IMG/VR virus record: IMGVR_UViG_3300010345_000156
Length of the DNA stretch: 54,247 bases
Reading direction: 5' to 3' (one strand)
Source of the DNA: an uncultured virus (IMG/VR IMGVR_UViG_3300010345_000156)
Lineage: Duplodnaviria; Heunggongvirae; Uroviricota; Caudoviricetes
Shown here: piece after piece, positions 1-54,247 of the stretch
How the letters are laid out: the number at the start of each line of letters is the position of its first letter
Numbering within the stretch: the stretch's first letter is position 1
Program-made: the position numbers and the translations under genes
Notes under the pieces: model-generated
What the model saw: the letters and a program-made list of their open reading frames with translations, nothing else
What the model was told of the DNA's origin: nothing
Databases searched by the model: none

Positions 1-2
1 AT

Positions 3-3000
3 ACTTCTACATTAAATATAAATCCAATTACAGAACAATATACAACAGAAGATATATTGAATGTTACTGGAAATGTTTATAATAAAGATTTTTCTAAAGT
101 TTTATTAGTTAATGGAAATAGTTATACAGATTCTTTAGATAGTTTAGAGTTTGGTTATATAACATCTTCTGGATTTATTTCTGTAGGGTTTGGAACAATT
201 ATTTCTACAATAGGTTCAAGTGCAAATTTTAGCTTCTCTTGGACATCTCCTATTGTTGGAGTATCGTTATTATCAGCAATTTCAAGGACTAAATTTGGAA
301 CAGTTGCTTATGGTGAAGTTACATTTAATGCAATTACACAAAGACCAACGATAACAATAATTTCTCCAAATAGTAATCAAGAAATTGCTTTATTACAAGA
401 TTTTACATTAAGTGCTTCTACTGCTTACTTAACAAATCCTGTAGAAAGTTTAAATTTTTATATAGTAAATGATAGTATAGTTTCTGCTATAGGTTCTGCT
501 ACATCTGCTGGGATAAATTCTTGGTCCAAATCTTTTTCTCCTTCAGCATATGGTCCAGGAAGATATTCGATTTATGCAACATGTTTAGATAATTTAAGTT
601 TATCAGCATCTTCAAATTATGTAGATATTACAATAAACTCTTTACCAGAATATTTTCAAATATCAGAAACTTCTTCTACACATTCTGGAATTTATACTTA
701 TCAAATTAAAATTTCTGATGTAGATTCTTATTATAATAATTTGGTTGAAATAATATCTGCTGGATCGGTTTACACTTCTGGTTATGCAAATGGATTTGGA
801 GATTTTATTTGGAATTGGGTAAATCCTCCAAACGGAATTCATAATCTATCAGCAAAAATTTATGATGGTAATCCAAGTGTTTCTTCAGATTACTCAATAT
901 TTCCATTCACTTTAGATCTGAATAAAATCGAAATTTCAGTTTCTTATCCAAGTTATCCTTTAGCTAGGGTGAATAATTTAGAAATTTCTCCATCAGTGAA
1001 GGTGATAACGACTGATACAAATGTTATAGCAACACCTTCTATAATTGGTGATGTTTCTGAAGTAAATTATTGGTTATGTGATTATGATTTTTCTACAAGT
1101 TCTTATTATAAAAAAGAAATTTTAGAAACTTCTGTAACAAATCCATATGATGTAAGTTTTAATTTACCATCTTCTAGAAAATTTGTTAACACTTCTTCCA
1201 GATATAATTTCTATGGGGTTATTGCTGAAGCAGTTTCTACAAATGGTTCTTCAATAGAATCTGATATAACTTATTTTTATGTAAAAGAGCAAAGCGTATC
1301 TGGAGATATTTTTAATAATACTTGTTCAAATCCAATTATTTTCTCAGGGGAATTTTTAGATTCAGATCTTCCATTCTCTAGATTGAACACCATTATAGAT
1401 AATTCAATTTCAGCAACTGTCTACGAACTAACTTCTGGAACATATCTAGGAACCGTCTCACAAGGCTCTAGAATCAATGAGAATATTCCATATACATATT
1501 CTTGGTCAAATCCTTTATCATCGGTTTCTGCGGTATCTGTGAGGCTTGTAGATGCTTATGGAATATCTGCATCACAAACAATTGATTATGGTGGATTAGA
1601 TGTTCGACCAGAAATTTCTTTATTATCTGGAATGAATTTTATTGCGAGTACTTTTGGAACATTTTATCTAGTATCTGCTGGGAATGTTTCGGTTTCTGCT
1701 TATACTTCTGCTTCAAAGATTAAGGAAGTAAGTTTTAGATTTCAAACATCTTCTGTAGAAACTATTAGCGCAGATGTTAATAAAGTTGGAGTGATAAATG
1801 TTCCAAATACTGATGGAAGTTTTTCTCTACAAGCTTATGTAAAGACATCTGGAAATTGTGAAGATTATTCTGATCCATATTATTTTGTAGCATTAAGACA
1901 AATTTCTGGAAATATCTATCCTGATAACTGTTCTACATGTTATTGTAATGGTGGTAATTTAAGAATCGCTGGAAACTTATACGATCCAAATTTTGAAAAT
2001 GGTGCTTTGATTGGATATTTTGGAAGATCTATTTCAGCAGAACTTTATGATAATTTTGATAATTTGATTTCAAACATTTCTAGTCAAATTTCTTATGGTC
2101 AAGGTTCTTTTGAAACTATTTGGGAAAATCCAGTTGTTGGAACTAGTTCAGTATATTTAAAAGTAACTGATAATAATGGAGTTATCCAAACTATATCAAA
2201 AGTCCTTTCAAGGTCTATATATGAATCACCAGTATTAAATTTCATTAGTCCGGTCGATTATTCAATTTCTTCCACAGTTTACAGACAAGATAATTCTATA
2301 TATTTTTCTTCAAACGTTTCTAGTACAGATTTGATTGGAGTTAAATATTATGTGAATGGAAATCTTATTGGAATTTCAAACAATCCTTCTAATGGATTTT
2401 TGTTAGATTGGAATGTAGATAAACTTCCAGGATCTTATAATGTTTCAGCAATAGCATTAAATTCAAATGGATGTTATTCTATAGCTTCTAAAAATATAAT
2501 GGTTGCTAATAGTCCTTCTACAAACTTTATATATCCAGTTCAAAATGGCTATTATCAATCTGGAAATATTTTAAGTGCATTTGTAGATTCTAAAGGAAAT
2601 TCTCCAGCATCTGTTTCTTCAGTTAATATATCTTTTGATAATACAATTTTCCCAACTGTTTATTCGAGTGCTAGTAAACTTTGGGAAACTTCATTATCTG
2701 CAATTTCTTCAGCGGTTTCAAATTATACTCTATCGGCATTTGCTTACGATACATTAAATCAAGTAACTGTAAAAGAAATTACTATAAACATTTCTAATGC
2801 TCCAGAATTTAATTTTACTGTATCTGGCTTAACAGATGTTTCAGCAAATTATAATACATTAATTCCAATAGAGATTTCTGGATATTCTATAAATGGTTCT
2901 AAATTAGTATCTGCATATTTGAATATCTCCGGTGCAAATGTTTCTATAACCTCTTCTGGAATAAATGAATTTTATAAAGAGATATTAGTTCCAAGATATT

Positions 3001-3167
3001 TTACTTCTGGGAACAATTCAGTATCTGCATATGTTATAGATGATGTTGGAGCAATTGGAGTAAGAACTATCAGTCTTTATATATTTCCTTATACTGGATT
3101 AATATCATATCCGGTAATTAAAAATGTTGGTTCAACTCCAGATAGTAAAGTTGTGTATAGGTTATAA
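3..3167 (+). CDS. Large Ser/Thr-rich virion structural protein with repeated Ig-like (Big) domains; 5'-truncated by the window edge
   Basis: The frame is open from base 3, upstream of the TTG at 57. It has repeated beta-rich units (PTITIISP..., PVLNFISP...YYVNG...WNV...PGSYNVSAIA) and lies next to baseplate and fibre genes. Confidence 0.7.
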   Translation, partial: TSTLNINPITEQYTTEDILNVTGNVYNKDFSKVLLVNGNSYTDSLDSLEFGYITSSGFISVGFGTIISTIGSSANFSFSWTSPIVGVSLLSAISRTKFGTVAYGEVTFNAITQRPTITIISPNSNQEIALLQDFTLSASTAYLTNPVESLNFYIVNDSIVSAIGSATSAGINSWSKSFSPSAYGPGRYSIYATCLDNLSLSASSNYVDITINSLPEYFQISETSSTHSGIYTYQIKISDVDSYYNNLVEIISAGSVYTSGYANGFGDFIWNWVNPPNGIHNLSAKIYDGNPSVSSDYSIFPFTLDLNKIEISVSYPSYPLARVNNLEISPSVKVITTDTNVIATPSIIGDVSEVNYWLCDYDFSTSSYYKKEILETSVTNPYDVSFNLPSSRKFVNTSSRYNFYGVIAEAVSTNGSSIESDITYFYVKEQSVSGDIFNNTCSNPIIFSGEFLDSDLPFSRLNTIIDNSISATVYELTSGTYLGTVSQGSRINENIPYTYSWSNPLSSVSAVSVRLVDAYGISASQTIDYGGLDVRPEISLLSGMNFIASTFGTFYLVSAGNVSVSAYTSASKIKEVSFRFQTSSVETISADVNKVGVINVPNTDGSFSLQAYVKTSGNCEDYSDPYYFVALRQISGNIYPDNCSTCYCNGGNLRIAGNLYDPNFENGALIGYFGRSISAELYDNFDNLISNISSQISYGQGSFETIWENPVVGTSSVYLKVTDNNGVIQTISKVLSRSIYESPVLNFISPVDYSISSTVYRQDNSIYFSSNVSSTDLIGVKYYVNGNLIGISNNPSNGFLLDWNVDKLPGSYNVSAIALNSNGCYSIASKNIMVANSPSTNFIYPVQNGYYQSGNILSAFVDSKGNSPASVSSVNISFDNTIFPTVYSSASKLWETSLSAISSAVSNYTLSAFAYDTLNQVTVKEITINISNAPEFNFTVSGLTDVSANYNTLIPIEISGYSINGSKLVSAYLNISGANVSITSSGINEFYKEILVPRYFTSGNNSVSAYVIDDVGAIGVRTISLYIFPYTGLISYPVIKNVGSTPDSKVVYRL

Positions 3168-3170
3168 ATA
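3163..3170 (+). promoter_or_regulatory. T4-type late promoter TATAAATA
   Basis: Exact T4 gp55 consensus, overlapping the stop codon, 3 nt before ATG 3174. Variants occur at 4209, 14983, 15081, 16439, 17304, 39329, 40439 and 42823, and on the minus strand at 20274-20281 and 23878-23885. Confidence 0.7.
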
Positions 3171-3173
3171 ATC

Positions 3174-4208
3174 ATGATGAATAACTTTATATATACAACT
3201 TTTGAAATTTCTGATTATACAAATGGAATAGTTTCTGCAACAATTGGATTAACTCCAAATAGTGTAGGAACTATCATAACTTCTGGAATTCAAAATGTAG
3301 ATAATAATTCTAAATTTTTAGTTCCTATAGAAATTTCTGCAACTGGTTATGTAGAGATTTCAGCAACTAACTTTGTAGATCAAACTACAACTGTTAGAGA
3401 AAATAATTTTATAATCGGTTGTAGTACTGGAAGAAAAACAAATTTGACAAGATTTCTTCCAATTAATTATAGAGATAAACCAAATGGTGATCCTTCAGAA
3501 TTATTTGAATTTACAAAAGTATTTGAAGATTATTTAAACACAATTTATACAAACGTAGATGAAGGTTGTAACTTATCTATATTAGAAAAAATTAAAAGAT
3601 TACAAGATTTTAGAAGTATAGATAGAATAGAATCCCAATACATTTATCAATATGGAAATATGTTAGGATATGACGTTGGTATTAATAAATCTGAAATGGG
3701 AACTTTTGCTAATGTATCTGGAACTTATGCTGATACATTTGAAGAATATCAAGAAAAATGTTTAAGATTTGTTGTTGGCAATCTTCCTAATTGGTATTCT
3801 ATAAAGACAACTAGAAATGCTGTAAAAATTATGTTATTATCGTTTGGAATAATTGGTGATTTAATAGAAAATTATTCTTTAGATTATAATATTTTCTGGA
3901 AACAAAATAGAACAACTGCTGGACAATATGTTGCAAATAACATTTCTAAAGAATGGTTTCCAACACCACACGTTTCTGTAGGTATAGATTTAAGAAATAC
4001 TCCACATGAAAAGGCTTATTCAGATTCTGTAAAAAATGTAATAAACTCTATGGAATCAATTCGTCCTGCAAATGTAGTTATAGAAAGTTTACAAGGATAT
4101 GTTTCTTCCGATGAATCTAATACTACAAGAGCTATAAATCTTTCTATGTCATTTAAAGCATCTAAATCTATAAATGTTACTAGAACACAACAATTGAATT
4201 TGACATAA
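3174..4208 (+). CDS. Baseplate wedge protein (T4 gp7 / P2 gpI-like)
   Basis: Pattern FLPINY...FTKVFEDYL...LQDFRSID...YGNMLGY...IRPANV is typical of gpI/gp7-like wedge proteins. It lies immediately upstream of the tail fibre. Confidence 0.6.
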   Translation: MMNNFIYTTFEISDYTNGIVSATIGLTPNSVGTIITSGIQNVDNNSKFLVPIEISATGYVEISATNFVDQTTTVRENNFIIGCSTGRKTNLTRFLPINYRDKPNGDPSELFEFTKVFEDYLNTIYTNVDEGCNLSILEKIKRLQDFRSIDRIESQYIYQYGNMLGYDVGINKSEMGTFANVSGTYADTFEEYQEKCLRFVVGNLPNWYSIKTTRNAVKIMLLSFGIIGDLIENYSLDYNIFWKQNRTTAGQYVANNISKEWFPTPHVSVGIDLRNTPHEKAYSDSVKNVINSMESIRPANVVIESLQGYVSSDESNTTRAINLSMSFKASKSINVTRTQQLNLT

Positions 4209-4238
4209 GATAAATAATTCCATAAAACTGAGGTTGAT

Positions 4239-7200
4239 ATGAATTTAGGAATTTGCTCATACATTACATCTGCTGGATTAAAAGCTGTTACATCTGCTGG
4301 TGTTTTGGGACCATATTTTGCAATCAAGTATTTTATTCCAATTTATGATTATAGACTTGATAAAACTATTTGTAGAGGAGTTTCTGGATTAACTTCAGCG
4401 GTTTCAGTAAGTTCTTTAAATTTAGTTTCTGCAACACATTCTACATTATTTGGTGAAAAAATTTATGCAAATGGAAATTACTCACTGTCTGAAAATCAAT
4501 TCTTATATTGGGATAGTGATATGGGAAGTCTTATAGATGGTGTTAATAATAATGTACCATCTCGACAAAGTGTTTCAACAGATGTAACATTTGAATCTGG
4601 AAAACCTTTATCTGTAGTTGTTTCTGGATCTAAATTTCAATCTCTTCAAGAAGGATTTTTTAACATATCTGGAACGCATCAATATACTGCTGGTGAAGTT
4701 TCTACATATAATCCTTTATCCGCTGCTTCATGGCCTTTGAGTGCTTTTTATAGAGTTGCTGGATATACTCCAAATGAAAATGGATTAACTTCTGCAACAG
4801 GAACTTTCAAATGTAGAATTCCTCCATCAACTGGATCTTTTAAATTTAATGGATTGGCTTTATATGCTGTAAAAGTTGATGGGAATGGTTTTGATGATTA
4901 TGGTAATGGTTCTACTTTTGGATTTAACCCTACATTATTTTCGGTAATTCTTTTTGATCAGGCGCAATATAAAGAAGATTCTGTTGGTGGGATAAATGAT
5001 TTTGAAATTTCAGTCGATTTAGGATTTGATTGGAATGTAATAACTTCTGGGACCTCGGCAGTAGCAAAATATATAGAAACAAATTATTGGGTGAAAATGC
5101 CTACATCAACTTCTACATCTGCTTATGGATTAAGTTATGATGGTGATGTTGTAATTTCTTCTTCGGCTGTTGCTGGATCTTATCAACCAAGAGCAAAACT
5201 AACTGTAACAGATCCTTATCAAACTCAAATGAGACTAGCAAATGATAATGGGAGATTTACAGATTTTAGAACAATAAGATTTTCTAAAAATTTATCTGGA
5301 CCAGTTCCTAATACAGATGATAGAGCAGTGATGTCTATAGATACTTCATGTCCTGATGATTCTTTAATTCAAATTGGTTATAAAACTTCTGCATATGGTA
5401 TAAAATCTGTAGCAATTGGATGTTATACTTCAGCACTAGGATATACTGAAGGTGTTGAAGGATTTAATGGTGATGGTGGATATACTGTAGCTGTCGGTGT
5501 AAAAAATATTGCAACTGGATTTGGGTCAATTGCTTTAGGAAATGAAACTTCTTCTTTTGGATATTTAAATTTTGTTGGTGGAGATAGTTCTATTGCAGCA
5601 ACTGATAATACGGATCCTGATGAAAGATCTAAATCCGGATTAAATTTTGCATATGGTAAAGAAGTTTCTGCAATTTCTAGAGCATATGGTGGAGCATCTT
5701 TTGATTATGGAACTCTTGGAGATATTTTTGCTGAAGATGAATCATATGGATCTAATATTGCTTTTGGTGTAAGATCATTATCAAAAGGTGGATTAAGTTT
5801 TGTAAATGGTTCTAATGTTTCTGCGACTGGTGTAAATGCTTTTGGATTAGGATATAATAACTTAGCAAAAGGACATTTCTCATTTGTTGGTGGTATAAAT
5901 TCTTTTGCAAATTCTGATATAAATTTTGTATATGGTTCTGGAATTTCCGCATATTCACCAGTTTCTTTTGGTTATGGTAGAAATATTTTACTTGGAGATA
6001 AAGATTCTGTTGGAAGTTCTACATTTAATATTGCTCTTGGTGATAATTTAAGTGCCACAAATCATCATGCAATTGCTTTGGGATCTTATGCCGTAGCTAA
6101 TGCTCTAAATTCTATTGCAATTGGTCAAAACTATTATGAAAAAACTTATGCTACTGGTATAAATTCTTTGGCAATTGGTTGTGAAACTTCCTCTATGGGA
6201 TTAAATTCTATTGCAATCGGTTATAGAAATAAATCAGATAATACTAGATCTATTTCGATCGGTTCCGAAAACATTTCAAATGGTGTTGGGGCTATTGCAA
6301 TTGGATATAAAGTTTCCGCATCTGGTATGAATTCTTTGGCGATGAGTAATGAAACAAGTGCTTCTGGGAATACGTCACAATCTTTTGGTTATAAGACTTT
6401 AGCTTCTGGAGATTATTCTACAACATTTGGTGAACAAACTACAGCGAACGGTAAAGGATCTTTTGTTGGTGGATTTTTCTCTTCAGCAAATGGGAATTAT
6501 TCTTTAGCTTTCGGTAAATATGCAAAAACCGATTTTGATTCATCTATTGCATTAGGATATGAAGCAAAATCATTATATGAAAAATCCATTGCTATTGGTG
6601 CTGGTGCAGAAACTACTCAAGAAAACCAAATTATGTTAGGTTCTTGTGATACTGATATCGTACTTAAAGGAAGATCTATTTCAATCGGTGGTGGCTGTAA
6701 TTCTAATGTATCTATTCCAGGAATTTCTCAATTTAATGATTCTATAAGATTTAAATTAGAATTTATTGGTTCTGATGATCGATCTAAAAATAATCCATAT
6801 AGAGATTTAAATGTTGAAATTACTAGAAGTGGTTTGACTAGAAAAATTCTTATGAGAGAGACTGGTTATAATACTAATTTATTTGATGTATTGGAAATAT
6901 CAAACGGCCCAATTTATTCTAGTCATATACAAGATGTTTTAACACCAATTCAGGTCGGTGATAGATTAGTTTTTAGACGACAAGTTTTTCCTCAATTAAA
7001 TTCAAGAGCTATGAATTTCTTAATATCACTCGACAAAGGAAATGATTATATTTATTTTGATATATATGAAATATCAACTAGTACTGCTGGAAGAACTACT
7101 GTTGATTATATAAAAACTAATGATGAAAAATATAGAAATATAATATATTATTCTATTTGTGATACAGATGGTCCAGCAGACACACACTATGTAAAATGGA

Positions 7201-7502
7201 TTCCTGGAATTAATATGGTCAATACTTATTTAAACTATGATAAGAAAAATTGTGATTTAGTATTAACAATAAATCCAGATGCTAATAATGGTGATGGAAT
7301 GTTTGCTTATGATACTTTTGTTAGATCTAGAGTCGAAACTTTAAAAATTATTGTGAATGTTAATAATGAACAAATTAGAGGAAATCGATTCAAATATGAA
7401 ACTCGTCCAGATGCTACAGGTTCTATGGCTTTAACTGGAATGATTGTTAATAGTGGTGGATATTCTATAGGAACATTACCAATACTTTCATATGGTAGTT
7501 AA
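4239..7502 (+). CDS. Tail fibre / receptor-binding protein with YadA-head-like (Hep_Hag) repeats
   Basis: N-terminal YITSAGL fibre-attachment motif, then many ~14-aa S(I/L)AIG...A.G repeats in the central region. Confidence 0.75.
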   Translation: MNLGICSYITSAGLKAVTSAGVLGPYFAIKYFIPIYDYRLDKTICRGVSGLTSAVSVSSLNLVSATHSTLFGEKIYANGNYSLSENQFLYWDSDMGSLIDGVNNNVPSRQSVSTDVTFESGKPLSVVVSGSKFQSLQEGFFNISGTHQYTAGEVSTYNPLSAASWPLSAFYRVAGYTPNENGLTSATGTFKCRIPPSTGSFKFNGLALYAVKVDGNGFDDYGNGSTFGFNPTLFSVILFDQAQYKEDSVGGINDFEISVDLGFDWNVITSGTSAVAKYIETNYWVKMPTSTSTSAYGLSYDGDVVISSSAVAGSYQPRAKLTVTDPYQTQMRLANDNGRFTDFRTIRFSKNLSGPVPNTDDRAVMSIDTSCPDDSLIQIGYKTSAYGIKSVAIGCYTSALGYTEGVEGFNGDGGYTVAVGVKNIATGFGSIALGNETSSFGYLNFVGGDSSIAATDNTDPDERSKSGLNFAYGKEVSAISRAYGGASFDYGTLGDIFAEDESYGSNIAFGVRSLSKGGLSFVNGSNVSATGVNAFGLGYNNLAKGHFSFVGGINSFANSDINFVYGSGISAYSPVSFGYGRNILLGDKDSVGSSTFNIALGDNLSATNHHAIALGSYAVANALNSIAIGQNYYEKTYATGINSLAIGCETSSMGLNSIAIGYRNKSDNTRSISIGSENISNGVGAIAIGYKVSASGMNSLAMSNETSASGNTSQSFGYKTLASGDYSTTFGEQTTANGKGSFVGGFFSSANGNYSLAFGKYAKTDFDSSIALGYEAKSLYEKSIAIGAGAETTQENQIMLGSCDTDIVLKGRSISIGGGCNSNVSIPGISQFNDSIRFKLEFIGSDDRSKNNPYRDLNVEITRSGLTRKILMRETGYNTNLFDVLEISNGPIYSSHIQDVLTPIQVGDRLVFRRQVFPQLNSRAMNFLISLDKGNDYIYFDIYEISTSTAGRTTVDYIKTNDEKYRNIIYYSICDTDGPADTHYVKWIPGINMVNTYLNYDKKNCDLVLTINPDANNGDGMFAYDTFVRSRVETLKIIVNVNNEQIRGNRFKYETRPDATGSMALTGMIVNSGGYSIGTLPILSYGS

Positions 7503-7507
7503 TAATA

Positions 7508-7795
7508 ATGAAAAATAAAGATATTGAAAAAATATATAATGCATGTTCAAAGGTTCCTAAAAGTTTATCTTTAGATTTGAAGAAAAAACTTTTTAGGAAT
7601 CGTCAGAATATTATTTCAGAACATTCTTTCATTCAAGATATGCGACAAAATTGTACTGAAGAAGAATTAAGAATATTTTTAAATGAAGAAACAAAAATAT
7701 TAAATATAGAATTTATAAATATAGAAGAATTGCCAGATGATATAAATGAATTTGAGCAAGAGTTTTTAGATGGGATTTTTTTAATAACCAATTGA
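7508..7795 (+). CDS. Hypothetical protein, possibly a fibre assembly chaperone
   Basis: ORF directly after the fibre gene, with an acidic C-terminus resembling that of the next ORF. Confidence 0.5.
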   Translation: MKNKDIEKIYNACSKVPKSLSLDLKKKLFRNRQNIISEHSFIQDMRQNCTEEELRIFLNEETKILNIEFINIEELPDDINEFEQEFLDGIFLITN

Positions 7796-7803
7796 GGTAA
7801 TAT

Positions 7804-8229
7804 ATGAAGTTAAGTAGAGATAGATTTTATAGATTGAATAAAGATATGTTAAACATAGATTCTAAGAAATATAATAAGTATTTTCTTTTTATGATTTCTT
7901 ATAATAAGAAAATGTTAGAGTCAATTGTAGAAGAAATTGAATTAAGAGCTAAAAATGTATATACGAAAGAATTTTATGAATATCAGAATAGAAGTAATAA
8001 GATTTTTGAAACATATAAAGATGAAGAAACTATTACCAATGAATTTAAAAATTTGAATGAAGAGTTTAAAGATTCTATAGAAAAATTCAAAATAGATATT
8101 CCAGAATTTGAAAAATGGATTTCAGAAGATATAGAATTAGAATTAAGAAAGATTGAATTTGCACATGTTCCTGATGAATTAGAAAAATCAGTATATGAAT
8201 CTTTAGAAATTCTTTTTATGGAGCCTTAA
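7804..8229 (+). CDS. Hypothetical helical protein, possibly a fibre assembly chaperone
   Basis: GAGG RBS; position in the operon. Confidence 0.55.
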   Translation: MKLSRDRFYRLNKDMLNIDSKKYNKYFLFMISYNKKMLESIVEEIELRAKNVYTKEFYEYQNRSNKIFETYKDEETITNEFKNLNEEFKDSIEKFKIDIPEFEKWISEDIELELRKIEFAHVPDELEKSVYESLEILFMEP

Positions 8230-8232
8230 TAA

Positions 8233-8763
8233 ATGGCTATTCCTAATATACAACATTCAGATAAACTATTAGTAACAATATCTAATATTCCCGGATATAT
8301 ACCTAAAACTGAAAATAAAGATAATATGGGACTTTATGATTTGTATATTAAGGAAGTCACATTTCCAGAACATAAAATAGATTTGATAGAGTCTCATAAT
8401 ATGGGGTTTCACATCAATCATCCTGGATCTAAAATAAATGATACTCTTGGAACTTTATCAATTACATTTAAACTTTCAGAAGGTATGAAAAATTGGTATT
8501 ATATTTATAGATGGATAAAGGGTTTAAGAGAAGGTGAAAATATAGATAATGAAAAGTTTTATAGATTGAATATAATAAAAGAAATTCGTTTAACATTTTT
8601 AGATAATGAAAAAAGACCTCAGTGGTATTATAAAATGATTAATTGTTTCATTACAAATTTAGGTGGATTGAGTTTTACGAATGGTCGAGACGAAGAGATG
8701 ACATTCACTATAGATGTTACATATGAAGATTTTGGAATTGAAGAAGGTGAATGTAATGATTGA
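8233..8763 (+). CDS. Tail tube terminator / sheath stabiliser (T4 gp3-like, tube fold)
   Basis: TLSITFKLSEGMKNWYYIYRWI...LTFLDNEK...NCFITNLGGLSF...FTIDVTY matches the gp3/gp19 pattern. Confidence 0.7.
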   Translation: MAIPNIQHSDKLLVTISNIPGYIPKTENKDNMGLYDLYIKEVTFPEHKIDLIESHNMGFHINHPGSKINDTLGTLSITFKLSEGMKNWYYIYRWIKGLREGENIDNEKFYRLNIIKEIRLTFLDNEKRPQWYYKMINCFITNLGGLSFTNGRDEEMTFTIDVTYEDFGIEEGECND

Positions 8764-9127
8764 AATTATACCAAAAGTTAATATAAACATAATTGAAGAA
8801 ACTTTGACAAGAATGGGAATTGTTGATAAGAAAAATAAAATCTTATACCCATCTTGTTTGTTGTTTAAAGATATAGATTCAAAATATTTTATTTGTCATT
8901 TTAAAGAAATGTTTCAAATAAGAAAAACTAAACCAAGTTTTGATAATATGTCTGAAGAAGATATTTTGAGAATGAATTCCGTTGCAGTATTATTAGAAGA
9001 ATGGGATATGTTAGATTTAATAGATTTTCCAGAAGAAGTTGATACTGTATATGTTTCTACAATTCCGTATAATGAAAAGTATAAATGGACGATTAAGCAA
9101 AAATTTAACATAAGGACATTAATATGA
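8756..9127 (+). CDS. regA: Translational repressor RegA
   Basis: MIEI...ETLTRMGI.DKKNKILYPSC...HFKEM...EEDILR.NSVA.LLEEW closely follows T4 RegA. Start moved to ATG 8756. Confidence 0.92.
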   Translation: MIEIIPKVNINIIEETLTRMGIVDKKNKILYPSCLLFKDIDSKYFICHFKEMFQIRKTKPSFDNMSEEDILRMNSVAVLLEEWDMLDLIDFPEEVDTVYVSTIPYNEKYKWTIKQKFNIRTLI

Positions 9128-9672
9128 AATTGAATATATTTTTATTACTGTTTGGAATTTGTTTAGGAATTCTTGGTTATAATAAATTTTTAGATTCTCC
9201 TAATAAAGAGATTACAAAATATATTAATAAAATTGATACAATATATAACGAAAGACAAATTTACAAAAGAGATACTGTAATTGTAAAACAAAAGATTATA
9301 ATAAACCATTTCGATACAATAGTAAAAAATATAGATTCAGTCTTTAATTCCGATAACGATTCTTTAAAGCAGAAATTATTTGATTCTACATTTCCTACAT
9401 CTTTATATGATTCTTTTAAAATTATAGATGCTACAAATTCTCAAGCAAAATCTGCAATAGAGTATAGAAATTTATTCTCTAGAGATAGTTCTTTATTGGA
9501 TATTTGTGAAGAGAATGTAAAAAATTGCGATGAGAGTTTAGATAAAGTTAAAGCACAGATAGATTCTTTGAAATTAGTAAAACCTAAGAATAATTTTTGG
9601 AAAGGTTTTGGTGTAGGTTTTGGAACTAGTGTAACAATTTTAGGACTTACATATATATTATTAGCGGAGTAA
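9124..9672 (+). CDS. Membrane-anchored protein (possible spanin-like lysis accessory)
   Basis: Hydrophobic N- and C-terminal segments flank a coiled region. Confidence 0.45.
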   Translation: MKLNIFLLLFGICLGILGYNKFLDSPNKEITKYINKIDTIYNERQIYKRDTVIVKQKIIINHFDTIVKNIDSVFNSDNDSLKQKLFDSTFPTSLYDSFKIIDATNSQAKSAIEYRNLFSRDSSLLDICEENVKNCDESLDKVKAQIDSLKLVKPKNNFWKGFGVGFGTSVTILGLTYILLAE

Positions 9673-9676
9673 TCAA

Positions 9677-9949
9677 ATGAATTTTTTAAGTCCTTTCAAA
9701 TGGTTTTTCGGAGCATTATCAGCAGAGTCTAGAAACTTAATGTCTTTAACTAGATTTGTTTTCTTAGTATCTATGTATTTTGCTTGGAAGAAATGGGATG
9801 CTGGAATTGAAATAACTGATTACTTTTTTTATTTTATTTTGATCAATCTTGGATATTTATTTTTTAAGAGTAAGTTCTTAGATTTGATCAACAAAATTTC
9901 TGATGCGATAATTACTCTAAAGAAACCCAAAGGACCAGATAATGGATGA
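9677..9949 (+). CDS. Small two-TM membrane protein (holin-like)
   Basis: Two hydrophobic helices and a basic C-terminus. Confidence 0.45.
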   Translation: MNFLSPFKWFFGALSAESRNLMSLTRFVFLVSMYFAWKKWDAGIEITDYFFYFILINLGYLFFKSKFLDLINKISDAIITLKKPKGPDNG

Positions 9950-10094
9950 TTTTAATTTCGATCAATTTAGTGATATAGTTAAAGATAATTTTTATAAAGA
10001 TGATTTTTCTCATATGTGGAAAGATAGATATGATGAAATTGATTCTGAAAATGACTTTGATGTAGAAGATTCCGAAACACTTGATTTTATTTAA
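9942..10094 (+). CDS. 50-aa highly acidic protein (not in the ORF track)
   Basis: MDDFNFDQFSDIVKD...EDSETLDFI*. AAAGGA upstream; fills the gap before phoH; 18 of 50 residues are D/E. Confidence 0.6.
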   Translation: MDDFNFDQFSDIVKDNFYKDDFSHMWKDRYDEIDSENDFDVEDSETLDFI

Positions 10095-10108
10095 CAAAGA
10101 AGGAATAT

Positions 10109-11092
10109 ATGACTAAAGCAGTAAAGAAGCAAAGAGTCAAAGAATTACCAAAAACTGAAGAACCAAAATTTCCGACAGTCTTTTTTTATACTGAGAAACA
10201 TTTAGCTAGGAAACTATTTGAAGGCGATTTAGAAAAGATTAAAAAATCATTTGGTGTAGAAATTTCCGAAGAAAAAGGAAAATTTATAATCACATCAAAT
10301 TTAGATATCTCTTGGTGTAGAAAAGCGTGCGTAGTTTTAGAAAAGATTTTTAATATACTAGATAAAAATGTAGATCCAACTGACGAAGAAGTTGATGATA
10401 TTATTTTAGAAATGTTACCAAAGCCATATAAAGAATCTAAGTATAAAGGTTTCTTCAGAACTTATAAGAACGAAGAAATTTCTCCAAGAACCGAAAATCA
10501 AGAATTAGCTTTAGATATGATGAAGAAAAAAGTCATTTCAATTATTCATGGAAAAGCTGGAACTGGAAAGTCAAAATTAGCACTTTCTTTTAGTCTTAAT
10601 GAATTGAACTCTGGAAGATATGAAAAAATTCTTATTATCAGACCTATGACAGTTGTAGGAAATTCTATAGGATATCTTCCAGGGGATTTAAATCAAAAGA
10701 TATTCAATTACTATGGTCCAATTCATTCAAGTCTTGTAGATCTAATTGGAGAAAAGGAATTAGAAACAAAGATTAAAGAAAAGAAAATCATATTTGAATC
10801 TATTAGTTTTATTCGTGGTGGAAATTTTGATGATGCTTTGGTTATTGTAGATGAAGTTCAAAATACTACAAAAATGGAAATCTTAACTATTTGTACAAGA
10901 TTAGGACAAACATCAAAACTTATTATCACTGGAGATACTGCACAATTTGATTTAAAAACTAAAGAGAAAAATGGTCTAGAGTGTTTAATAGAAAAATTGA
11001 CAGATATAGAAGATGTAGGATTTGTAAAGATGACTGAAAAAGATATTCAAAGACATAAACTCGTTGGTGAAATTATCCGAGCATTTGAATGA
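10109..11092 (+). CDS. phoH: PhoH-family ATPase
   Basis: GKAGTGKS Walker A, RP...IGYLPG, FIRG, VDEVQN, TRLG..SK.IITGD.AQ.D, DIQRH.LV. Confidence 0.95.
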   Translation: MTKAVKKQRVKELPKTEEPKFPTVFFYTEKHLARKLFEGDLEKIKKSFGVEISEEKGKFIITSNLDISWCRKACVVLEKIFNILDKNVDPTDEEVDDIILEMLPKPYKESKYKGFFRTYKNEEISPRTENQELALDMMKKKVISIIHGKAGTGKSKLALSFSLNELNSGRYEKILIIRPMTVVGNSIGYLPGDLNQKIFNYYGPIHSSLVDLIGEKELETKIKEKKIIFESISFIRGGNFDDALVIVDEVQNTTKMEILTICTRLGQTSKLIITGDTAQFDLKTKEKNGLECLIEKLTDIEDVGFVKMTEKDIQRHKLVGEIIRAFE

Positions 11093-11736
11093 TAAAACTT
11101 TCTTCTGAAAATGAGAATGTGCAAAATTTCTTAGACTTTGTGCATTCTTCTTTAAGAAAACATAAAATGAATTTAATATTATCTTTAGATCCTATTAAAA
11201 TTTGTTCTAATGTGGTCTCAGGATATTTTTCAGAAGAAGATAGAGAAATTAGAATAGATATTTCAGACAGAACTTGGATAGAAACTTTAGTGCATGAATT
11301 CTGTCACTTTTTACAATATATAGAAAATGATCCTTCTTATACATGCTTAGAACAAGGCGATTCAAATTTTCTTTCTGAAGCTTGGGATTGGTTAGATGGT
11401 TCTCTAGAATTTGTTTCTATAAGACGAAGGAATTTAGTTTTTAGAAAAATTTTAGAAATGGAATTGAATTGCGAAAAAAGATCTGTAGAAATGATTAAAA
11501 AATTTGATCTTCCTATAGATTTAGATGATTATATTTTTGCTGCATATGTTTACATTAATTATTACAATTTTGCTAAGAAATATAGAACTTGGTTAAAAAC
11601 TGATACTATTCTTGGAAGTATTTTTGAGATAAAAGAATCTTCCGAAAAGTTTGGTGGAATAAGTCTAGATCAAGATTTTAAGCAGCTTCCTAAAGAATAT
11701 GAAGAGATTTTTAAGAAATATTCAAAAATGTCTTGA
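11089..11736 (+). CDS. Zincin-like metallopeptidase-domain protein
   Basis: LVHEFCHFLQ (HEXXH) with a downstream E. Confidence 0.6.
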   Translation: MIKLSSENENVQNFLDFVHSSLRKHKMNLILSLDPIKICSNVVSGYFSEEDREIRIDISDRTWIETLVHEFCHFLQYIENDPSYTCLEQGDSNFLSEAWDWLDGSLEFVSIRRRNLVFRKILEMELNCEKRSVEMIKKFDLPIDLDDYIFAAYVYINYYNFAKKYRTWLKTDTILGSIFEIKESSEKFGGISLDQDFKQLPKEYEEIFKKYSKMS

Positions 11737-11762
11737 CAAACGAAATTAAATTTATTATTCTA
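11734..11762 (+). promoter_or_regulatory. Sigma70-type phage promoter with an A(A/G)ATTAAA spacer box
   Basis: TTGACA-aacgaaattaaatttat(17)-TATTCT. The same class occurs at 18648, 18616 (minus), 20332, 24311, 26613, 39732, 40359 and 42758. Confidence 0.75.
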
Positions 11763-11771
11763 TAGGTAACC

Positions 11772-12134
11772 ATGAAAGGGAACTTTATGAGAATTATTGA
11801 TACTAAATTCTATGATGATGTAAAGTATTTAGAAACTGTTTATAAAATTAAGTTAGACAAACCAATTTTATTTGAATATACTGAAAAGAGTCATATGAAA
11901 TTGATTCCAGAAAGTGACATAGATCATTTGTATAAATTTGGAGCAATTCTTAGACATCCATTTTTAAATAATTTTGTTTACTTTTCACAAGAAGATTTTG
12001 GAAAGATTTTTAATGATAAAGAAAGTAATGAACATAAGTATTTCCATGTGCTTCTAGATGAAATTAATCTAAGAATTTCTAAAAATAATATAGACGAACT
12101 CCCAGAAATCCTTAGTGCAAATTCTTTACTATAA
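11772..12134 (+). CDS. Hypothetical protein; paralogue of 39787..40209
   Basis: Shares M.II., GA....P...F..E....IF and the C-terminal N....P..I with the 39787 ORF. The start may be ATG 11787. Confidence 0.65.
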   Translation: MKGNFMRIIDTKFYDDVKYLETVYKIKLDKPILFEYTEKSHMKLIPESDIDHLYKFGAILRHPFLNNFVYFSQEDFGKIFNDKESNEHKYFHVLLDEINLRISKNNIDELPEILSANSLL

Positions 12135-12667
12135 TGTTATCACTAAAAGACAAAAGAAAAGATTATAAATTTTGGGGAGATATTGGAGTAAAGGATATTT
12201 CTATTTTTGAAAAGATTTCTGATTCTAAGTTTATATGCGTTTTTGATAATGTCGTTCCAGTTTATGAAGGAATGATTTTTGATTATGATTCTATTAAAGA
12301 TCGTATAAAACCTATAGATCCAAAATACAATTCTAAAATTAATATTTCTCTATGGACTTCTGAATCTATTATCAAAAAGTTTCCTATAAATTTTGTGATA
12401 AAAAATGATGATGTAGAATTGCGCTTTGAAGAGGAATTTATTCCAGAAGATTATGTAGGAAAATATATTAGAATTAATAATAATCATATCTATAGAATTT
12501 GTAGAAGAGATAATGAAGTAGAAATTTATACTGAAACTTTATCATATACATCTACAAAAGAAGATATAGTAGGTTTATTAAAATATATGATTGAAAAAGA
12601 ACCATACCGTTTTATTAATCATTCTATAGATATAATAGATCCAAAAATTGAGTTAGAACTATTTTAA
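12134..12667 (+). CDS. Hypothetical protein; paralogue of the next ORF
   Basis: EGMIFDYDSIKDRIKPI vs EGQLIDFNSVKKNIVPI; both also carry TKE. Confidence 0.6.
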   Translation: MLSLKDKRKDYKFWGDIGVKDISIFEKISDSKFICVFDNVVPVYEGMIFDYDSIKDRIKPIDPKYNSKINISLWTSESIIKKFPINFVIKNDDVELRFEEEFIPEDYVGKYIRINNNHIYRICRRDNEVEIYTETLSYTSTKEDIVGLLKYMIEKEPYRFINHSIDIIDPKIELELF

Positions 12668-12679
12668 GAAAGGACAAAT

Positions 12680-13165
12680 ATGTCAGTTCAATATTATGAT
12701 AATCGTTCAAATACATATTATATAGATGCTGGAATATTAGAATATAGTTTCTATAGAAGAATTTTGAAGAATAAACTTTTAATTTTAGATTGTACTATTT
12801 TTCCAAGTTCCGAAGGTCAATTGATAGATTTTAATTCAGTAAAGAAAAATATAGTTCCAATTAATGATGTAGAATTTATTCCTCAAGTAGAATCAGATAT
12901 GTTTATTCCAGTGATTAATAATGTAAGAGAAAGTTTAAAAGAATTTGATTTTATAAAGAATCTTGGAAAGACTATTAGATATCATGGAAGATTTACTATT
13001 GTTCAATTTGATATGGATATATATTTCTATTCTGAAGATAAAGATTTATTAATTACAAAAGAAGAAATGTTAGAAGATATGGAAAAACATTTTCAATTCT
13101 CTAAGTCTATGTTTAAAAATAGAATTGAAATTTTTGAGAACGACTATTGTGTCACATTAAAATGA
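12680..13165 (+). CDS. Hypothetical protein; paralogue of the previous ORF
   Basis: GAAAGG RBS; motifs shared with 12134..12667. Confidence 0.6.
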   Translation: MSVQYYDNRSNTYYIDAGILEYSFYRRILKNKLLILDCTIFPSSEGQLIDFNSVKKNIVPINDVEFIPQVESDMFIPVINNVRESLKEFDFIKNLGKTIRYHGRFTIVQFDMDIYFYSEDKDLLITKEEMLEDMEKHFQFSKSMFKNRIEIFENDYCVTLK

Positions 13166-13175
13166 AAGGGTCGAT

Positions 13176-14987
13176 ATGATTAAAGAATTAGTTGAAAAGA
13201 TTACTAGAGCCTCACAAGAGTATTACGAATTTGGAGAATCATTTTTATCAGATTCCGAATTCGATAAGGAATTAGAAACTCTTAGAAAGTTAGATCCAGA
13301 AAATCCAATTTTAAAAGAAGTTGGTCATGGATATATTTTAAAAGGAATCGATGATAAGGAAAAGTTTGAACATCCTATTGAAGTTGGTTCTATTGAAAAG
13401 ACCAAAGAACTTTCTAGATTAAAAGACTTCTTAAATCCTTCTTCTACATTTTCTACAAAGATTGACGGAAATTCTGTAGTTTGTTATTACAAGAATGGAA
13501 ATCTTTTTAAGGTAGTCACAAGAGGAACAAAAAATATTGGAATAGATAGGACCGCTAAATTTATTTCAATTGTTCCTAATAAAATTCCTCTTAAAGGATA
13601 TGTTGCAGTAAGAGGTGAAGCAGCAATTAAGAAAGAACTTTATACAGAAGCTAATGGATTTGACATTTCTAAATCTTCTCGAAATGCAGTTGCCGGAGCA
13701 ATTTCTAGAAAAGATGATTATATGGAAATTTTCAAATATGTTGTCTTCGTAGCATATACTTTCAAAGATTGTGATACTGGAGAAGATCTTTATAATGAAA
13801 TTCCTTGGAGTGAATATTTTATTGTAGAAGATCAAAAGACTAATGTTAAAGATATTTTCCAAAATGTAGAATCTTTTAAAAATGAATATAAAACAAACTA
13901 TCCATATGAAGCTGATGGAATTGTTTTTAAAACTGGTTCAGAATATCTAGCATTTAAATTTGAAGATGAATCTGCCAATACAAAATTAAATGGAATTGAT
14001 TGGTCTATCGGAAAAGATCAAAGATTAACTCCTGTAGCCATCTTAGAGCCTGTAGAACTCGCTGGAGCAACAATCTCAAGGGCGAGTCTTGGAAGCTATT
14101 CTAGAGCCTGTGAGATAGATTGCTGGCCCGTTCGTTCAAAGCATACTGTAGAATTAATTCGAGCAAATGAAGTTATTCCATATATCACAAAAACTGTAGA
14201 ATGTACTTGTGAAGGATGGATTATGAAAAGAACTCCAAAATGCCCTTCTTGTGGAAACTATTCAGAACAAATTGGAGAACATGTTTATTGTACTAATCCA
14301 GAATGTCCTAATTTAGATCGAGCAAGGTTATTCAATTTTTCAGAACAATTTTATCCAGAAGGTTTATCAGATAAGATTGTAGAAAAGTTTTTTGAATTTG
14401 AAGGAATTGATACAGTATTTGATTTATTAGAATATGACAAGAATTCTATAGATGTATTAAATTGTCCAGGAATTGGAGAATCACATAAAGAAAAGATTTA
14501 CCAATTTCTAAAAGCATTCTCTGGAGAAATTGATTCTAGAGTTGTTTACAAGACTTTCTTAAATCAATGTGGAGAACGTGCTGCTGAAAAGATTGTAGAT
14601 TCTGGATTCGATTTAATACAATTTTTAGAAGTAGAATCTGAAATCAATAAGCTAAAGACTATTTCAAATTTCAACTCTAATATTCTTCAGGAATTAATTT
14701 CTAAAAAGAGTTTATTAAAAGAGTTTGTTAAATTAAGGAATATCAAAACTGAAAGGAAAACTAAAATGGAAGCGAATAAAACATTTGTAATTACTGGAAC
14801 AAGATTTAAGGGAGAAGAATTAGAACAAGTATTATCAAAAGGTTGGAAGGAAGGTTCTAGCGTTTCCAAAAATACTGATGTGCTAATTGTAAAAGATGTT
14901 AGTTCTAATTCTTCTAAAACTCAAAAGGCAAAGGATTTAGGAATTAAGATTATGTCTATTCCAGAATTTTTAGAGTCCATTCTATAA
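13176..14987 (+). CDS. ligA: NAD-dependent DNA ligase
   Basis: Domain Ia YY....SD.EFD, KIDG adenylation motif, VTRG, VRGE, RNAVAG, DGIV.K, C4 zinc finger, and a C-terminal BRCT domain (FVITG...VSKNTD.LI...SSK..KA..LGI.I). Confidence 0.96.
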   Translation: MIKELVEKITRASQEYYEFGESFLSDSEFDKELETLRKLDPENPILKEVGHGYILKGIDDKEKFEHPIEVGSIEKTKELSRLKDFLNPSSTFSTKIDGNSVVCYYKNGNLFKVVTRGTKNIGIDRTAKFISIVPNKIPLKGYVAVRGEAAIKKELYTEANGFDISKSSRNAVAGAISRKDDYMEIFKYVVFVAYTFKDCDTGEDLYNEIPWSEYFIVEDQKTNVKDIFQNVESFKNEYKTNYPYEADGIVFKTGSEYLAFKFEDESANTKLNGIDWSIGKDQRLTPVAILEPVELAGATISRASLGSYSRACEIDCWPVRSKHTVELIRANEVIPYITKTVECTCEGWIMKRTPKCPSCGNYSEQIGEHVYCTNPECPNLDRARLFNFSEQFYPEGLSDKIVEKFFEFEGIDTVFDLLEYDKNSIDVLNCPGIGESHKEKIYQFLKAFSGEIDSRVVYKTFLNQCGERAAEKIVDSGFDLIQFLEVESEINKLKTISNFNSNILQELISKKSLLKEFVKLRNIKTERKTKMEANKTFVITGTRFKGEELEQVLSKGWKEGSSVSKNTDVLIVKDVSSNSSKTQKAKDLGIKIMSIPEFLESIL

Positions 14988-14995
14988 ATAATTGA

Positions 14996-15049
14996 ATGAC
15001 AGAAGAACAAAAACAATTATATAAAGACTGGAAGAAATTAGTAAATATG
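14996..15049 (+). pseudogene. 5' remnant of a DUF3140-like gene
   Basis: Late promoter at 14983, then MTEEQKQLYKDWKKLVNM, which aligns with the intact paralogue at 17317 (LFRKFDEYVNM). It is interrupted by the TnpB element. Confidence 0.65.
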
Positions 15050-16378
15050 TACAAATTATTATGATCCAGTTTTAAAGCATGATAAATAAGTATATGAGAA
15101 GTTATCGAATTGAAATTAAACCTAACAAAACGCAATTACAACTAATTAAACAGAGTTGTGATGTTGCTAGGTTTGCTTACAATTGGATGCTCGGAAAGAA
15201 AATAGCTGAAAGAGAGTCGTTAATATCTCTAGCTAAAATGTGGGACTTAGATAAAGTTCCTTCTATCCACGGCACATTTTTTGACTGGAACAAAGAATGG
15301 GCAAAATATAAAAAAGATAAAGATTGGATTACTTCGGTTTCTAAGTGTTGTGGTCAGATGGCTCTTAGAGACTTAGAAGTTTCTTTTAAAAGATTTTTCT
15401 CTAAAAAATCAAAATTCCCTAGATTTAAAAAGAAAGGTTCGAAAGATTCTTTTAAATTCGATGGTCAAGTTTTTATTGATTACAATACTATTCAAATTCC
15501 TGTCATTGGAAAAATCAAATTAAAAGAATGCGGATATGCTACTGATAAAAGACTAAGACTTTCTTCTGCTAGAATTTCTAGAGATGTGGATAGATGGTTC
15601 GTATCATTCTTTATCAAAGATAATCTTGTAATAAAAGACTTACCATCTATAAATGAAATTACGAAGAATGATATTATTGGTGTTGACTTAGGAATAAAAG
15701 AATTAGCTATTACGTCTGACGGAGAAACTTTTGAAAATCCAAAGGCTTATCAAAAGTACTTAAAGAGATTAAAACGTTATCAAAGAAGTGTATCAAGAAA
15801 ACAAAAAGGAAGTAACAATAGAAAGAAAGCAGTTTTAAAGCTTGGAAGATTGCACAGAAAGATTAAAAATGTGAGAAAAGATGCTATACATAAACTTACT
15901 ACATCAGTGGTGAAAACCAAACCAAAACTGATAGTGTTAGAAACATTAAAAACAAAGAATATGATCAAGAATCATAACTTAGCTGGAAGTATATCAGACG
16001 CTTCCTTTGGAGAAATTAGAAGTCAATTTGAATACAAATCTTTATGGAATGGTGTTCATTTAATTAAAGCTCCACAATTTTATGCTAGTTCAAAATTTTG
16101 TTCGTGTTGTGGTAAAAAGAATGAAAAATTGAAATTAAGTGATAGAGAATGGACTTGTCAGAATTGCAACACACATCATGATCGTGATGTGAATGCTGCT
16201 CAAAATTTGAAGTTCTTTGGTTTATGGATTTTAAATAAAAATACCGTGAGTTACACGGGAATTAACGCTAGTGGAGATGAAAGATTACAGTTCTTAACAG
16301 AACAGTGTTCGTCTATGAAGCTAGAATTTGAATCTAAGAAATAGTGTTCTACATAGTTTCAAAGATTTAAAGTAACGG
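15050..16378 (+). mobile_element. Non-autonomous tnpB-only element with an IS607-like right end
   Basis: Contains tnpB and ends ...AAAGTAACGG. It is flanked by the two ends of a DUF3140-like gene. The left boundary is approximate. Confidence 0.7.
15094..16344 (+). CDS. tnpB: RNA-guided nuclease TnpB
   Basis: N-terminal HTH (YRIEIKPN...ARFAYNW), RuvC D (GVDLG), E (VLETL) and D (DRDVNAA), and a C4 zinc finger. Start placed at the ATG after GATAAATA. Confidence 0.93.
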   Translation: MRSYRIEIKPNKTQLQLIKQSCDVARFAYNWMLGKKIAERESLISLAKMWDLDKVPSIHGTFFDWNKEWAKYKKDKDWITSVSKCCGQMALRDLEVSFKRFFSKKSKFPRFKKKGSKDSFKFDGQVFIDYNTIQIPVIGKIKLKECGYATDKRLRLSSARISRDVDRWFVSFFIKDNLVIKDLPSINEITKNDIIGVDLGIKELAITSDGETFENPKAYQKYLKRLKRYQRSVSRKQKGSNNRKKAVLKLGRLHRKIKNVRKDAIHKLTTSVVKTKPKLIVLETLKTKNMIKNHNLAGSISDASFGEIRSQFEYKSLWNGVHLIKAPQFYASSKFCSCCGKKNEKLKLSDREWTCQNCNTHHDRDVNAAQNLKFFGLWILNKNTVSYTGINASGDERLQFLTEQCSSMKLEFESKK

Positions 16379-16398
16379 CATAATCCTAAGAAGTTAAA
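16240..16398 (+). ncRNA. Putative omegaRNA/reRNA scaffold plus guide of the TnpB element
   Basis: Overlaps the tnpB 3' end (ACCGTGAGTTACACGGGAATTAACGC...ATGAAGC...). By the known TnpB rule the guide is the flank after the right end (CATAATCCTAAGAAGTTAAA). Boundaries are inferred. Confidence 0.55.
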
Positions 16399-16435
16399 TG
16401 AATCTTTAATAGAATCTGTGAATCGTTTTCTTTAA
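16379..16435 (+). pseudogene. 3' remnant of a DUF3140-like gene
   Basis: (G)HNPKKLNESLIESVNRFL* corresponds to the family C-terminal WGHDP motif. The 17317 paralogue has WGFD. Confidence 0.6.
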
Positions 16436-16473
16436 GTGACTAAATAATTAAAAGTTAATAAGGATTTTTAATT

Positions 16474-17151
16474 ATGAATGAATCTCAACTAAAGAGAATG
16501 GAGCAATTATTAAAAGGCGATTTTTCAGATTTTGAATATAAAGAACCAAAGCAAATTGTACAAGAGTCTGAAGAAATAGATATTCCAGATATCGTAGAAG
16601 AACCTAAAACAATTGTAGAAAGTCTTTTCGAATCTTTTGGAAAGTATGAATCATTATCATTAAATGAAAGTGATTCTGACCTTGTAGAGAAGCTTAATAT
16701 TTCTGATGAGCTTTATGCTATTCAAGAGGCTTTAGATTCTATTAAAGAAAAAGTTTTAGATGAAAGTGTTTCTGATATTATTGCATCGTCTCCAGCATTA
16801 CTTCCAATTATTGCTGGTGGAATTGCAACTGCTATTGGTTGGTATACTAAGAGAAAAGCTGGCGGGGATAGTGCAATACCAAGACCAGTTGTTAATACTT
16901 TATATGCAATTAATCAATATGTTAAAGGTGGAAAAGAAGCCGAACGCAGAGAAATTATCAAGAATTCTGTTCTAAGAGCTAATCCAAACTTAGATAAGAA
17001 AGATGTAGATAATGCGATTACACTTGCTATAAAAAATTCTGATAAACTTGCTGCGATGAAACTTCCACAAGGTAAAGCAAAATACGGAACATATGAAACT
17101 GATTTTATGAAAGCTCAAAAGGAAAGAGATCGTTTAAAATTAGCGAAATAA
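16474..17151 (+). CDS. Hypothetical late (possibly internal virion) protein
   Basis: Late-promoter-like ACTAAATA at 16439. The acidic N-half has repeated (L/V)xES motifs reminiscent of prohead-protease cleavage sites. Confidence 0.6.
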   Translation: MNESQLKRMEQLLKGDFSDFEYKEPKQIVQESEEIDIPDIVEEPKTIVESLFESFGKYESLSLNESDSDLVEKLNISDELYAIQEALDSIKEKVLDESVSDIIASSPALLPIIAGGIATAIGWYTKRKAGGDSAIPRPVVNTLYAINQYVKGGKEAERREIIKNSVLRANPNLDKKDVDNAITLAIKNSDKLAAMKLPQGKAKYGTYETDFMKAQKERDRLKLAK

Positions 17152-17152
17152 T

Positions 17153-17308
17153 ATGTCTTATTATTTGATTGAAATTAAAAAATTATTGGTGGAACTTGAA
17201 ACTTCGCAAAATAAAAATCAAATTATAGAAAAATTAAATGTTTATATAAAGCTTTTAGAAGATGATTCTAAGAGCTTTTCTTTTACCGTTAGAAAACAAG
17301 ATGAATAA
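17153..17308 (+). CDS. 51-aa hypothetical protein
   Basis: MSYYLIEIKK...RKQDE* fills the gap between two genes. Confidence 0.5.
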   Translation: MSYYLIEIKKLLVELETSQNKNQIIEKLNVYIKLLEDDSKSFSFTVRKQDE

Positions 17309-17316
17309 ATATTGAT

Positions 17317-17811
17317 ATGAGTTCAGAAATACCTTTAAGAAAAAGAATATTATTTAGAAAATTTGATGAATATGTAAACATGTCTTCAGCACAAATGAGG
17401 CAGTTTTGGTCATCTCCAGAAGCACAAAAGGTTTCTCAAACTCCTGAAGAAAGTTTTAAAACTGGTGGACTTGCAGGAAAACAAGTGACTAGAGAAATTG
17501 CAAATATGATTTCAAAAGCCGCGAAGTATAGAGGACAATTAAAAAAACTTCCTCCGTGGACTGATCGAGAATGGCTTTTGTGCGGATCTATTGTAAGATA
17601 TATTGCAAGAATCTTTTATGGTAATGGTGATTTGGTAGATAGTAACGGAGAAAGATTACCAAGAGCATTAGCACCTATGTATTGGGGATTTGATATTCTT
17701 AAAAGGAAAACAAAACTTCCTAGAAAAGAAGAAATAAAAAAAGAAGTAAAAGACTATGTTAAAAAAGAAACTTTGAAAGAATCATTTTTCGATAATCTTT
17801 TAGATCTTTAA
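17317..17811 (+). CDS. DUF3140-like protein
   Basis: F...VNMS..QM..F..S.E...V...G....R.I...WTD.E......V.YI.R...WGFD pattern. Confidence 0.65.
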   Translation: MSSEIPLRKRILFRKFDEYVNMSSAQMRQFWSSPEAQKVSQTPEESFKTGGLAGKQVTREIANMISKAAKYRGQLKKLPPWTDREWLLCGSIVRYIARIFYGNGDLVDSNGERLPRALAPMYWGFDILKRKTKLPRKEEIKKEVKDYVKKETLKESFFDNLLDL

Positions 17812-18150
17812 ATCCAAGTATTTCATAAACATTTGACAAAGGAATGAATAATAATTTCTCATCCCTTCATACATAAAAAGTAAAGAATCATTTCCAGAAA
17901 ATATATCCGAAATGATTCTTTTAATATCTTCTAAAGTTTCATCTGAATGATAGATTGAAATTCTTAAAATAGTTTTATCGTCTATATTCACAAAAGCTAT
18001 AGTTAAAGAAAAATCTGATATTAGATCATTTTTCAATTCTATAATATCAGATTTAAAATTTATATCAGGAATAATTTCAAGATCAATTGTAGAAAGGTAT
18101 CCAGAAGAATATTTTGAAAATCTTATGTCAATCTTTTCTACAACAGTCAT
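17800..18150 (-). CDS. Hypothetical protein
   Basis: 116-aa ORF abutting the upstream minus-strand gene. Confidence 0.6.
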   Translation of the reverse strand: MTVVEKIDIRFSKYSSGYLSTIDLEIIPDINFKSDIIELKNDLISDFSLTIAFVNIDDKTILRISIYHSDETLEDIKRIISDIFSGNDSLLFMYEGMRNYYSFLCQMFMKYLDLKI

Positions 18151-18151
18151 T

Positions 18152-18559
18152 TCAATCTTCTAATTTTGAAAGAGTTACTTGAGCAAGATTATCCTTATCC
18201 TTTACATAGTGAGAAATTCCAGAGAACTTTTCTAATTCTTCTGTTTCAAATGTTAAAGAAAACTTCGCGGCATCTTCTTTATTCTTTCTTTCAATTTTAA
18301 CAATCTTTACTGGAAAAATTACATCATTTATATTAAGAGAATATGTTCCAATTCTTTCATCCCAAGTTGCTGTAATAATTTCAATATCATCTGGAGTGTT
18401 TCCGGAAATAAATTCTGAAAGATCTCCTGAAAAATAATCCGATTCTATCTTACAACTTCCATAACGCTTTTGAATCTTTTCGTCTTCTGGTGTCTTAATA
18501 GATTTTGTAGCAACTTTATAACTCGAAATGATACAAGAATATGTCTTATCAAACTTCAT
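18152..18559 (-). CDS. Hypothetical protein
   Basis: Start moved to MKFDKTY, which follows a GGGAG RBS and a minus-strand promoter. Confidence 0.65.
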   Translation of the reverse strand: MKFDKTYSCIISSYKVATKSIKTPEDEKIQKRYGSCKIESDYFSGDLSEFISGNTPDDIEIITATWDERIGTYSLNINDVIFPVKIVKIERKNKEDAAKFSLTFETEELEKFSGISHYVKDKDNLAQVTLSKLED

Positions 18560-18587
18560 TTTTAAATTCTCCCTTTTGGATATTCTT

Positions 18588-18676
18588 AAGATAGCATTTT
18601 TAATCTGGTTTGTCAAGAGATTTCTTAAATTAAATTTATAAAGAGGCTTGACAAATGAAATTAAAATTCTTATCTT
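18588..18676. promoter_or_regulatory. Divergent pair of TTGACA-17-TATCTT promoters
   Basis: Minus strand 18616-18588 and plus strand 18648-18676; both contain the ATTAAA spacer box. Confidence 0.75.
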
Positions 18677-18697
18677 AAAGAGAAAGAAGATCTTCAA

Positions 18698-18976
18698 ATG
18701 GCAAACCGTTATAGATTCAATATTAAGAAACCTATAGGAAAAATTACTAAACTTTCTGACACTTTATTTGCAGAAAATATTAAAGAATCTTGTTTCAAAC
18801 TTGCTGATTTAATTGATCATAAAATATGTGATAAAGAATATAGTTATTTTTGCAATCAAGTGGATAAAGCAACATCAGGAACATCTCCAAATTATACTTT
18901 ATTAAACTTTGAATATGGCGAAGAAACCGTAGAAGCATTTATAGAAAAAGTTAACGACTCAATTTTAAAAGGATAA
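18698..18976 (+). CDS. Hypothetical protein
   Basis: ORF directly after the promoter. Confidence 0.6.
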   Translation: MANRYRFNIKKPIGKITKLSDTLFAENIKESCFKLADLIDHKICDKEYSYFCNQVDKATSGTSPNYTLLNFEYGEETVEAFIEKVNDSILKG

Positions 18977-19049
18977 ATTATGAGAAAAATTTTTAGTGAA
19001 TTATTGCCGTTCATTGGTATAATAGGATTTTTTGGGCTTATTGCGTTGT

Positions 19050-20290
19050 CTGTATAACATCAACCTATTTTTGATTTGGTTGTAGACACTTCATAGCTTG
19101 TGCAAAGGTTTTCAACAAGACGCAAATCTAATTGAATTCCTTTGTCTGATTTTTGCTCCATGTCCGATAAAGATTGAATGTTCTCCAACCTATAGTAAGA
19201 TCTTAAACCCTCGTAGAGGATATTGATTGCAGCACTTAGATCTCTGTTGTGTAAGTGCCCACATTCACATTGCCATTCTCTATCACTCAGAGAAAGGTCT
19301 TCTTTGATAAGCCCACAGAATCTACACATTTTTGAGGAAGGAAAGAACCTATCAATTTTCTGTAAAGTCTTTCCACGATTCTTGCATTTGTATTCGAGGA
19401 AAGAAACTAATTGACTCCATCCAGCATCTGAAATAGACTTTGATAATTTCTTGTTCTTCAATAATCCAGAGACATTTAAATTTTCTATTGAAATGAAATC
19501 AAAGTCTTTAGTTAATTCATGAGAGATTAAATGATTATTATGTTTTCTTTGGTTAGCAATTTTCTCGTGAGTTCTAGCTAATTTAATTCTATTTTTAATA
19601 TATCTTTTAGAACCTTTTACTTTCCTAGAAAGATGCTTTTGTAATCTTTTTATTCTTCTTTGAGACTTTCTTAAATACTTTTTAGTTTCAAATTCTTTTC
19701 CATTTGAAGCAACTACTAAAGTCTTTAATCCTAAATCTATTCCAATAGCGTTATTTGTTTTCTCAAAAATTTCTTCTTCAGTAGAAAATATTATTGAAAC
19801 AAAATATTTTCCAGATTTTGATTTAGAAACTGTACATGAGTAATATTTAACATTTGTAGGAATAATTCTATCAATTCCAATCTTGACTAAACCGATTTTT
19901 TCCAACCAAATTTTATTTTCACGAATTTGATATTTTTTATTTGGTAATTGATAAGATAATTGTTCTTTTTTGAATTGAGGTCTACCAAGTTTCTTCTTTC
20001 TTTTCTTATTGAAGAATTGTTTTAGAGTGTCTTGAAAGTTTCTTTCCATTTGTTGTAAAGCACCCGCAGAAGAATTTTTAAGGAATTCGAACTCTTGCTT
20101 TAATAATGTTGCAGTCTTATAAATTAATTTTTCGCCTTTTTTGTATGAATTGAAGATTTCTACATTTTTATTCCAGATAAATTTAACTGAACGAAAAGTC
20201 TCTTCAATTTTAGTTGATTGTTCTTTCGTGGGGTAAATTCTAAATTTGTAAGAATTCATTATCTTCATATAATTATTTATGCAAGCCATC
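19050..20290 (-). mobile_element. tnpB-only insertion element; ends approximate
   Basis: Inverted relative to all neighbouring genes. The ends could not be resolved by eye. Confidence 0.6.
19060..20268 (-). CDS. tnpB: RNA-guided nuclease TnpB (stand-alone, IS200/IS605 family)
   Basis: YKFRIYPT HTH, GIDLGL, SIENL, FPSSKMC..CG...CECG..HNRD.SAA. No tnpA nearby. Start follows CATAAATA. Confidence 0.93.
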   Translation of the reverse strand: MKIMNSYKFRIYPTKEQSTKIEETFRSVKFIWNKNVEIFNSYKKGEKLIYKTATLLKQEFEFLKNSSAGALQQMERNFQDTLKQFFNKKRKKKLGRPQFKKEQLSYQLPNKKYQIRENKIWLEKIGLVKIGIDRIIPTNVKYYSCTVSKSKSGKYFVSIIFSTEEEIFEKTNNAIGIDLGLKTLVVASNGKEFETKKYLRKSQRRIKRLQKHLSRKVKGSKRYIKNRIKLARTHEKIANQRKHNNHLISHELTKDFDFISIENLNVSGLLKNKKLSKSISDAGWSQLVSFLEYKCKNRGKTLQKIDRFFPSSKMCRFCGLIKEDLSLSDREWQCECGHLHNRDLSAAINILYEGLRSYYRLENIQSLSDMEQKSDKGIQLDLRLVENLCTSYEVSTTKSKIG

Positions 20291-20481
20291 TTTATAAAAT
20301 TTGGAAAACGAAATTAAATTTATCAAGAACCTTGACAAACCAAATTAAATTTATTATATATTCTTTTTAAGAAAGGTTGCTCAATGAAAACATTTAAGTT
20401 AATTAAAATGTCTATTGTAAAGATTCCTAATTTACAAGCAGAAGATGAATTTAATCAATTTTATGAAAGCTATAAGAGAAA

Positions 20482-20661
20482 ATGGAATCTTTAAAAAATA
20501 GATCATATTTTCTTGGATATTGTTTAACTGAATATGGTTTGCCAATTTTATCTGAATATAAACATCAAGATCAGATTTTAGTGAATGATATAGAGAATGA
20601 ATTTATGAAGATATTTTTAACTGGAAGATTAATAAATAAAATTTTTGGAGAATATTTATGA
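20482..20661 (+). CDS. Small D-x-x-N-x-h-h-K family protein (not in the ORF track)
   Basis: MESLKNRSYF...NDIENEFMKI; ATGA overlap with the next gene. Confidence 0.6.
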   Translation: MESLKNRSYFLGYCLTEYGLPILSEYKHQDQILVNDIENEFMKIFLTGRLINKIFGEYL

Positions 20662-20852
20662 AAGAAATTTGTACTTGTGACTGTCATAGATTTCCTTTAT
20701 TTCATCATCAAGGAAATTGTTGTAAAAATACTGGAAAGATTTATATTAAAGAAGATGGTGAAATTGATTTGGAAAAATACCATAAAATCAATAAAAAAGA
20801 ATCTGAAATTTGTCCTTGTTGTGGTGGTACCGGAAAGATTGATACAAATTGA
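20658..20852 (+). CDS. Small Cys-rich zinc-binding protein
   Basis: CTCDCH, CC and CPCCGGTG motifs. Confidence 0.6.
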   Translation: MKEICTCDCHRFPLFHHQGNCCKNTGKIYIKEDGEIDLEKYHKINKKESEICPCCGGTGKIDTN

Positions 20853-21846
20853 AACCAAAATATTTTCTAAGTTATGATCACGTTGTATATAATCACATAT
20901 TTCCACAATGTATGCAATTCAATTGTATAGGAGATTTAGAAAATATGTTTGTTAAAGAAATTCTGGATTATTATACTACAGGAACAAATTTATATTTTCA
21001 ATTAGATAAATTTACTAGAACGAATTTTGTGAGATGAAAAATAAACATAAATTTTGTAGATATTTTTATGATATAGATGATCAATATTTGTTTTTAAACT
21101 ATTCTAATAAAAATATATTAAATTTTGATGAAATTATTATTAACGACTTTGATAATAATTTCATATTAAATTATAATAAAACTCCTGGATTAAAATTTGT
21201 AGAGTTAGGTTTAGATTTGAAATTAGAGTGGGGTTCAGAAATAAGAAATTTTAAATCGGATCTTTTAATACATAAAATTTTAGGAATAACCGATGAGCTA
21301 TAAATCTATAACAACTTTTGATTATAAATTTGAAAAAGACAATGTAGGAGATTTATTACTATTAAAAGTTTATGCGGATTTGTTAGAAAATAAGTTAGGA
21401 GATTTTGTAGCATTTGATCTTAAAAATTATTTCTTAAAACAATATAGAAATTTTGATGAAAATATTTTAGAAATCGGATTAGAAATAGAAAATTACAGGT
21501 ATCTTTCTAGTAAGTCTAAAAGTTCTGGATATTTTGATTTGTACTATTACCGTCTGAATGGTAATAAAAGATGAACCTATTTGAATCTTTTGATTATAAT
21601 ATTAAAAATGATGGTATTGGTGATTATTTAAAATTAGTAATATCTTTAAATTATGATAATAAAATTTCTGGAAAATATCCTTTATTAGATTCGGATAATA
21701 TTATATTGAAAAATAAAAATGTACATACTGGAGATTTTATTTTGAAATTATTAGAAATTGATTATATGAAAAGATTGAAAACAAAAACTCAATATTGTGG
21801 GTTATATACAGTTTATGGTTACCGTCTGAATAGGAATAAAAAATGA
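20849..21846 (+). other. Four overlapping small ORFs of the D-x-x-N-x-h-h-K family (20849-21037, 21034-21303, 21293-21574, 21571-21846)
   Basis: Motifs DLENMFVK, DFDNNFILN, DLKNYFLK, DSDNIILK. The last two ORFs are close paralogues (FDY....D..GD.L.L...Y.YRLN.NK). Confidence 0.65.
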
Positions 21847-21848
21847 AC

Positions 21849-21891
21849 ATGAACATAATTCAGCAATTTAATGAACATAATTCAGCAATTT
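21849..21891 (+). repeat. 21-bp direct duplication of a gene start (ATGAACATAATTCAGCAATTT x2)
   Basis: Copies at 21849-21869 and 21871-21891. Confidence 0.9.
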
Positions 21892-21986
21892 GATGTAGAA
21901 ATTGTTGATGGTAAATTAATTATTATAGATTTTGATTACTATAAACCATGTAATAGTTCCTCAAAATATAGAAATTCACAGAAAAT

Positions 21987-23318
21987 CTAAAATTTGAGTT
22001 GTAGAGTTGTGACACTCTTAGACATTTTTAAACGTCTTGGGCTAACTACGAAGCCCTTTATCAAGTCCTCATCTGACCAAAGGTCAAACGCATTCGAGAT
22101 TCCTTTTCTTAGAATATTTCCACCACCATTGATGTCAGCATTCATTTTATAACCTTTCTCTGTTACGAACAATCCTCTAGTCTGTCGGTTTCCAACATAG
22201 GACTCGTGGTTGCAAATCTCTTCTTTGTCTAGGAAAGAACATTTAGAAGTATAAGATTCTTCGGTTGTTTCAAAAGTTCTTCCAGTTTTCTCCCACTTAT
22301 ATTTTAATATTTCTATAAATTTTGCATGTGGAATATTGATAAAGTTTTGATTTGTTTTCTTTCCAAGGTTCACTTCTTGTTTCCAACCAATGTTCTTTCC
22401 CACTATCAAGTGAGTAACACCAGCGGAAACTAATTGATTAGCAACCTCTTTCGTAACAGTGTGTAATAAATTCTTCAATCTGAAGCTACGCTTCCTACAT
22501 AACTTCTTAATCAATCTCTTTATTCTCTTCTTTCCTCTCTTTGTATTGTTCAAATCTAATTCACTTCTCAACTTCGATAGTCTCTTATTAAATAAAGCAT
22601 TCATAGATAATAATGGACCGCCAGGAACTAACAACTGTGAAAATTCTTTATTGTTAGTAGCTATCGCAGCTAAATTCTTAACACCTAAATCTATTCCAGC
22701 AGCATAGCCTTTGTCTACTTGAACCTTTTGTTTAATATCCAAATACTTTGTCATAATCAAGTAACCATCATTAAAAGGCAAAACAGAAACGTCTCTTAAA
22801 TTTGGGTCACAATGATAAGTAACTACTCCATCAGAATCTACAGACTCAAACAATCTAAGTTTAATCAAGAAATCTAAAGAAGAAAGTTTTAAAATATTTT
22901 CTCTTAACCAAGGAATAGAAATTGTCTGAATGTTGAAACTTACACCTTGTCTTCCAATCAATTTATCTTTATATCTAGGTGGTTTAGGGACACCTAAAAA
23001 TTTCTTAGGATTTTTTCTATATTCTTTAATTGAGGCGAAGAAAGATTTCCAGTTTTGATCAAGTTCTCTAAGAACCGCTTGAGCAAGTTTTGCCGGTAAT
23101 TTAGAGTAACAATCTGGACGTTCTGTCTGCAATTTCTTCTGAATCGAAATGTAATTCAAATATTTTTTGTTTTTGAGAAATTCTTGTCTTATAATGTAGT
23201 TTGCATAGTTTCTTAAATTCTTTGCATTCCAACATAGAGTGTCACAACTTGACCAAGCTGAGTTATTAGAATCGATAAAGTAACTATCTACTCTATAAGA
23301 ATTTGTATTTTTCTTCAT
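21987..23318 (-). CDS. tnpB: TnpB with rearranged RuvC-II
   Basis: GIDLGV (RuvC-I). LIVGKN has G in place of the canonical E, and EESYTSK supplies an alternative E. NADING (RuvC-III). Confidence 0.9.
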   Translation of the reverse strand: MKKNTNSYRVDSYFIDSNNSAWSSCDTLCWNAKNLRNYANYIIRQEFLKNKKYLNYISIQKKLQTERPDCYSKLPAKLAQAVLRELDQNWKSFFASIKEYRKNPKKFLGVPKPPRYKDKLIGRQGVSFNIQTISIPWLRENILKLSSLDFLIKLRLFESVDSDGVVTYHCDPNLRDVSVLPFNDGYLIMTKYLDIKQKVQVDKGYAAGIDLGVKNLAAIATNNKEFSQLLVPGGPLLSMNALFNKRLSKLRSELDLNNTKRGKKRIKRLIKKLCRKRSFRLKNLLHTVTKEVANQLVSAGVTHLIVGKNIGWKQEVNLGKKTNQNFINIPHAKFIEILKYKWEKTGRTFETTEESYTSKCSFLDKEEICNHESYVGNRQTRGLFVTEKGYKMNADINGGGNILRKGISNAFDLWSDEDLIKGFVVSPRRLKMSKSVTTLQLKF

Positions 23319-23872
23319 TTTATATTCAACTCTTGAATCAACTTTTCGGTCATTCTCTTTGTTCTGCGTCTTCCATATAATCTAGCAGTAAATGATGTTA
23401 CTATAGACACAAAATCTTGCATCAAATCTTTCTCATCCTCAACAACCTTGTTGATAACAACCAATTCACCATCCCACAAAGATTCAATGTAATTGAATCC
23501 AAACCTAGTGAGACTGTCTTTATGTTCTACAACAATTTTTGAAACTTTTTTATTTTTCAACAAAGACAACAATTTCTTTCGTTCATCATTCAAACCACTA
23601 CCACACTCTTCAACAACAATATCAACAACCCAACCATTTACGATGCAAAAATCTTGAACTCTCTTAGATTGGGAGTGCAAATTTCCTTTATTCTCACTGG
23701 AGGAAACTCTAGCATATGTAGCAACAAGACCCTTCGGGTCTTTTGTTCCATCAGGAACAATTACAGTGCCCGTCTGAGTGCGATACGCACCGGGAATCAT
23801 TCCTGATTTGAAATAATTCCAAGCAGTCTTATAACAAACTCCCAATTCTTTTGCATATGTACTTAACTTCAT
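23315..23872 (-). CDS. tnpA: IS607 transposase (HTH + serine recombinase)
   Basis: MKLSTYAKELGV.Y.TAW HTH, YARVSS catalytic Ser, GSGLN, EHKD-LTRFG, DFVSIVTSF.ARLYG.R. Confidence 0.93.
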   Translation of the reverse strand: MKLSTYAKELGVCYKTAWNYFKSGMIPGAYRTQTGTVIVPDGTKDPKGLVATYARVSSSENKGNLHSQSKRVQDFCIVNGWVVDIVVEECGSGLNDERKKLLSLLKNKKVSKIVVEHKDSLTRFGFNYIESLWDGELVVINKVVEDEKDLMQDFVSIVTSFTARLYGRRRTKRMTEKLIQELNIK

Positions 23873-23910
23873 ATAATTATTTATTAAATACTCTTAAAAA
23901 TTATTTCTCA

Positions 23911-23943
23911 ACTTTTCTATACTTTTCTATACTTTTCTATACT
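23911..23943 (-). repeat. IS607 left-end tandem repeats (ACTTTTCTAT x3)
   Basis: Three exact 10-mers upstream of tnpA. Confidence 0.85.
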
Positions 23944-24077
23944 AAATATAAAAGAATACTATACTTTAATTTATGATGCTACAAATTATATATTAAAATT
24001 TGATGAGTTTTCTAGAATGGATGATAGTTGGTTCGAAGTTTATTTTGATCTTAAGGTAAAATATATAAAAAATTATT

Positions 24078-24314
24078 ATGAAAGAGATTGTAGAAAAATT
24101 GAATATGAAATTAAAAAATGAAAATTATACTATTGAATTTGTAGAATATGATGATATCTTTAAATTTCCAATAATAACCAATTCATACCCAAACTACGAA
24201 CCTACTGAGATTTACATCATAGGAGACTCTGAAAATTTTCCACTAAAGTTAAAAATATATAGTTCTGAAATTAGAAAATTCCTAAATTCCAAATATTTTC
24301 TAAATCTCCCTTGA
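24078..24314 (+). CDS. Small protein, D-x-x-N family
   Basis: LKNENY and GDSENFPLK motifs. Confidence 0.55.
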   Translation: MKEIVEKLNMKLKNENYTIEFVEYDDIFKFPIITNSYPNYEPTEIYIIGDSENFPLKLKIYSSEIRKFLNSKYFLNLP

Positions 24315-24369
24315 CAAACGAGATTAAATTTACTATCTTAGAATCTCACTATTTAAGAAAGGTTGCTCA

Positions 24370-25410
24370 ATGAAAAAGTTTAAATTAATTGAAACAGATA
24401 CTGTAAAAATTCTTCGATCAGAAAATGCTAATTATAATTTCTGTAAAAAGTCGGGATATACAGAATTATGGGGTAGTACTAAAGATGAAGAGATTTTGTT
24501 TTCAGAAATTGGTCCATTTATTTTAGATATAGAAGTTTCGACAATTTGTAGTAGAAATTGTGGGCATTGCTACAAATTTAATACTAAAATTGGAAAAAAT
24601 ATGTCATATCAAACTTTTACTAAAATTTTTGATAACATAAATAAGACAAAAGTGTTATGTCAAATTGCTTTTGGAAGCGGGCAATATGCATCAGAAAATC
24701 CAGAAATTTTTGATATGATGAAATATTCTAGAGATAATGGTGTAATTCCAAATATTACTGTTGCAAAGATTTCTGATGAAGTTGCTGGAAGGTTATCTAA
24801 AGTTTGCGGAGCCGTTTCAGTATCGAGATATGTTAATAAAAATGATTGTTATGATAGTATTAAAAAGTTAACAGATCTTGGAATGAAGCAAGTAAACATT
24901 CATCAATTAGTATCTTTAGAAACCAAAGATATGATTTGGGAAACTTTAAATGATTACAAGAATGATCCAAGACTTTCCAAAATGAATGCTATTGTATTTC
25001 TAACATTGAAGAAGAAAGGTCGAGGAGAAACTTACCATAGTCTTCCAAAAGATGAATATGAAAAGATTATCAACTATGTTATGGAAAATAATATTCCAGT
25101 AGGATTTGATTCATGTGGTGCTGGAAAGTTTTTAAATGCTGTAAAAGATTATCCAAATTACGACAAGCTTTTAGAAATGTCTCAACCATGCGAATCTACA
25201 AGAGAAAGCTTTTATGTAGATGTTGATGGTAAAGCGTTTCCTTGTAGCTTCTGTCCAAATACCGAATCATTTTCAGAAGGTTTGGATGTAGTTAATTGTG
25301 AAAACTTTGTAGATGAAGTTTGGAATCACCCTAGAACAATAGCTTGGAGAAATAATTTACTAAAGACTAGAGATTCTGGATGTTTTGATTGTCCAGTATT
25401 TGAGATTTAA
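24370..25410 (+). CDS. Radical SAM enzyme with a C-terminal SPASM/twitch-like domain
   Basis: CSRNCGHC (CxxxCxxC); C-terminal PCES...G.AFPCSFC...CP. Own promoter at 24311. Confidence 0.9.
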   Translation: MKKFKLIETDTVKILRSENANYNFCKKSGYTELWGSTKDEEILFSEIGPFILDIEVSTICSRNCGHCYKFNTKIGKNMSYQTFTKIFDNINKTKVLCQIAFGSGQYASENPEIFDMMKYSRDNGVIPNITVAKISDEVAGRLSKVCGAVSVSRYVNKNDCYDSIKKLTDLGMKQVNIHQLVSLETKDMIWETLNDYKNDPRLSKMNAIVFLTLKKKGRGETYHSLPKDEYEKIINYVMENNIPVGFDSCGAGKFLNAVKDYPNYDKLLEMSQPCESTRESFYVDVDGKAFPCSFCPNTESFSEGLDVVNCENFVDEVWNHPRTIAWRNNLLKTRDSGCFDCPVFEI

Positions 25411-25428
25411 TTTAGAAAGGAAAATAAA

Positions 25429-25782
25429 ATGTCAAAAATTCGCACACAATTTGTATCCAATAGTTCATCAAGTTCTTTTTTAATTTATGGAGCACCTGTA
25501 GACCATTCGGATTTTGAGAAAGAAATTTATGAAAAGATTTTAGAGAAAGAAATCTCTGAAGACGAATATGAAGAATTCGATGATGATATTTTAGAAGAAG
25601 TTGCAGAAAAACTTGGCCTAGATTGCATTTATGGTTGTGATGGAAGATATTTAGGAAAGTCTTGGTGTAGTGTTGGTGATGAAGAAACTGGAAAGCAATT
25701 TAAAGAATCTATAGAAAATGCTTTAAAGAAACTTGATCCAGAAATTTCTTGTGATACTCATGAAGAATCCTGGTTTGATTGA
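25429..25782 (+). CDS. Acidic protein with an N-terminal KIR..FVSNSSSSSF motif
   Basis: MSKIRTQFVSNSSSSSF; GAAAGG RBS; immediately after the radical SAM gene. Confidence 0.75.
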   Translation: MSKIRTQFVSNSSSSSFLIYGAPVDHSDFEKEIYEKILEKEISEDEYEEFDDDILEEVAEKLGLDCIYGCDGRYLGKSWCSVGDEETGKQFKESIENALKKLDPEISCDTHEESWFD

Positions 25783-25990
25783 GTTAGAAAAATTTTGGAT
25801 AGCTTTTTATAATAGAGAAATTAATAATACATCTATCCAATATTTTAATATGATTAATTTTGATACATATATTGGTCGAGAGGTTTATATTCTAGAAGAT
25901 CCTTTAAACAATTTTAATAAGTTAAATTGGATGAATCTTATATATGAATCTATAGAAAGAAAAGATTACGCATTTATTTTAGAAAGGTGA
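25775..25990 (+). CDS. Small protein, D-x-x-N family (start uncertain)
   Basis: EDPLNNFNK motif. Confidence 0.5.
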   Translation: MIELEKFWIAFYNREINNTSIQYFNMINFDTYIGREVYILEDPLNNFNKLNWMNLIYESIERKDYAFILER

Positions 25991-25991
25991 T

Positions 25992-26168
25992 ATGTTACAA
26001 TTAAACAAAATATATAAAAACAAATCTGGAGAAATTGTTAATATAGTTTCTCTAGATGAGTCTGATAAAAATATTTTCTTAGATAATTTCGGAAGAAGTT
26101 ATCACAAAGATGGTAAATATTTCTGGAAAGAGTTTAACAAAGATGAAAGATATGATTTAGAATTATGA
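25992..26168 (+). CDS. 58-aa hypothetical protein (not in the ORF track)
   Basis: MLQLNKIYKNKSGEIV...YDLEL*; GAAAGG RBS; ATGA overlap with the next gene. Confidence 0.6.
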   Translation: MLQLNKIYKNKSGEIVNIVSLDESDKNIFLDNFGRSYHKDGKYFWKEFNKDERYDLEL

Positions 26169-26368
26169 AACATGAAGAGTTTGTATGTTATAATTTAGCA
26201 TCAAAATTTAACTATGTCGGAATCTATACAATTTTTTCTTTTTCTAGAGATCATAAAATATTTTTTGATCATTATAATATGTTTGTTAAAGACCGAAAAA
26301 ATTGTATATTTCTTTTTAGAGAAGATGCTAAAGAAATTTTAAAGGAACTAAATGCAAGAAACATTTGA
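26165..26368 (+). CDS. Small protein, D-x-x-N family
   Basis: FDHYNMFVK motif. Confidence 0.55.
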   Translation: MKHEEFVCYNLASKFNYVGIYTIFSFSRDHKIFFDHYNMFVKDRKNCIFLFREDAKEILKELNARNI

Positions 26369-26615
26369 TAAAATATATGAAATTTTAAATAAACAAATTC
26401 CAATAAAACCATGCCCTATATGTGGATCGGAAATATCTATCACAGAAAATGAATCAGATTCTCCTTGGATTTGGTTCACTTTTTGTTGTGATAATTCTGA
26501 TTGTGGATTTTCATATCATCCTAGTGACAATGATTTTTATCCAAAGACTTCTGATCAATTTCAAAAGAATTTAATCATTAATAATTGCATAGAACAAGTT
26601 AATAAAAGAGCTTGA
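26352..26615 (+). CDS. Lar-like zinc-ribbon protein
   Basis: IKPCPICG...C...CG pattern of the Lar restriction-alleviation family. Confidence 0.6.
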   Translation: MQETFDKIYEILNKQIPIKPCPICGSEISITENESDSPWIWFTFCCDNSDCGFSYHPSDNDFYPKTSDQFQKNLIINNCIEQVNKRA

Positions 26616-26662
26616 CAAACGAGATTAAAATTACTATCTTAGATTAATCAAGAAAGGCGAAC

Positions 26663-27463
26663 ATGTTCAAAACATTTTTAATATCTATTGTCACAGCATT
26701 ATCTTTAAACTTTTTTGCATATCAATTAAGTTTAGATTATTTGTGGTCAGTTGTTTTAGTATTTGGAGGGATGACTTTATTATTTTCTTCAAATGCTTTT
26801 AAAACATTTACAAAAGAAAATTGGAAACTCTTTTCTGGATTTTTTATTTTCTCAAACATTTGTACATTAATTGTAGAAATTGTTATGTTAAAGTTTGATG
26901 TTTGGGGATTTTCTAATAGAGTTCAGCAATTATCTGGATATACATTTTTATCATATCCTATAGAAGAATTTATCTATTGGGCTTTTTGTCCAGGGATTGT
27001 TGCTCTTTCTTATATGACTTTAGGAAAGAGATTTGATAAAGTTTTAGATGTTATTTCTTTTTCTAAACTTATATCAATGATTTCTAAAATTAAGTTTAAG
27101 AAAGATTCTAATATAAATTATACAAATGATAATGGGACTGGTAAATATAATTCTGGTAATAAATTTCCTGTATATATTTGGCTTCAGGTTTTAATTATTT
27201 CTTCTATAATTTATATGAGAAGATATTACAAAGGAAATTGGAAAGCTATGTTATATACAACTTTAATATTTTTCTTCACAGCTTTTCCAAATGAGTTGTA
27301 TGCAATTTCTCAAGGATTTTGGTTATATAATGATAATAAACTTTTAGGAATCTATTTCTTCAAAGTTCCTCTAGAAGGTTTTATGATGTATTTTGTTTCT
27401 CCAATTTGTGCTGCTATGATTCTAGATATTTCAAATCGTTTTTTCTTTAATAAGGATATTTAA
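26663..27463 (+). CDS. Membrane protein with two lycopene-cyclase (CrtYc/Yd-like) domains
   Basis: Two repeats of TM-TM-(G/D).W.(F/Y)....L.G..F...P(I/L)E(E/G)F. Own promoter at 26613. Confidence 0.7.
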   Translation: MFKTFLISIVTALSLNFFAYQLSLDYLWSVVLVFGGMTLLFSSNAFKTFTKENWKLFSGFFIFSNICTLIVEIVMLKFDVWGFSNRVQQLSGYTFLSYPIEEFIYWAFCPGIVALSYMTLGKRFDKVLDVISFSKLISMISKIKFKKDSNINYTNDNGTGKYNSGNKFPVYIWLQVLIISSIIYMRRYYKGNWKAMLYTTLIFFFTAFPNELYAISQGFWLYNDNKLLGIYFFKVPLEGFMMYFVSPICAAMILDISNRFFFNKDI

Positions 27464-28209
27464 TGAATTTTTCGGTCACACAGAATGGACAAGAGCTTTC
27501 CAAGAAGAAATACACTTGGGACGAATCTACAAAAACTTTTTCTACAAATGAAAATTTTCTAACGCTAGATTTCTCACAAATTGACGGAGTAACTTTCAAT
27601 ACTGGTTGGAATTGTACTTTCAATACTGGTGATAATTGTACTTTCAAAACTGGTTCTTATTGTACTTTCAATACTGGTTATTATTGTACTTTCAATACTG
27701 GTTCTAATTGTACTTTCAATACTGGTTATTATTGTACTTTCAATACTGGTGATAATTGTACTTTCAAAACTGGTTCTTATTGTACTTTCAATACTGGTTG
27801 GAATTGTACTTTCAAAACTGGTTCTTATTGTACTTTCAATACTGGTGATAATTGTACTTTCAAAACTGGTTCTTATTGTACTTTTGAAGTTGGTGAAAAG
27901 TGTTGTTTGCATTATCATTGGTATGGATGTTTTGAGGTTTACAAGTTAGAGTCGAACAAACTTGTAAAGATTCTTGAAAACGGTCAGTTAGAGAATTTGA
28001 AGGATATAGAGATTTTGAAGGTAGAGGATTTAGATAGATTAGTTTTACTTCATTCAAAAGATTTAAAGTTTTTATATTCAAATGAAAATAAAAAGTATCA
28101 AGAATTACTAGAAGCATTTCAATCAAAAAATGACACAAAACTCTTTATGCTAAATGATAACTCCGCCTTCGCCAACAACCTAATCAAAATATTTAAATTC
28201 AAAGGATAA
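27463..28209 (+). CDS. Beta-solenoid protein with 8-aa TF(N/K)TGxxC repeats
   Basis: 12 near-perfect repeats plus one degenerate repeat. Confidence 0.8.
   Translation: MNFSVTQNGQELSKKKYTWDESTKTFSTNENFLTLDFSQIDGVTFNTGWNCTFNTGDNCTFKTGSYCTFNTGYYCTFNTGSNCTFNTGYYCTFNTGDNCTFKTGSYCTFNTGWNCTFKTGSYCTFNTGDNCTFKTGSYCTFEVGEKCCLHYHWYGCFEVYKLESNKLVKILENGQLENLKDIEILKVEDLDRLVLLHSKDLKFLYSNENKKYQELLEAFQSKNDTKLFMLNDNSAFANNLIKIFKFKG
27592..27879 (+). repeat. 24-bp coding tandem repeat x12
   Basis: ACTTTCAA(T/A)ACTGGTnnnnATTGT units. Confidence 0.95.
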
Positions 28210-28211
28210 AA

Positions 28212-29309
28212 ATGTTTTTCAAATTTACCTCATCACATGCTATAGACATTTATTCAAGAAAGTTTTATAACTTTTCTTCTATAGCAAATTTAATTTCAAG
28301 TATATTTGCAGTTTTTATTATTCCTCCATTTGCGAGTTCTATTTCAATTTTTGGTATATGTTTATTTCTAGGATTTTTAGTAGAAGCTTTTGTTAAGAAA
28401 ACTTTTACTGTAGATCAATATAATGATAGATATACTTTAAAGATTTTTTATGAAATGATAATAACTTCTATTGCTATTGTTTTAATAAATGAAACTTATC
28501 TTTTATATTTACCAATTTTATTATCTATGTTATATTTAAATGTAAACTCTATTATAAAGTCTAAGTTAATTCAATATTCTTCTTTTGTTTTTATGTTAGT
28601 TCCTTTGTATAAGATTTTTAGTCTTCCTTCAAATGAAATTTTAGTATATTTTGCGGTATGTGTTTTGTTTATGTTATTAGCATTTCTTTCTACATTTCTT
28701 TTTAAAACACATCAAGAAATTTCCGAGTCTGCTGAAAAGAGAGAAGAGATTATGAAAGAGGTTTATAAATTAATTCAAAGAAAATCTATTCATAATGTTA
28801 GAAGTGAATTAACGAGACTATATCTATGTGCAAATAAGTATCAAGATAATTATCCAGAATTTTTAGAAATTATGAAAAGTTGTTCTGAAAATATTCAAAA
28901 GTACGCTAACACTTATGCTTTTGATAATGATGAATGTATAACTTTAGATTCTATTTTTAACGATCTTGAAAATTATATGCATAGTCCTAATATAAATTGT
29001 TTTAATTCTATTTTAGATAGGAAAGTAATAATTGGTAATAGAAATTTCATATATTCTTTGATTAAAACTATTTTAGAATATTGTCAAGAAAAAGCTTTGT
29101 ATAATAATTTGACAGCAGATGTAAATATTATAAAAAGAGAAAATTCATTAATCATTAGAGATGAATGTGGACATAAAGAATCTGAAGAGTTTGAAAAGTT
29201 TCTTAAGGTAATGGGTGATGAAGATGTAAAAAGAATATTTAAATTTGATTTGAAATTTTTAGAAACATCTTTAGGAAATGAATTTGTGATTAATTTTAGA
29301 AAGGTTTGA
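28212..29309 (+). CDS. Multi-TM sensor with a degenerate histidine-kinase domain
   Basis: About 6 TM helices, a coiled linker, an H-box-like SIHNVRSEL, and degenerate HATPase motifs (IRDECG, LGNEFVINF). Confidence 0.6.
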   Translation: MFFKFTSSHAIDIYSRKFYNFSSIANLISSIFAVFIIPPFASSISIFGICLFLGFLVEAFVKKTFTVDQYNDRYTLKIFYEMIITSIAIVLINETYLLYLPILLSMLYLNVNSIIKSKLIQYSSFVFMLVPLYKIFSLPSNEILVYFAVCVLFMLLAFLSTFLFKTHQEISESAEKREEIMKEVYKLIQRKSIHNVRSELTRLYLCANKYQDNYPEFLEIMKSCSENIQKYANTYAFDNDECITLDSIFNDLENYMHSPNINCFNSILDRKVIIGNRNFIYSLIKTILEYCQEKALYNNLTADVNIIKRENSLIIRDECGHKESEEFEKFLKVMGDEDVKRIFKFDLKFLETSLGNEFVINFRKV

Positions 29310-29758
29310 CGATGAGAATTTATATAGACTTAGATGATACTATTTTTGAATATACTAAAGCCTATAACGAAGCTTTAGAGAAAAATCCTAAACAACCTTT
29401 TCCTCAAAGTTCTTATGGATTTTTTGCTGATCTAGTTCCTAAAAAAGATGCAGTTAAATCTTATTATGAATTAAAAGTAAATCATTCTGTATATTTTCTT
29501 ACAGCACCTTCTATAATGAATCCTATGTCATATTGTGAAAAAAGAGTTTCTATAGAAAAATGGTTCGGATTAGATGCATGTAAAAATCTGATTATCTGTC
29601 ATGACAAAAGTTTATTAAAAGGTGATTTCTTAATTGATGATAGAATTGCTTCAAATAAACAATACGCCTTTGAAGGAACTCTTTTAGAATTTGGTGGTGA
29701 GAAATATCCTGATTGGAAAAGTATCATGAAATATTTCAAAGGTCAAAAGTTAATATGA
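29306..29758 (+). CDS. 5'(3')-deoxyribonucleotidase (HAD, NT5C-like)
   Basis: IYIDLDDTI, FLTAP, EK..I...FG, DKSLLKGDFLIDDR, W. Confidence 0.88.
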   Translation: MTMRIYIDLDDTIFEYTKAYNEALEKNPKQPFPQSSYGFFADLVPKKDAVKSYYELKVNHSVYFLTAPSIMNPMSYCEKRVSIEKWFGLDACKNLIICHDKSLLKGDFLIDDRIASNKQYAFEGTLLEFGGEKYPDWKSIMKYFKGQKLI

Positions 29759-30218
29759 AAATATCATCTTGGAATTTCGAAAATGATTATGTATCGCTTG
29801 TTAAATTATTACAAGATTCCAATTGGATTAGATATGAAAATGGTGAACTAGATTTACTTCCAAAGTTAATTATAAATCAACCAAATATTTTTCTATTAAC
29901 GGTAAATGATAATTGTTTTTTAAAACCTCCAGAATATTATACTACAAACACTTTAGAAACTATTGTTAAAGAATTGATGGGATACAGATGAATAATGAAA
30001 ATATATCTATAGAAGAATTATTTGAATTTCACAACAAACGAAATTATGTAACATATATTAATGGTGTATTAAAACTAAACGTTCATTTTCTTACTCCAGA
30101 AAGACAATTATTTAATTTAAGAGATAATAATATATTAAAATTTGAGCAAAGGTTAAATTGGCGTGAAGATATTTTCGAAATATATAAAAATATTCATAGA
30201 CAAATTTTAGAAAGTTAA
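29755..30218 (+). other. Two small ORFs (29755-29991, 29988-30218), divergent D-x-x-N family
   Basis: NDNCFLK and RDNNILK motifs. The two ORFs share Y.NG.L.L. Confidence 0.55.
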
Positions 30219-30256
30219 TTATGAAATTTCCACCATATACATTTTATCATATAGAA

Positions 30257-30919
30257 NNNNNNNNNNNNNNNNNNNNNNNNNNNNNNNNNNNNNNNNNNNN
30301 NNNNNNNNNNNNNNNNNNNNNNNNNNNNNNNNNNNNNNNNNNNNNNNNNNNNNNNNNNNNNNNNNNNNNNNNNNNNNNNNNNNNNNNNNNNNNNNNNNNN
30401 NNNNNNNNNNNNNNNNNNNNNNNNNNNNNNNNNNNNNNNNNNNNNNNNNNNNNNNNNNNNNNNNNNNNNNNNNNNNNNNNNNNNNNNNNNNNNNNNNNNN
30501 NNNNNNNNNNNNNNNNNNNNNNNNNNNNNNNNNNNNNNNNNNNNNNNNNNNNNNNNNNNNNNNNNNNNNNNNNNNNNNNNNNNNNNNNNNNNNNNNNNNN
30601 NNNNNNNNNNNNNNNNNNNNNNNNNNNNNNNNNNNNNNNNNNNNNNNNNNNNNNNNNNNNNNNNNNNNNNNNNNNNNNNNNNNNNNNNNNNNNNNNNNNN
30701 NNNNNNNNNNNNNNNNNNNNNNNNNNNNNNNNNNNNNNNNNNNNNNNNNNNNNNNNNNNNNNNNNNNNNNNNNNNNNNNNNNNNNNNNNNNNNNNNNNNN
30801 NNNNNNNNNNNNNNNNNNNNNNNNNNNNNNNNNNNNNNNNNNNNNNNNNNNNNNNNNNNNNNNNNNNNNNNNNNNNNNNNNNNNNNNNNNNNNNNNNNNN
30901 NNNNNNNNNNNNNNNNNNN
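30257..30919. other. Assembly gap (N run)
   Basis: Run of N. Confidence 1.
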
Positions 30920-30921
30920 TT

Positions 30922-31422
30922 ATGAACGATGATAAATTTTGGAACGATATGACCAAACAATTAATTGGAAATCCTATATTAAACCCTATTAAAGGATTTA
31001 TAAAACAATTTTTCAGATCTTTAGGAAATTTAATAAAATATTTTCCTATAATTTGGAATGATAGAGATTGGGATCATTATTATTTTTATCTATTAATGAA
31101 AAAGAAATTAGAAGGAATGAGAGATTATCAAAAATATAAAGGTCATGCGGTAAACTCTTTATATACTGCTGAAAGAATAAATTTAGCAATAACTCTTTTA
31201 GATAAAATTATAGAAGATGATTTTAAAGATGATGAGTTTTGGAAAGATGTAAAATATAATTGGATCTCTTTAGATGATGAATATAGTACTTTAAATAGAA
31301 CTTCCAAACATACTGATGAAGAAATATTAGAACAAATTAAAAAAGAACATAAATTAAAAAGAAAATATATCAAAACATTCTTCTCAGTTCTAGAAAAAAG
31401 AATAGAAACTTTTTGGGATTAA
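30922..31422 (+). CDS. Hypothetical phage protein
   Basis: FPIIWNDRDWDHYY...I..FWD pattern of a kind seen in large phages. Confidence 0.65.
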   Translation: MNDDKFWNDMTKQLIGNPILNPIKGFIKQFFRSLGNLIKYFPIIWNDRDWDHYYFYLLMKKKLEGMRDYQKYKGHAVNSLYTAERINLAITLLDKIIEDDFKDDEFWKDVKYNWISLDDEYSTLNRTSKHTDEEILEQIKKEHKLKRKYIKTFFSVLEKRIETFWD

Positions 31423-31424
31423 TA

Positions 31425-32206
31425 ATGATACTAATATATCCAGAATTTAAATTATTAAAACACTATGATAAATTTGTTCGAAGAGATTTAGGATCTATAG
31501 AAGAATTGGCATGTCTATTTTGTTATGATATCGAAAATTGTTTATTTAAAAATTCACTATTTCAATACCGTGTTGATATTTTCGAAAAATTGATTGTAAA
31601 GGACTATAAGAATGTTTAATCAAAATGAATTTTATAATTTAAAACAATCTGTAACATTTACTAGAAAGATTCATGGTAATTTATATCTTATAGGTCATGA
31701 TTGGAGGAATTATTTTATAAAAGGTGGTTATGAATTTTGTTTTAATTTAACCACTCATATTTTTACAGATGAATTTATTAAAGAGAATAATTTATGAATA
31801 GATTAATCGATATTAAAAATGCTCATAAATTTTGTTTATTTGAATTTTCAGATAGTGGTAAATATATTTGGACATTTGCTTCTAATGATGCTTTTATAAT
31901 TTATGATACTCAGAATAAATTTTTAAAATTAGATTCTGTAAAGCAAATTTTGAAAAATATGAACAAAGGTATCTTATGATAATTTCAACTGATAAAGCTT
32001 TAGAATTAAATATGGAAAAGTTTGTGGTGAAAAGTTTAAGATTTTTTGATAATTATATTCCTCTATTTGATATAGAAAATCATGTCAATAAAGATCTTTA
32101 CATTTTTAATTCAGATAAAAATATACATGAGTTTTTAAAAGAATATGATTTAATTACAAAAATGAAAATAAAAAAAATCTTAATTAAAAATAAATTCATA
32201 AAATAA
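31425..32206 (+). other. Four small D-x-x-N family ORFs (31425-31619, 31612-31797, 31794-31979, 31976-32206)
   Basis: YDIENCLFK, HDWRNYFIK, YDTQNKFLK, FDIENHVNK; overlapping start/stop codons. Confidence 0.65.
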
Positions 32207-32254
32207 ATCAAATTTACTCCAAAGTGAATTTGCCCAAAATAGTGAATTCAGATT

Positions 32255-32317
32255 CTTTCAACATGTTATAAACAATTTTCAAGAACTTATAAACAATTAA
32301 TTAACAATTTATAAACA
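32255..32317 (+). repeat. Helically phased DnaA-box-like nonamers
   Basis: TTATAAACA at 32266, 32287 and 32309, with degenerate copies at 32255, 32276 and ~32297. Confidence 0.5.
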
Positions 32318-32428
32318 TCCTCAAAAATAGGGGTATAGTGTCTTCTAAGAGGCGTCTTTCACGATTGACCAGAAACCTAGAAAAATCTCTAAACCCGCTT
32401 AAAACCTGCTCAGAATCGAAATAAACCC

Positions 32429-32457
32429 TTGACAAACGATCTTCTCTAGACTATATT
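32429..32457 (+). promoter_or_regulatory. Sigma70-type promoter
   Basis: TTGACA-17-TATATT upstream of 32494. Confidence 0.7.
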
Positions 32458-32493
32458 AAAGAGAACGTAAAGACCTATGAAGAAAGATATTAA

Positions 32494-32884
32494 ATGATAA
32501 AATTAAAGAATGATGAATTAATATTGAGAATTAATTTTAATAAACATAACACGAAAAATAATTATTTTGCTGGAGGAGATGTAATTGATTTTAAAAATAT
32601 CTTTGTGGGATTTGATATAGAAAATAAAATTGTGAAAACATATGATTACAGAGTTCTCAAGAATTTTTATGATAGCATATAGAAACAATTTAGGATATAG
32701 TGTTTGCCACGTTTATGAAGATCTTTTCTGGGATACTTGTCAATCAGATCATTGCATAGTTCCTATAGAAAATCATCATCCATTATATTCTTGTGAAAAT
32801 CATATATTTAAAAAATGGATATTTGATAGAGAATATTATTCAAGAGCTATGTTACTAGAATTTAAAAGAATAAAAGGATGGTAA
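32494..32884 (+). other. Two small D-x-x-N family ORFs (32494-32682, 32669-32884)
   Basis: LKNDE...FDIENKIVK; SCENHIFK. Confidence 0.55.
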
Positions 32885-32887
32885 AAA

Positions 32888-33178
32888 ATGATAGAAGCAA
32901 CAAAAGAAACATTTGTAGAAGAAATTAATTCAGAAAAAGTATTAGTAGATTTTTGGGCACCTTGGTGTGGTCCTTGTAAAATGCTTTCTGGAACTTTAGA
33001 ACAAATTCAAAAAGAAACTAATATTAAAATTGTAAAAGTAAATGTAGATGAAGAATCCGAATTAGCTTCTACATATAACATTAGATCTTTACCAACATTA
33101 ATCCTATTTAAAAATGGTGAGATGGTAAATCAAATTGTAGGAGCAGTTTCTAAAAATAAAATCTTGGAGATGCTTTGA
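32888..33178 (+). CDS. trxA: Thioredoxin
   Basis: VLVDFWAPWCGPCK, KVNVDE, IRSLPTL..FKNG. Confidence 0.97.
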   Translation: MIEATKETFVEEINSEKVLVDFWAPWCGPCKMLSGTLEQIQKETNIKIVKVNVDEESELASTYNIRSLPTLILFKNGEMVNQIVGAVSKNKILEML

Positions 33179-33414
33179 AAGTTCTTTATCCAATAAGAAA
33201 ATATGATAGAAGATTTCCAAACCTTTCTTATTATAGATTTGTAGGAAATGAATTGAAATATACAGATGCTAGAACCTGTGGAAGATTTTTAGGTATAGAT
33301 TCTTATAATATTATTTTAAATAGATTTGGTAATGATTGGAATAAAAATTTTAGAATAATTTTAACAGACTTTGAAAGGGAAATGAATGAAGTCAGAAAGG
33401 TTAACAGAAAGTAA
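33175..33414 (+). CDS. Small protein, D-x-x-N family
   Basis: IDSYNIILN motif; TTG start overlapping the trxA stop. Confidence 0.5.
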   Translation: MKVLYPIRKYDRRFPNLSYYRFVGNELKYTDARTCGRFLGIDSYNIILNRFGNDWNKNFRIILTDFEREMNEVRKVNRK

Positions 33415-33417
33415 CTT

Positions 33418-33690
33418 ATGAAACATCTTCCTTTAATAACAATACAAAAACATCCTTCAAAAGATTCTATAGCTTTTACAATTTGGTTTGATAGGATTTA
33501 TTCATCTTCTGGAAAACGATATCATAGAAGATCTTTCCTAATTCATTGGTTAAGAAAAGCTTGGAAAGAAAATAATATCAAACCAAGATTTTCAATTCAT
33601 TCTAACAAAGCAGATAAAGGTGATGGATGTTTTGATGGGGATATTACATTAGGATATCTTATATTAAATTATACAAACTGGAAATATTAA
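33418..33690 (+). CDS. Hypothetical protein
   Basis: 90-aa ORF in the operon. Confidence 0.55.
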   Translation: MKHLPLITIQKHPSKDSIAFTIWFDRIYSSSGKRYHRRSFLIHWLRKAWKENNIKPRFSIHSNKADKGDGCFDGDITLGYLILNYTNWKY

Positions 33691-36638
33691 TGATCATAAA
33701 ATGTAATATAAATGAAGAAATGTTTAAGATAGATTATTCTGGAAAATTTATCCTAGTAGATTATAAAAACTATTTCTTAAAACATGCAGAAGAGTTTTAT
33801 GTAGATTTGAAATATGATGGTGATAGTATAGAAGACTTAGTTCACCACTATGATGCATTTGTAAAAGCTATAATTTGTTCTACATTTTTTAATAAGGTTC
33901 CTAAATGGACTTGATCAATCTTAAAAATTCAGAAGAGTTTTATTGCATTCTAGAAAATAAAGATCGCTGGGATGTTTTAAACGATTCTAGACATTTACTT
34001 AAAAAAATCGATTCAAAGTATATTAAGATACTCAAAGACTATAGTAATTACATCTTAAAATATAATGATACATCTTATTATGATATTATTTTAGGTAAAC
34101 AATATGTATATTTTCCTTGGGGTTTCGATTATGATACACTTGAAGAATGATAATAAATTTTGGTTCATTTTAGAAACCCAAAAAGAATTTAATTATGGAC
34201 ATAGAGATTATATAGAAAAAATTTGTAAAGATCATATGAAGATTATGCTAGATACTAAAAATGACTTTATAAAACAATATTATGTAGAAATCTTAAATCA
34301 AATTCTAGAAAAGAAATATCAAAGAGCCTTGAACAGAAACGAATTAATATGATCTTACCAAAAATGCAATACTTATATTTCCACAGACCAAATGATTTTA
34401 TATTCATCCAAAATCCTAATCATAAAGATCTTGTAGCATATGATAAAGAAAATATGTTTCTAAAATTTTATTATGGATTTAATCCTATAACCTATTACAA
34501 GAAAGTTATATTATGAAAAATCCAGACCAATTTTTTCATATAATACAATCATCAGATAAATTTACATTTTATTATGATAATGAATACACAAATAAAGTGT
34601 TGAATCGTTATCAAAAATTTATATACACTGATGTACAAAATTATATTATGAATAATACTACAACTCGTAAACATGAATCAATTATAGAAAAGAAATTTAA
34701 TTCTGATTTACAACATCTATTTTTAAAAAGATTAATTCTTCCACAAGATCTAAAAGGATATCTATGAAAAATAAAATATTCTTAAATCTAGCTATAGTAA
34801 ACGAAAATCTTTATTATCATTTATTAACTTATAAAAATTCATATCAATTCAAATATCTAGAATCTTTTGAACAATCAATTTTATATGACGATCTAAATGA
34901 TTTCACAAAAACAAATTTTAGAAAATATTTAGATTTAATTTATGTTTGTCCTCCTATAGAAAGTCTAGTAGAAGTATTCCCAGATCAATGTAAAAATATA
35001 AATTGGGCAAAAGAATTCATAACAACATTCGAGTTTCATCATGGATATTAAAAACGAAAATAGATTTAGTAATATAATTTTAAACTATCATTCATATGTA
35101 TGTTTTTATAAACCTCGGGAAAACGATGATTATATGAATTTTTACAATATGTTTAAACAATATTACTATTTTGATAGAGATAATAATATTTTAAAATATA
35201 AAGGTTTTTGGACAACGCCTCCAACATATATTTTAAATTTATATCAAAACATTTATTCAGATATGCCGGGAATTCTAGAAACCTTCAAAGATCAATGTTT
35301 AGATTATGAAACTGCGTATAAATTTGCTGAAGAATATGATAGAAAAATTATTGAAGAGTTTGATGCCGCATATGAAAAATAACAATCATCTCATAAAAAT
35401 AATTCAATTAGAAGAAGGAATGTATCCAATTTTTCCTGGAAACATTTATCACCAAAATTTAGACAGTTATCATAGGTTTGTTTTATACGATTGGTTAAAC
35501 TTTTTCTTAAAAAATGAAATAGTAAAAACATTCGAAGAAATCCTAGAACAAACGATTTTATCTAAAAAAGATGTAAGGAAATATGAATGAAAAATCCTAA
35601 TAACGATTCTATATTATACCTTGCACAAAATGAAAAATTCTTTACACTATCACTTGACAAAAATTTTGATATAAACATGCAAATCTTTTTAGATGGTTAT
35701 AATGACTTTGTAACACCATTAAGAATGATGTCAGATTCAATTTTAATAATAAGAGTAGCAGAATATATCATAGGATCAAAATATAAACATTGTAACGATT
35801 TTCCAAAACAAATCAAAATATCAGGAATAGTAAATGATCAATCAATTAAAAAATCCTAGAAACTTTGGTTACATTCTATTCAATGAAACTAAATTTAGAG
35901 AAACAAACTTTTCATATTTTGATGACCTAGAAACTTCTCTAAGCAAATTAAATCATCTAATATTTGAGGATTATCAAAATTATATTGTAAAACTAGAACT
36001 AGTATATTTCAAAAATTACAAAAAACTATTCAAAGAAATCTTTCCAGATAAAACAGAATTTATAGACGACTACCAACAAGAATATCACAAACACTTTAGG
36101 AAAACAATATGATACAATTTATTAAAACATTAAAATGTCCAGAAAATTTCGTATATCTATCACATGTTAAACATAATAACCGTTTCAATATATACAACTA
36201 CAAATTCATAAGCTTTGATAAAAATAGTTGTCCTTATATAATATTAGATAACATGAATTTAATTATAAAAAACGACAAACATCTTTCATATATAACATTA
36301 ATCAAAAATAATTGTGATGAAATATTATTGGAAATAAATTTCAATAACCCCTTCACAGTAAATTATCCTATGATCGATGTGACTCAATGATCCTCTATAA
36401 AGATTTCCTATACATCCTAGAAAACGAAAAGAACTTTACTACAATTGCATCAGATGTTTTATCATGGAATTCTCATAAACCTCTATTAAAACTTTCAAAT
36501 ATGTTTATATACTCAGATGATAAAAACATTATCACAAAATTGAAACCAAAAATGATATTAGAAATTACAAATCAAATTATGAATAAACAAAGATATTATA
36601 ACATATTTGGATATAAATTAATGGAGGAGTATAAATGA
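33690..36638 (+). other. Tandem run of 12 small D-x-x-N family ORFs (starts 33690, 33905, 34131, 34349, 34513, 34764, 35041, 35372, 35587, 35834, 36109, 36387)
   Basis: Each carries the motif (DYKNYFLK, DYSNYILK, DTKNDFIK, DKENMFLK, DVQNYIMN, DDLNDFTK, DRDNNILK, DWLNFFLK, DGYNDFVT, DYQNYIVK, DNMNLIIK, DDKNIITK). Most also have an N-terminal KN-x3-F. Confidence 0.7.
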
Positions 36639-37411
36639 TCTATCATAATGTAATAGTAAATCAAAATGCTGCATACAAAGAAAATCATGCACTAATTCTA
36701 AACTCTCAAAGAATCACTTTAGAACAACCTCATCATTATTGGCAACAAGCAAACCTTGATATATCTCTTTCTAAAATCCTAAAACCTTCTAAAACAATTC
36801 AACAAGCAATTTACATAGGAAGAATCCCACTACACTTTGGACATTTCTTGATAGAAGGTCTTCCTAAAATGGCAGATCTTCCTTTCCTAAATCTTCCCTT
36901 CATAGGCTATCTCACAAAAGGTTTCCTTCCACCAAATATAAAAGCTATGGAAGAAGATCAAGCAAGAACTCTGATAAAAATGATTTCTAAAAACAAATTC
37001 ATAGAAATCAAAGAAAATGAAAACATCCTTGTCAAAAACCTAATCTTCAATGATCCGCCTTTGACAATCTCTCATACAGTACATGATCCAGAAAAAATGT
37101 CTAAACTCATTCAACATATCACAAAAGAATGTAAAAAACTACATCCTATGAATGAAATCGAAAATCTTTACCTAAACAGATTAGATGAAGAACTTAAAGA
37201 AAATTCTAATAACCCAAATGATCCAATCACTCTACAAATTGCAAAAGTAGCAAATGCAAAATCCCTAGAAGGAAACACCGGATCAAATACTCATCTATCT
37301 ATGTTCGCAAATAAATTCACTAAAACAAACTTCATCCCAAGAAATGATCCAGATCAAACAGATAGAAATCAATTACTCTGCGATCTTATTAGAATGTATA
37401 ATAAGGAATAA
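36635..37411 (+). CDS. Glycosyltransferase family 61 / DUF563-like protein
   Basis: HFGHFLIEGLPKM, VKNL, LYLNR, QI...ANA....G..GSNTH.SMF. Confidence 0.7.
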   Translation: MIYHNVIVNQNAAYKENHALILNSQRITLEQPHHYWQQANLDISLSKILKPSKTIQQAIYIGRIPLHFGHFLIEGLPKMADLPFLNLPFIGYLTKGFLPPNIKAMEEDQARTLIKMISKNKFIEIKENENILVKNLIFNDPPLTISHTVHDPEKMSKLIQHITKECKKLHPMNEIENLYLNRLDEELKENSNNPNDPITLQIAKVANAKSLEGNTGSNTHLSMFANKFTKTNFIPRNDPDQTDRNQLLCDLIRMYNKE

Positions 37412-37415
37412 TACA

Positions 37416-38156
37416 ATGAAACTATATAAATTTAGAAACATCAATTCGGAAAAAGATTATAAAAGAGTTTTAGAATATATTGAAGAAAAATTTCTACACG
37501 CAGCAAAAATCGCAAATTTCCCAGATACATTTGAATTAGATATATGCAAAATTGAAATCAAGTATGATGAAAATGATATTGATAATTTAATGAAATATAA
37601 TTTGAAACAATTAAATAAACCAATACCAGATAAAAAGACTTTAGCACAAATTTTAACAGACAATCCAAGTAGCGAGTATTACAGATTTGAATTAACAAAT
37701 TTAATAAATGAATTAAAAGAAATTGTTAATATATGCTCACTTTCAAAATCTTATAATGATTCTAAAATGTGGGAAGATTATTCTAAAGGTATTTGTATAG
37801 AAGTTGAAGTAATGAAACATAAAAATATAAAAGAACGTCATGTAAAATATACAAACGAAAAACCAATTATAAAATTACCTAAAGATATATTCAATACAGA
37901 ATTACTTAAAGAAAAACTATTACAATATAAATCTGAATCATATAAGTTTGAAAATGAAGTAAGATTCGTAAGTGATAAACAAAATAAATTACCATTAGAA
38001 AATATATCAAAAATTTATGTAGGATATAATGTAAGTAAATGGGATAAAGACAAACTAGTGAAAAATGTCCATAATATAGATCCTAATATTAAAATTTATG
38101 AGATTATCAAAGATAAAGAATATTATAAATTTATAGAAGGTGATGAACTTATATAA
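37416..38156 (+). CDS. DUF2971-like protein
   Basis: LYKFR...CSLS......MW.DY..GICIE...VKY...K...YKFENEVR...I..IYVG. Start moved to MKLYKFR. Confidence 0.7.
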   Translation: MKLYKFRNINSEKDYKRVLEYIEEKFLHAAKIANFPDTFELDICKIEIKYDENDIDNLMKYNLKQLNKPIPDKKTLAQILTDNPSSEYYRFELTNLINELKEIVNICSLSKSYNDSKMWEDYSKGICIEVEVMKHKNIKERHVKYTNEKPIIKLPKDIFNTELLKEKLLQYKSESYKFENEVRFVSDKQNKLPLENISKIYVGYNVSKWDKDKLVKNVHNIDPNIKIYEIIKDKEYYKFIEGDELI

Positions 38157-39341
38157 TGCGTCAAATAGTTTACTAATTAAGTATCCTTTAGGAAATATCT
38201 ATAGTAAACACTGAGACAAAATTAAAATAAACCGATAAAAAACTATTGGAGAAAATTGATGAAATATATCTGGAAAGCATAACAAATAATTTATATTAAA
38301 ACTTTCTCGAAACAATTGCAGAAAATAATTTATGAAATTTCTTTATACCAAATATTTGAATGTCTCCATAATGTAGAATGCTAAAAATAGTCAAAAATGG
38401 AGCTTTTTGCCGAAACCCTTATGTCAAGTGATTTTTCAAAATAATTTCCTATACACTCTCCACCACTTTCCCTTATGTACTATTCTGAAACATATCCTAA
38501 ATCCACTTTCAAGTTATGACAAACCACTTCGGCAAAAAGCCTAATCAATTTCTTTCAATACCATTTCTCAATACCATTTCCTAAAACAATCAATTCCCAA
38601 TACCACTTTGCCCAAATAAGCCCTATAATTGCCTATATACTGCCCAAAATAGCCTAAATGATATACCCAGTAACTTATAAACAATCTTTCCACATAATGT
38701 TAATAGATTGAATAATATCAAATACAATTTCCTAAAATCTATTCCAAAATAAATGAATCAAATTTCATCCCATATATTCAACCAAATTCAATTCAATATA
38801 ATTCTTTCAATGGTTTTCAATTTCATTCAATTTGATTTTCATTCAATGTTATCCTAAATCATTCCCTATCTAAATTGCCTGAAATAGCCTTAAAACGGTC
38901 TAGGATACGGTATGGGGGTAAATGTATAAACGTTGTCTGGAAAGGATTTTAGGCATATCTAATCAAGAAATTCGACAAAGTTTTTAGGATAGTCTTTCAG
39001 GAAAAATTGAAGAAATGAAAGTGGTATAAGGTGGTTAAAGGAATTTGAAAAAGAATGACGGGGCTTTATAGCAAGATTTTGGATAGATCTTTCTTAAAAA
39101 GTGGTCTAAGAAATTTGTAAATAGACTCTTTTAAACCCTTGACAAATTGGAGAAAGTTTACTAGGCAAATTTTATTGGCTTTCTCAAATATTTTCCCCAT
39201 AGTATTTCTTCAGTATTTTGTCAACAACTATTTCAGAAATTCTCAAATATTTTTCCTATAGTATTTTCCTAAATTTTTGTCAAGGGTCTAAAAGAGAAAA
39301 TATGCAAAAAATTTCTAAAACTCTTTTGACTAAATACATAT

Positions 39342-39614
39342 ATGATAGAGATTAGCAAAGATTTTCAAATAGATTTTTCCTATAGTAATTCCAATAAGTT
39401 CTTTACGAAGACCGCGAAACACCTACGGGATCTGTTAGCTGAGGGAAGAAATGCGGGAAATTTAATCGAAAGTTTTAATCTAGATCATTTTAGAAAGAGT
39501 GTTTTAAGTATTCCTAAAAGAGTTTCTACAAAGTTCAAGAGCTTTTTGCTGAAATGTTCCCTATATGGATTGTTCATTTTGCCAACTTATGTAAAGACTT
39601 CAGGAAAGAATTAA
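39342..39614 (+). CDS. Possible late ORF (or non-coding transcript)
   Basis: ACTAAATA lies 5 nt before the ATG; the codon pattern is atypical. Confidence 0.3.
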   Translation: MIEISKDFQIDFSYSNSNKFFTKTAKHLRDLLAEGRNAGNLIESFNLDHFRKSVLSIPKRVSTKFKSFLLKCSLYGLFILPTYVKTSGKN

Positions 39615-39786
39615 AGCAAAATTTTCTAAAACATTGCTGGAAAAATTGAAACGAAATTTTATGATATTTTTCGTGTATTTTTGTTTTAACTATTTTAGGA
39701 ATTGATTTAGAAATTTAATTTGAGAAAATGATTGACAATACAGATTAAAGATTGTAAGATAGTAAATGACAGAGGAGTGAATAAAA

Positions 39787-40209
39787 ATGAAGATAATAAA
39801 TGACCATGAATATGAAGCGATATTAGAAAAGATTAAATATGATATTAATACTATTGGAATAACCGCGCATATAATAGATCCTGTAAAATATGATTACGAT
39901 ATTAAACGAAATTCTTTAATAGATCCTTCAAATGATATGTATAAGTTAATTTCAAATGGTGCCTTAATATCTGCTCCTGGATTTCCTTATAGATATATTA
40001 TATTTACGCCAGAAGAAATGAAAACTATTTTTGATATAATTTCTAATAAAACTAGCAATATCAAAAAGGAATTTACATATGAAGAACTAAGCCTAGAAAC
40101 AAATTTTAATTTCTTTATTTCAGATATTAATTCTAAGATTGTTTTCAATAAAGAAAATGTTTCAAAAGTTCCAGATAGTATTTCAAGTTATGCTGATATG
40201 ATTATTTGA
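39787..40209 (+). CDS. Hypothetical protein; paralogue of 11772..12134
   Basis: Promoter at 39732, GAGGAG RBS, shared motifs. Confidence 0.7.
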   Translation: MKIINDHEYEAILEKIKYDINTIGITAHIIDPVKYDYDIKRNSLIDPSNDMYKLISNGALISAPGFPYRYIIFTPEEMKTIFDIISNKTSNIKKEFTYEELSLETNFNFFISDINSKIVFNKENVSKVPDSISSYADMII

Positions 40210-40358
40210 TACCTTTTCCTATATTCTTTCCTAAAAAGTTTCCTAAAATCTATTCTGGAAAAGATATGCGGCCTTTATAGACAACTTTTTAGGATACTGC
40301 TCAAGAAATTGGATCTAGGAATTTTGAAAAAGAATCGAAATTAAATTTACAAAGACCC

Positions 40359-40387
40359 TTGACAAATCAAATTAAAGATGGTATCAT
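40359..40387 (+). promoter_or_regulatory. Promoter for structured RNA copy 1 and the polymerase gene
   Basis: TTGACA-aatcaaattaaagatgg-TATCAT. Confidence 0.7.
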
Positions 40388-40434
40388 ATAATTAATGAAG
40401 AGATTTAGAAATCTGGAAAAATATTTTTGAGCGA

Positions 40435-40582
40435 GTTTGATAAATAATTGTATATGGAAGTAATCTTAATCACTGGAAAGATTTTGATTGCTAGGAGCCT
40501 AAAAACTCTGTCCAGTGATAGCAATTAGAATCTAACCAAATGAGATTAAAGATGAAACCAGAAAATGAGAAAAGTATCAAAC
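40435..40582 (+). ncRNA. Unassigned pseudoknotted structured RNA, copy 1
   Basis: Helices 40435-42/40575-82, 40470-77/40511-18, 40479-93/40519-33 and 40494-97/40506-09; all covary with copy 2. Confidence 0.8.
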
Positions 40583-40588
40583 AACCGG

Positions 40589-40620
40589 AAAGCCTTAGAG
40601 AGAAATCTTTAGGGCTTTTT
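40589..40620 (+). terminator. Intrinsic terminator between RNA copy 1 and the polymerase gene
   Basis: AAAGCCTTAGAGA-GAAA-TCTTTAGGGCTTT followed by TT. Confidence 0.8.
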
Positions 40621-40643
40621 CTATTAACTATTTTGGAGAAAGG

Positions 40644-41996
40644 ATGTTTAAATTAAGAATATCAAAAGATGTTGTAGAAGCTATTAGGATAAATTTTTCT
40701 AATATTAAGGATAGAAGTTTTGCAATAGGAATTTGTCATAATATTGTTAAAAATAAAGATGGAAAAATTGTTCATGAAAATAATGAAGGCATTTTAACAA
40801 GATTGACAAAAACTGTTTCAAGCAATAGAGATAAGATTTTAGAAATATTACAAAAATTAAAATCTGTTGGAATCATTTGTTTACATCATGATAAGAAAGA
40901 TCCTCAGTTTAATACATTCATTTGGGAAGCACAGTTAGAACAAAATTTCCATAATGAAGATTGGTATGATTTAACTGAAGATATGCCAGAATATAATCAT
41001 TACAAAAAATTGATGGAAAGAGTTATTAACAGAAAGAAATTAAAAGATTCTAATATAAGATTGGATGAAAAGTTAATAGATAAGATTCAATCAAATGAAG
41101 CAAAAGAAATTCTAAAGAAAAGAAATAATGGAGAGTTTGTAGAATCACTTTTCAAAAATTCTAAATCTGGAAGAATGTTTAATATCTATTCCAATATGTC
41201 TAAAGATATAAGACATCAAATGAAAGATCTAAATGGACGAAAACTTTGTGAAATTGATTTCAAATCTTGTCAAATAGCTATCCTCGGGAAATTGATTTTT
41301 GAAAACTCTTTGAAAACAGCTTCACAAAAAATGCAGGAAGAATTAAAACATTTCCAAGATCTTGCCTATAATGGTTTCTATGAATATTTCTCAGATGCGT
41401 TAAACATTCCTAAAAACCTATTAAAGAAATTATCTCTAAAATTCTTCCTAGATAAATCTAATCAAAGAAATGAATTAAACTTTTCAAATGATCTAATAGC
41501 AAAATTCTATAATTCAAATTTAGACATCAAAAATTCCTACATTTCTTTTATCAATCTATTCCAAACAACTTTTCCGGAAATTTCAAAATACATTTCAGGC
41601 ATTATCAAAAACCTAGAACATGATGGAAAAACTCTAGCATCTTTATTACAATACCAAGAATCTAAAGTTTTGAAATCCCTTCTAGCAAAAATCAAAACAA
41701 TCAAAGATCCTGAATTTAATTTCTTTTCAATTCATGATTCAATCATCTTTACTGAAAATCATTCTAAAGATGTGAAGAAAATTGTATATGAATTCATCAA
41801 AGATCTTAAATCAAAAAATTTATTCATAAAATCAAAATATTCAAATCTAAATCAAAATACCAACAAAGAATATGATGAATTCCATTATGTCGCTAAAACT
41901 GATCCGAATGAATTTTTGCTAGGAATCTCCGCTCTCGAATCTTTCTTTACATGTTTTGAAGTAAATTTAGATCAATCCTTTCCCATAATCTCCTAA
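40644..41996 (+). CDS. Stand-alone divergent family-A nucleic-acid polymerase (PolA / T7-RNAP-like palm), with no exonuclease domains
   Basis: Motifs in the expected order: SGRMF...KDIR, LCEIDFKSCQ (motif A), KNLLKKLSLKFF (motif B-like), LQYQES, SIHDSII (motif C). GAGAAAGG RBS. Confidence 0.65.
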   Translation: MFKLRISKDVVEAIRINFSNIKDRSFAIGICHNIVKNKDGKIVHENNEGILTRLTKTVSSNRDKILEILQKLKSVGIICLHHDKKDPQFNTFIWEAQLEQNFHNEDWYDLTEDMPEYNHYKKLMERVINRKKLKDSNIRLDEKLIDKIQSNEAKEILKKRNNGEFVESLFKNSKSGRMFNIYSNMSKDIRHQMKDLNGRKLCEIDFKSCQIAILGKLIFENSLKTASQKMQEELKHFQDLAYNGFYEYFSDALNIPKNLLKKLSLKFFLDKSNQRNELNFSNDLIAKFYNSNLDIKNSYISFINLFQTTFPEISKYISGIIKNLEHDGKTLASLLQYQESKVLKSLLAKIKTIKDPEFNFFSIHDSIIFTENHSKDVKKIVYEFIKDLKSKNLFIKSKYSNLNQNTNKEYDEFHYVAKTDPNEFLLGISALESFFTCFEVNLDQSFPIIS

Positions 41997-42209
41997 ATTC
42001 TTTCTACTATAACCATTTCCAAATCAGATTTCATTCATTCTGGTTTTTGATCATTTCTAGGAAATCCTAATTCAATTTCCCGCATAGACCTATCTAAAAT
42101 CCTTTCAAAACAATTCCCTATACTATTTCCTATATCCTTCCCTAAACCCTCCCTAAACTGTTCCTAAACACTTCCTGAAAAAAAATTACAAATAGACTCT
42201 TCTAAACCC

Positions 42210-42504
42210 TTGACAAATTTCAAAAAAGTTACTAAGAAATTTCTCCAAAAAGATTTCCTAAAAATATGTTGACAATTCTTTGAAATATTTCTAGCACGGT
42301 TTCGGAAAAAATTCTAAAACCTCTCTTCTAAACCCTTGACATTTTTGAAAGAATTTACTAGGAAAATTTTTAGGAAATCTTTTTAGAAATTCTTTGAAAT
42401 AGTTGTTGACAAATTCGGAATATTTTTCTAGGCATTGTTTTTGAAATGATTTCCGAAAATAATTTAAGAAAAGACTTGACGTTTTTTGGAAATTTTACTA
42501 GGGA
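42210..42504 (+). repeat. Tandem array of five TTGAC-N17-CTA(G/A) promoter-like sites
   Basis: Starts at 42210, 42269, 42336, 42406 and 42476. Confidence 0.75.
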
Positions 42505-42757
42505 ATTATTTGGGAAATTATTTGATATTATTTTGGGCTTTTTGAAATAGTATCTTGAAATTTTTCGGAAATAGTATTAGGAAAAATATAGGGGGCCTTT
42601 ATATAGGGAGAATTTAATTTTGCATTTAGTTTCCGGATCTACAGTTTCGGAATTTTTTGCAATATTTACTTTTAGACACTTGACGGAAACTTAAATTTGT
42701 ACTAGTTGCCGAAAGTGTTGTCTGAATTTGGTATTGGAATTTAATCTCGAAAAATGC

Positions 42758-42786
42758 TTGACTATTGAAATTAAATGTGGTATAAT
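42758..42786 (+). promoter_or_regulatory. Promoter for structured RNA copy 2
   Basis: TTGACT-17-TATAAT with an extended TG. Confidence 0.75.
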
Positions 42787-42817
42787 GAATAATGAATTGA
42801 TGAAAAGAATTTATGAA

Positions 42818-42970
42818 CATTTGATAAATAATTATATAATGGAAGTAATCTTAATCAGTGGAAAGATTTCGATTGCTAGGAATGTAAAAAGTTCCATCCA
42901 CTGATAGCAATTGATATCTAACCAAATAAGAGAATTAAGATGAACCCAGAAAATGAGATATTATCAAATG
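42818..42970 (+). ncRNA. Unassigned pseudoknotted structured RNA, copy 2
   Basis: Helices 42818-27/42961-70, 42855-62/42897-904, 42864-78/42905-19 and 42879-83/42891-95. Confidence 0.8.
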
Positions 42971-43003
42971 AGAGCACTATGGATTTATTCTTAGTGCTTT
43001 TTT
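42971..43003 (+). terminator. Intrinsic terminator after RNA copy 2
   Basis: AGAGCACTA...TAGTGCTTT followed by TTT. Confidence 0.8.
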
Positions 43004-43022
43004 GCATTTTTGGAGAAAGGTT

Positions 43023-43173
43023 ATGTATGAATTAAATAATAAGAATTCATACATGGATAAAGTCTGGAAAAGAATATTGGAGAATTCGTTCTAAAAAAGG
43101 AAATAAAACTGCATTGAAATCAAAAGTTTCATATGAAGAGTTTTTAGAAATTGCTAGAGAGTGGTTAAAGTAA
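43023..43173 (+). pseudogene. Small ORF with an apparent +1 frameshift
   Basis: After the GAGAAAGG RBS, MYEL stops after 23 codons, but removing one A gives MYELIIRIHTWIKSGKEYWRIR...EIAREWLK*. Confidence 0.4.
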
Positions 43174-43201
43174 ATATATCATAGAACAAAGGCGAAACAA
43201 A

Positions 43202-43633
43202 ATGCGTAAAAAAGTTGTATCATATATCAATTCAGATAGAAAATATAGAAAAGCAAAATCTCCAAAAAACTTAAAATGCCTAGATCAATTCTCTCTAAAA
43301 GAATTCCTGGAATTAGATTTAGAACAATTGAAATCAGAAATTGAATTTGATCGAGACAATTATTACATTTCATTCAGACTCACAATATTAAACGAAAATT
43401 ATTATTCACTTGATCGAATTCATTTCATAGAATTACTGCAAAAATTGAAAACACTTCTTTTGAAAATTGTTGATAATACTACAATGCAACTAATTCTTAT
43501 CAATCAAAATTCAAACAACACTGAAACAAAATTTATGAATGAAATATTAAAAGCAATGATAAAAGAAATTGAATTTGAAATTAATATTGAAATTTTTGCT
43601 AAGTATCATGGATGGAAAAATTTACAACAGTGA
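43202..43633 (+). CDS. Hypothetical protein
   Basis: 143-aa ORF with an AAAGG RBS. Confidence 0.6.
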   Translation: MRKKVVSYINSDRKYRKAKSPKNLKCLDQFSLKEFLELDLEQLKSEIEFDRDNYYISFRLTILNENYYSLDRIHFIELLQKLKTLLLKIVDNTTMQLILINQNSNNTETKFMNEILKAMIKEIEFEINIEIFAKYHGWKNLQQ

Positions 43634-44174
43634 TACCAATTTTTTGCAATTTCTACTTTTAGACACTTGACAAAATTCAATTCCTAGACTAGCTCCCTAA
43701 ATTGAATTCCCTATATGAATATCCTGAATTAATTTGTGGAAAGAATGTAGAAATTGAATTGTCGAAATGATTGTAGGAATGAATTGTAGGAATAGTGTCG
43801 AATTAATTTAGGGAATAGATTTGTTGGGAATTGATTTAGGAAAAATTTTAGGAAATGATTGTGGAAATTAAATTGAGGGCGCCTTTATAGGAAGAATTTT
43901 AGGAAATGATTGTGGAAATTGCTCTACGTTTCAATTTCAAAATTTCAATTAATATTCTCATTTTTAATCAAATTTATTTCCAGAATCATTTATCAATTTA
44001 TTTTCACATTTCATTCCTACATTTATTCTCTACACTCTATTCCTACAATTAAATTCCTACACTCTATTCCTACAATTCAATTCCTAAATCATTTTCATTC
44101 AATTTTTCGTGCTGATTTTCTACACTCTGTTTCTGAATCATTTTCTATATAGGTGAATGTGTAGAGAGTGGGAT

Positions 44175-44847
44175 AGAAAATTTTTTGTAGAAACTCCCTT
44201 GCCAAACTAGAAGTGCTGCACTATCTTTGTATGTATGGAAGTGAACGAATGATCTTCCGGAAACAAAGTCTAGAAAGGAATTTGAAAATGTTTGTGATTT
44301 TGTTGAAAGAAATTGGGAACATTCATTGTTACTTTCGTGAATCAATCAATGGTTCGGAATTTGATGCTATTCGGAATTTTAAGGATCGTTCTGGATTTTC
44401 AGCATTCATTTTTTATTCTGAAGATGAAGCGAAAGAGAGATTGAATAAAATCAAAATTCAATTTAATATTTGTTCTAGAATGGAATTTGAAATTGTTCCA
44501 TTGAATGAATTGCAACAAAAGATTAGGAACATTTTTCTTAATTGAAAGGAAACATGAATCACACATTTTTGAACAGATTGCATTTCTTTTGTATTGCTTT
44601 TTTGATTCCTTATATTGTTGCATTTTTGTTTTTAATGTCAATGTCGAATGAATTTGTGACAATGAAGCATTTTTATTTCATTTTGATTTTGGGAATTGTT
44701 GTTGCTGGAATTTCTACAGTCTCACAGATTCTTAAGAAAATTTTTTGTAGAAACTCCCTTGCCAAACTAGAAGTGCTGCACTATCTTTGTATGTATGGAA
44801 GTGAACGAATGATCTTCCGGAAACAAAGTCTAGAAAGGAATTTGAAA
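44175..44847 (+). repeat. 113-bp identical direct repeats (44175-44287, 44735-44847), each carrying a promoter, leader and RBS
   Basis: Base-by-base identity, including TTGCCA-17-TATCTT and GAAAGG. Confidence 0.92.
44288..44545 (+). CDS. Hypothetical early protein
   Basis: Start MFVILL follows the cassette RBS. Confidence 0.6.
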   Translation: MFVILLKEIGNIHCYFRESINGSEFDAIRNFKDRSGFSAFIFYSEDEAKERLNKIKIQFNICSRMEFEIVPLNELQQKIRNIFLN

Positions 44848-44850
44848 TGA
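44554..44850 (+). CDS. Small membrane protein reading into the duplicated promoter cassette
   Basis: Two hydrophobic helices; no stop codon before the repeat. Confidence 0.5.
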   Translation: MNHTFLNRLHFFCIAFLIPYIVAFLFLMSMSNEFVTMKHFYFILILGIVVAGISTVSQILKKIFCRNSLAKLEVLHYLCMYGSERMIFRKQSLERNLK

Positions 44851-44993
44851 AGTATGCTTTGGTTTTTGTTGTCGGAATTTTGATCGGACATTTCGGACCT
44901 GTTTTTTCGGCAAAGTGGACTGCACATAAGGCAAGCCAGGGAATGCATCTTGTCGGAAAGGGCTTGGACACTGTTGGCAATTTGATGCGATGA
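44847..44993 (+). CDS. 48-aa membrane-associated peptide (not in the ORF track)
   Basis: MKYALVFVVGILIGHFG...; resembles 51770..51919. Confidence 0.6.
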   Translation: MKYALVFVVGILIGHFGPVFSAKWTAHKASQGMHLVGKGLDTVGNLMR

Positions 44994-45014
44994 GTTTTTG
45001 AAAAATTTGTTTCG

Positions 45015-45051
45015 GAAGAGAGTGTAGGAAATGGTTTCTGCACTCTCTTTT
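45015..45051 (+). terminator. Intrinsic terminator (near-copy at 46025-46060)
   Basis: GAAGAGAGTGTAGGA...TTCTGCACTCTCTTTT. Confidence 0.8.
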
Positions 45052-45162
45052 CATTTTGTGAATTTTTTTGAAGAAACTCCCTTGCCAAACTAGAAGTCAT
45101 GCACTATATTTTGTTCTGTAAGGTTGAGAGGTCAGTTTTCACAATCATCGAAAGGTAGAACA

Positions 45163-45996
45163 ATGAGAATCGAAATTAAGCATAAGACAACGAATGAAAT
45201 TTTGGTTATTGGTGAAGGTGATACTGAATCAGAAGCAATTCTTAATGCGATTAAGAATTCTTTCAAACCAGACGAAAATTTTGCGAATCTGGAAAGTGCG
45301 AATCTGGAAAGTGCGAATCTGTATCGTGCGAATCTGGAAAGTGCGAATCTGTATCGTGCGAATCTGGAAAGTGCGAATCTGTATCGTGCGAATCTGGAAA
45401 GTGCGAATCTGTATCGTGCGAATCTGGAAAGTGCGAGTCTGAATTTTGCGAATCTGTATCGTGCGAATCTGGAAAGTGCGAATCTGGAAAGTGCGAATCT
45501 GTATCGTGCGAATCTGAATTTTGCGAATCTGTATCGTGCGAATCTGGAAAGTGCGAATCTGGAAAGTGCGAATCTGGAAAGTGCGAATCTGGAAAGTGCG
45601 AATCTGGAAAGTGCGAATCTGGAAAGTGCGAATCTGAATTTTGCGAATCTGGAAAGTGCGAATCTGGAAAGTGCGAATCTGGAAAGTGCGAATCTGAATT
45701 TTGCGAATCTGTATCGTGCGAATCTGGAAAGTGCGAATCTGGTTCATGTAGATTCTCGAAACATTCGATTGGATGAGGATAAGGAAATTCTCTTCCGGAT
45801 GGATTGTTGTGTTTGGCCTATTACGATTTGGCACAATAAGGTTCACATTGGTTGTAAGGAATTTGAATTTTCGGAAATTTTGGAAATGACAGAAGAGAAA
45901 GCGGAATCTATCTACGAAGGTGCAGGAAAAAGGTGGAAGCGTTTTGGAAATACGTTGAAGACTGCGATTCTTGACATTCAGAATTCCGGAATTTAA
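45163..45996 (+). CDS. Pentapeptide-repeat protein
   Basis: About 30 ANL(ES/YR/NF) units and a C-terminal IGC-containing domain. Start follows GAAAGG. Confidence 0.92.
   Translation: MRIEIKHKTTNEILVIGEGDTESEAILNAIKNSFKPDENFANLESANLESANLYRANLESANLYRANLESANLYRANLESANLYRANLESASLNFANLYRANLESANLESANLYRANLNFANLYRANLESANLESANLESANLESANLESANLESANLNFANLESANLESANLESANLNFANLYRANLESANLVHVDSRNIRLDEDKEILFRMDCCVWPITIWHNKVHIGCKEFEFSEILEMTEEKAESIYEGAGKRWKRFGNTLKTAILDIQNSGI
45283..45741 (+). repeat. 15-bp coding tandem repeat
   Basis: GCGAATCTG + GAAAGT/TATCGT/AATTTT. Confidence 0.95.
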
Positions 45997-46170
45997 TTTC
46001 CACAACGATTTCAAACAAATTTCCGGAAGAGAGTGTAGGAAAGATTCTGCACTCTCTTTTNNNNNNNNNNNNTTTTTTGAAGAAACTCCCTTGCCAAACT
46101 GGAATTTTTGCATATATTTTGTTCATAGAGTTGAGAGATAGAGTTCACCACACTAAAAAGGAGAAAGAAA

Positions 46171-46431
46171 ATGTTCGGACTGATTTTGGCAATGGTTTTT
46201 TCGGGAAATTCGGATGATCGTTTGTCGGAAGTTTCTTTGGAAACCAGCATCAAGAAGTTTGTCATTGTTTCGGACAGTTTCAAGATTAAGGCACCGAAGG
46301 AAGTTACTTGGGATGATATGAATAAGCTAGATCCGAATAGTACTGATTTTCGATTGTATCATTCAGATGAAGAGTTGAAAATGATTAAAGATCATTTACA
46401 TCATTTTGGAATTGATTATTATAAGAATTAA
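46171..46431 (+). CDS. Hypothetical protein with a signal-like N-terminus; paralogue of 48232..48462
   Basis: Shared SGNS.DR..E.SL...KAPKEVTW.DMNKLDP. Confidence 0.7.
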   Translation: MFGLILAMVFSGNSDDRLSEVSLETSIKKFVIVSDSFKIKAPKEVTWDDMNKLDPNSTDFRLYHSDEELKMIKDHLHHFGIDYYKN

Positions 46432-46717
46432 AATCAAATTTCCCAACACCCTGCAATATTGCAACTGTCACAATTCAATTTTCACAATAGGAGTTTTCTA
46501 AATGTTTTCTTCGTTTTCTAAGTTTTTCTCTTCTGAAGTTCCCGAAACGAAGTTGTCGGATTGAATAGAAACAAAAGTGAATTGAATGAACAGTGTGGAA
46601 TTCTTGAAGATGGACAGTTTGAATTTTTGTAGAAATCCCCTTGCCAAACTAGAAGTGCTGCACTATATTTTGTTCTGTAAGGTTGAGACAAACAAATCAT
46701 CGAAAGGAAGTGCAGAA

Positions 46718-47374
46718 ATGAATAAGAGACTTGATTCTGCAATTAGATTGTTGAAGGAAGGAATTAGAATTTTCGAGAATGAATTTGAATCCGAATCGAA
46801 AGAAGAACAAAAAACTATTCTGAAAAATGCAACGATTAATTTTGGAATGATTGTTCAAATTTTGGAATTTAATGTTGGAATTGTTTCGGATAATATTTGC
46901 ATTCTTTCAAATGGTGGTGAATTAAAAGATTTGGAGGATTGAAAAATGTTGATTTTGATTGATGGGAAACAAATTCATGAAATGGGATATCGAAGCATTA
47001 ATGACAGGACAAACAGTGATATTCTTTTTAGGGAATATATGTCTGGAATGATTTCTACATTTGATTTTGTTTATTTCGGATTCTAACTTTTGAAACTCTC
47101 TATCCAAAAAGAATTGAAAGAAATTTTCGATGCTTTGTCTGAAATTGATAAGATAAAGTTATTTGATTATTTCTATGGAGAATCTTACAAATTTATTCCA
47201 ACAATTCCGGATATGCGAGAGGGGCAAAGATTTTCCTATATTCTTTCTCAAATTATTCCTGAAAGTTCTTGCCTGAAAATCGTACATCCGAATTTGTTTT
47301 ACTGCTCAGAATCGGAAATTGTTTCAGAATGTTTAGGAGAATTTTTTGAGAAATTGATTGCTGAAAATTGCTAG
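46718..47374 (+). other. Three small early ORFs (46718-46942, 46946-47086, 47090-47374)
   Basis: They follow the promoter at 46641 and precede the terminator at 47421-47455. Confidence 0.55.
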
Positions 47375-47570
47375 GAACTAAAGTTTTAAGACTGAGGTAT
47401 CGGAAAACTTAGCAATTGGCAAGACTTTAGGGATTTATGCCTTAGAGTCTTTTTTCATGTTGTAGAAAAATTTTTGAAGAAAGTTGTAGACAAGACTGAG
47501 AAGATGTAGTATATTTTGTTTATAACCAAGGGAGATATGAACAAACTCCCTAAACTCGAAAGGAAATATC

Positions 47571-48059
47571 ATGAACTGCGAAGAAATCATCCAAAATAAG
47601 GCAAATCTTTTTTGGGAAAATCTTGAAAATGCAAATCTTGAAAATGCAAATCTTGCTTGGGCAAATCTTTCCAATGCAAATCTTGAAAATGCAAATCTGA
47701 AATTGGCAAAACTTTCTTGTGCAAATCTTGAAAATGCAAATCTGAAATTGGCAAAACTTTCTTGTGCAAATCTTGAAAATGCAAATCTTGAAAATGCAAA
47801 TCTGAAGCATGTAGATGCTCGCAGTTTGCGAATGTCTGAAGAGAAGGAGATTTTGTTCCGAATGGATTGTTGTTTGTGGCCTATCACAATTTGACACAAT
47901 GTTGTTTCGATTGGTTGTAAGGATTTCACATTTGAGCAGATTTTGGAAATGACTGAAGAAAAAGCGGAAGAGATCCATGAGGGTGCTGGAAAGCGGTGGA
48001 AGAGGTTTGGAAATACCTTGAAATCTGCAATCAAGGACATTCAAGATTCTGGAATTTAA
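47571..48059 (+). pseudogene. Second pentapeptide-repeat gene with an in-frame TGA
   Basis: TGA at 47892-94 where the paralogue has TGG (PITI-W-HN). The frame continues with strong similarity to ...DIQDSGI*. Confidence 0.85.
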
Positions 48060-48076
48060 TAATTCAAATTTTCCAC

Positions 48077-48108
48077 AAAAGGACTCTCAGAAATGGGAGT
48101 CCTTTTTT
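48077..48108 (+). terminator. Intrinsic terminator (near-copy at 51991-52022)
   Basis: AAAAGGACTCTCA-GAAA-TGGGAGTCCTTTTTT. Confidence 0.85.
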
Positions 48109-48231
48109 GTTTTCTTCAAAGCATCTAAAAATTTCTAAGAAACTTCCTTGCCAAAGTTCTTCCTATGTGTTATCTTTTGTTTATAAGGTTGAGAGAGTTC
48201 GTCACAACGCCACACAACAGGAGAAAATAAA

Positions 48232-48462
48232 ATGTTTGCTATGGTTCTTGCCTTGATTGTTTCCGGAAATTCTGAAGATCGGATGCCGGAAATTTCTTTG
48301 GATTTTTCCGTCAAGAAGATTTCTATGGTTCGTGACACTTTGAAGGTGAAGGCACCAAAGGAAGTCACTTGGAATGATATGAACAAACTCGATCCGGAAT
48401 CTATTCGCGTCGTCGAAAAGCCTTCGGAAAAGTTTGTTATCATCTATTCCGATTTCAACTGA
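48232..48462 (+). CDS. Hypothetical protein; paralogue of 46171..46431
   Basis: AGGAG RBS; shared motifs. Confidence 0.7.
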   Translation: MFAMVLALIVSGNSEDRMPEISLDFSVKKISMVRDTLKVKAPKEVTWNDMNKLDPESIRVVEKPSEKFVIIYSDFN

Positions 48463-48494
48463 ATTTTTCACAATCATTTGAAGGAGAAATAGAA

Positions 48495-49012
48495 ATGTAT
48501 ATGCCATTTGTGAAGACTTTGGAAGTCGATTTTACAATGTCTGGTGAAGATGAGTCGAATAAGATTCTTTACCAAATTAAGCATAAGGAGAATAAGACAC
48601 CTTCGGAATTCCATAATGATTTGGTAATTGCAAAGAAGCGATTTTTTCAAGATACTATGATGGACTTGGAAGATGAAAACTTTGCTGAAATTTTGAAGGA
48701 AATGGGATATGATGTTTCGATTATCATTCCTGATTTTGAAATCTCAATCTACTAAGGAGAAAGGAGAATTTTGAAATGAAAAAGTTCGTTCTAATCTATG
48801 AAGATAATACGAAATGTGTTAACCATAGATTTTTCCAAAGCATTCCTGAAAATATTCCGTTTAATATCGGAGTAACGTATTTTGCCGATGATTTCGATGA
48901 TGATTTTCCGGAATCTGAAGAATATAAGTTCCTAGAAAAGTTGGATATTGATTTCGAGCCAGATGAAACTATTTTGATCCTAGAGATTCCCGAAGAGTTT
49001 AAGATCATCTAG
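48495..49012 (+). other. Two acidic early ORFs (48495-48755, 48776-49012)
   Basis: AAGGAG RBS before each. Confidence 0.6.
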
Positions 49013-49198
49013 AATCCAGTTTAGAGCAGTTTCAGGCGTTTTGATCGAGTTACCTAGCAATGCTCTACATCTTCCCGAAACCAGTCTTCAGAAGCCTTAG
49101 AAACGTTTCTGAAGATTTTTCATTTTATCCCTTGCATTTTTCGGAAGAGTTGTGTATATTTTGTTCTATAAGGATTTCTCAAACAAACGAGGGAAGAA

Positions 49199-50087
49199 AT
49201 GGAAATCAAAAAGTATCCTGTCTTTGGAAGATTTCACGCAAGATTTGATTCCTTTGCCGGATTGATTCCAGTAAAGCCGATGAGAAAGATTATCCACAAC
49301 GATCAGAATAGGATTTCCGTATATATTCGCGTGAAAGTTCTGGAAACAATTGGAGCATATAAGAAAGGAATGATTTTGGAAATTCCTTCTCAAGATTGCA
49401 TTCCACTTTCCCATATCAAATATCCAAAAGGAAGTCACGCAAAGATTTTCGGAAATTTTGAATGGATTGATTTGTGGCCTGAAGAAACTTCGGAATACCT
49501 ATATAAAGGAATTGTTTAATGAAAAAAGAATCAGATATCATTTTCGAGGATGGATGTTATTTTGTAATCATTGAAGGCAAAAGAATTTCCGTCAATAAGA
49601 ATGTTTCGACGCATTCTATTGTAGATTCTCAATATGAAAATACAAAAGATGGAAAGTCTATTGCGATTGTTCGTTGTAAGTATTTGACAAAGAAGGAATC
49701 GAAATGAAAATGGAAAATATTTGGATTAGCAAGACTCTAGGAAAGCATTTATTCTTAGTACAGATTGAGAATTGTTTTTTTACACTTTCTCGTCAAGGAG
49801 ATTTGGATATTTGGGAAATTGATTTCAAACAATGGAGAAAGATTATTCCAGATGATATTCCAAAATGGGCGCAAGAGAAAATCAAGTATCTAGAAAACTA
49901 TACTGAGCAGTTTGAAGTCAAGTATGAATATGAAGAGAACGGAATTTGGAAAAAAGATTCGGAATACATAGACGTAAATTGTTTCAAATGGCAAGAAAAT
50001 ATGCACGAAAAGGCGCAACAAAAGGCACTAAGAATGTTTGAAGAGACTGGAAAGAATGTCAAAATTTTGTCTGTAACTTTCTGCTAA
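49199..50087 (+). other. Three early ORFs (49199-49519, 49519-49707, 49704-50087)
   Basis: They follow the promoter at 49132 and have coupled start/stop codons. Confidence 0.6.
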
Positions 50088-50186
50088 GACTTTCTAGAAA
50101 ATTTTTGAAGAAACTCCCTTGACAGAATAAATTTCTTTAGTATATTTTGTTCTGTAAGGTTGAGAGAAGTTCACCACAAACAAACG

Positions 50187-50714
50187 ATGAAAGAAATGTC
50201 TGAATTCATTCCAGAAACTTTGGATCTTTGGAAACGTCCTTCTCATTATTTTGGTGCAGAATGGGAAGGGTGGTATGTTTTTCTTACTCGGAATCGGGAT
50301 TCTTCTATTCTCAAAACAATGAATTTTGATATTGCTTTTGAAAGATTGCAGAAAGTCTATAACAAAGAACTTTCAATTGATGATATGCCATCTGTTCAAA
50401 TCATTTCCGAATCTCATTGGGCGGTTGGATATGTTGAATGGATTGCTATTCACAGTTCAGATATTGAAGCATTGAAAGAAGCGGATAAGATTAATTCCAA
50501 ACTCGAATCATATCCATGTTTGAATGATGATAAATTGTCTGAATTGGAAGATAAAGAAGCACAAAGAGTTTGGAAAGAAAATTACAACATTGAAGAAAGA
50601 TTGGAATACATTCGGGAAAACCGTAGCCAATTTGAATTTCGTGATTATTCCGATATGATTTCCAATGTTCGCGGCAATTCATTTTGTGGATATGCTTCTG
50701 AACTGATTTATTAA
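50187..50714 (+). CDS. Hypothetical early protein
   Basis: HWAVGYVEWIAI...YPCLND. The start was moved downstream of the promoter. Confidence 0.65.
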   Translation: MKEMSEFIPETLDLWKRPSHYFGAEWEGWYVFLTRNRDSSILKTMNFDIAFERLQKVYNKELSIDDMPSVQIISESHWAVGYVEWIAIHSSDIEALKEADKINSKLESYPCLNDDKLSELEDKEAQRVWKENYNIEERLEYIRENRSQFEFRDYSDMISNVRGNSFCGYASELIY

Positions 50715-50730
50715 AAAGGAGCATTGAGAA

Positions 50731-51060
50731 ATGGAAAATGAATTCAAACGTACAAAGGTTCATGTATTCCAAAAAGGAAATGTGAAAATTAATCATGCAA
50801 TTATCATTAAACAAACAGATGATATTGTATTGATTCATATTGACTTAGATCATAAGTATCCAAAAATTCAAGGAACAAATGATAATGGATATTTTGTTTC
50901 TAAGTTTGAAGATGATGATTTGAAAGAGCATAAACATTTTTCACTTCCCAATTTCAAAAATACACATTGGGAACATTTTGTATATGCTCCATGCCGTTAT
51001 GGTTTGCGGATAGTTCTAACAAAGAAGGAAATTTTTGAAGAAACTCCCTTGACAGAATAA
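50731..51060 (+). CDS. Hypothetical early protein
   Basis: ORF ends inside the next promoter repeat. Confidence 0.6.
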   Translation: MENEFKRTKVHVFQKGNVKINHAIIIKQTDDIVLIHIDLDHKYPKIQGTNDNGYFVSKFEDDDLKEHKHFSLPNFKNTHWEHFVYAPCRYGLRIVLTKKEIFEETPLTE

Positions 51061-51138
51061 ATTTCTTTAGTATATTTTGTTACATAAGAGAGGACGAAAA
51101 GATTCTCTCAAACCAAACCAGAAAAGAAAGGTAGAAAA

Positions 51139-51675
51139 ATGTCTTTGTCGAATACTGCTCTTTTGTCTGTCGCAACCGGATTTTCGGAATATGGTATCCG
51201 AGAAATCTTTTCCAATAACAAGAAGCGATACACCACTCTTTCGGCAAATTATCGGCAAGCGTTGAAGTTGAATAAGAATGTTTCTAAGGTCCGAAAGAAT
51301 ATTGAAAAGCATCTTGAGCGGGATGGAATGATTGTATTTGTTTCTCCACGAAATAAGAATTCGGAATTTTTGGGAAATGTTTTGAATTTGACTGAAGATG
51401 GAATTTATAATCTTCGGATTTTGCGATATCTTCTTTCCCGACATTATTTCCTTTGTTCTACTGCAATCGCTTTAATCGCTGGTTCTGTGAATGAACAGAG
51501 TGCAAATTCCACAATGCATAGAAAGTTTTCCGGATCTAAGGAAGATTTTCTCAATTCGATTTCCCGCCATGATTCCAAGATTCGTTTGGAAACTTTTTTG
51601 AAGACTCAGTTTGAAAAGTTGAAGTTTGACAAGAACAACATTTCGGAAATTTTGGAGTCTATGGAAATTCGCTGA
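51139..51675 (+). CDS. Hypothetical basic early protein
   Basis: Own promoter and GAAAGG RBS. Confidence 0.65.
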   Translation: MSLSNTALLSVATGFSEYGIREIFSNNKKRYTTLSANYRQALKLNKNVSKVRKNIEKHLERDGMIVFVSPRNKNSEFLGNVLNLTEDGIYNLRILRYLLSRHYFLCSTAIALIAGSVNEQSANSTMHRKFSGSKEDFLNSISRHDSKIRLETFLKTQFEKLKFDKNNISEILESMEIR

Positions 51676-51769
51676 AAAAAGTTCTTGACAAAACTAATTC
51701 GATGCATTATCTTTAATACATAAGAAAGGGAGAGATAAACAAACTCCCTAAAAGTCGAAAGGAAACAAA

Positions 51770-51919
51770 ATGCGTAATCTCATCATCGGTTTCATTCTTG
51801 GTTTGGTGATTGGAATTTTCGGTTTCAAGGTTTGTGTTCAGAAGACTTTGGATGCCGGAAATACTGTTTTGAAGGCATCTAGCAAGGTTGTGGATAGTGC
51901 AGGAAAGTATCTGAAGTAA
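51770..51919 (+). CDS. 49-aa membrane-associated peptide (not in the ORF track)
   Basis: MRNLIIGFILGLVIGIFG...; promoter at 51685 and GAAAGG RBS. Confidence 0.6.
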   Translation: MRNLIIGFILGLVIGIFGFKVCVQKTLDAGNTVLKASSKVVDSAGKYLK

Positions 51920-52211
51920 AAATCTTGGAAAGGATTTATCCAAGTACGAGAAATATAATGAGCAGTATCAAATTTCGGATACACTCATGGAAAGGACTTC
52001 GCAGAAATGGGAGTCCTTTTTTATTTTTGCATATTTACTCTTCTAAACCCTTGACAAAATTCATGAAAGTTTCTAGCCAAAATTTTATTGCTCAGATTTG
52101 TTTTTAATGGCATCTGAAAAAAGTTTGAGATACACCCTTGCAAAACTCAATTTTTGGACTATATTTTAATACATAAGAAGCCAAGATCTAACCAAACAAG
52201 GAGAACTACTA

Positions 52212-54247
52212 ATGTTGAAGAATGTAAGGAAATCATCTATTGCAATTTGCTTTGATGGTAAATTTGCTAACATGAAGAAAGAACAGAATTTTGTAATCTA
52301 TCCTGTCAGTGTTGGTGATAAGTATTTGAAGATTCAGAGTGACGGAAGAATGGGACTAATTTCTAAAGATGGGAAATTGGTAATTACTTCCAAGAATTGC
52401 AACTATCCTAATATGACAATTCTATATTCTGAAATGGAATTGAAGACTGCTAAAACGGATATTATTACTCCTGAAGAAATGACAATGATTCGGGAAGGAT
52501 TGAATTTGCATTCTATGGGAAATTGGTTGTGTGAAGTTTCCGGAAATGATGGCGCAAAGGATTTTTAATCTCTTTTGAATAACTTTTTGAAATAGGAGAA
52601 TTGAAATGAAAAAACAAAAGTGGTCTAAGTGGGATAATAACTTTGATGTGGCAGAGGATTGTTTACAAATTATTTTCGACAATATCCAACATAAAGTAAA
52701 TGAAAATGATTTCGACAATCAATATCCTACATTGTTTTCTGATGGATATGCATATTTTGTAGGATACCAATTTTATCCAAAGATGGAAAAGTTTTTGGTT
52801 AAAGTTTTGAATGAAAATTTTGATTTTGATATTTACAGAACGTTTGCTAAAGATTTGGAATCTGCTATCAAAAATGCGAATACTTCTTTTCCATCAATGG
52901 ATTCAGAAGGTGAAATAGAAGTCATTCCATATCCTTTTCAATCATAAGGAGAAATAAAATGTTTACTCTACTCCATTTGAAATCTTCTCGAAATGATTGT
53001 TTTGAAACAATTCGAGTAAAGACTACGCAAAGGAATGGAAAGTCGTTTATTCTATTCAATTCCAGATGGTATAAGGTAAAAAGTTGGATTGTACTTTCTG
53101 ACAATAATATCCGATATGCTCAAAACTATATCGGAAAGTTTTCTACTAAAGATCAATTTCGCATTCAATTTGTAGAAGGAGTTTAACAATGACATTTTCT
53201 GAAATCCTTACTGCTCTAAATCGTGGTAAGAAAGTCCATTGGAAGAATGAAGGATATACCGTTGTAGATGATTACAAAGGAAGTTATTATATCATGTTTC
53301 ATTCGGGAGATTGTGTAGGATTTTCCGAAGAGATTTATAACAATTCCTATTCACCACTTGATTTCTTTTTGGGAGAATAACAAAAATGGCTATTCCAATT
53401 TCAGATAAAGACTTGCGTGAAATGCCGATTCTTTATGAAAATCTTTCCGGAAATATTCGTTTGGTCAAGTCAGATGAACGAAATTTCGAGATCATTGTAA
53501 ACAAACGAGTGGGCGAGTCTGGAAGAGGTAGGAAAGGCGTCGTTCGGGATTGTTGGTGTAGTCTACCTTCCTATCACTCCACGGTTTCTAGCGCGTTCTA
53601 TAGGCTCTTGGATATGGAAATTTCCGAAGGTGACAGGATAGAGATTTCCAGTTTCCGCAACAGTTTGGAAGAGATCAAAAAGAATTTCCTAAATCAGATT
53701 TCCGGAAAGGTATAGAAATGTTTTGTCAAGCGGCCCACTATTATATTTTGGAATTGTTGAATGGAGAAATTGGAAAGAAGTATTTCAATTATTATTCCGA
53801 ATATCTTATCAAATACCTTGAGTGGAAATTGATGGAAAGGTATTATGAAATCTATGGAGAAAGGTTTCTATTCTCAGTATTCATTTATCGCAACGGAAGT
53901 AAAATCAATATTCAAGTTGATATGATTGATAAGGTGAATAATGAATTTCCGAGATATTATTATCGTTTGGAACTGAAAAATGGAATCATTTCTGAATTGA
54001 AGGAAGTCTAATGTCTAAAATGAAAATTGTTGTTTTGTCAAATTTGGATTCTATTCTCTATGGTTATTCAATTATCCATAAAAAGAAGAATCAATTCTTT
54101 ATTGGAAGTCATTTGAATAATCTTTCACAATGTCCAGAAAATATGATCGAACAAGTTAAGAAACAATGGGAGGAAGGAATTAAAAATGAAAACTGAAATC
54201 AAGTCTGGGTTTAATTTCGATCTTGAATGTGGTATTGCACCAGAAAC
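52212..54247 (+). other. Operon of small hypothetical early ORFs (52212-52568, 52606-52947, 52959-53186, 53189-53380, 53386-53715, 53718-54011, 54011-54196, 54186-end)
   Basis: Co-directional, closely spaced ORFs with GGAG RBSs after the promoter at 52138. Confidence 0.6.

Follow-up and report, generated by a model that had tools for sequence, protein, structure and literature searches.

Why should a phage maintain, near one apparent end of its genome, rows of sites with a TTGAC -35 element, a spacer of exactly 17 bp and a -10 hexamer beginning with TA, all without the T at position -7? The window examined here, that is, the whole 54,247-nt stretch of DNA that was analysed, comes from a large T4-like phage, and the locus touches two long-standing questions: how phage DNA enters the cell once capsid pressure is spent, and how terminal repeats are marked or copied in phages without an RNA polymerase of their own. 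A preliminary description, which called eleven such sites 'dead' promoters and placed them in the interval 39139..43695, proposed that they act as docking, decoy or sponge sites for RNA polymerase, or else as sites for a phage-modified polymerase or sources of replication primers; the last two stand here as rivals. All eleven were located with the same coordinates and hexamers, except that one of them (52051) falls outside that interval (Table 1). From the sequence, we hypothesize with about even confidence that they are selected, non-firing docking sites for the host sigma70 holoenzyme, placed at a terminus of a linear phage genome.

The sites and their conservation

The motif scan covered the 54-kb window and overlapping contigs. 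The window contains 15 TTGAC-N17-CTA sites, 11 without and four with -7T; in 200 shuffles the former class averaged 0.93 (maximum 5) and the latter 0.54, which excludes chance as the origin of the eleven. When spacer lengths from 10 to 25 were tried, 17 alone was enriched (15 matches, against 0-2 at any other length). The motif is present as described but longer, with A-tracts near -41 to -39 and -55 to -53, CCC preceding the -35 element and TAC preceding TA. By manual reading of the scan list, 16 of the 17 gene-associated promoters with 17-bp spacers carry -7T, the exception being 20332 (TATATA), so that the contrast with gene promoters drawn earlier stands. It is equally correct that the five tandem sites of cluster 2 (gaps of 59, 67, 70 and 70 bp) are followed by no ORF, in the sense that no plus-strand ORF of at least 60 aa starts within 42210-43202. 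Two of the 11 sites point outward, and the solitary ones are located 50-86 bp upstream of live promoters. Searches for Rfam and tRNA matches found none, and T4 late promoters were ruled out as the identity of the sites, since late genes of this phage use TAAATA. Contigs of an RNA library (X6) span the arrays, such contigs alone being compatible with either DNA or RNA origin.

Table 1. Features of the window that bear on the -7T-less sites
Feature	Position	Strand	Remarks
Conserved non-coding terminal block	38350..39100	.	Depth step in X1, L028 and L029 starts, composition
-7T-less TTGACA-17-TAGGCA, cluster 1	39139..39167	+	Orthologs TATACC, TAGGCA
-7T-less TTGACA-17-TATGGG, cluster 1, convergent	39196..39224	-	Ortholog TATAGG in L029
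-7T-less TTGACA-17-TATAGG, cluster 1, convergent	39255..39283	-	Orthologs TAGGAA, TATAGG
Conserved 90-aa ORF, function unassigned, adjoins cluster 1	39342..39614	+	No Pfam match
Ordinary promoter TTGACA-17-TATCAT, precedes structured leader and polymerase-like gene	40359..40387	+	
450-aa winged-helix/family-A polymerase palm protein (predicted), between the two clusters	40644..41996	+	AlphaFold, Foldseek
-7T-less TAAGAA, cluster 2 no. 1	42210..42238	+	Relatives TAACCA, TAGACA
-7T-less TAGCAC, cluster 2 no. 2	42269..42297	+	Same in relatives
-7T-less TAGGAA, cluster 2 no. 3	42336..42364	+	Relatives TAGACA, TAGCCA
-7T-less TAGGCA, cluster 2 no. 4	42406..42434	+	Relatives TAGCCG, TAGGAA
-7T-less TTGACG-17-TAGGGA, cluster 2 no. 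5	42476..42504	+	TATGGG in both relatives
-7T-less TAGTTG	42680..42708	+	Live promoter 78 bp downstream
Ordinary promoter TTGACT-17-TATAAT, extended TG	42758..42786	+	
-7T-less TAGCTC, then imperfect inverted-repeat block (about 43740-44110)	43667..43695	+	
Early (host-takeover-like) region with small genes and recurrent cassettes of strong promoters	44199..54247	+	Repeat families D2-D5, -7T promoters
-7T-less TAGCCA, between terminator-like hairpin and live promoter (52137)	52051..52079	+	Live promoter 86 bp downstream

Conservation in relatives, which the preliminary description had proposed to examine, is confined to particular positions. In two relatives, none of 75 TTGAC positions and none of 30 TA positions has changed, compared with 4 of 45 at -15 to -13, 91 of 210 (43%) in the spacer and 22-53% of the bases neighbouring the -35 element and TA; position -7 has changed in 5 of 15 cases, never toward T. 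Across the cluster intervals of the window and of three relatives (L026, L028 and L029), TA follows at 17 bp in 33 of 34 TTGAC, the -35 element reads TTGACA in 30 of these 33 sites, and 32 of the 33 lack -7T, the lone exception overlapping another site. Additional reverse sites in L028 and L029 make their arrays convergent. In the relatives' alignment, conservation thus tracks the positions contacted by sigma70, and because the spacer has changed so often while TTGAC and TA have not, the whole-length conservation of iterons is not found.

This pattern contradicts neutral decay of duplicated early promoters. Decay would account for the resemblance in flanks between the sites and live phage promoters (32429, for instance) and for the duplicated promoter cassettes nearby, but not for an unchanged -35 element and TA among diverging neighbours, nor for the recurrence of the design in unrelated phages, and we regard it as extremely unlikely. 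A scan of IMG/VR with the extended motif returned 18 single, unrelated matches, and the flanks of RegA relatives (34-41% identity) contained no array.

The inferred genome end and the polymerase-like protein

Several observations suggest that a long direct terminal repeat has its left end near 38,350-38,600. Read depth approximately doubles from about 38.4-39.0 kb: in run X1, contig depth is 69.9 to the left and a weighted 167.7 to the right, and minor-allele depth rises from 10.5-20.6 to 42.7-51.8, with the reservations that contig depth is no copy number, that X1 also holds a second strain, and that one depth bin right of the step reaches only 96.7. The contigs of L028 and L029 both start at about 38,350, at most 7 bp apart. 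Composition switches from C-rich to G-rich near 38,900, and the GC-skew minimum lies near 39 kb between strand-asymmetric flanks. Host prediction from two accessory genes found no host.

Sites near an inferred end, in an orientation-free layout, could also form a protective roadblock, in which bound holoenzymes slow RecBCD or AddAB at the linear end until the phage has produced its inhibitors. RecBCD does pause, and slows to about 27 bp/s, at tandem high-affinity protein arrays, but it pushes and quickly evicts promoter-bound holoenzymes (bioRxiv 10.1101/142224, the part available for both statements). Closed complexes would be weaker still, and about 0.8 kb at the inferred end lies outside the first cluster; we consider such a role quite improbable.

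Between the two clusters lies the gene for a 450-aa protein, modelled by AlphaFold (pLDDT 83) and compared with Foldseek, that appears to combine an N-terminal winged helix with a family-A polymerase palm; no exonuclease domain was seen. In structure comparison it scored Z 14.4 against PolA cores and Z 8.1 against TFE-alpha/Fur winged helices. Homologs share 30% identity, and a search of IMG/VR and GTDB with this protein returned no locus. In 15 sequences R177 and D205 are invariant and D365 nearly so, and the two aspartates and beta-hairpin arginine of the TV-Pol palm are all present; in the RxxxK motif of the fingers K261 is invariant, and four residues earlier the window protein has K where distant homologs have R. 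It resembles the TV-Pol enzymes, predicted primase-polymerases (PMC2579912), in being a minimal family-A palm protein of 400-600 aa, virus-borne and without a nuclease domain, and differs from them in its winged helix and in its neighbours, among which (small ORFs partly covered) no D5 helicase, resolvase, integrase or transposase was found; more than 16 kb separates it from IS605/IS607 genes. The motif GGSCCTTTATAG is, besides the arrays, a candidate binding target of this protein.

Such a protein invites the reading that the sites are promoter-derived iterons or end signals, whose reader, in an origin or at the site of terminal-repeat duplication, would be a phage protein, either terminase or the winged-helix/PolA protein acting as primase-initiator, with host polymerase incidental. 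The winged helix, the palm with its conserved acidic residues, the predicted activity of its TV-Pol relatives, and the asymmetric flanks around the skew minimum all favour it, whereas conservation limited to sigma contact points around a free 17-bp spacer speaks against it. Comparison with other phages, below, cuts both ways, and overall we find this reading improbable.

Arrays in other phages

Tandem or back-to-back arrays occur in at least seven other phage lineages, often just upstream of terminase genes. Fifteen array blocks elsewhere contain 95 TTGAC, 73 of them followed by TA (in at most 39 of the 73 as imposed by the search pattern); 57 of these 73 have an extended -10 TG and none has -7T. 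Some sites retain the -35 element and TG yet break TA (for example TTGCGC and CAGCCC). Among the matches listed, TG at -15/-14, which is absent from the search pattern, was present in 79 of 144, against 6 of 100 in a control with 21-bp spacing. Raw counts of tandem pairs, by contrast, do not separate the 17-bp spacing (at least 121) from the control (108), of which 72 and 50, respectively, were retained after duplicates and near-identical tandem repeats were removed before counting. The 61 viral triple loci comprise 17 duplicates, 26 tandem repeats and 18 divergent loci, of which six lie within open frames and eight have terminase genes at most 4 kb away. Genomes gave at least 122 loci; among the matches listed there were 7 duplicates, 59 tandem loci and 56 divergent ones, and of the divergent loci 46 lay within open frames, for the most part coding repeats.

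Where genomes are near-complete, the sites are gathered in one region. Promoter style differs by phage, with TAC in the window phage and TG elsewhere, and in one podovirus family sigma54 consensus sites are interspersed among those of the arrays (17 of 27 loci; 0 among control-spacing matches). An ICE-like element carries a similar triple upstream of its replication initiator. For iterons, this triple and the adjoining terminase genes are favourable; a sigma70 grammar common to unrelated phages, each in its own promoter style and one family with sigma54 sites added, is not, and neither is the lack of a PolA-like neighbour among the proteins scanned beside the other arrays (part of the neighbours).

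The convergent layouts raise a further alternative, single-strand promoters of the Frpo/sso type, in which a hairpin presents -35 and -10 as duplex. Convergent copies would fold, polymerase would bind the hairpin, and the loss of -7T would keep the duplex silent. Cluster 1 does fold (z -2.80), with the -35/upstream arm of 39139 paired to that of 39283, as does the L087 array (z -3.34); however, inverted copies of a single motif are bound to pair, and pairing in cluster 1 ends before TA. In cluster 2 of the window and in the L274 array all sites point the same way, the cluster 2 fold (z -2.55) leaves promoter elements unpaired with each other, and tailed phages with double-stranded DNA rarely expose long single strands. 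We judge this alternative very unlikely.

No array was found in segments of T5, SPO1, LUZ24, VpV262, DLP6, phiWae14, 207E48.1 and HMO-2011, nor in the whole records of ICP2, PA11, ICBM1, VpV262, HMO-2011, AM24, Bestia and MW202484; the element is therefore not required for entry in general. BLAST searches with one of the arrays, or with its neighbours, gave no close relative in culture, and we could not find a description of a non-firing promoter array at a phage genome end among the papers searched, which were main texts with few from subscription journals. With confidence just short of even, we suggest that unrelated phages independently evolved a genome-end element from crippled sigma70 (and sigma54) promoters, which would coat the terminus with idle RNA polymerase as an entry anchor or ratchet, an early-transcription reservoir or a packaging landmark.

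Proposed silent docking and related systems

Each site keeps the bases that sigma70 reads in duplex DNA and as melting begins (-35 TTGACA, 17-bp spacing, -12T/-11A), along with UP-like A-tracts in the window or extended -10 TG in other phages, and avoids -7T and generally T across -10 to -7. The part of PMC7703639 available places the action of -7T after a first 5-nt bubble. From such established chemistry, polymerase would probably bind, perhaps open a small bubble and rarely reach a stable open complex, and so be parked without transcribing. The footprint of the holoenzyme is about 70-75 bp. The 59-70 bp pitch would correspond to roughly one such footprint, and pitch and free orientation together suggest that the function is occupancy. 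In what is the weakest step, the arrays on a terminal repeat entering the cell would capture several polymerases at once, securing the end already inside as a binding ratchet and supplying the strong early promoters downstream; alternatively, occupancy may mark the end for packaging or terminal-repeat copying.

The main rival holds that the sites are conditional promoters, silent with bare holoenzyme, that fire once their open complex gains stability from host CarD or a phage factor. The resulting short non-coding RNAs would act as primers, form R-loops or signal pausing in terminal-repeat copying or packaging. In the accessible portions of two studies, CarD of R. sphaeroides raises the activity of promoters lacking -7T by up to 10-12-fold (PMC7703639), and the majority of alphaproteobacterial promoters analysed lack -7T (PMC8407463); because of this rescue, 'dead' is a putative label. 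Strict retention of -11A (0 of 30 changed), the winged-helix/PolA protein between the clusters and a terminator-like hairpin after cluster 2 (42631-42652) fit as well, although the hairpin count (1) is below the shuffle mean (2.0). Against this rival, the gene-driving promoters of the same phage keep -7T in 16 of 17 cases, ORFs are lacking in the arrays, whose sites face one another or overlap back-to-back, and sites elsewhere break TA behind an intact -35 element and TG. We consider it unlikely, though a real contender.

The sites do have the combination that marks CarD-dependent promoters, namely a good TTG -35 element, TA, UP-like sequence and no -7T. Compared with constitutive sigma70 promoters, the -35 element, 17-bp spacer and -12T/-11A are present and -7T is absent (0 of 11 in the window). 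CarD-dependent promoters, as far as the available parts of PMC7703639 and PMC8407463 go, are weak with bare holoenzyme and drive rRNA and housekeeping genes singly, whereas the phage sites have no gene behind them and are arrayed in tandem, convergently or back-to-back, and the gene promoters of the phage carrying them retain -7T. Were they gated by CarD, the sites would let the phage sense the state of its host, which would be new as well, though as a variant of a familiar kind.

The early promoters of T7 all point inward. They fire, and according to the available part of PMC2771126 the T7 genome is pulled in through host transcription from them; like them, the phage sites are putative host-polymerase sites clustered near what may be the first-entering end, but they lack the melting base and occur in both orientations. 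The long terminal repeat, repeated strong promoter cassettes and small genes of SPO1 and T5 resemble the window from 44199 onward, and no -7T-less array is present in SPO1 1-14,000 or T5 1-12,000. Sigma54 holoenzyme, in the partial source used, likewise remains closed on DNA unless an activator intervenes; here the block would be written in the DNA rather than in the sigma factor, and no sigma54 site was found in the window.

The docking or decoy proposal is partly supported, by conservation at sigma70 contacts, gene-less convergent and back-to-back layouts, and recurrence in unrelated phages, one family having sigma54 sites alongside, while a global sponge is doubtful given about 12 sites per repeat copy. 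If docking is correct, the absence of one base would program RNA polymerase for a structural role, and restoring -7T or breaking the -35 element would make a protein-binding model of entry directly testable. The arrays would offer a sequence marker for genome ends of uncultured phages, and putative natural high-affinity, non-firing sites for studies of closed and early-open complexes. The preliminary description had included neither the genome-end location nor the recurrence in other phages nor CarD rescue. The site 52 kb into the window, distant from the inferred end, is consistent with feeding and not with ratcheting.

Near-perfect promoters lacking -7T

The preliminary description listed eleven near-perfect sigma70 promoters without T at -7 (hereafter -7T), and all 11 sites are confirmed at the places that it gave. 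TTGAC-N17-CTA occurs 15 times in the window, 11 times without -7T, whereas 200 dinucleotide shuffles yielded a mean of 0.93 such sites and a maximum of 5. The 17-bp spacing is exact, as claimed, with two matches or fewer for each of the other spacers from 10 to 25, and gene-associated promoters do carry the missing base, by our reading of the list in 16 of 17 with this spacer. The family motif extends upstream, with A-tracts near -41 to -39 and -55 to -53 and CCC before the -35 element, and TAC precedes its TA in the style of the phage's own live promoters. The window also has single -7T-less sites 78 and 86 bp ahead of live promoters; at position 15781 of L026, a further locus compared, this distance is about 50 bp.

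Of the four loci returned by a metagenome scan, two belong to the same strain, and in the other two the polymerase-like protein is 90% identical. The preliminary description had proposed a motif scan of relatives; across 8 sites and 15 ortholog comparisons, TTGAC (0/75) and TA (0/30) never changed and -15 to -13 rarely did (4/45), while changes were found in the spacer (91/210), upstream (83/375) and downstream (58/165), and -7 changed in 5 of the 15 comparisons, never to T. When all TTGAC in the cluster intervals are taken together for the window, L026 and two relatives' contigs (L028 and L029), TA follows at 17 bp in 33 of 34, and -7T is missing from 32 of these 33 sites, the exception overlapping another site by a 5-bp shift; being related, the sites are not independent trials. 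T is scarce at -9 (4/33) and -8 (2/33) against a background of 36%, and -10 is G in 23/33. In L028 and L029 the five forward sites are followed by two extra reverse ones, which makes both clusters convergent there. As read from these comparisons, the conservation pattern is not decay, an explanation that the unchanged TTGAC and TA contradict and that we rate the least probable of all.

Probable docking of polymerase and its alternatives

The tandem pitch is near the footprint of one polymerase; this pitch, together with free orientation, the lack of genes and the pairing with sigma54 sites, suggests that occupancy itself is the selected trait. Sigma54 sites, in the partial source text, remain closed without an activator. 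At sigma70 promoters, -7T enters a pocket of sigma once the first 5-nt bubble has formed, and goes on to stabilise the open complex (PMC7703639, partial text). Sites that are optimal before this step but lack -7T would bind holoenzyme and stall early, and non-firing docking is, to judge from sequence, probable. Its most likely use would be to capture polymerase on the entering end, hold that end and feed early promoters, for which the closest precedent is T7, whose entry is driven by transcription (PMC2771126, partial text); the whole reading, with docking, capture and feeding combined, may be put at even chances.

The sites might instead be CarD- or phage-activated promoters producing short RNAs, a possible but rather unlikely explanation that draws on PMC7703639 and PMC8407463 (partial texts). 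That they are read by the phage's own initiator or terminase is unlikely. A roadblock to RecBCD is quite improbable, being weakened by the eviction of holoenzymes by RecBCD (bioRxiv 10.1101/142224, partial text), and single-strand hairpin promoters are very improbable. Ordinary promoters carry -7T and array sites do not; array sites do not share the orientation of T7-type entry promoters; and iterons are conserved over their whole length, which array sites are not. The arrays would be a new kind of sequence element with a putative function, set apart from these three classes but, depending on the host, possibly belonging to the CarD class. No description of such arrays was found in the main texts of the papers covered, most of them open-access.

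Genomic setting of the clusters

The window comes from a large T4-like phage and has genes for tail tube gp19, RegA, PhoH and NAD ligase. TAAATA, read against the T4 late consensus, lies upstream of several late genes. Four runs containing 0.83-0.96 of the window's words, one of which may be the source run, are labelled activated sludge. Genes end at 38,156 and are followed by a conserved non-coding block, and strong promoter cassettes with small genes recur from 44,199 onwards, as in host-takeover regions such as that of SPO1 (PMC2147016, partial text).

In X1, a sequencing run, the contigs that match the window exactly have depths of 69.9 (35,000-35,728) and 84.6 (36,387-38,989) on the left and of 143, 127, 175, 207, 165 and 149 (weighted mean 167.7) on the right (39,064-44,204), contig depth being no copy number, strains being mixed in X1 and ends being beyond what contigs can show. 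A minor strain steps up likewise, from 10.5 and 20.6 left of the step to 42.7 and 51.8 right of it; against this, one bin to the right reaches 96.7 only. The step would lie at 38,440-38,600 if the 84.6 contig is a mixture of both levels; the starts of L028 and L029, at about 38,350, are no more than 7 bp apart. Depth and contig starts together make it quite probable that a long direct terminal repeat has its left end here. The distance from that end would then be about 0.8 kb for cluster 1 and about 3.9-4.3 kb for cluster 2.

The gene between the clusters, tied to the arrays by position only, encodes a 450-aa protein. In its predicted fold the winged helix matches TFE-alpha and Fur (Z 8.1) and the family-A polymerase core has a match at Z 14.4 (rmsd 3.6, 246 residues); an exonuclease domain was not seen in this fold. 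The protein resembles the TV-Pol enzymes, which are predicted primase-polymerases (PMC2579912, partial text), a likeness by fold that leaves membership unsettled.

Features of the window and of loci elsewhere (L numbers)
Coordinates	Feature	Remarks
15079-16344, 19060-20289, 21987-23872	Three TnpB-family elements (IS605/IS607-type)	Each begins directly at a TAAATA late-promoter-like sequence
20332	Sole gene-associated 17-bp promoter without -7T (TATATA)	TATATT two bases further on
26663-29309	Lycopene-cyclase-domain membrane gene	Own promoter; two genes on, a membrane protein of unassigned family
38394, 38427 (-)	Two conserved outward-facing TTGAC	About 80 bp or less from the inferred end; no standard -10 at 17 bp in either
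38888-38918	Near-invariant 31-mer	At a C-rich/G-rich switch
39061, 40270, 42594, 43881 (+)	GGSCCTTTATAG-like motif, four copies near the clusters	Two cluster-linked copies retained in both relatives; possible site for a phage protein
39139..39283	Cluster 1	Three sites
40439-40640, 42823-43000	Structured element, two copies; candidate small RNA or leader	Directly behind late-promoter-like GATAAATA; first copy: fold z -4.25, strong terminal hairpin, no Rfam match, retained in L028 and L029 ahead of the polymerase-like gene
40644-41996 (+)	Winged helix and family-A polymerase core protein	Confidently predicted fold, mean pLDDT 83
42210..42504 (+)	Cluster 2	Five tandem sites
43740-44110	Imperfect inverted block	Rich in TAGGAA/TTCCTA
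44175-44864, 45124-45996, 47571-47894	Duplicated early promoter cassette, 113 bp identical	Pentapeptide-repeat gene and a second, shorter copy
L065:2869-3150; L056, L083, L057, L080, L102	Sigma54 consensus sites interleaved with -7T-less sigma70 sites	Uncultured podovirus family; between terminase arm and replication arm
L091:434-3085	-7T-less sites 39 bp upstream of repeated live promoters	Three times
L270:3576-7438; L038	Phage with repeated -7T-less sites linked to AACTGGCAC/GTGCCA motif	58-bp pitch, several kb
L394:4001-4146, L339:4001-4146 and related loci	Triple -7T-less sites with extended -10	Oscillospiraceae/Ruminococcus ICE-like element

Recurrence in other phages

A scan of IMG/VR for tandem pairs found at least 121 stretches against 108 for a 21-bp-spacer control, so that raw counts are uninformative; with duplicates and near-identical tandem repeats removed, 72 and 50 were left. 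TG at -15/-14, which lies outside the search pattern, is present in 79/144 sites against 6/100 in the control, and -7T is absent from 26 of the 42 first sites having TG. A scan for triples found 61 viral loci; 18 are unique and divergent, and 12 of these 18 lie outside open frames. Within 15 array blocks that we picked around such triple or pair matches, 73 of 95 TTGAC have TA at 17, at most 39 of the 73 being forced by the search pattern; TG is found in 57 of the 73 and -7T in 0, and among the other 22 TTGAC several retain -35 and TG with TA broken. At one locus (L322), eight sites, most of them back-to-back with a 66-bp pitch, lie next to a live promoter.

Judged by neighbouring genes and not by trees, at least seven other lineages bear such arrays, and the sites are concentrated in one region in four records with a completeness rating of 97-100%. 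The arrays were absent from eight cultured-phage segments and eight whole GenBank records, which counts against generality. Among the neighbours scanned, terminase genes are no more than 4 kb away in 8 of the 18 divergent loci. TGGCAC-N5-TTGC, the sigma54 consensus, was also found in 17/27 loci of one podovirus family, control spacings giving 0 matches. Triples in GTDB were, among the matches listed, mostly coding repeats, the exception being an ICE-like family with triples upstream of a replication initiator; the frame overlapping these has 3 synonymous to 7 non-synonymous changes, and the region may therefore be non-coding.

Follow-up and report, generated by a model that had tools for sequence, protein, structure and literature searches.

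The early regions of T4-like phages carry protein ORFans and simple promoter/terminator cassettes, and to our knowledge elaborate RNAs are not a recognised trait of these regions. In a T4-type genome, two stable RNAs of small size, species 1 (rnaC, 139 nt) and species 2 (rnaD, 119 nt), lie in the tRNA cluster, rnaC with a tRNA-like arm. The CI RNA of P4 and the c4 RNA of P1/P7 are immunity RNAs of temperate elements, ~70-80 nt long and processed from longer transcripts; in both, the small RNA and its complementary segments lie on one transcript, and compensatory changes set specificity. Among T4-like intergenic cassettes, PeSLs combine strong sigma70-like promoters with stem-loop terminators and mediate gene shuffling; they measure ~100 bp and contain one stem-loop (Arbiol et al, 2010, PMC2839356; Comeau et al, 2014, PMC4122927). 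The lambdoid E. coli phage HK022 carries the put elements putL and putR, which are ~70 nt long with two stem-loops (PMC9378689). For phi29 pRNA, loop-loop pairing between molecules is established (PMC2241910), and for the ROOL and GOLLD RNAs (500-800 nt) covarying 'tertiary' pairs turned out to be intermolecular (PMC12286853).

The locus described here lies in a window of 54,247 nt (the whole stretch of DNA analysed, to which all coordinates refer) that originates from an uncultured T4-like phage from wastewater. Its RegA and gp19-like tail tube markers identify the window as part of the genome of a distant T4-like myovirus, and the lifestyle of this phage looks lytic. The window contains two copies, A (40433-40584) and B (42817-42971; ~90% identical), of an RNA embedded in a module of ~290 bp, in which a promoter is followed by the 150-nt RNA core closed by helix P1, a terminator made of a hairpin and a U-tract, the block TTTTGGAGAAAGG and an ATG. 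Mean column identity between the copies is 84% from promoter to start codon (MAFFT) and 90-91% within the RNA core. The features are as follows:

40359..40387, + strand: promoter A, TTGACA, 17-nt spacer and TG-extended TATCAT, predicted start ~40394; aligns with promoter B
40435..40582, + strand: RNA core of copy A, covariance-model score 166 bits
40435-40442/40575-40582, + strand: P1 of copy A
40455-40457/40558-40560, + strand: UGG/CCA helix of copy A
40463-40470/40545-40553, + strand: P2 of copy A
40470-40477 and 40511-40518, + strand: X and X' of copy A
40479-40493 and 40519-40533, + strand: Y and Y' of copy A
40494-40509, + strand: inner hairpin H of copy A
40588..40621, + strand: intrinsic terminator A, whose 14-bp hairpin bears a GAAA-type loop and leads into a U run; seen in the fold
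40631..40646, + strand: TTTTGGAGAAAGG ribosome-binding block and ATG of copy A
40644..41996, + strand: 450-aa gene downstream of copy A, predicted to be family-A polymerase-like
42758..42786, + strand: promoter B, TTGACT, 17-nt spacer and TG-extended TATAAT, predicted start ~42793
42818..42970, + strand: RNA core of copy B, covariance-model score 178 bits
42818-42827/42961-42970, + strand: P1 of copy B
42848-42855/42934-42941, + strand: P2 of copy B
42855-42862 and 42897-42904, + strand: X and X' of copy B
42864-42878 and 42905-42919, + strand: Y and Y' of copy B
42879-42895, + strand: inner hairpin H of copy B
42972..43004, + strand: intrinsic terminator B, unrelated in sequence to terminator A; seen in fold and alignment
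43008..43094, + strand: TTTTGGAGAAAGG block and short frames of copy B

A first-pass annotation had placed a sigma70 promoter upstream of each copy, and these two are indeed the best of 43 promoter-like sites between 38000 and 46000, each with 11 of 12 matches plus the TG extension. The terminators of different sequence that it described, followed by TTTTGGAGAAAGG and an ATG, were borne out by alignment and folding; terminator A is absent from the output of a simple terminator scan and was identified by folding. Within the window, TTTTGGAGAAAGG occurs only at 40631 and 43008. Behind copy B, the ATG at 43023 opens a frame of only 23 codons, followed by a start-less 45-codon frame in another phase and then by a 143-aa ORF at 43202. 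The surroundings are ORFan-rich and contain repeated promoter cassettes. The module resembles the PeSLs: both are repeated intergenic cassettes of an ORFan-rich T4-like region, comprising a Shine-Dalgarno sequence, a terminator of the stem-loop type and a sigma70-like promoter of very high strength, and both show gain and loss of genes at the cassette borders. It differs in that the terminator stands between promoter and gene, and in that a conserved, covarying, multi-helix RNA of 150 nt is inserted.

The homologous non-coding blocks, and the four helices that the first-pass annotation had reported to keep their pairing, are present at these positions. P1 reads GTTTGATA/TATCAAAC in A and CATTTGATAA/TTATCAAATG in B; X/X' reads TCACTGGA/TCCAGTGA in A and TCAGTGGA/TCCACTGA in B; the 15-bp helix Y is found in both, with a single U-U mismatch in B; and the inner hairpin H consists of unrelated stems in A, in B and in the third variant, C, introduced below. 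The additional helix and the invariant blocks suggested there can likewise be read in the sequence, the former as ATCTTAAT/ATTAAGAT (perfect in B, with one bulged A in A) and the latter as GGAAGTAATCTTAAT, AACCAAAT and CCAGAAAATGAGA. Both leaders fold better than all of 200 shuffled sequences (z -4.2 and -4.4). A covariance model run on the window retrieved exactly two copies, at 166 and 178 bits, and the next match, leaving aside antisense self-hits, scored 19 bits. The unpaired A-rich segments are fully conserved, whereas the adjacent spacers diverge.

A metagenome scan yielded the variant C and with it further compensatory changes. The scan returned six loci, four identical to the window (on two contigs), one chance match in coding DNA (L012) and variant C (L013). 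Compared with A, variant C has both strands of X/X' changed and the whole inner hairpin replaced, with pairing intact; in X/X', CACUGG/CCAGUG of A is replaced by CAGUGG/CCACUG in B and by CAUGUGG/CCACAUG in C. Across the three variants, standard pairs occupy 91% of the 145 pair cells, a share that falls to 28-43% once the partners are shifted by 1-3 columns. Both sides have changed in six pairs, one of them in P1 and one in Y, in a set of three variants that is too small for a statistical covariation test. Four pair columns contain G-U pairs, which would become A-C mismatches on the other strand; they identify the + strand as the RNA strand, and the model scores only 28 and 14 bits on the reverse strand. 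Altogether, a structured, non-coding + strand RNA is supported, and its irregular rod of P1, the 3-bp UGG/CCA helix, P2, the 15-bp Y and the inner hairpin H, separated by conserved A-rich internal loops, is well supported.

The first-pass annotation did not recognise a named RNA family, and our check with Rfam 15 agrees: the whole window gave no matches, and with E values up to 10 the interval 40000-43400 gave three chance matches outside the element (SNORD42, U7 and MIR8001). Neither pRNA, ROOL nor GOLLD had an Rfam match in the window, and the RNA model is unrelated to T4 rnaC/rnaD (best score 7.2 bits, E 0.9). Four DNA-pattern scans of IMG/VR yielded 4, 4, 3 and 0 loci, all 11 of them chance matches with at most 14.5 bits under the covariance model; IMG/VR protein queries with the 450-aa protein, its 270-aa neighbour and the homologue P0007 found no relative. 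The 185,579 species genomes gave four loci, all chance (12.5-18.5 bits), and blastn against GenBank phages gave only a 47-nt chance match in four Streptococcus prophage records. Plasmids contained no match to the element, a 24-kb part of the window compared with phages by megablast returned nothing, and phage LR745206.1 had no match to the RNA model. This is a new RNA family, of which three variants are known.

The order of segments along the strand (a-b-hairpin-a'-b') had been interpreted as a pseudoknot. That order holds, but static coexistence of the two helices does not: since X and Y are linked by 1 nt and X' and Y' by 0 nt, the 15-bp Y in its full length and the 8-bp X/X' helix exclude each other in one molecule, and the nested fold is better by 5-10 kcal/mol than a fold forced to hold X/X'. 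A strained partial pseudoknot, with X/X' and the inner 8 bp of Y, may form. Linker lengths should generally be checked before covarying "pseudoknots" are drawn within one molecule. For a transcript that ends at X' the best fold is X/X', and in copy A this is still the case when Y' is complete. X/X' would thus form first during transcription and then be displaced by Y, as a folding switch.

Alternatively, from the geometry alone we infer that X/X' could pair in trans, a specific arrangement that we consider rather doubtful: the RNAs would form homo-dimers or rings by self-association, in the manner of pRNA, ROOL and GOLLD, or an RNA, once released, would bind its own module's nascent leader and determine how many polymerases get past the terminator. 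In either case the centre of X/X' would be an address against cross-talk between copies A and B and with rival phage strains such as C. Cognate X/X' duplexes are predicted at -10.7 to -11.5 kcal/mol and the six non-cognate combinations at -2.7 to -7.9 kcal/mol, and if the pairing is in trans, what distinguishes A, B and C would confer self-specificity on each pair. Like pRNA, ROOL and GOLLD, this is a phage-borne structured RNA with covarying pseudoknot-like segments, which here would be the intermolecular contacts, and like pRNA its ends are closed by a basal helix. In contrast to pRNA, which belongs to the packaging motors of phi29-like podoviruses and pairs through at most 4 nt, the RNA sits in a genome with a T4 gp19-like tail tube and RegA; ROOL and GOLLD differ in their length. 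The arrangement also recalls P4 CI and P1/P7 c4, from which it differs in giving no Rfam match and in occurring in a T4-like phage that looks lytic. The window has three more TCACTGGA sites, roughly the number expected by chance, and a search for targets of a trans-acting RNA found none. If X/X' does pair in trans, it would be a small, tractable addition to the few natural self-recognising RNAs, and a true address would mean that a lytic T4-like phage encodes specificity in its early region by RNA alone.

Strong hairpin-plus-U terminators stand directly 3' of P1 in A, B and C, beginning 1-5 nt after it. The terminators of A and C are identical despite their different X and H, and those of A and B are unrelated; by sequence comparison, the terminator varies independently of the core. 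When the transcript was folded up to the 5' arm of the terminator in a search for an antiterminator, the arm was unpaired in both the best fold and the centroid, for both terminators. A zipper-type attenuator (PMC13401043) was rejected, as the 5' stretch was not seen to be complementary to the terminator. A ToxI-like antitoxin mimic and a CsrA-type GGA-motif sponge, both judged against Rfam 15, were also set aside.

The 450-aa gene is accessible to promoter A only by read-through of the terminator. The predicted structure of its product (pLDDT 90.5) has family-A DNA polymerases as all its top Foldseek matches, pointing to a compact family-A polymerase-like protein. The genes downstream of A and B are unrelated ORFans and do not constitute a metabolic regulon. 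As to short coding frames, the MEVILI frame of 24-26 codons (40448-40528 in A; part of 42728-42904 in B) was discarded, given a frame shift between A and B and the loss of its ATG in C. Another short frame runs through the terminator (40540-40656 and 42940-43035), from the 3' strand of P2 to ~10 nt inside the main ORF, and is open in C too; it has a weak GAGA upstream and no protein-level conservation, and we estimate that its being open in both A and B is not beyond chance.

Tentatively, we favour the explanation that the element yields a separate small RNA early in infection. The module's terminator would define the 3' end of this RNA and would also restrict read-through to the ORFan downstream, with X/X' serving as a switch or as an intermolecular contact. 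The module would be a self-contained early transcription unit, with a very strong sigma70-type promoter, a 5' stretch of 25-40 nt, the ~150-nt RNA, the terminator and a ribosome-binding site. Most transcripts would end at the terminator and give a small RNA of ~190-225 nt, and the downstream ORFan would be reached by read-through transcripts only, making the module a passive gate. At the locus of variant C, RNA and terminator close a two-ORF unit with no gene behind: the downstream ATG reads ATA and the 450-aa gene is absent. That RNA and terminator are kept without the gene was counted in favour of the small-RNA reading, although the deletion is possibly recent, in which case the retention says little. 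The small-RNA alternative, already named in the first-pass annotation, fits better than a riboswitch/attenuator. As this element shows, a T4-like early cassette can carry a conserved multi-helix RNA whose promoter ranks among the strongest of its region. Should the RNA act as a small RNA, it would be a candidate for an early effector directed at the host or at competing phages.

With a lower but still appreciable probability, the element is a cis antitermination RNA like HK022 put, whose nascent fold would bind the host RNA polymerase, confer resistance to the adjacent terminator and to others further along, and switch on the downstream early ORFans. As with putL and putR (PMC9378689), two homologous copies lie behind early promoters and directly before a terminator and genes. 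Such a mechanism requires no pairing with the terminator, consistent with the lack of sequence relationship between terminators A and B and with the absence of an antiterminator, and the ~600 nt that separate promoter and RNA at the variant C locus have a counterpart in putR, ~270 nt from its start site (PMC9378689). However, put has half the length of the element and two stem-loops in place of its five or six helices, and the element shares no sequence or Rfam similarity; a terminator starting so close to P1 leaves little time to fold and load; and the variant C locus has nothing that needs antitermination for ~700 nt. Loading of the RNA onto RNA polymerase, if it occurs, would be relevant to the way in which delayed-early T4-like genes pass terminators.

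The riboswitch or attenuator leader proposed at first stands in so far as the core lies upstream of a terminator and a gene; its regulatory part, an alternative pairing of core sequence with a terminator arm, is missing from the folds, where the 5' arm is unpaired, and the terminator does not co-vary. In its broader form, a ligand or protein factor would pick the X/X' or the Y fold and thereby terminator action or start use, which we judge unlikely. The succession of promoter, P1-closed core, terminator, Shine-Dalgarno and ATG, the conserved unpaired bases beside covarying helices, and the two mutually exclusive helices with a compensatory change in each would suit it, but the folds reveal no competition between terminator and antiterminator, the terminator sequence is independent of the core, the downstream genes are not a metabolic regulon, and Rfam gives no match. 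A ribosome on the frame running through the terminator could block the hairpin, but this frame has the weak GAGA and lacks protein conservation.

More improbable is that this is a long PeSL-type cassette, conserved for its promoter, terminator, ribosome-binding site and as a recombination patch for ORFan shuffling, with the fold incidental. The phage is T4-like, the region is rich in repeated promoter cassettes, and gene content changes between the window and the variant C locus exactly at the module borders; yet recombination homology leaves unexplained the double compensatory changes in four helices, the G-U pairs and the conserved A-rich segments, and PeSLs (PMC2839356) lack a multi-helix RNA of this length. 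A self-cleaving ribozyme, hinted at by a strand order like that of an HDV-like double pseudoknot, or a template or primer RNA for the polymerase-like gene directly behind copy A, is very improbable, with no Rfam ribozyme family even at E up to 10, neither linker nor P4 between a' and b', no polymerase gene behind copy B or variant C, and, in the 634-kb phage LR745206.1, a small ORF upstream of the weakly related homologue of the 450-aa gene and no match to the RNA model.

Finally, the public runs that were retrieved come from activated sludge or wastewater, and the four compared with this region all consist of contigs. In one run, metatranscriptome contigs cover the whole 2.8 kb (RNA, gene and spacers) at similar depth, with DNA carry-over possible, and a 155-nt contig spans 40431-40584, its ends being possibly mere breaks of the assembly graph. 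Run X6 contains a diverged DNA contig with 13 other letters and 9 gaps over 40441-40694.

The RNA that the window carries in two copies, A and B, is a genuine, new and structured phage RNA. As first noticed, the copies lie in two homologous blocks, whose alignment, running from the −35 box into the initial downstream codons, has a mean column identity of 84%, and their RNA cores are 90–91% identical in the alignment. The promoter-like sites and cores are as follows.

40359–40387: promoter-like site ahead of copy A (11/12 consensus positions, TG extension)
40435–40582, + strand: core of copy A
42758–42786: promoter-like site ahead of copy B (11/12 consensus positions, TG extension)
42818–42970, + strand: core of copy B

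The sigma70-type promoters reported in the first-pass annotation, which read the sequence alone, are the top two among 43 sites in 38000–46000; as 43 is also the shuffled expectation, only their rank and position are informative. A long hairpin with a U run lies 1–5 nt past each core, followed in both copies, as annotated, by TTTTGGAGAAAGG and an ATG, and this 13-mer is unique in the window to the two copies. In folding, both leaders beat 200 of 200 dinucleotide shuffles (z −4.17 for A and −4.41 for B). A search of the entire window against Rfam 15 at gathering thresholds gave no match, the first-pass annotation likewise having recognised no named family, and the three chance matches at E up to 10 all lie outside the element. 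The two-copy covariance model recovered only A and B in the window (166 and 178 bits), the best unrelated sequence scoring 19 bits.

No real homologue of the RNA was found in IMG/VR, species genomes, GenBank phages or plasmids. A metagenome search returned six loci: four, found on two contigs, are identical to the window copies, one was rejected as a chance match within coding DNA, and one (L013, 138.9 bits) carries a third version, variant C, bringing the family at present to three. Variant C equals copy A across the basal helix P1, the 5′ strand of helix P2, the 15-bp helix Y (3′ strand, Y′), the unpaired A-rich segments and the entire terminator. It differs in the 8-bp pairing X/X′ (X, TCATGTGG in C vs TCACTGGA in A; X′, CCACATGA vs TCCAGTGA), where one base is inserted per strand and 8 bp are retained, in the inner hairpin H (GAAAC-CTTCAAAAA-GTTTC vs GGAG-CCTAAAAA-CTCT), and, in the vicinity of P2 and the UGG/CCA helix, by two further minor substitutions or indels. 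Since the flanking spacers have diverged between the window and L013, the invariance of the remaining RNA reflects constraint.

Over the three variants the differences do preserve pairing: standard pairs fill 91% of the 145 pair cells, compared with 28–43% in a control in which partners were slid by 1–3 columns. Both-sided changes occur at six pairs, a count that is too low for X/X′, as MAFFT puts the indel of C in the wrong place. Four pair columns contain G-U pairs, which together with low reverse-strand scores fix the + strand and argue for RNA over DNA symmetry. The proposed pseudoknot needs correction. The strand order in all three variants (X, 1 nt, Y, H, 1–2 nt, X′, 0 nt, Y′) is formally that of a pseudoknot, and X/X′ covaries, but the linkers do not allow both full helices within a single molecule. 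X ends (3′) where Y begins (5′), and X′ ends where Y′ begins; the distance between these two junctions would have to be 8 bp and 15 bp at once, which makes full X/X′ and full Y mutually exclusive intramolecularly. The nested fold with Y is better than forced X/X′ folds by 5.2, 8.7 and 10.0 kcal/mol; X/X′ is the best fold while the transcript ends at X′, and in copy A even with Y′ complete. Cognate X/X′ duplexes have energies of −10.7 to −11.5 kcal/mol and the non-cognate ones, in all six combinations, −2.7 to −7.9 kcal/mol. X/X′ can thus far be read as a folding switch, as a strained partial pseudoknot or as intermolecular pairing. In ROOL and GOLLD, cryo-EM showed "tertiary" pairs that covary to be intermolecular (PMC12286853), and phi29 pRNA forms oligomers via complementary loops (PMC2241910).

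The gene behind copy A encodes an ORFan.

40644–41996: 450-aa ORFan behind copy A

This protein falls into no Pfam or PHROG family and has 13 relatives at 23–37% identity. Its AlphaFold model, for which 61 sequences were used, averages a pLDDT of 90.5, and the best 50 Foldseek matches are family-A DNA polymerases (E 2e-6 to 7e-5; TM 0.25–0.41 by query length), with which the Atlas structure rows agree. D205 and K261 are invariant, D365 is nearly so and an IHDS motif is present; the protein appears to be compact and polymerase-like, in a T4-like phage. Behind copy B there are only a 23-codon frame, a start-less 45-codon frame and a 143-aa ORFan. At 43023–43173, the 45-codon frame (...GKEYWRIRSKKGNK...) is in a different phase from the 23-codon frame, and the two may represent one small gene that is broken or frameshifted. 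On L013, the homologous promoter is separated from the RNA by two ORFs, and the 450-aa gene is absent behind the ribosome-binding site, where the start is ATA. The 634-kb phage LR745206.1 has a relative of this gene without such an RNA upstream. These contexts, with that of copy B, show that RNA and polymerase-like gene do not form a fixed pair; as gene content switches at the module borders between the window and L013, RNA and terminator behave as their own unit. A short frame beginning M-K/N-P-E-N-E also runs from the P2 3′ strand through the terminator.

Window 40540–40656: short frame, copy A
Window 42940–43035: short frame, copy B
L013 1096–1246, − strand: short frame, variant C

None of the three variants interrupts this frame, whose stop lies about 10 nt inside the downstream ORF; its Shine-Dalgarno is weak and it shows no protein-level conservation.

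In transcripts folded to the terminator loop, neither the best fold nor the centroid pairs the 5′ arm of the terminator. By sequence, terminator A is unrelated to terminator B despite cores about 90% identical, and A and C have a common terminator despite different X and H. Core and terminator therefore do not compete for base pairs, which removes the usual platform for the riboswitch- or attenuator-like leader originally suggested; the RNA may instead be a stand-alone small RNA, modify the polymerase or act through a factor-dependent mechanism. With a family this tiny, function rests on inference. We tentatively favor a discrete early small RNA whose own terminator would also gate the downstream ORFan. 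A put-like antitermination RNA appears rather unlikely, and slightly more doubtful is a leader, be it factor-dependent or riboswitch-like. The module belongs to a series of small ORFans in which promoter cassettes are repeated, matching the PeSL cassettes described for T4-type phages (PMC2839356); that it is such a cassette with an incidental fold is improbable given the constraint seen beside diverging spacers. A ribozyme or polymerase template is the least credible, the template because the RNA also occurs without the polymerase-like gene. A small share of the probability is given to none of these readings.

The phage from which the window is a fragment is a distant T4-like myovirus, and its best affiliation marker is a RegA homologue.

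8714–9127: RegA-type translational repressor homologue (RegA domain, E 2.6e-19)

By tblastn, the RegA-like protein is about 40% identical to its matches in 2288 phage records, and the matches listed are T4-type phages. A gp19-like tail tube scores 28.0 bits, slightly below the Pfam cut-off of 28.2, and PhoH, an NAD-dependent ligase and thioredoxin are also encoded. Public runs containing the stretch are activated-sludge and wastewater samples; in one metatranscriptome, contigs span RNA, gene and spacers alike and are informative on neither RNA ends nor transcription. Three IS200/IS605-type transposase-like ORFs (15079–16344; 19060–20289, − strand; 21987–23872, − strand; phrog_506, E down to 1e-111) are present, one adjoining a serine-resolvase-domain ORF. 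From the polymerase-like gene to copy B, about 750 nt (42000–42757) lack a convincing ORF; three ~54-nt repeats, each with CCCTTGACA, lie at 42204, 42330 and 42470, and TTTCCTAWA/TAGGAAA motifs cluster in this interval and again at 40209–40247 and 43837–43920. On L013, a (GGTCAW)n tandem repeat (1390–1535, − strand), which can be read as a 49-codon frame of Ser/Trp/Gly repeats, stops 22 nt ahead of variant C.
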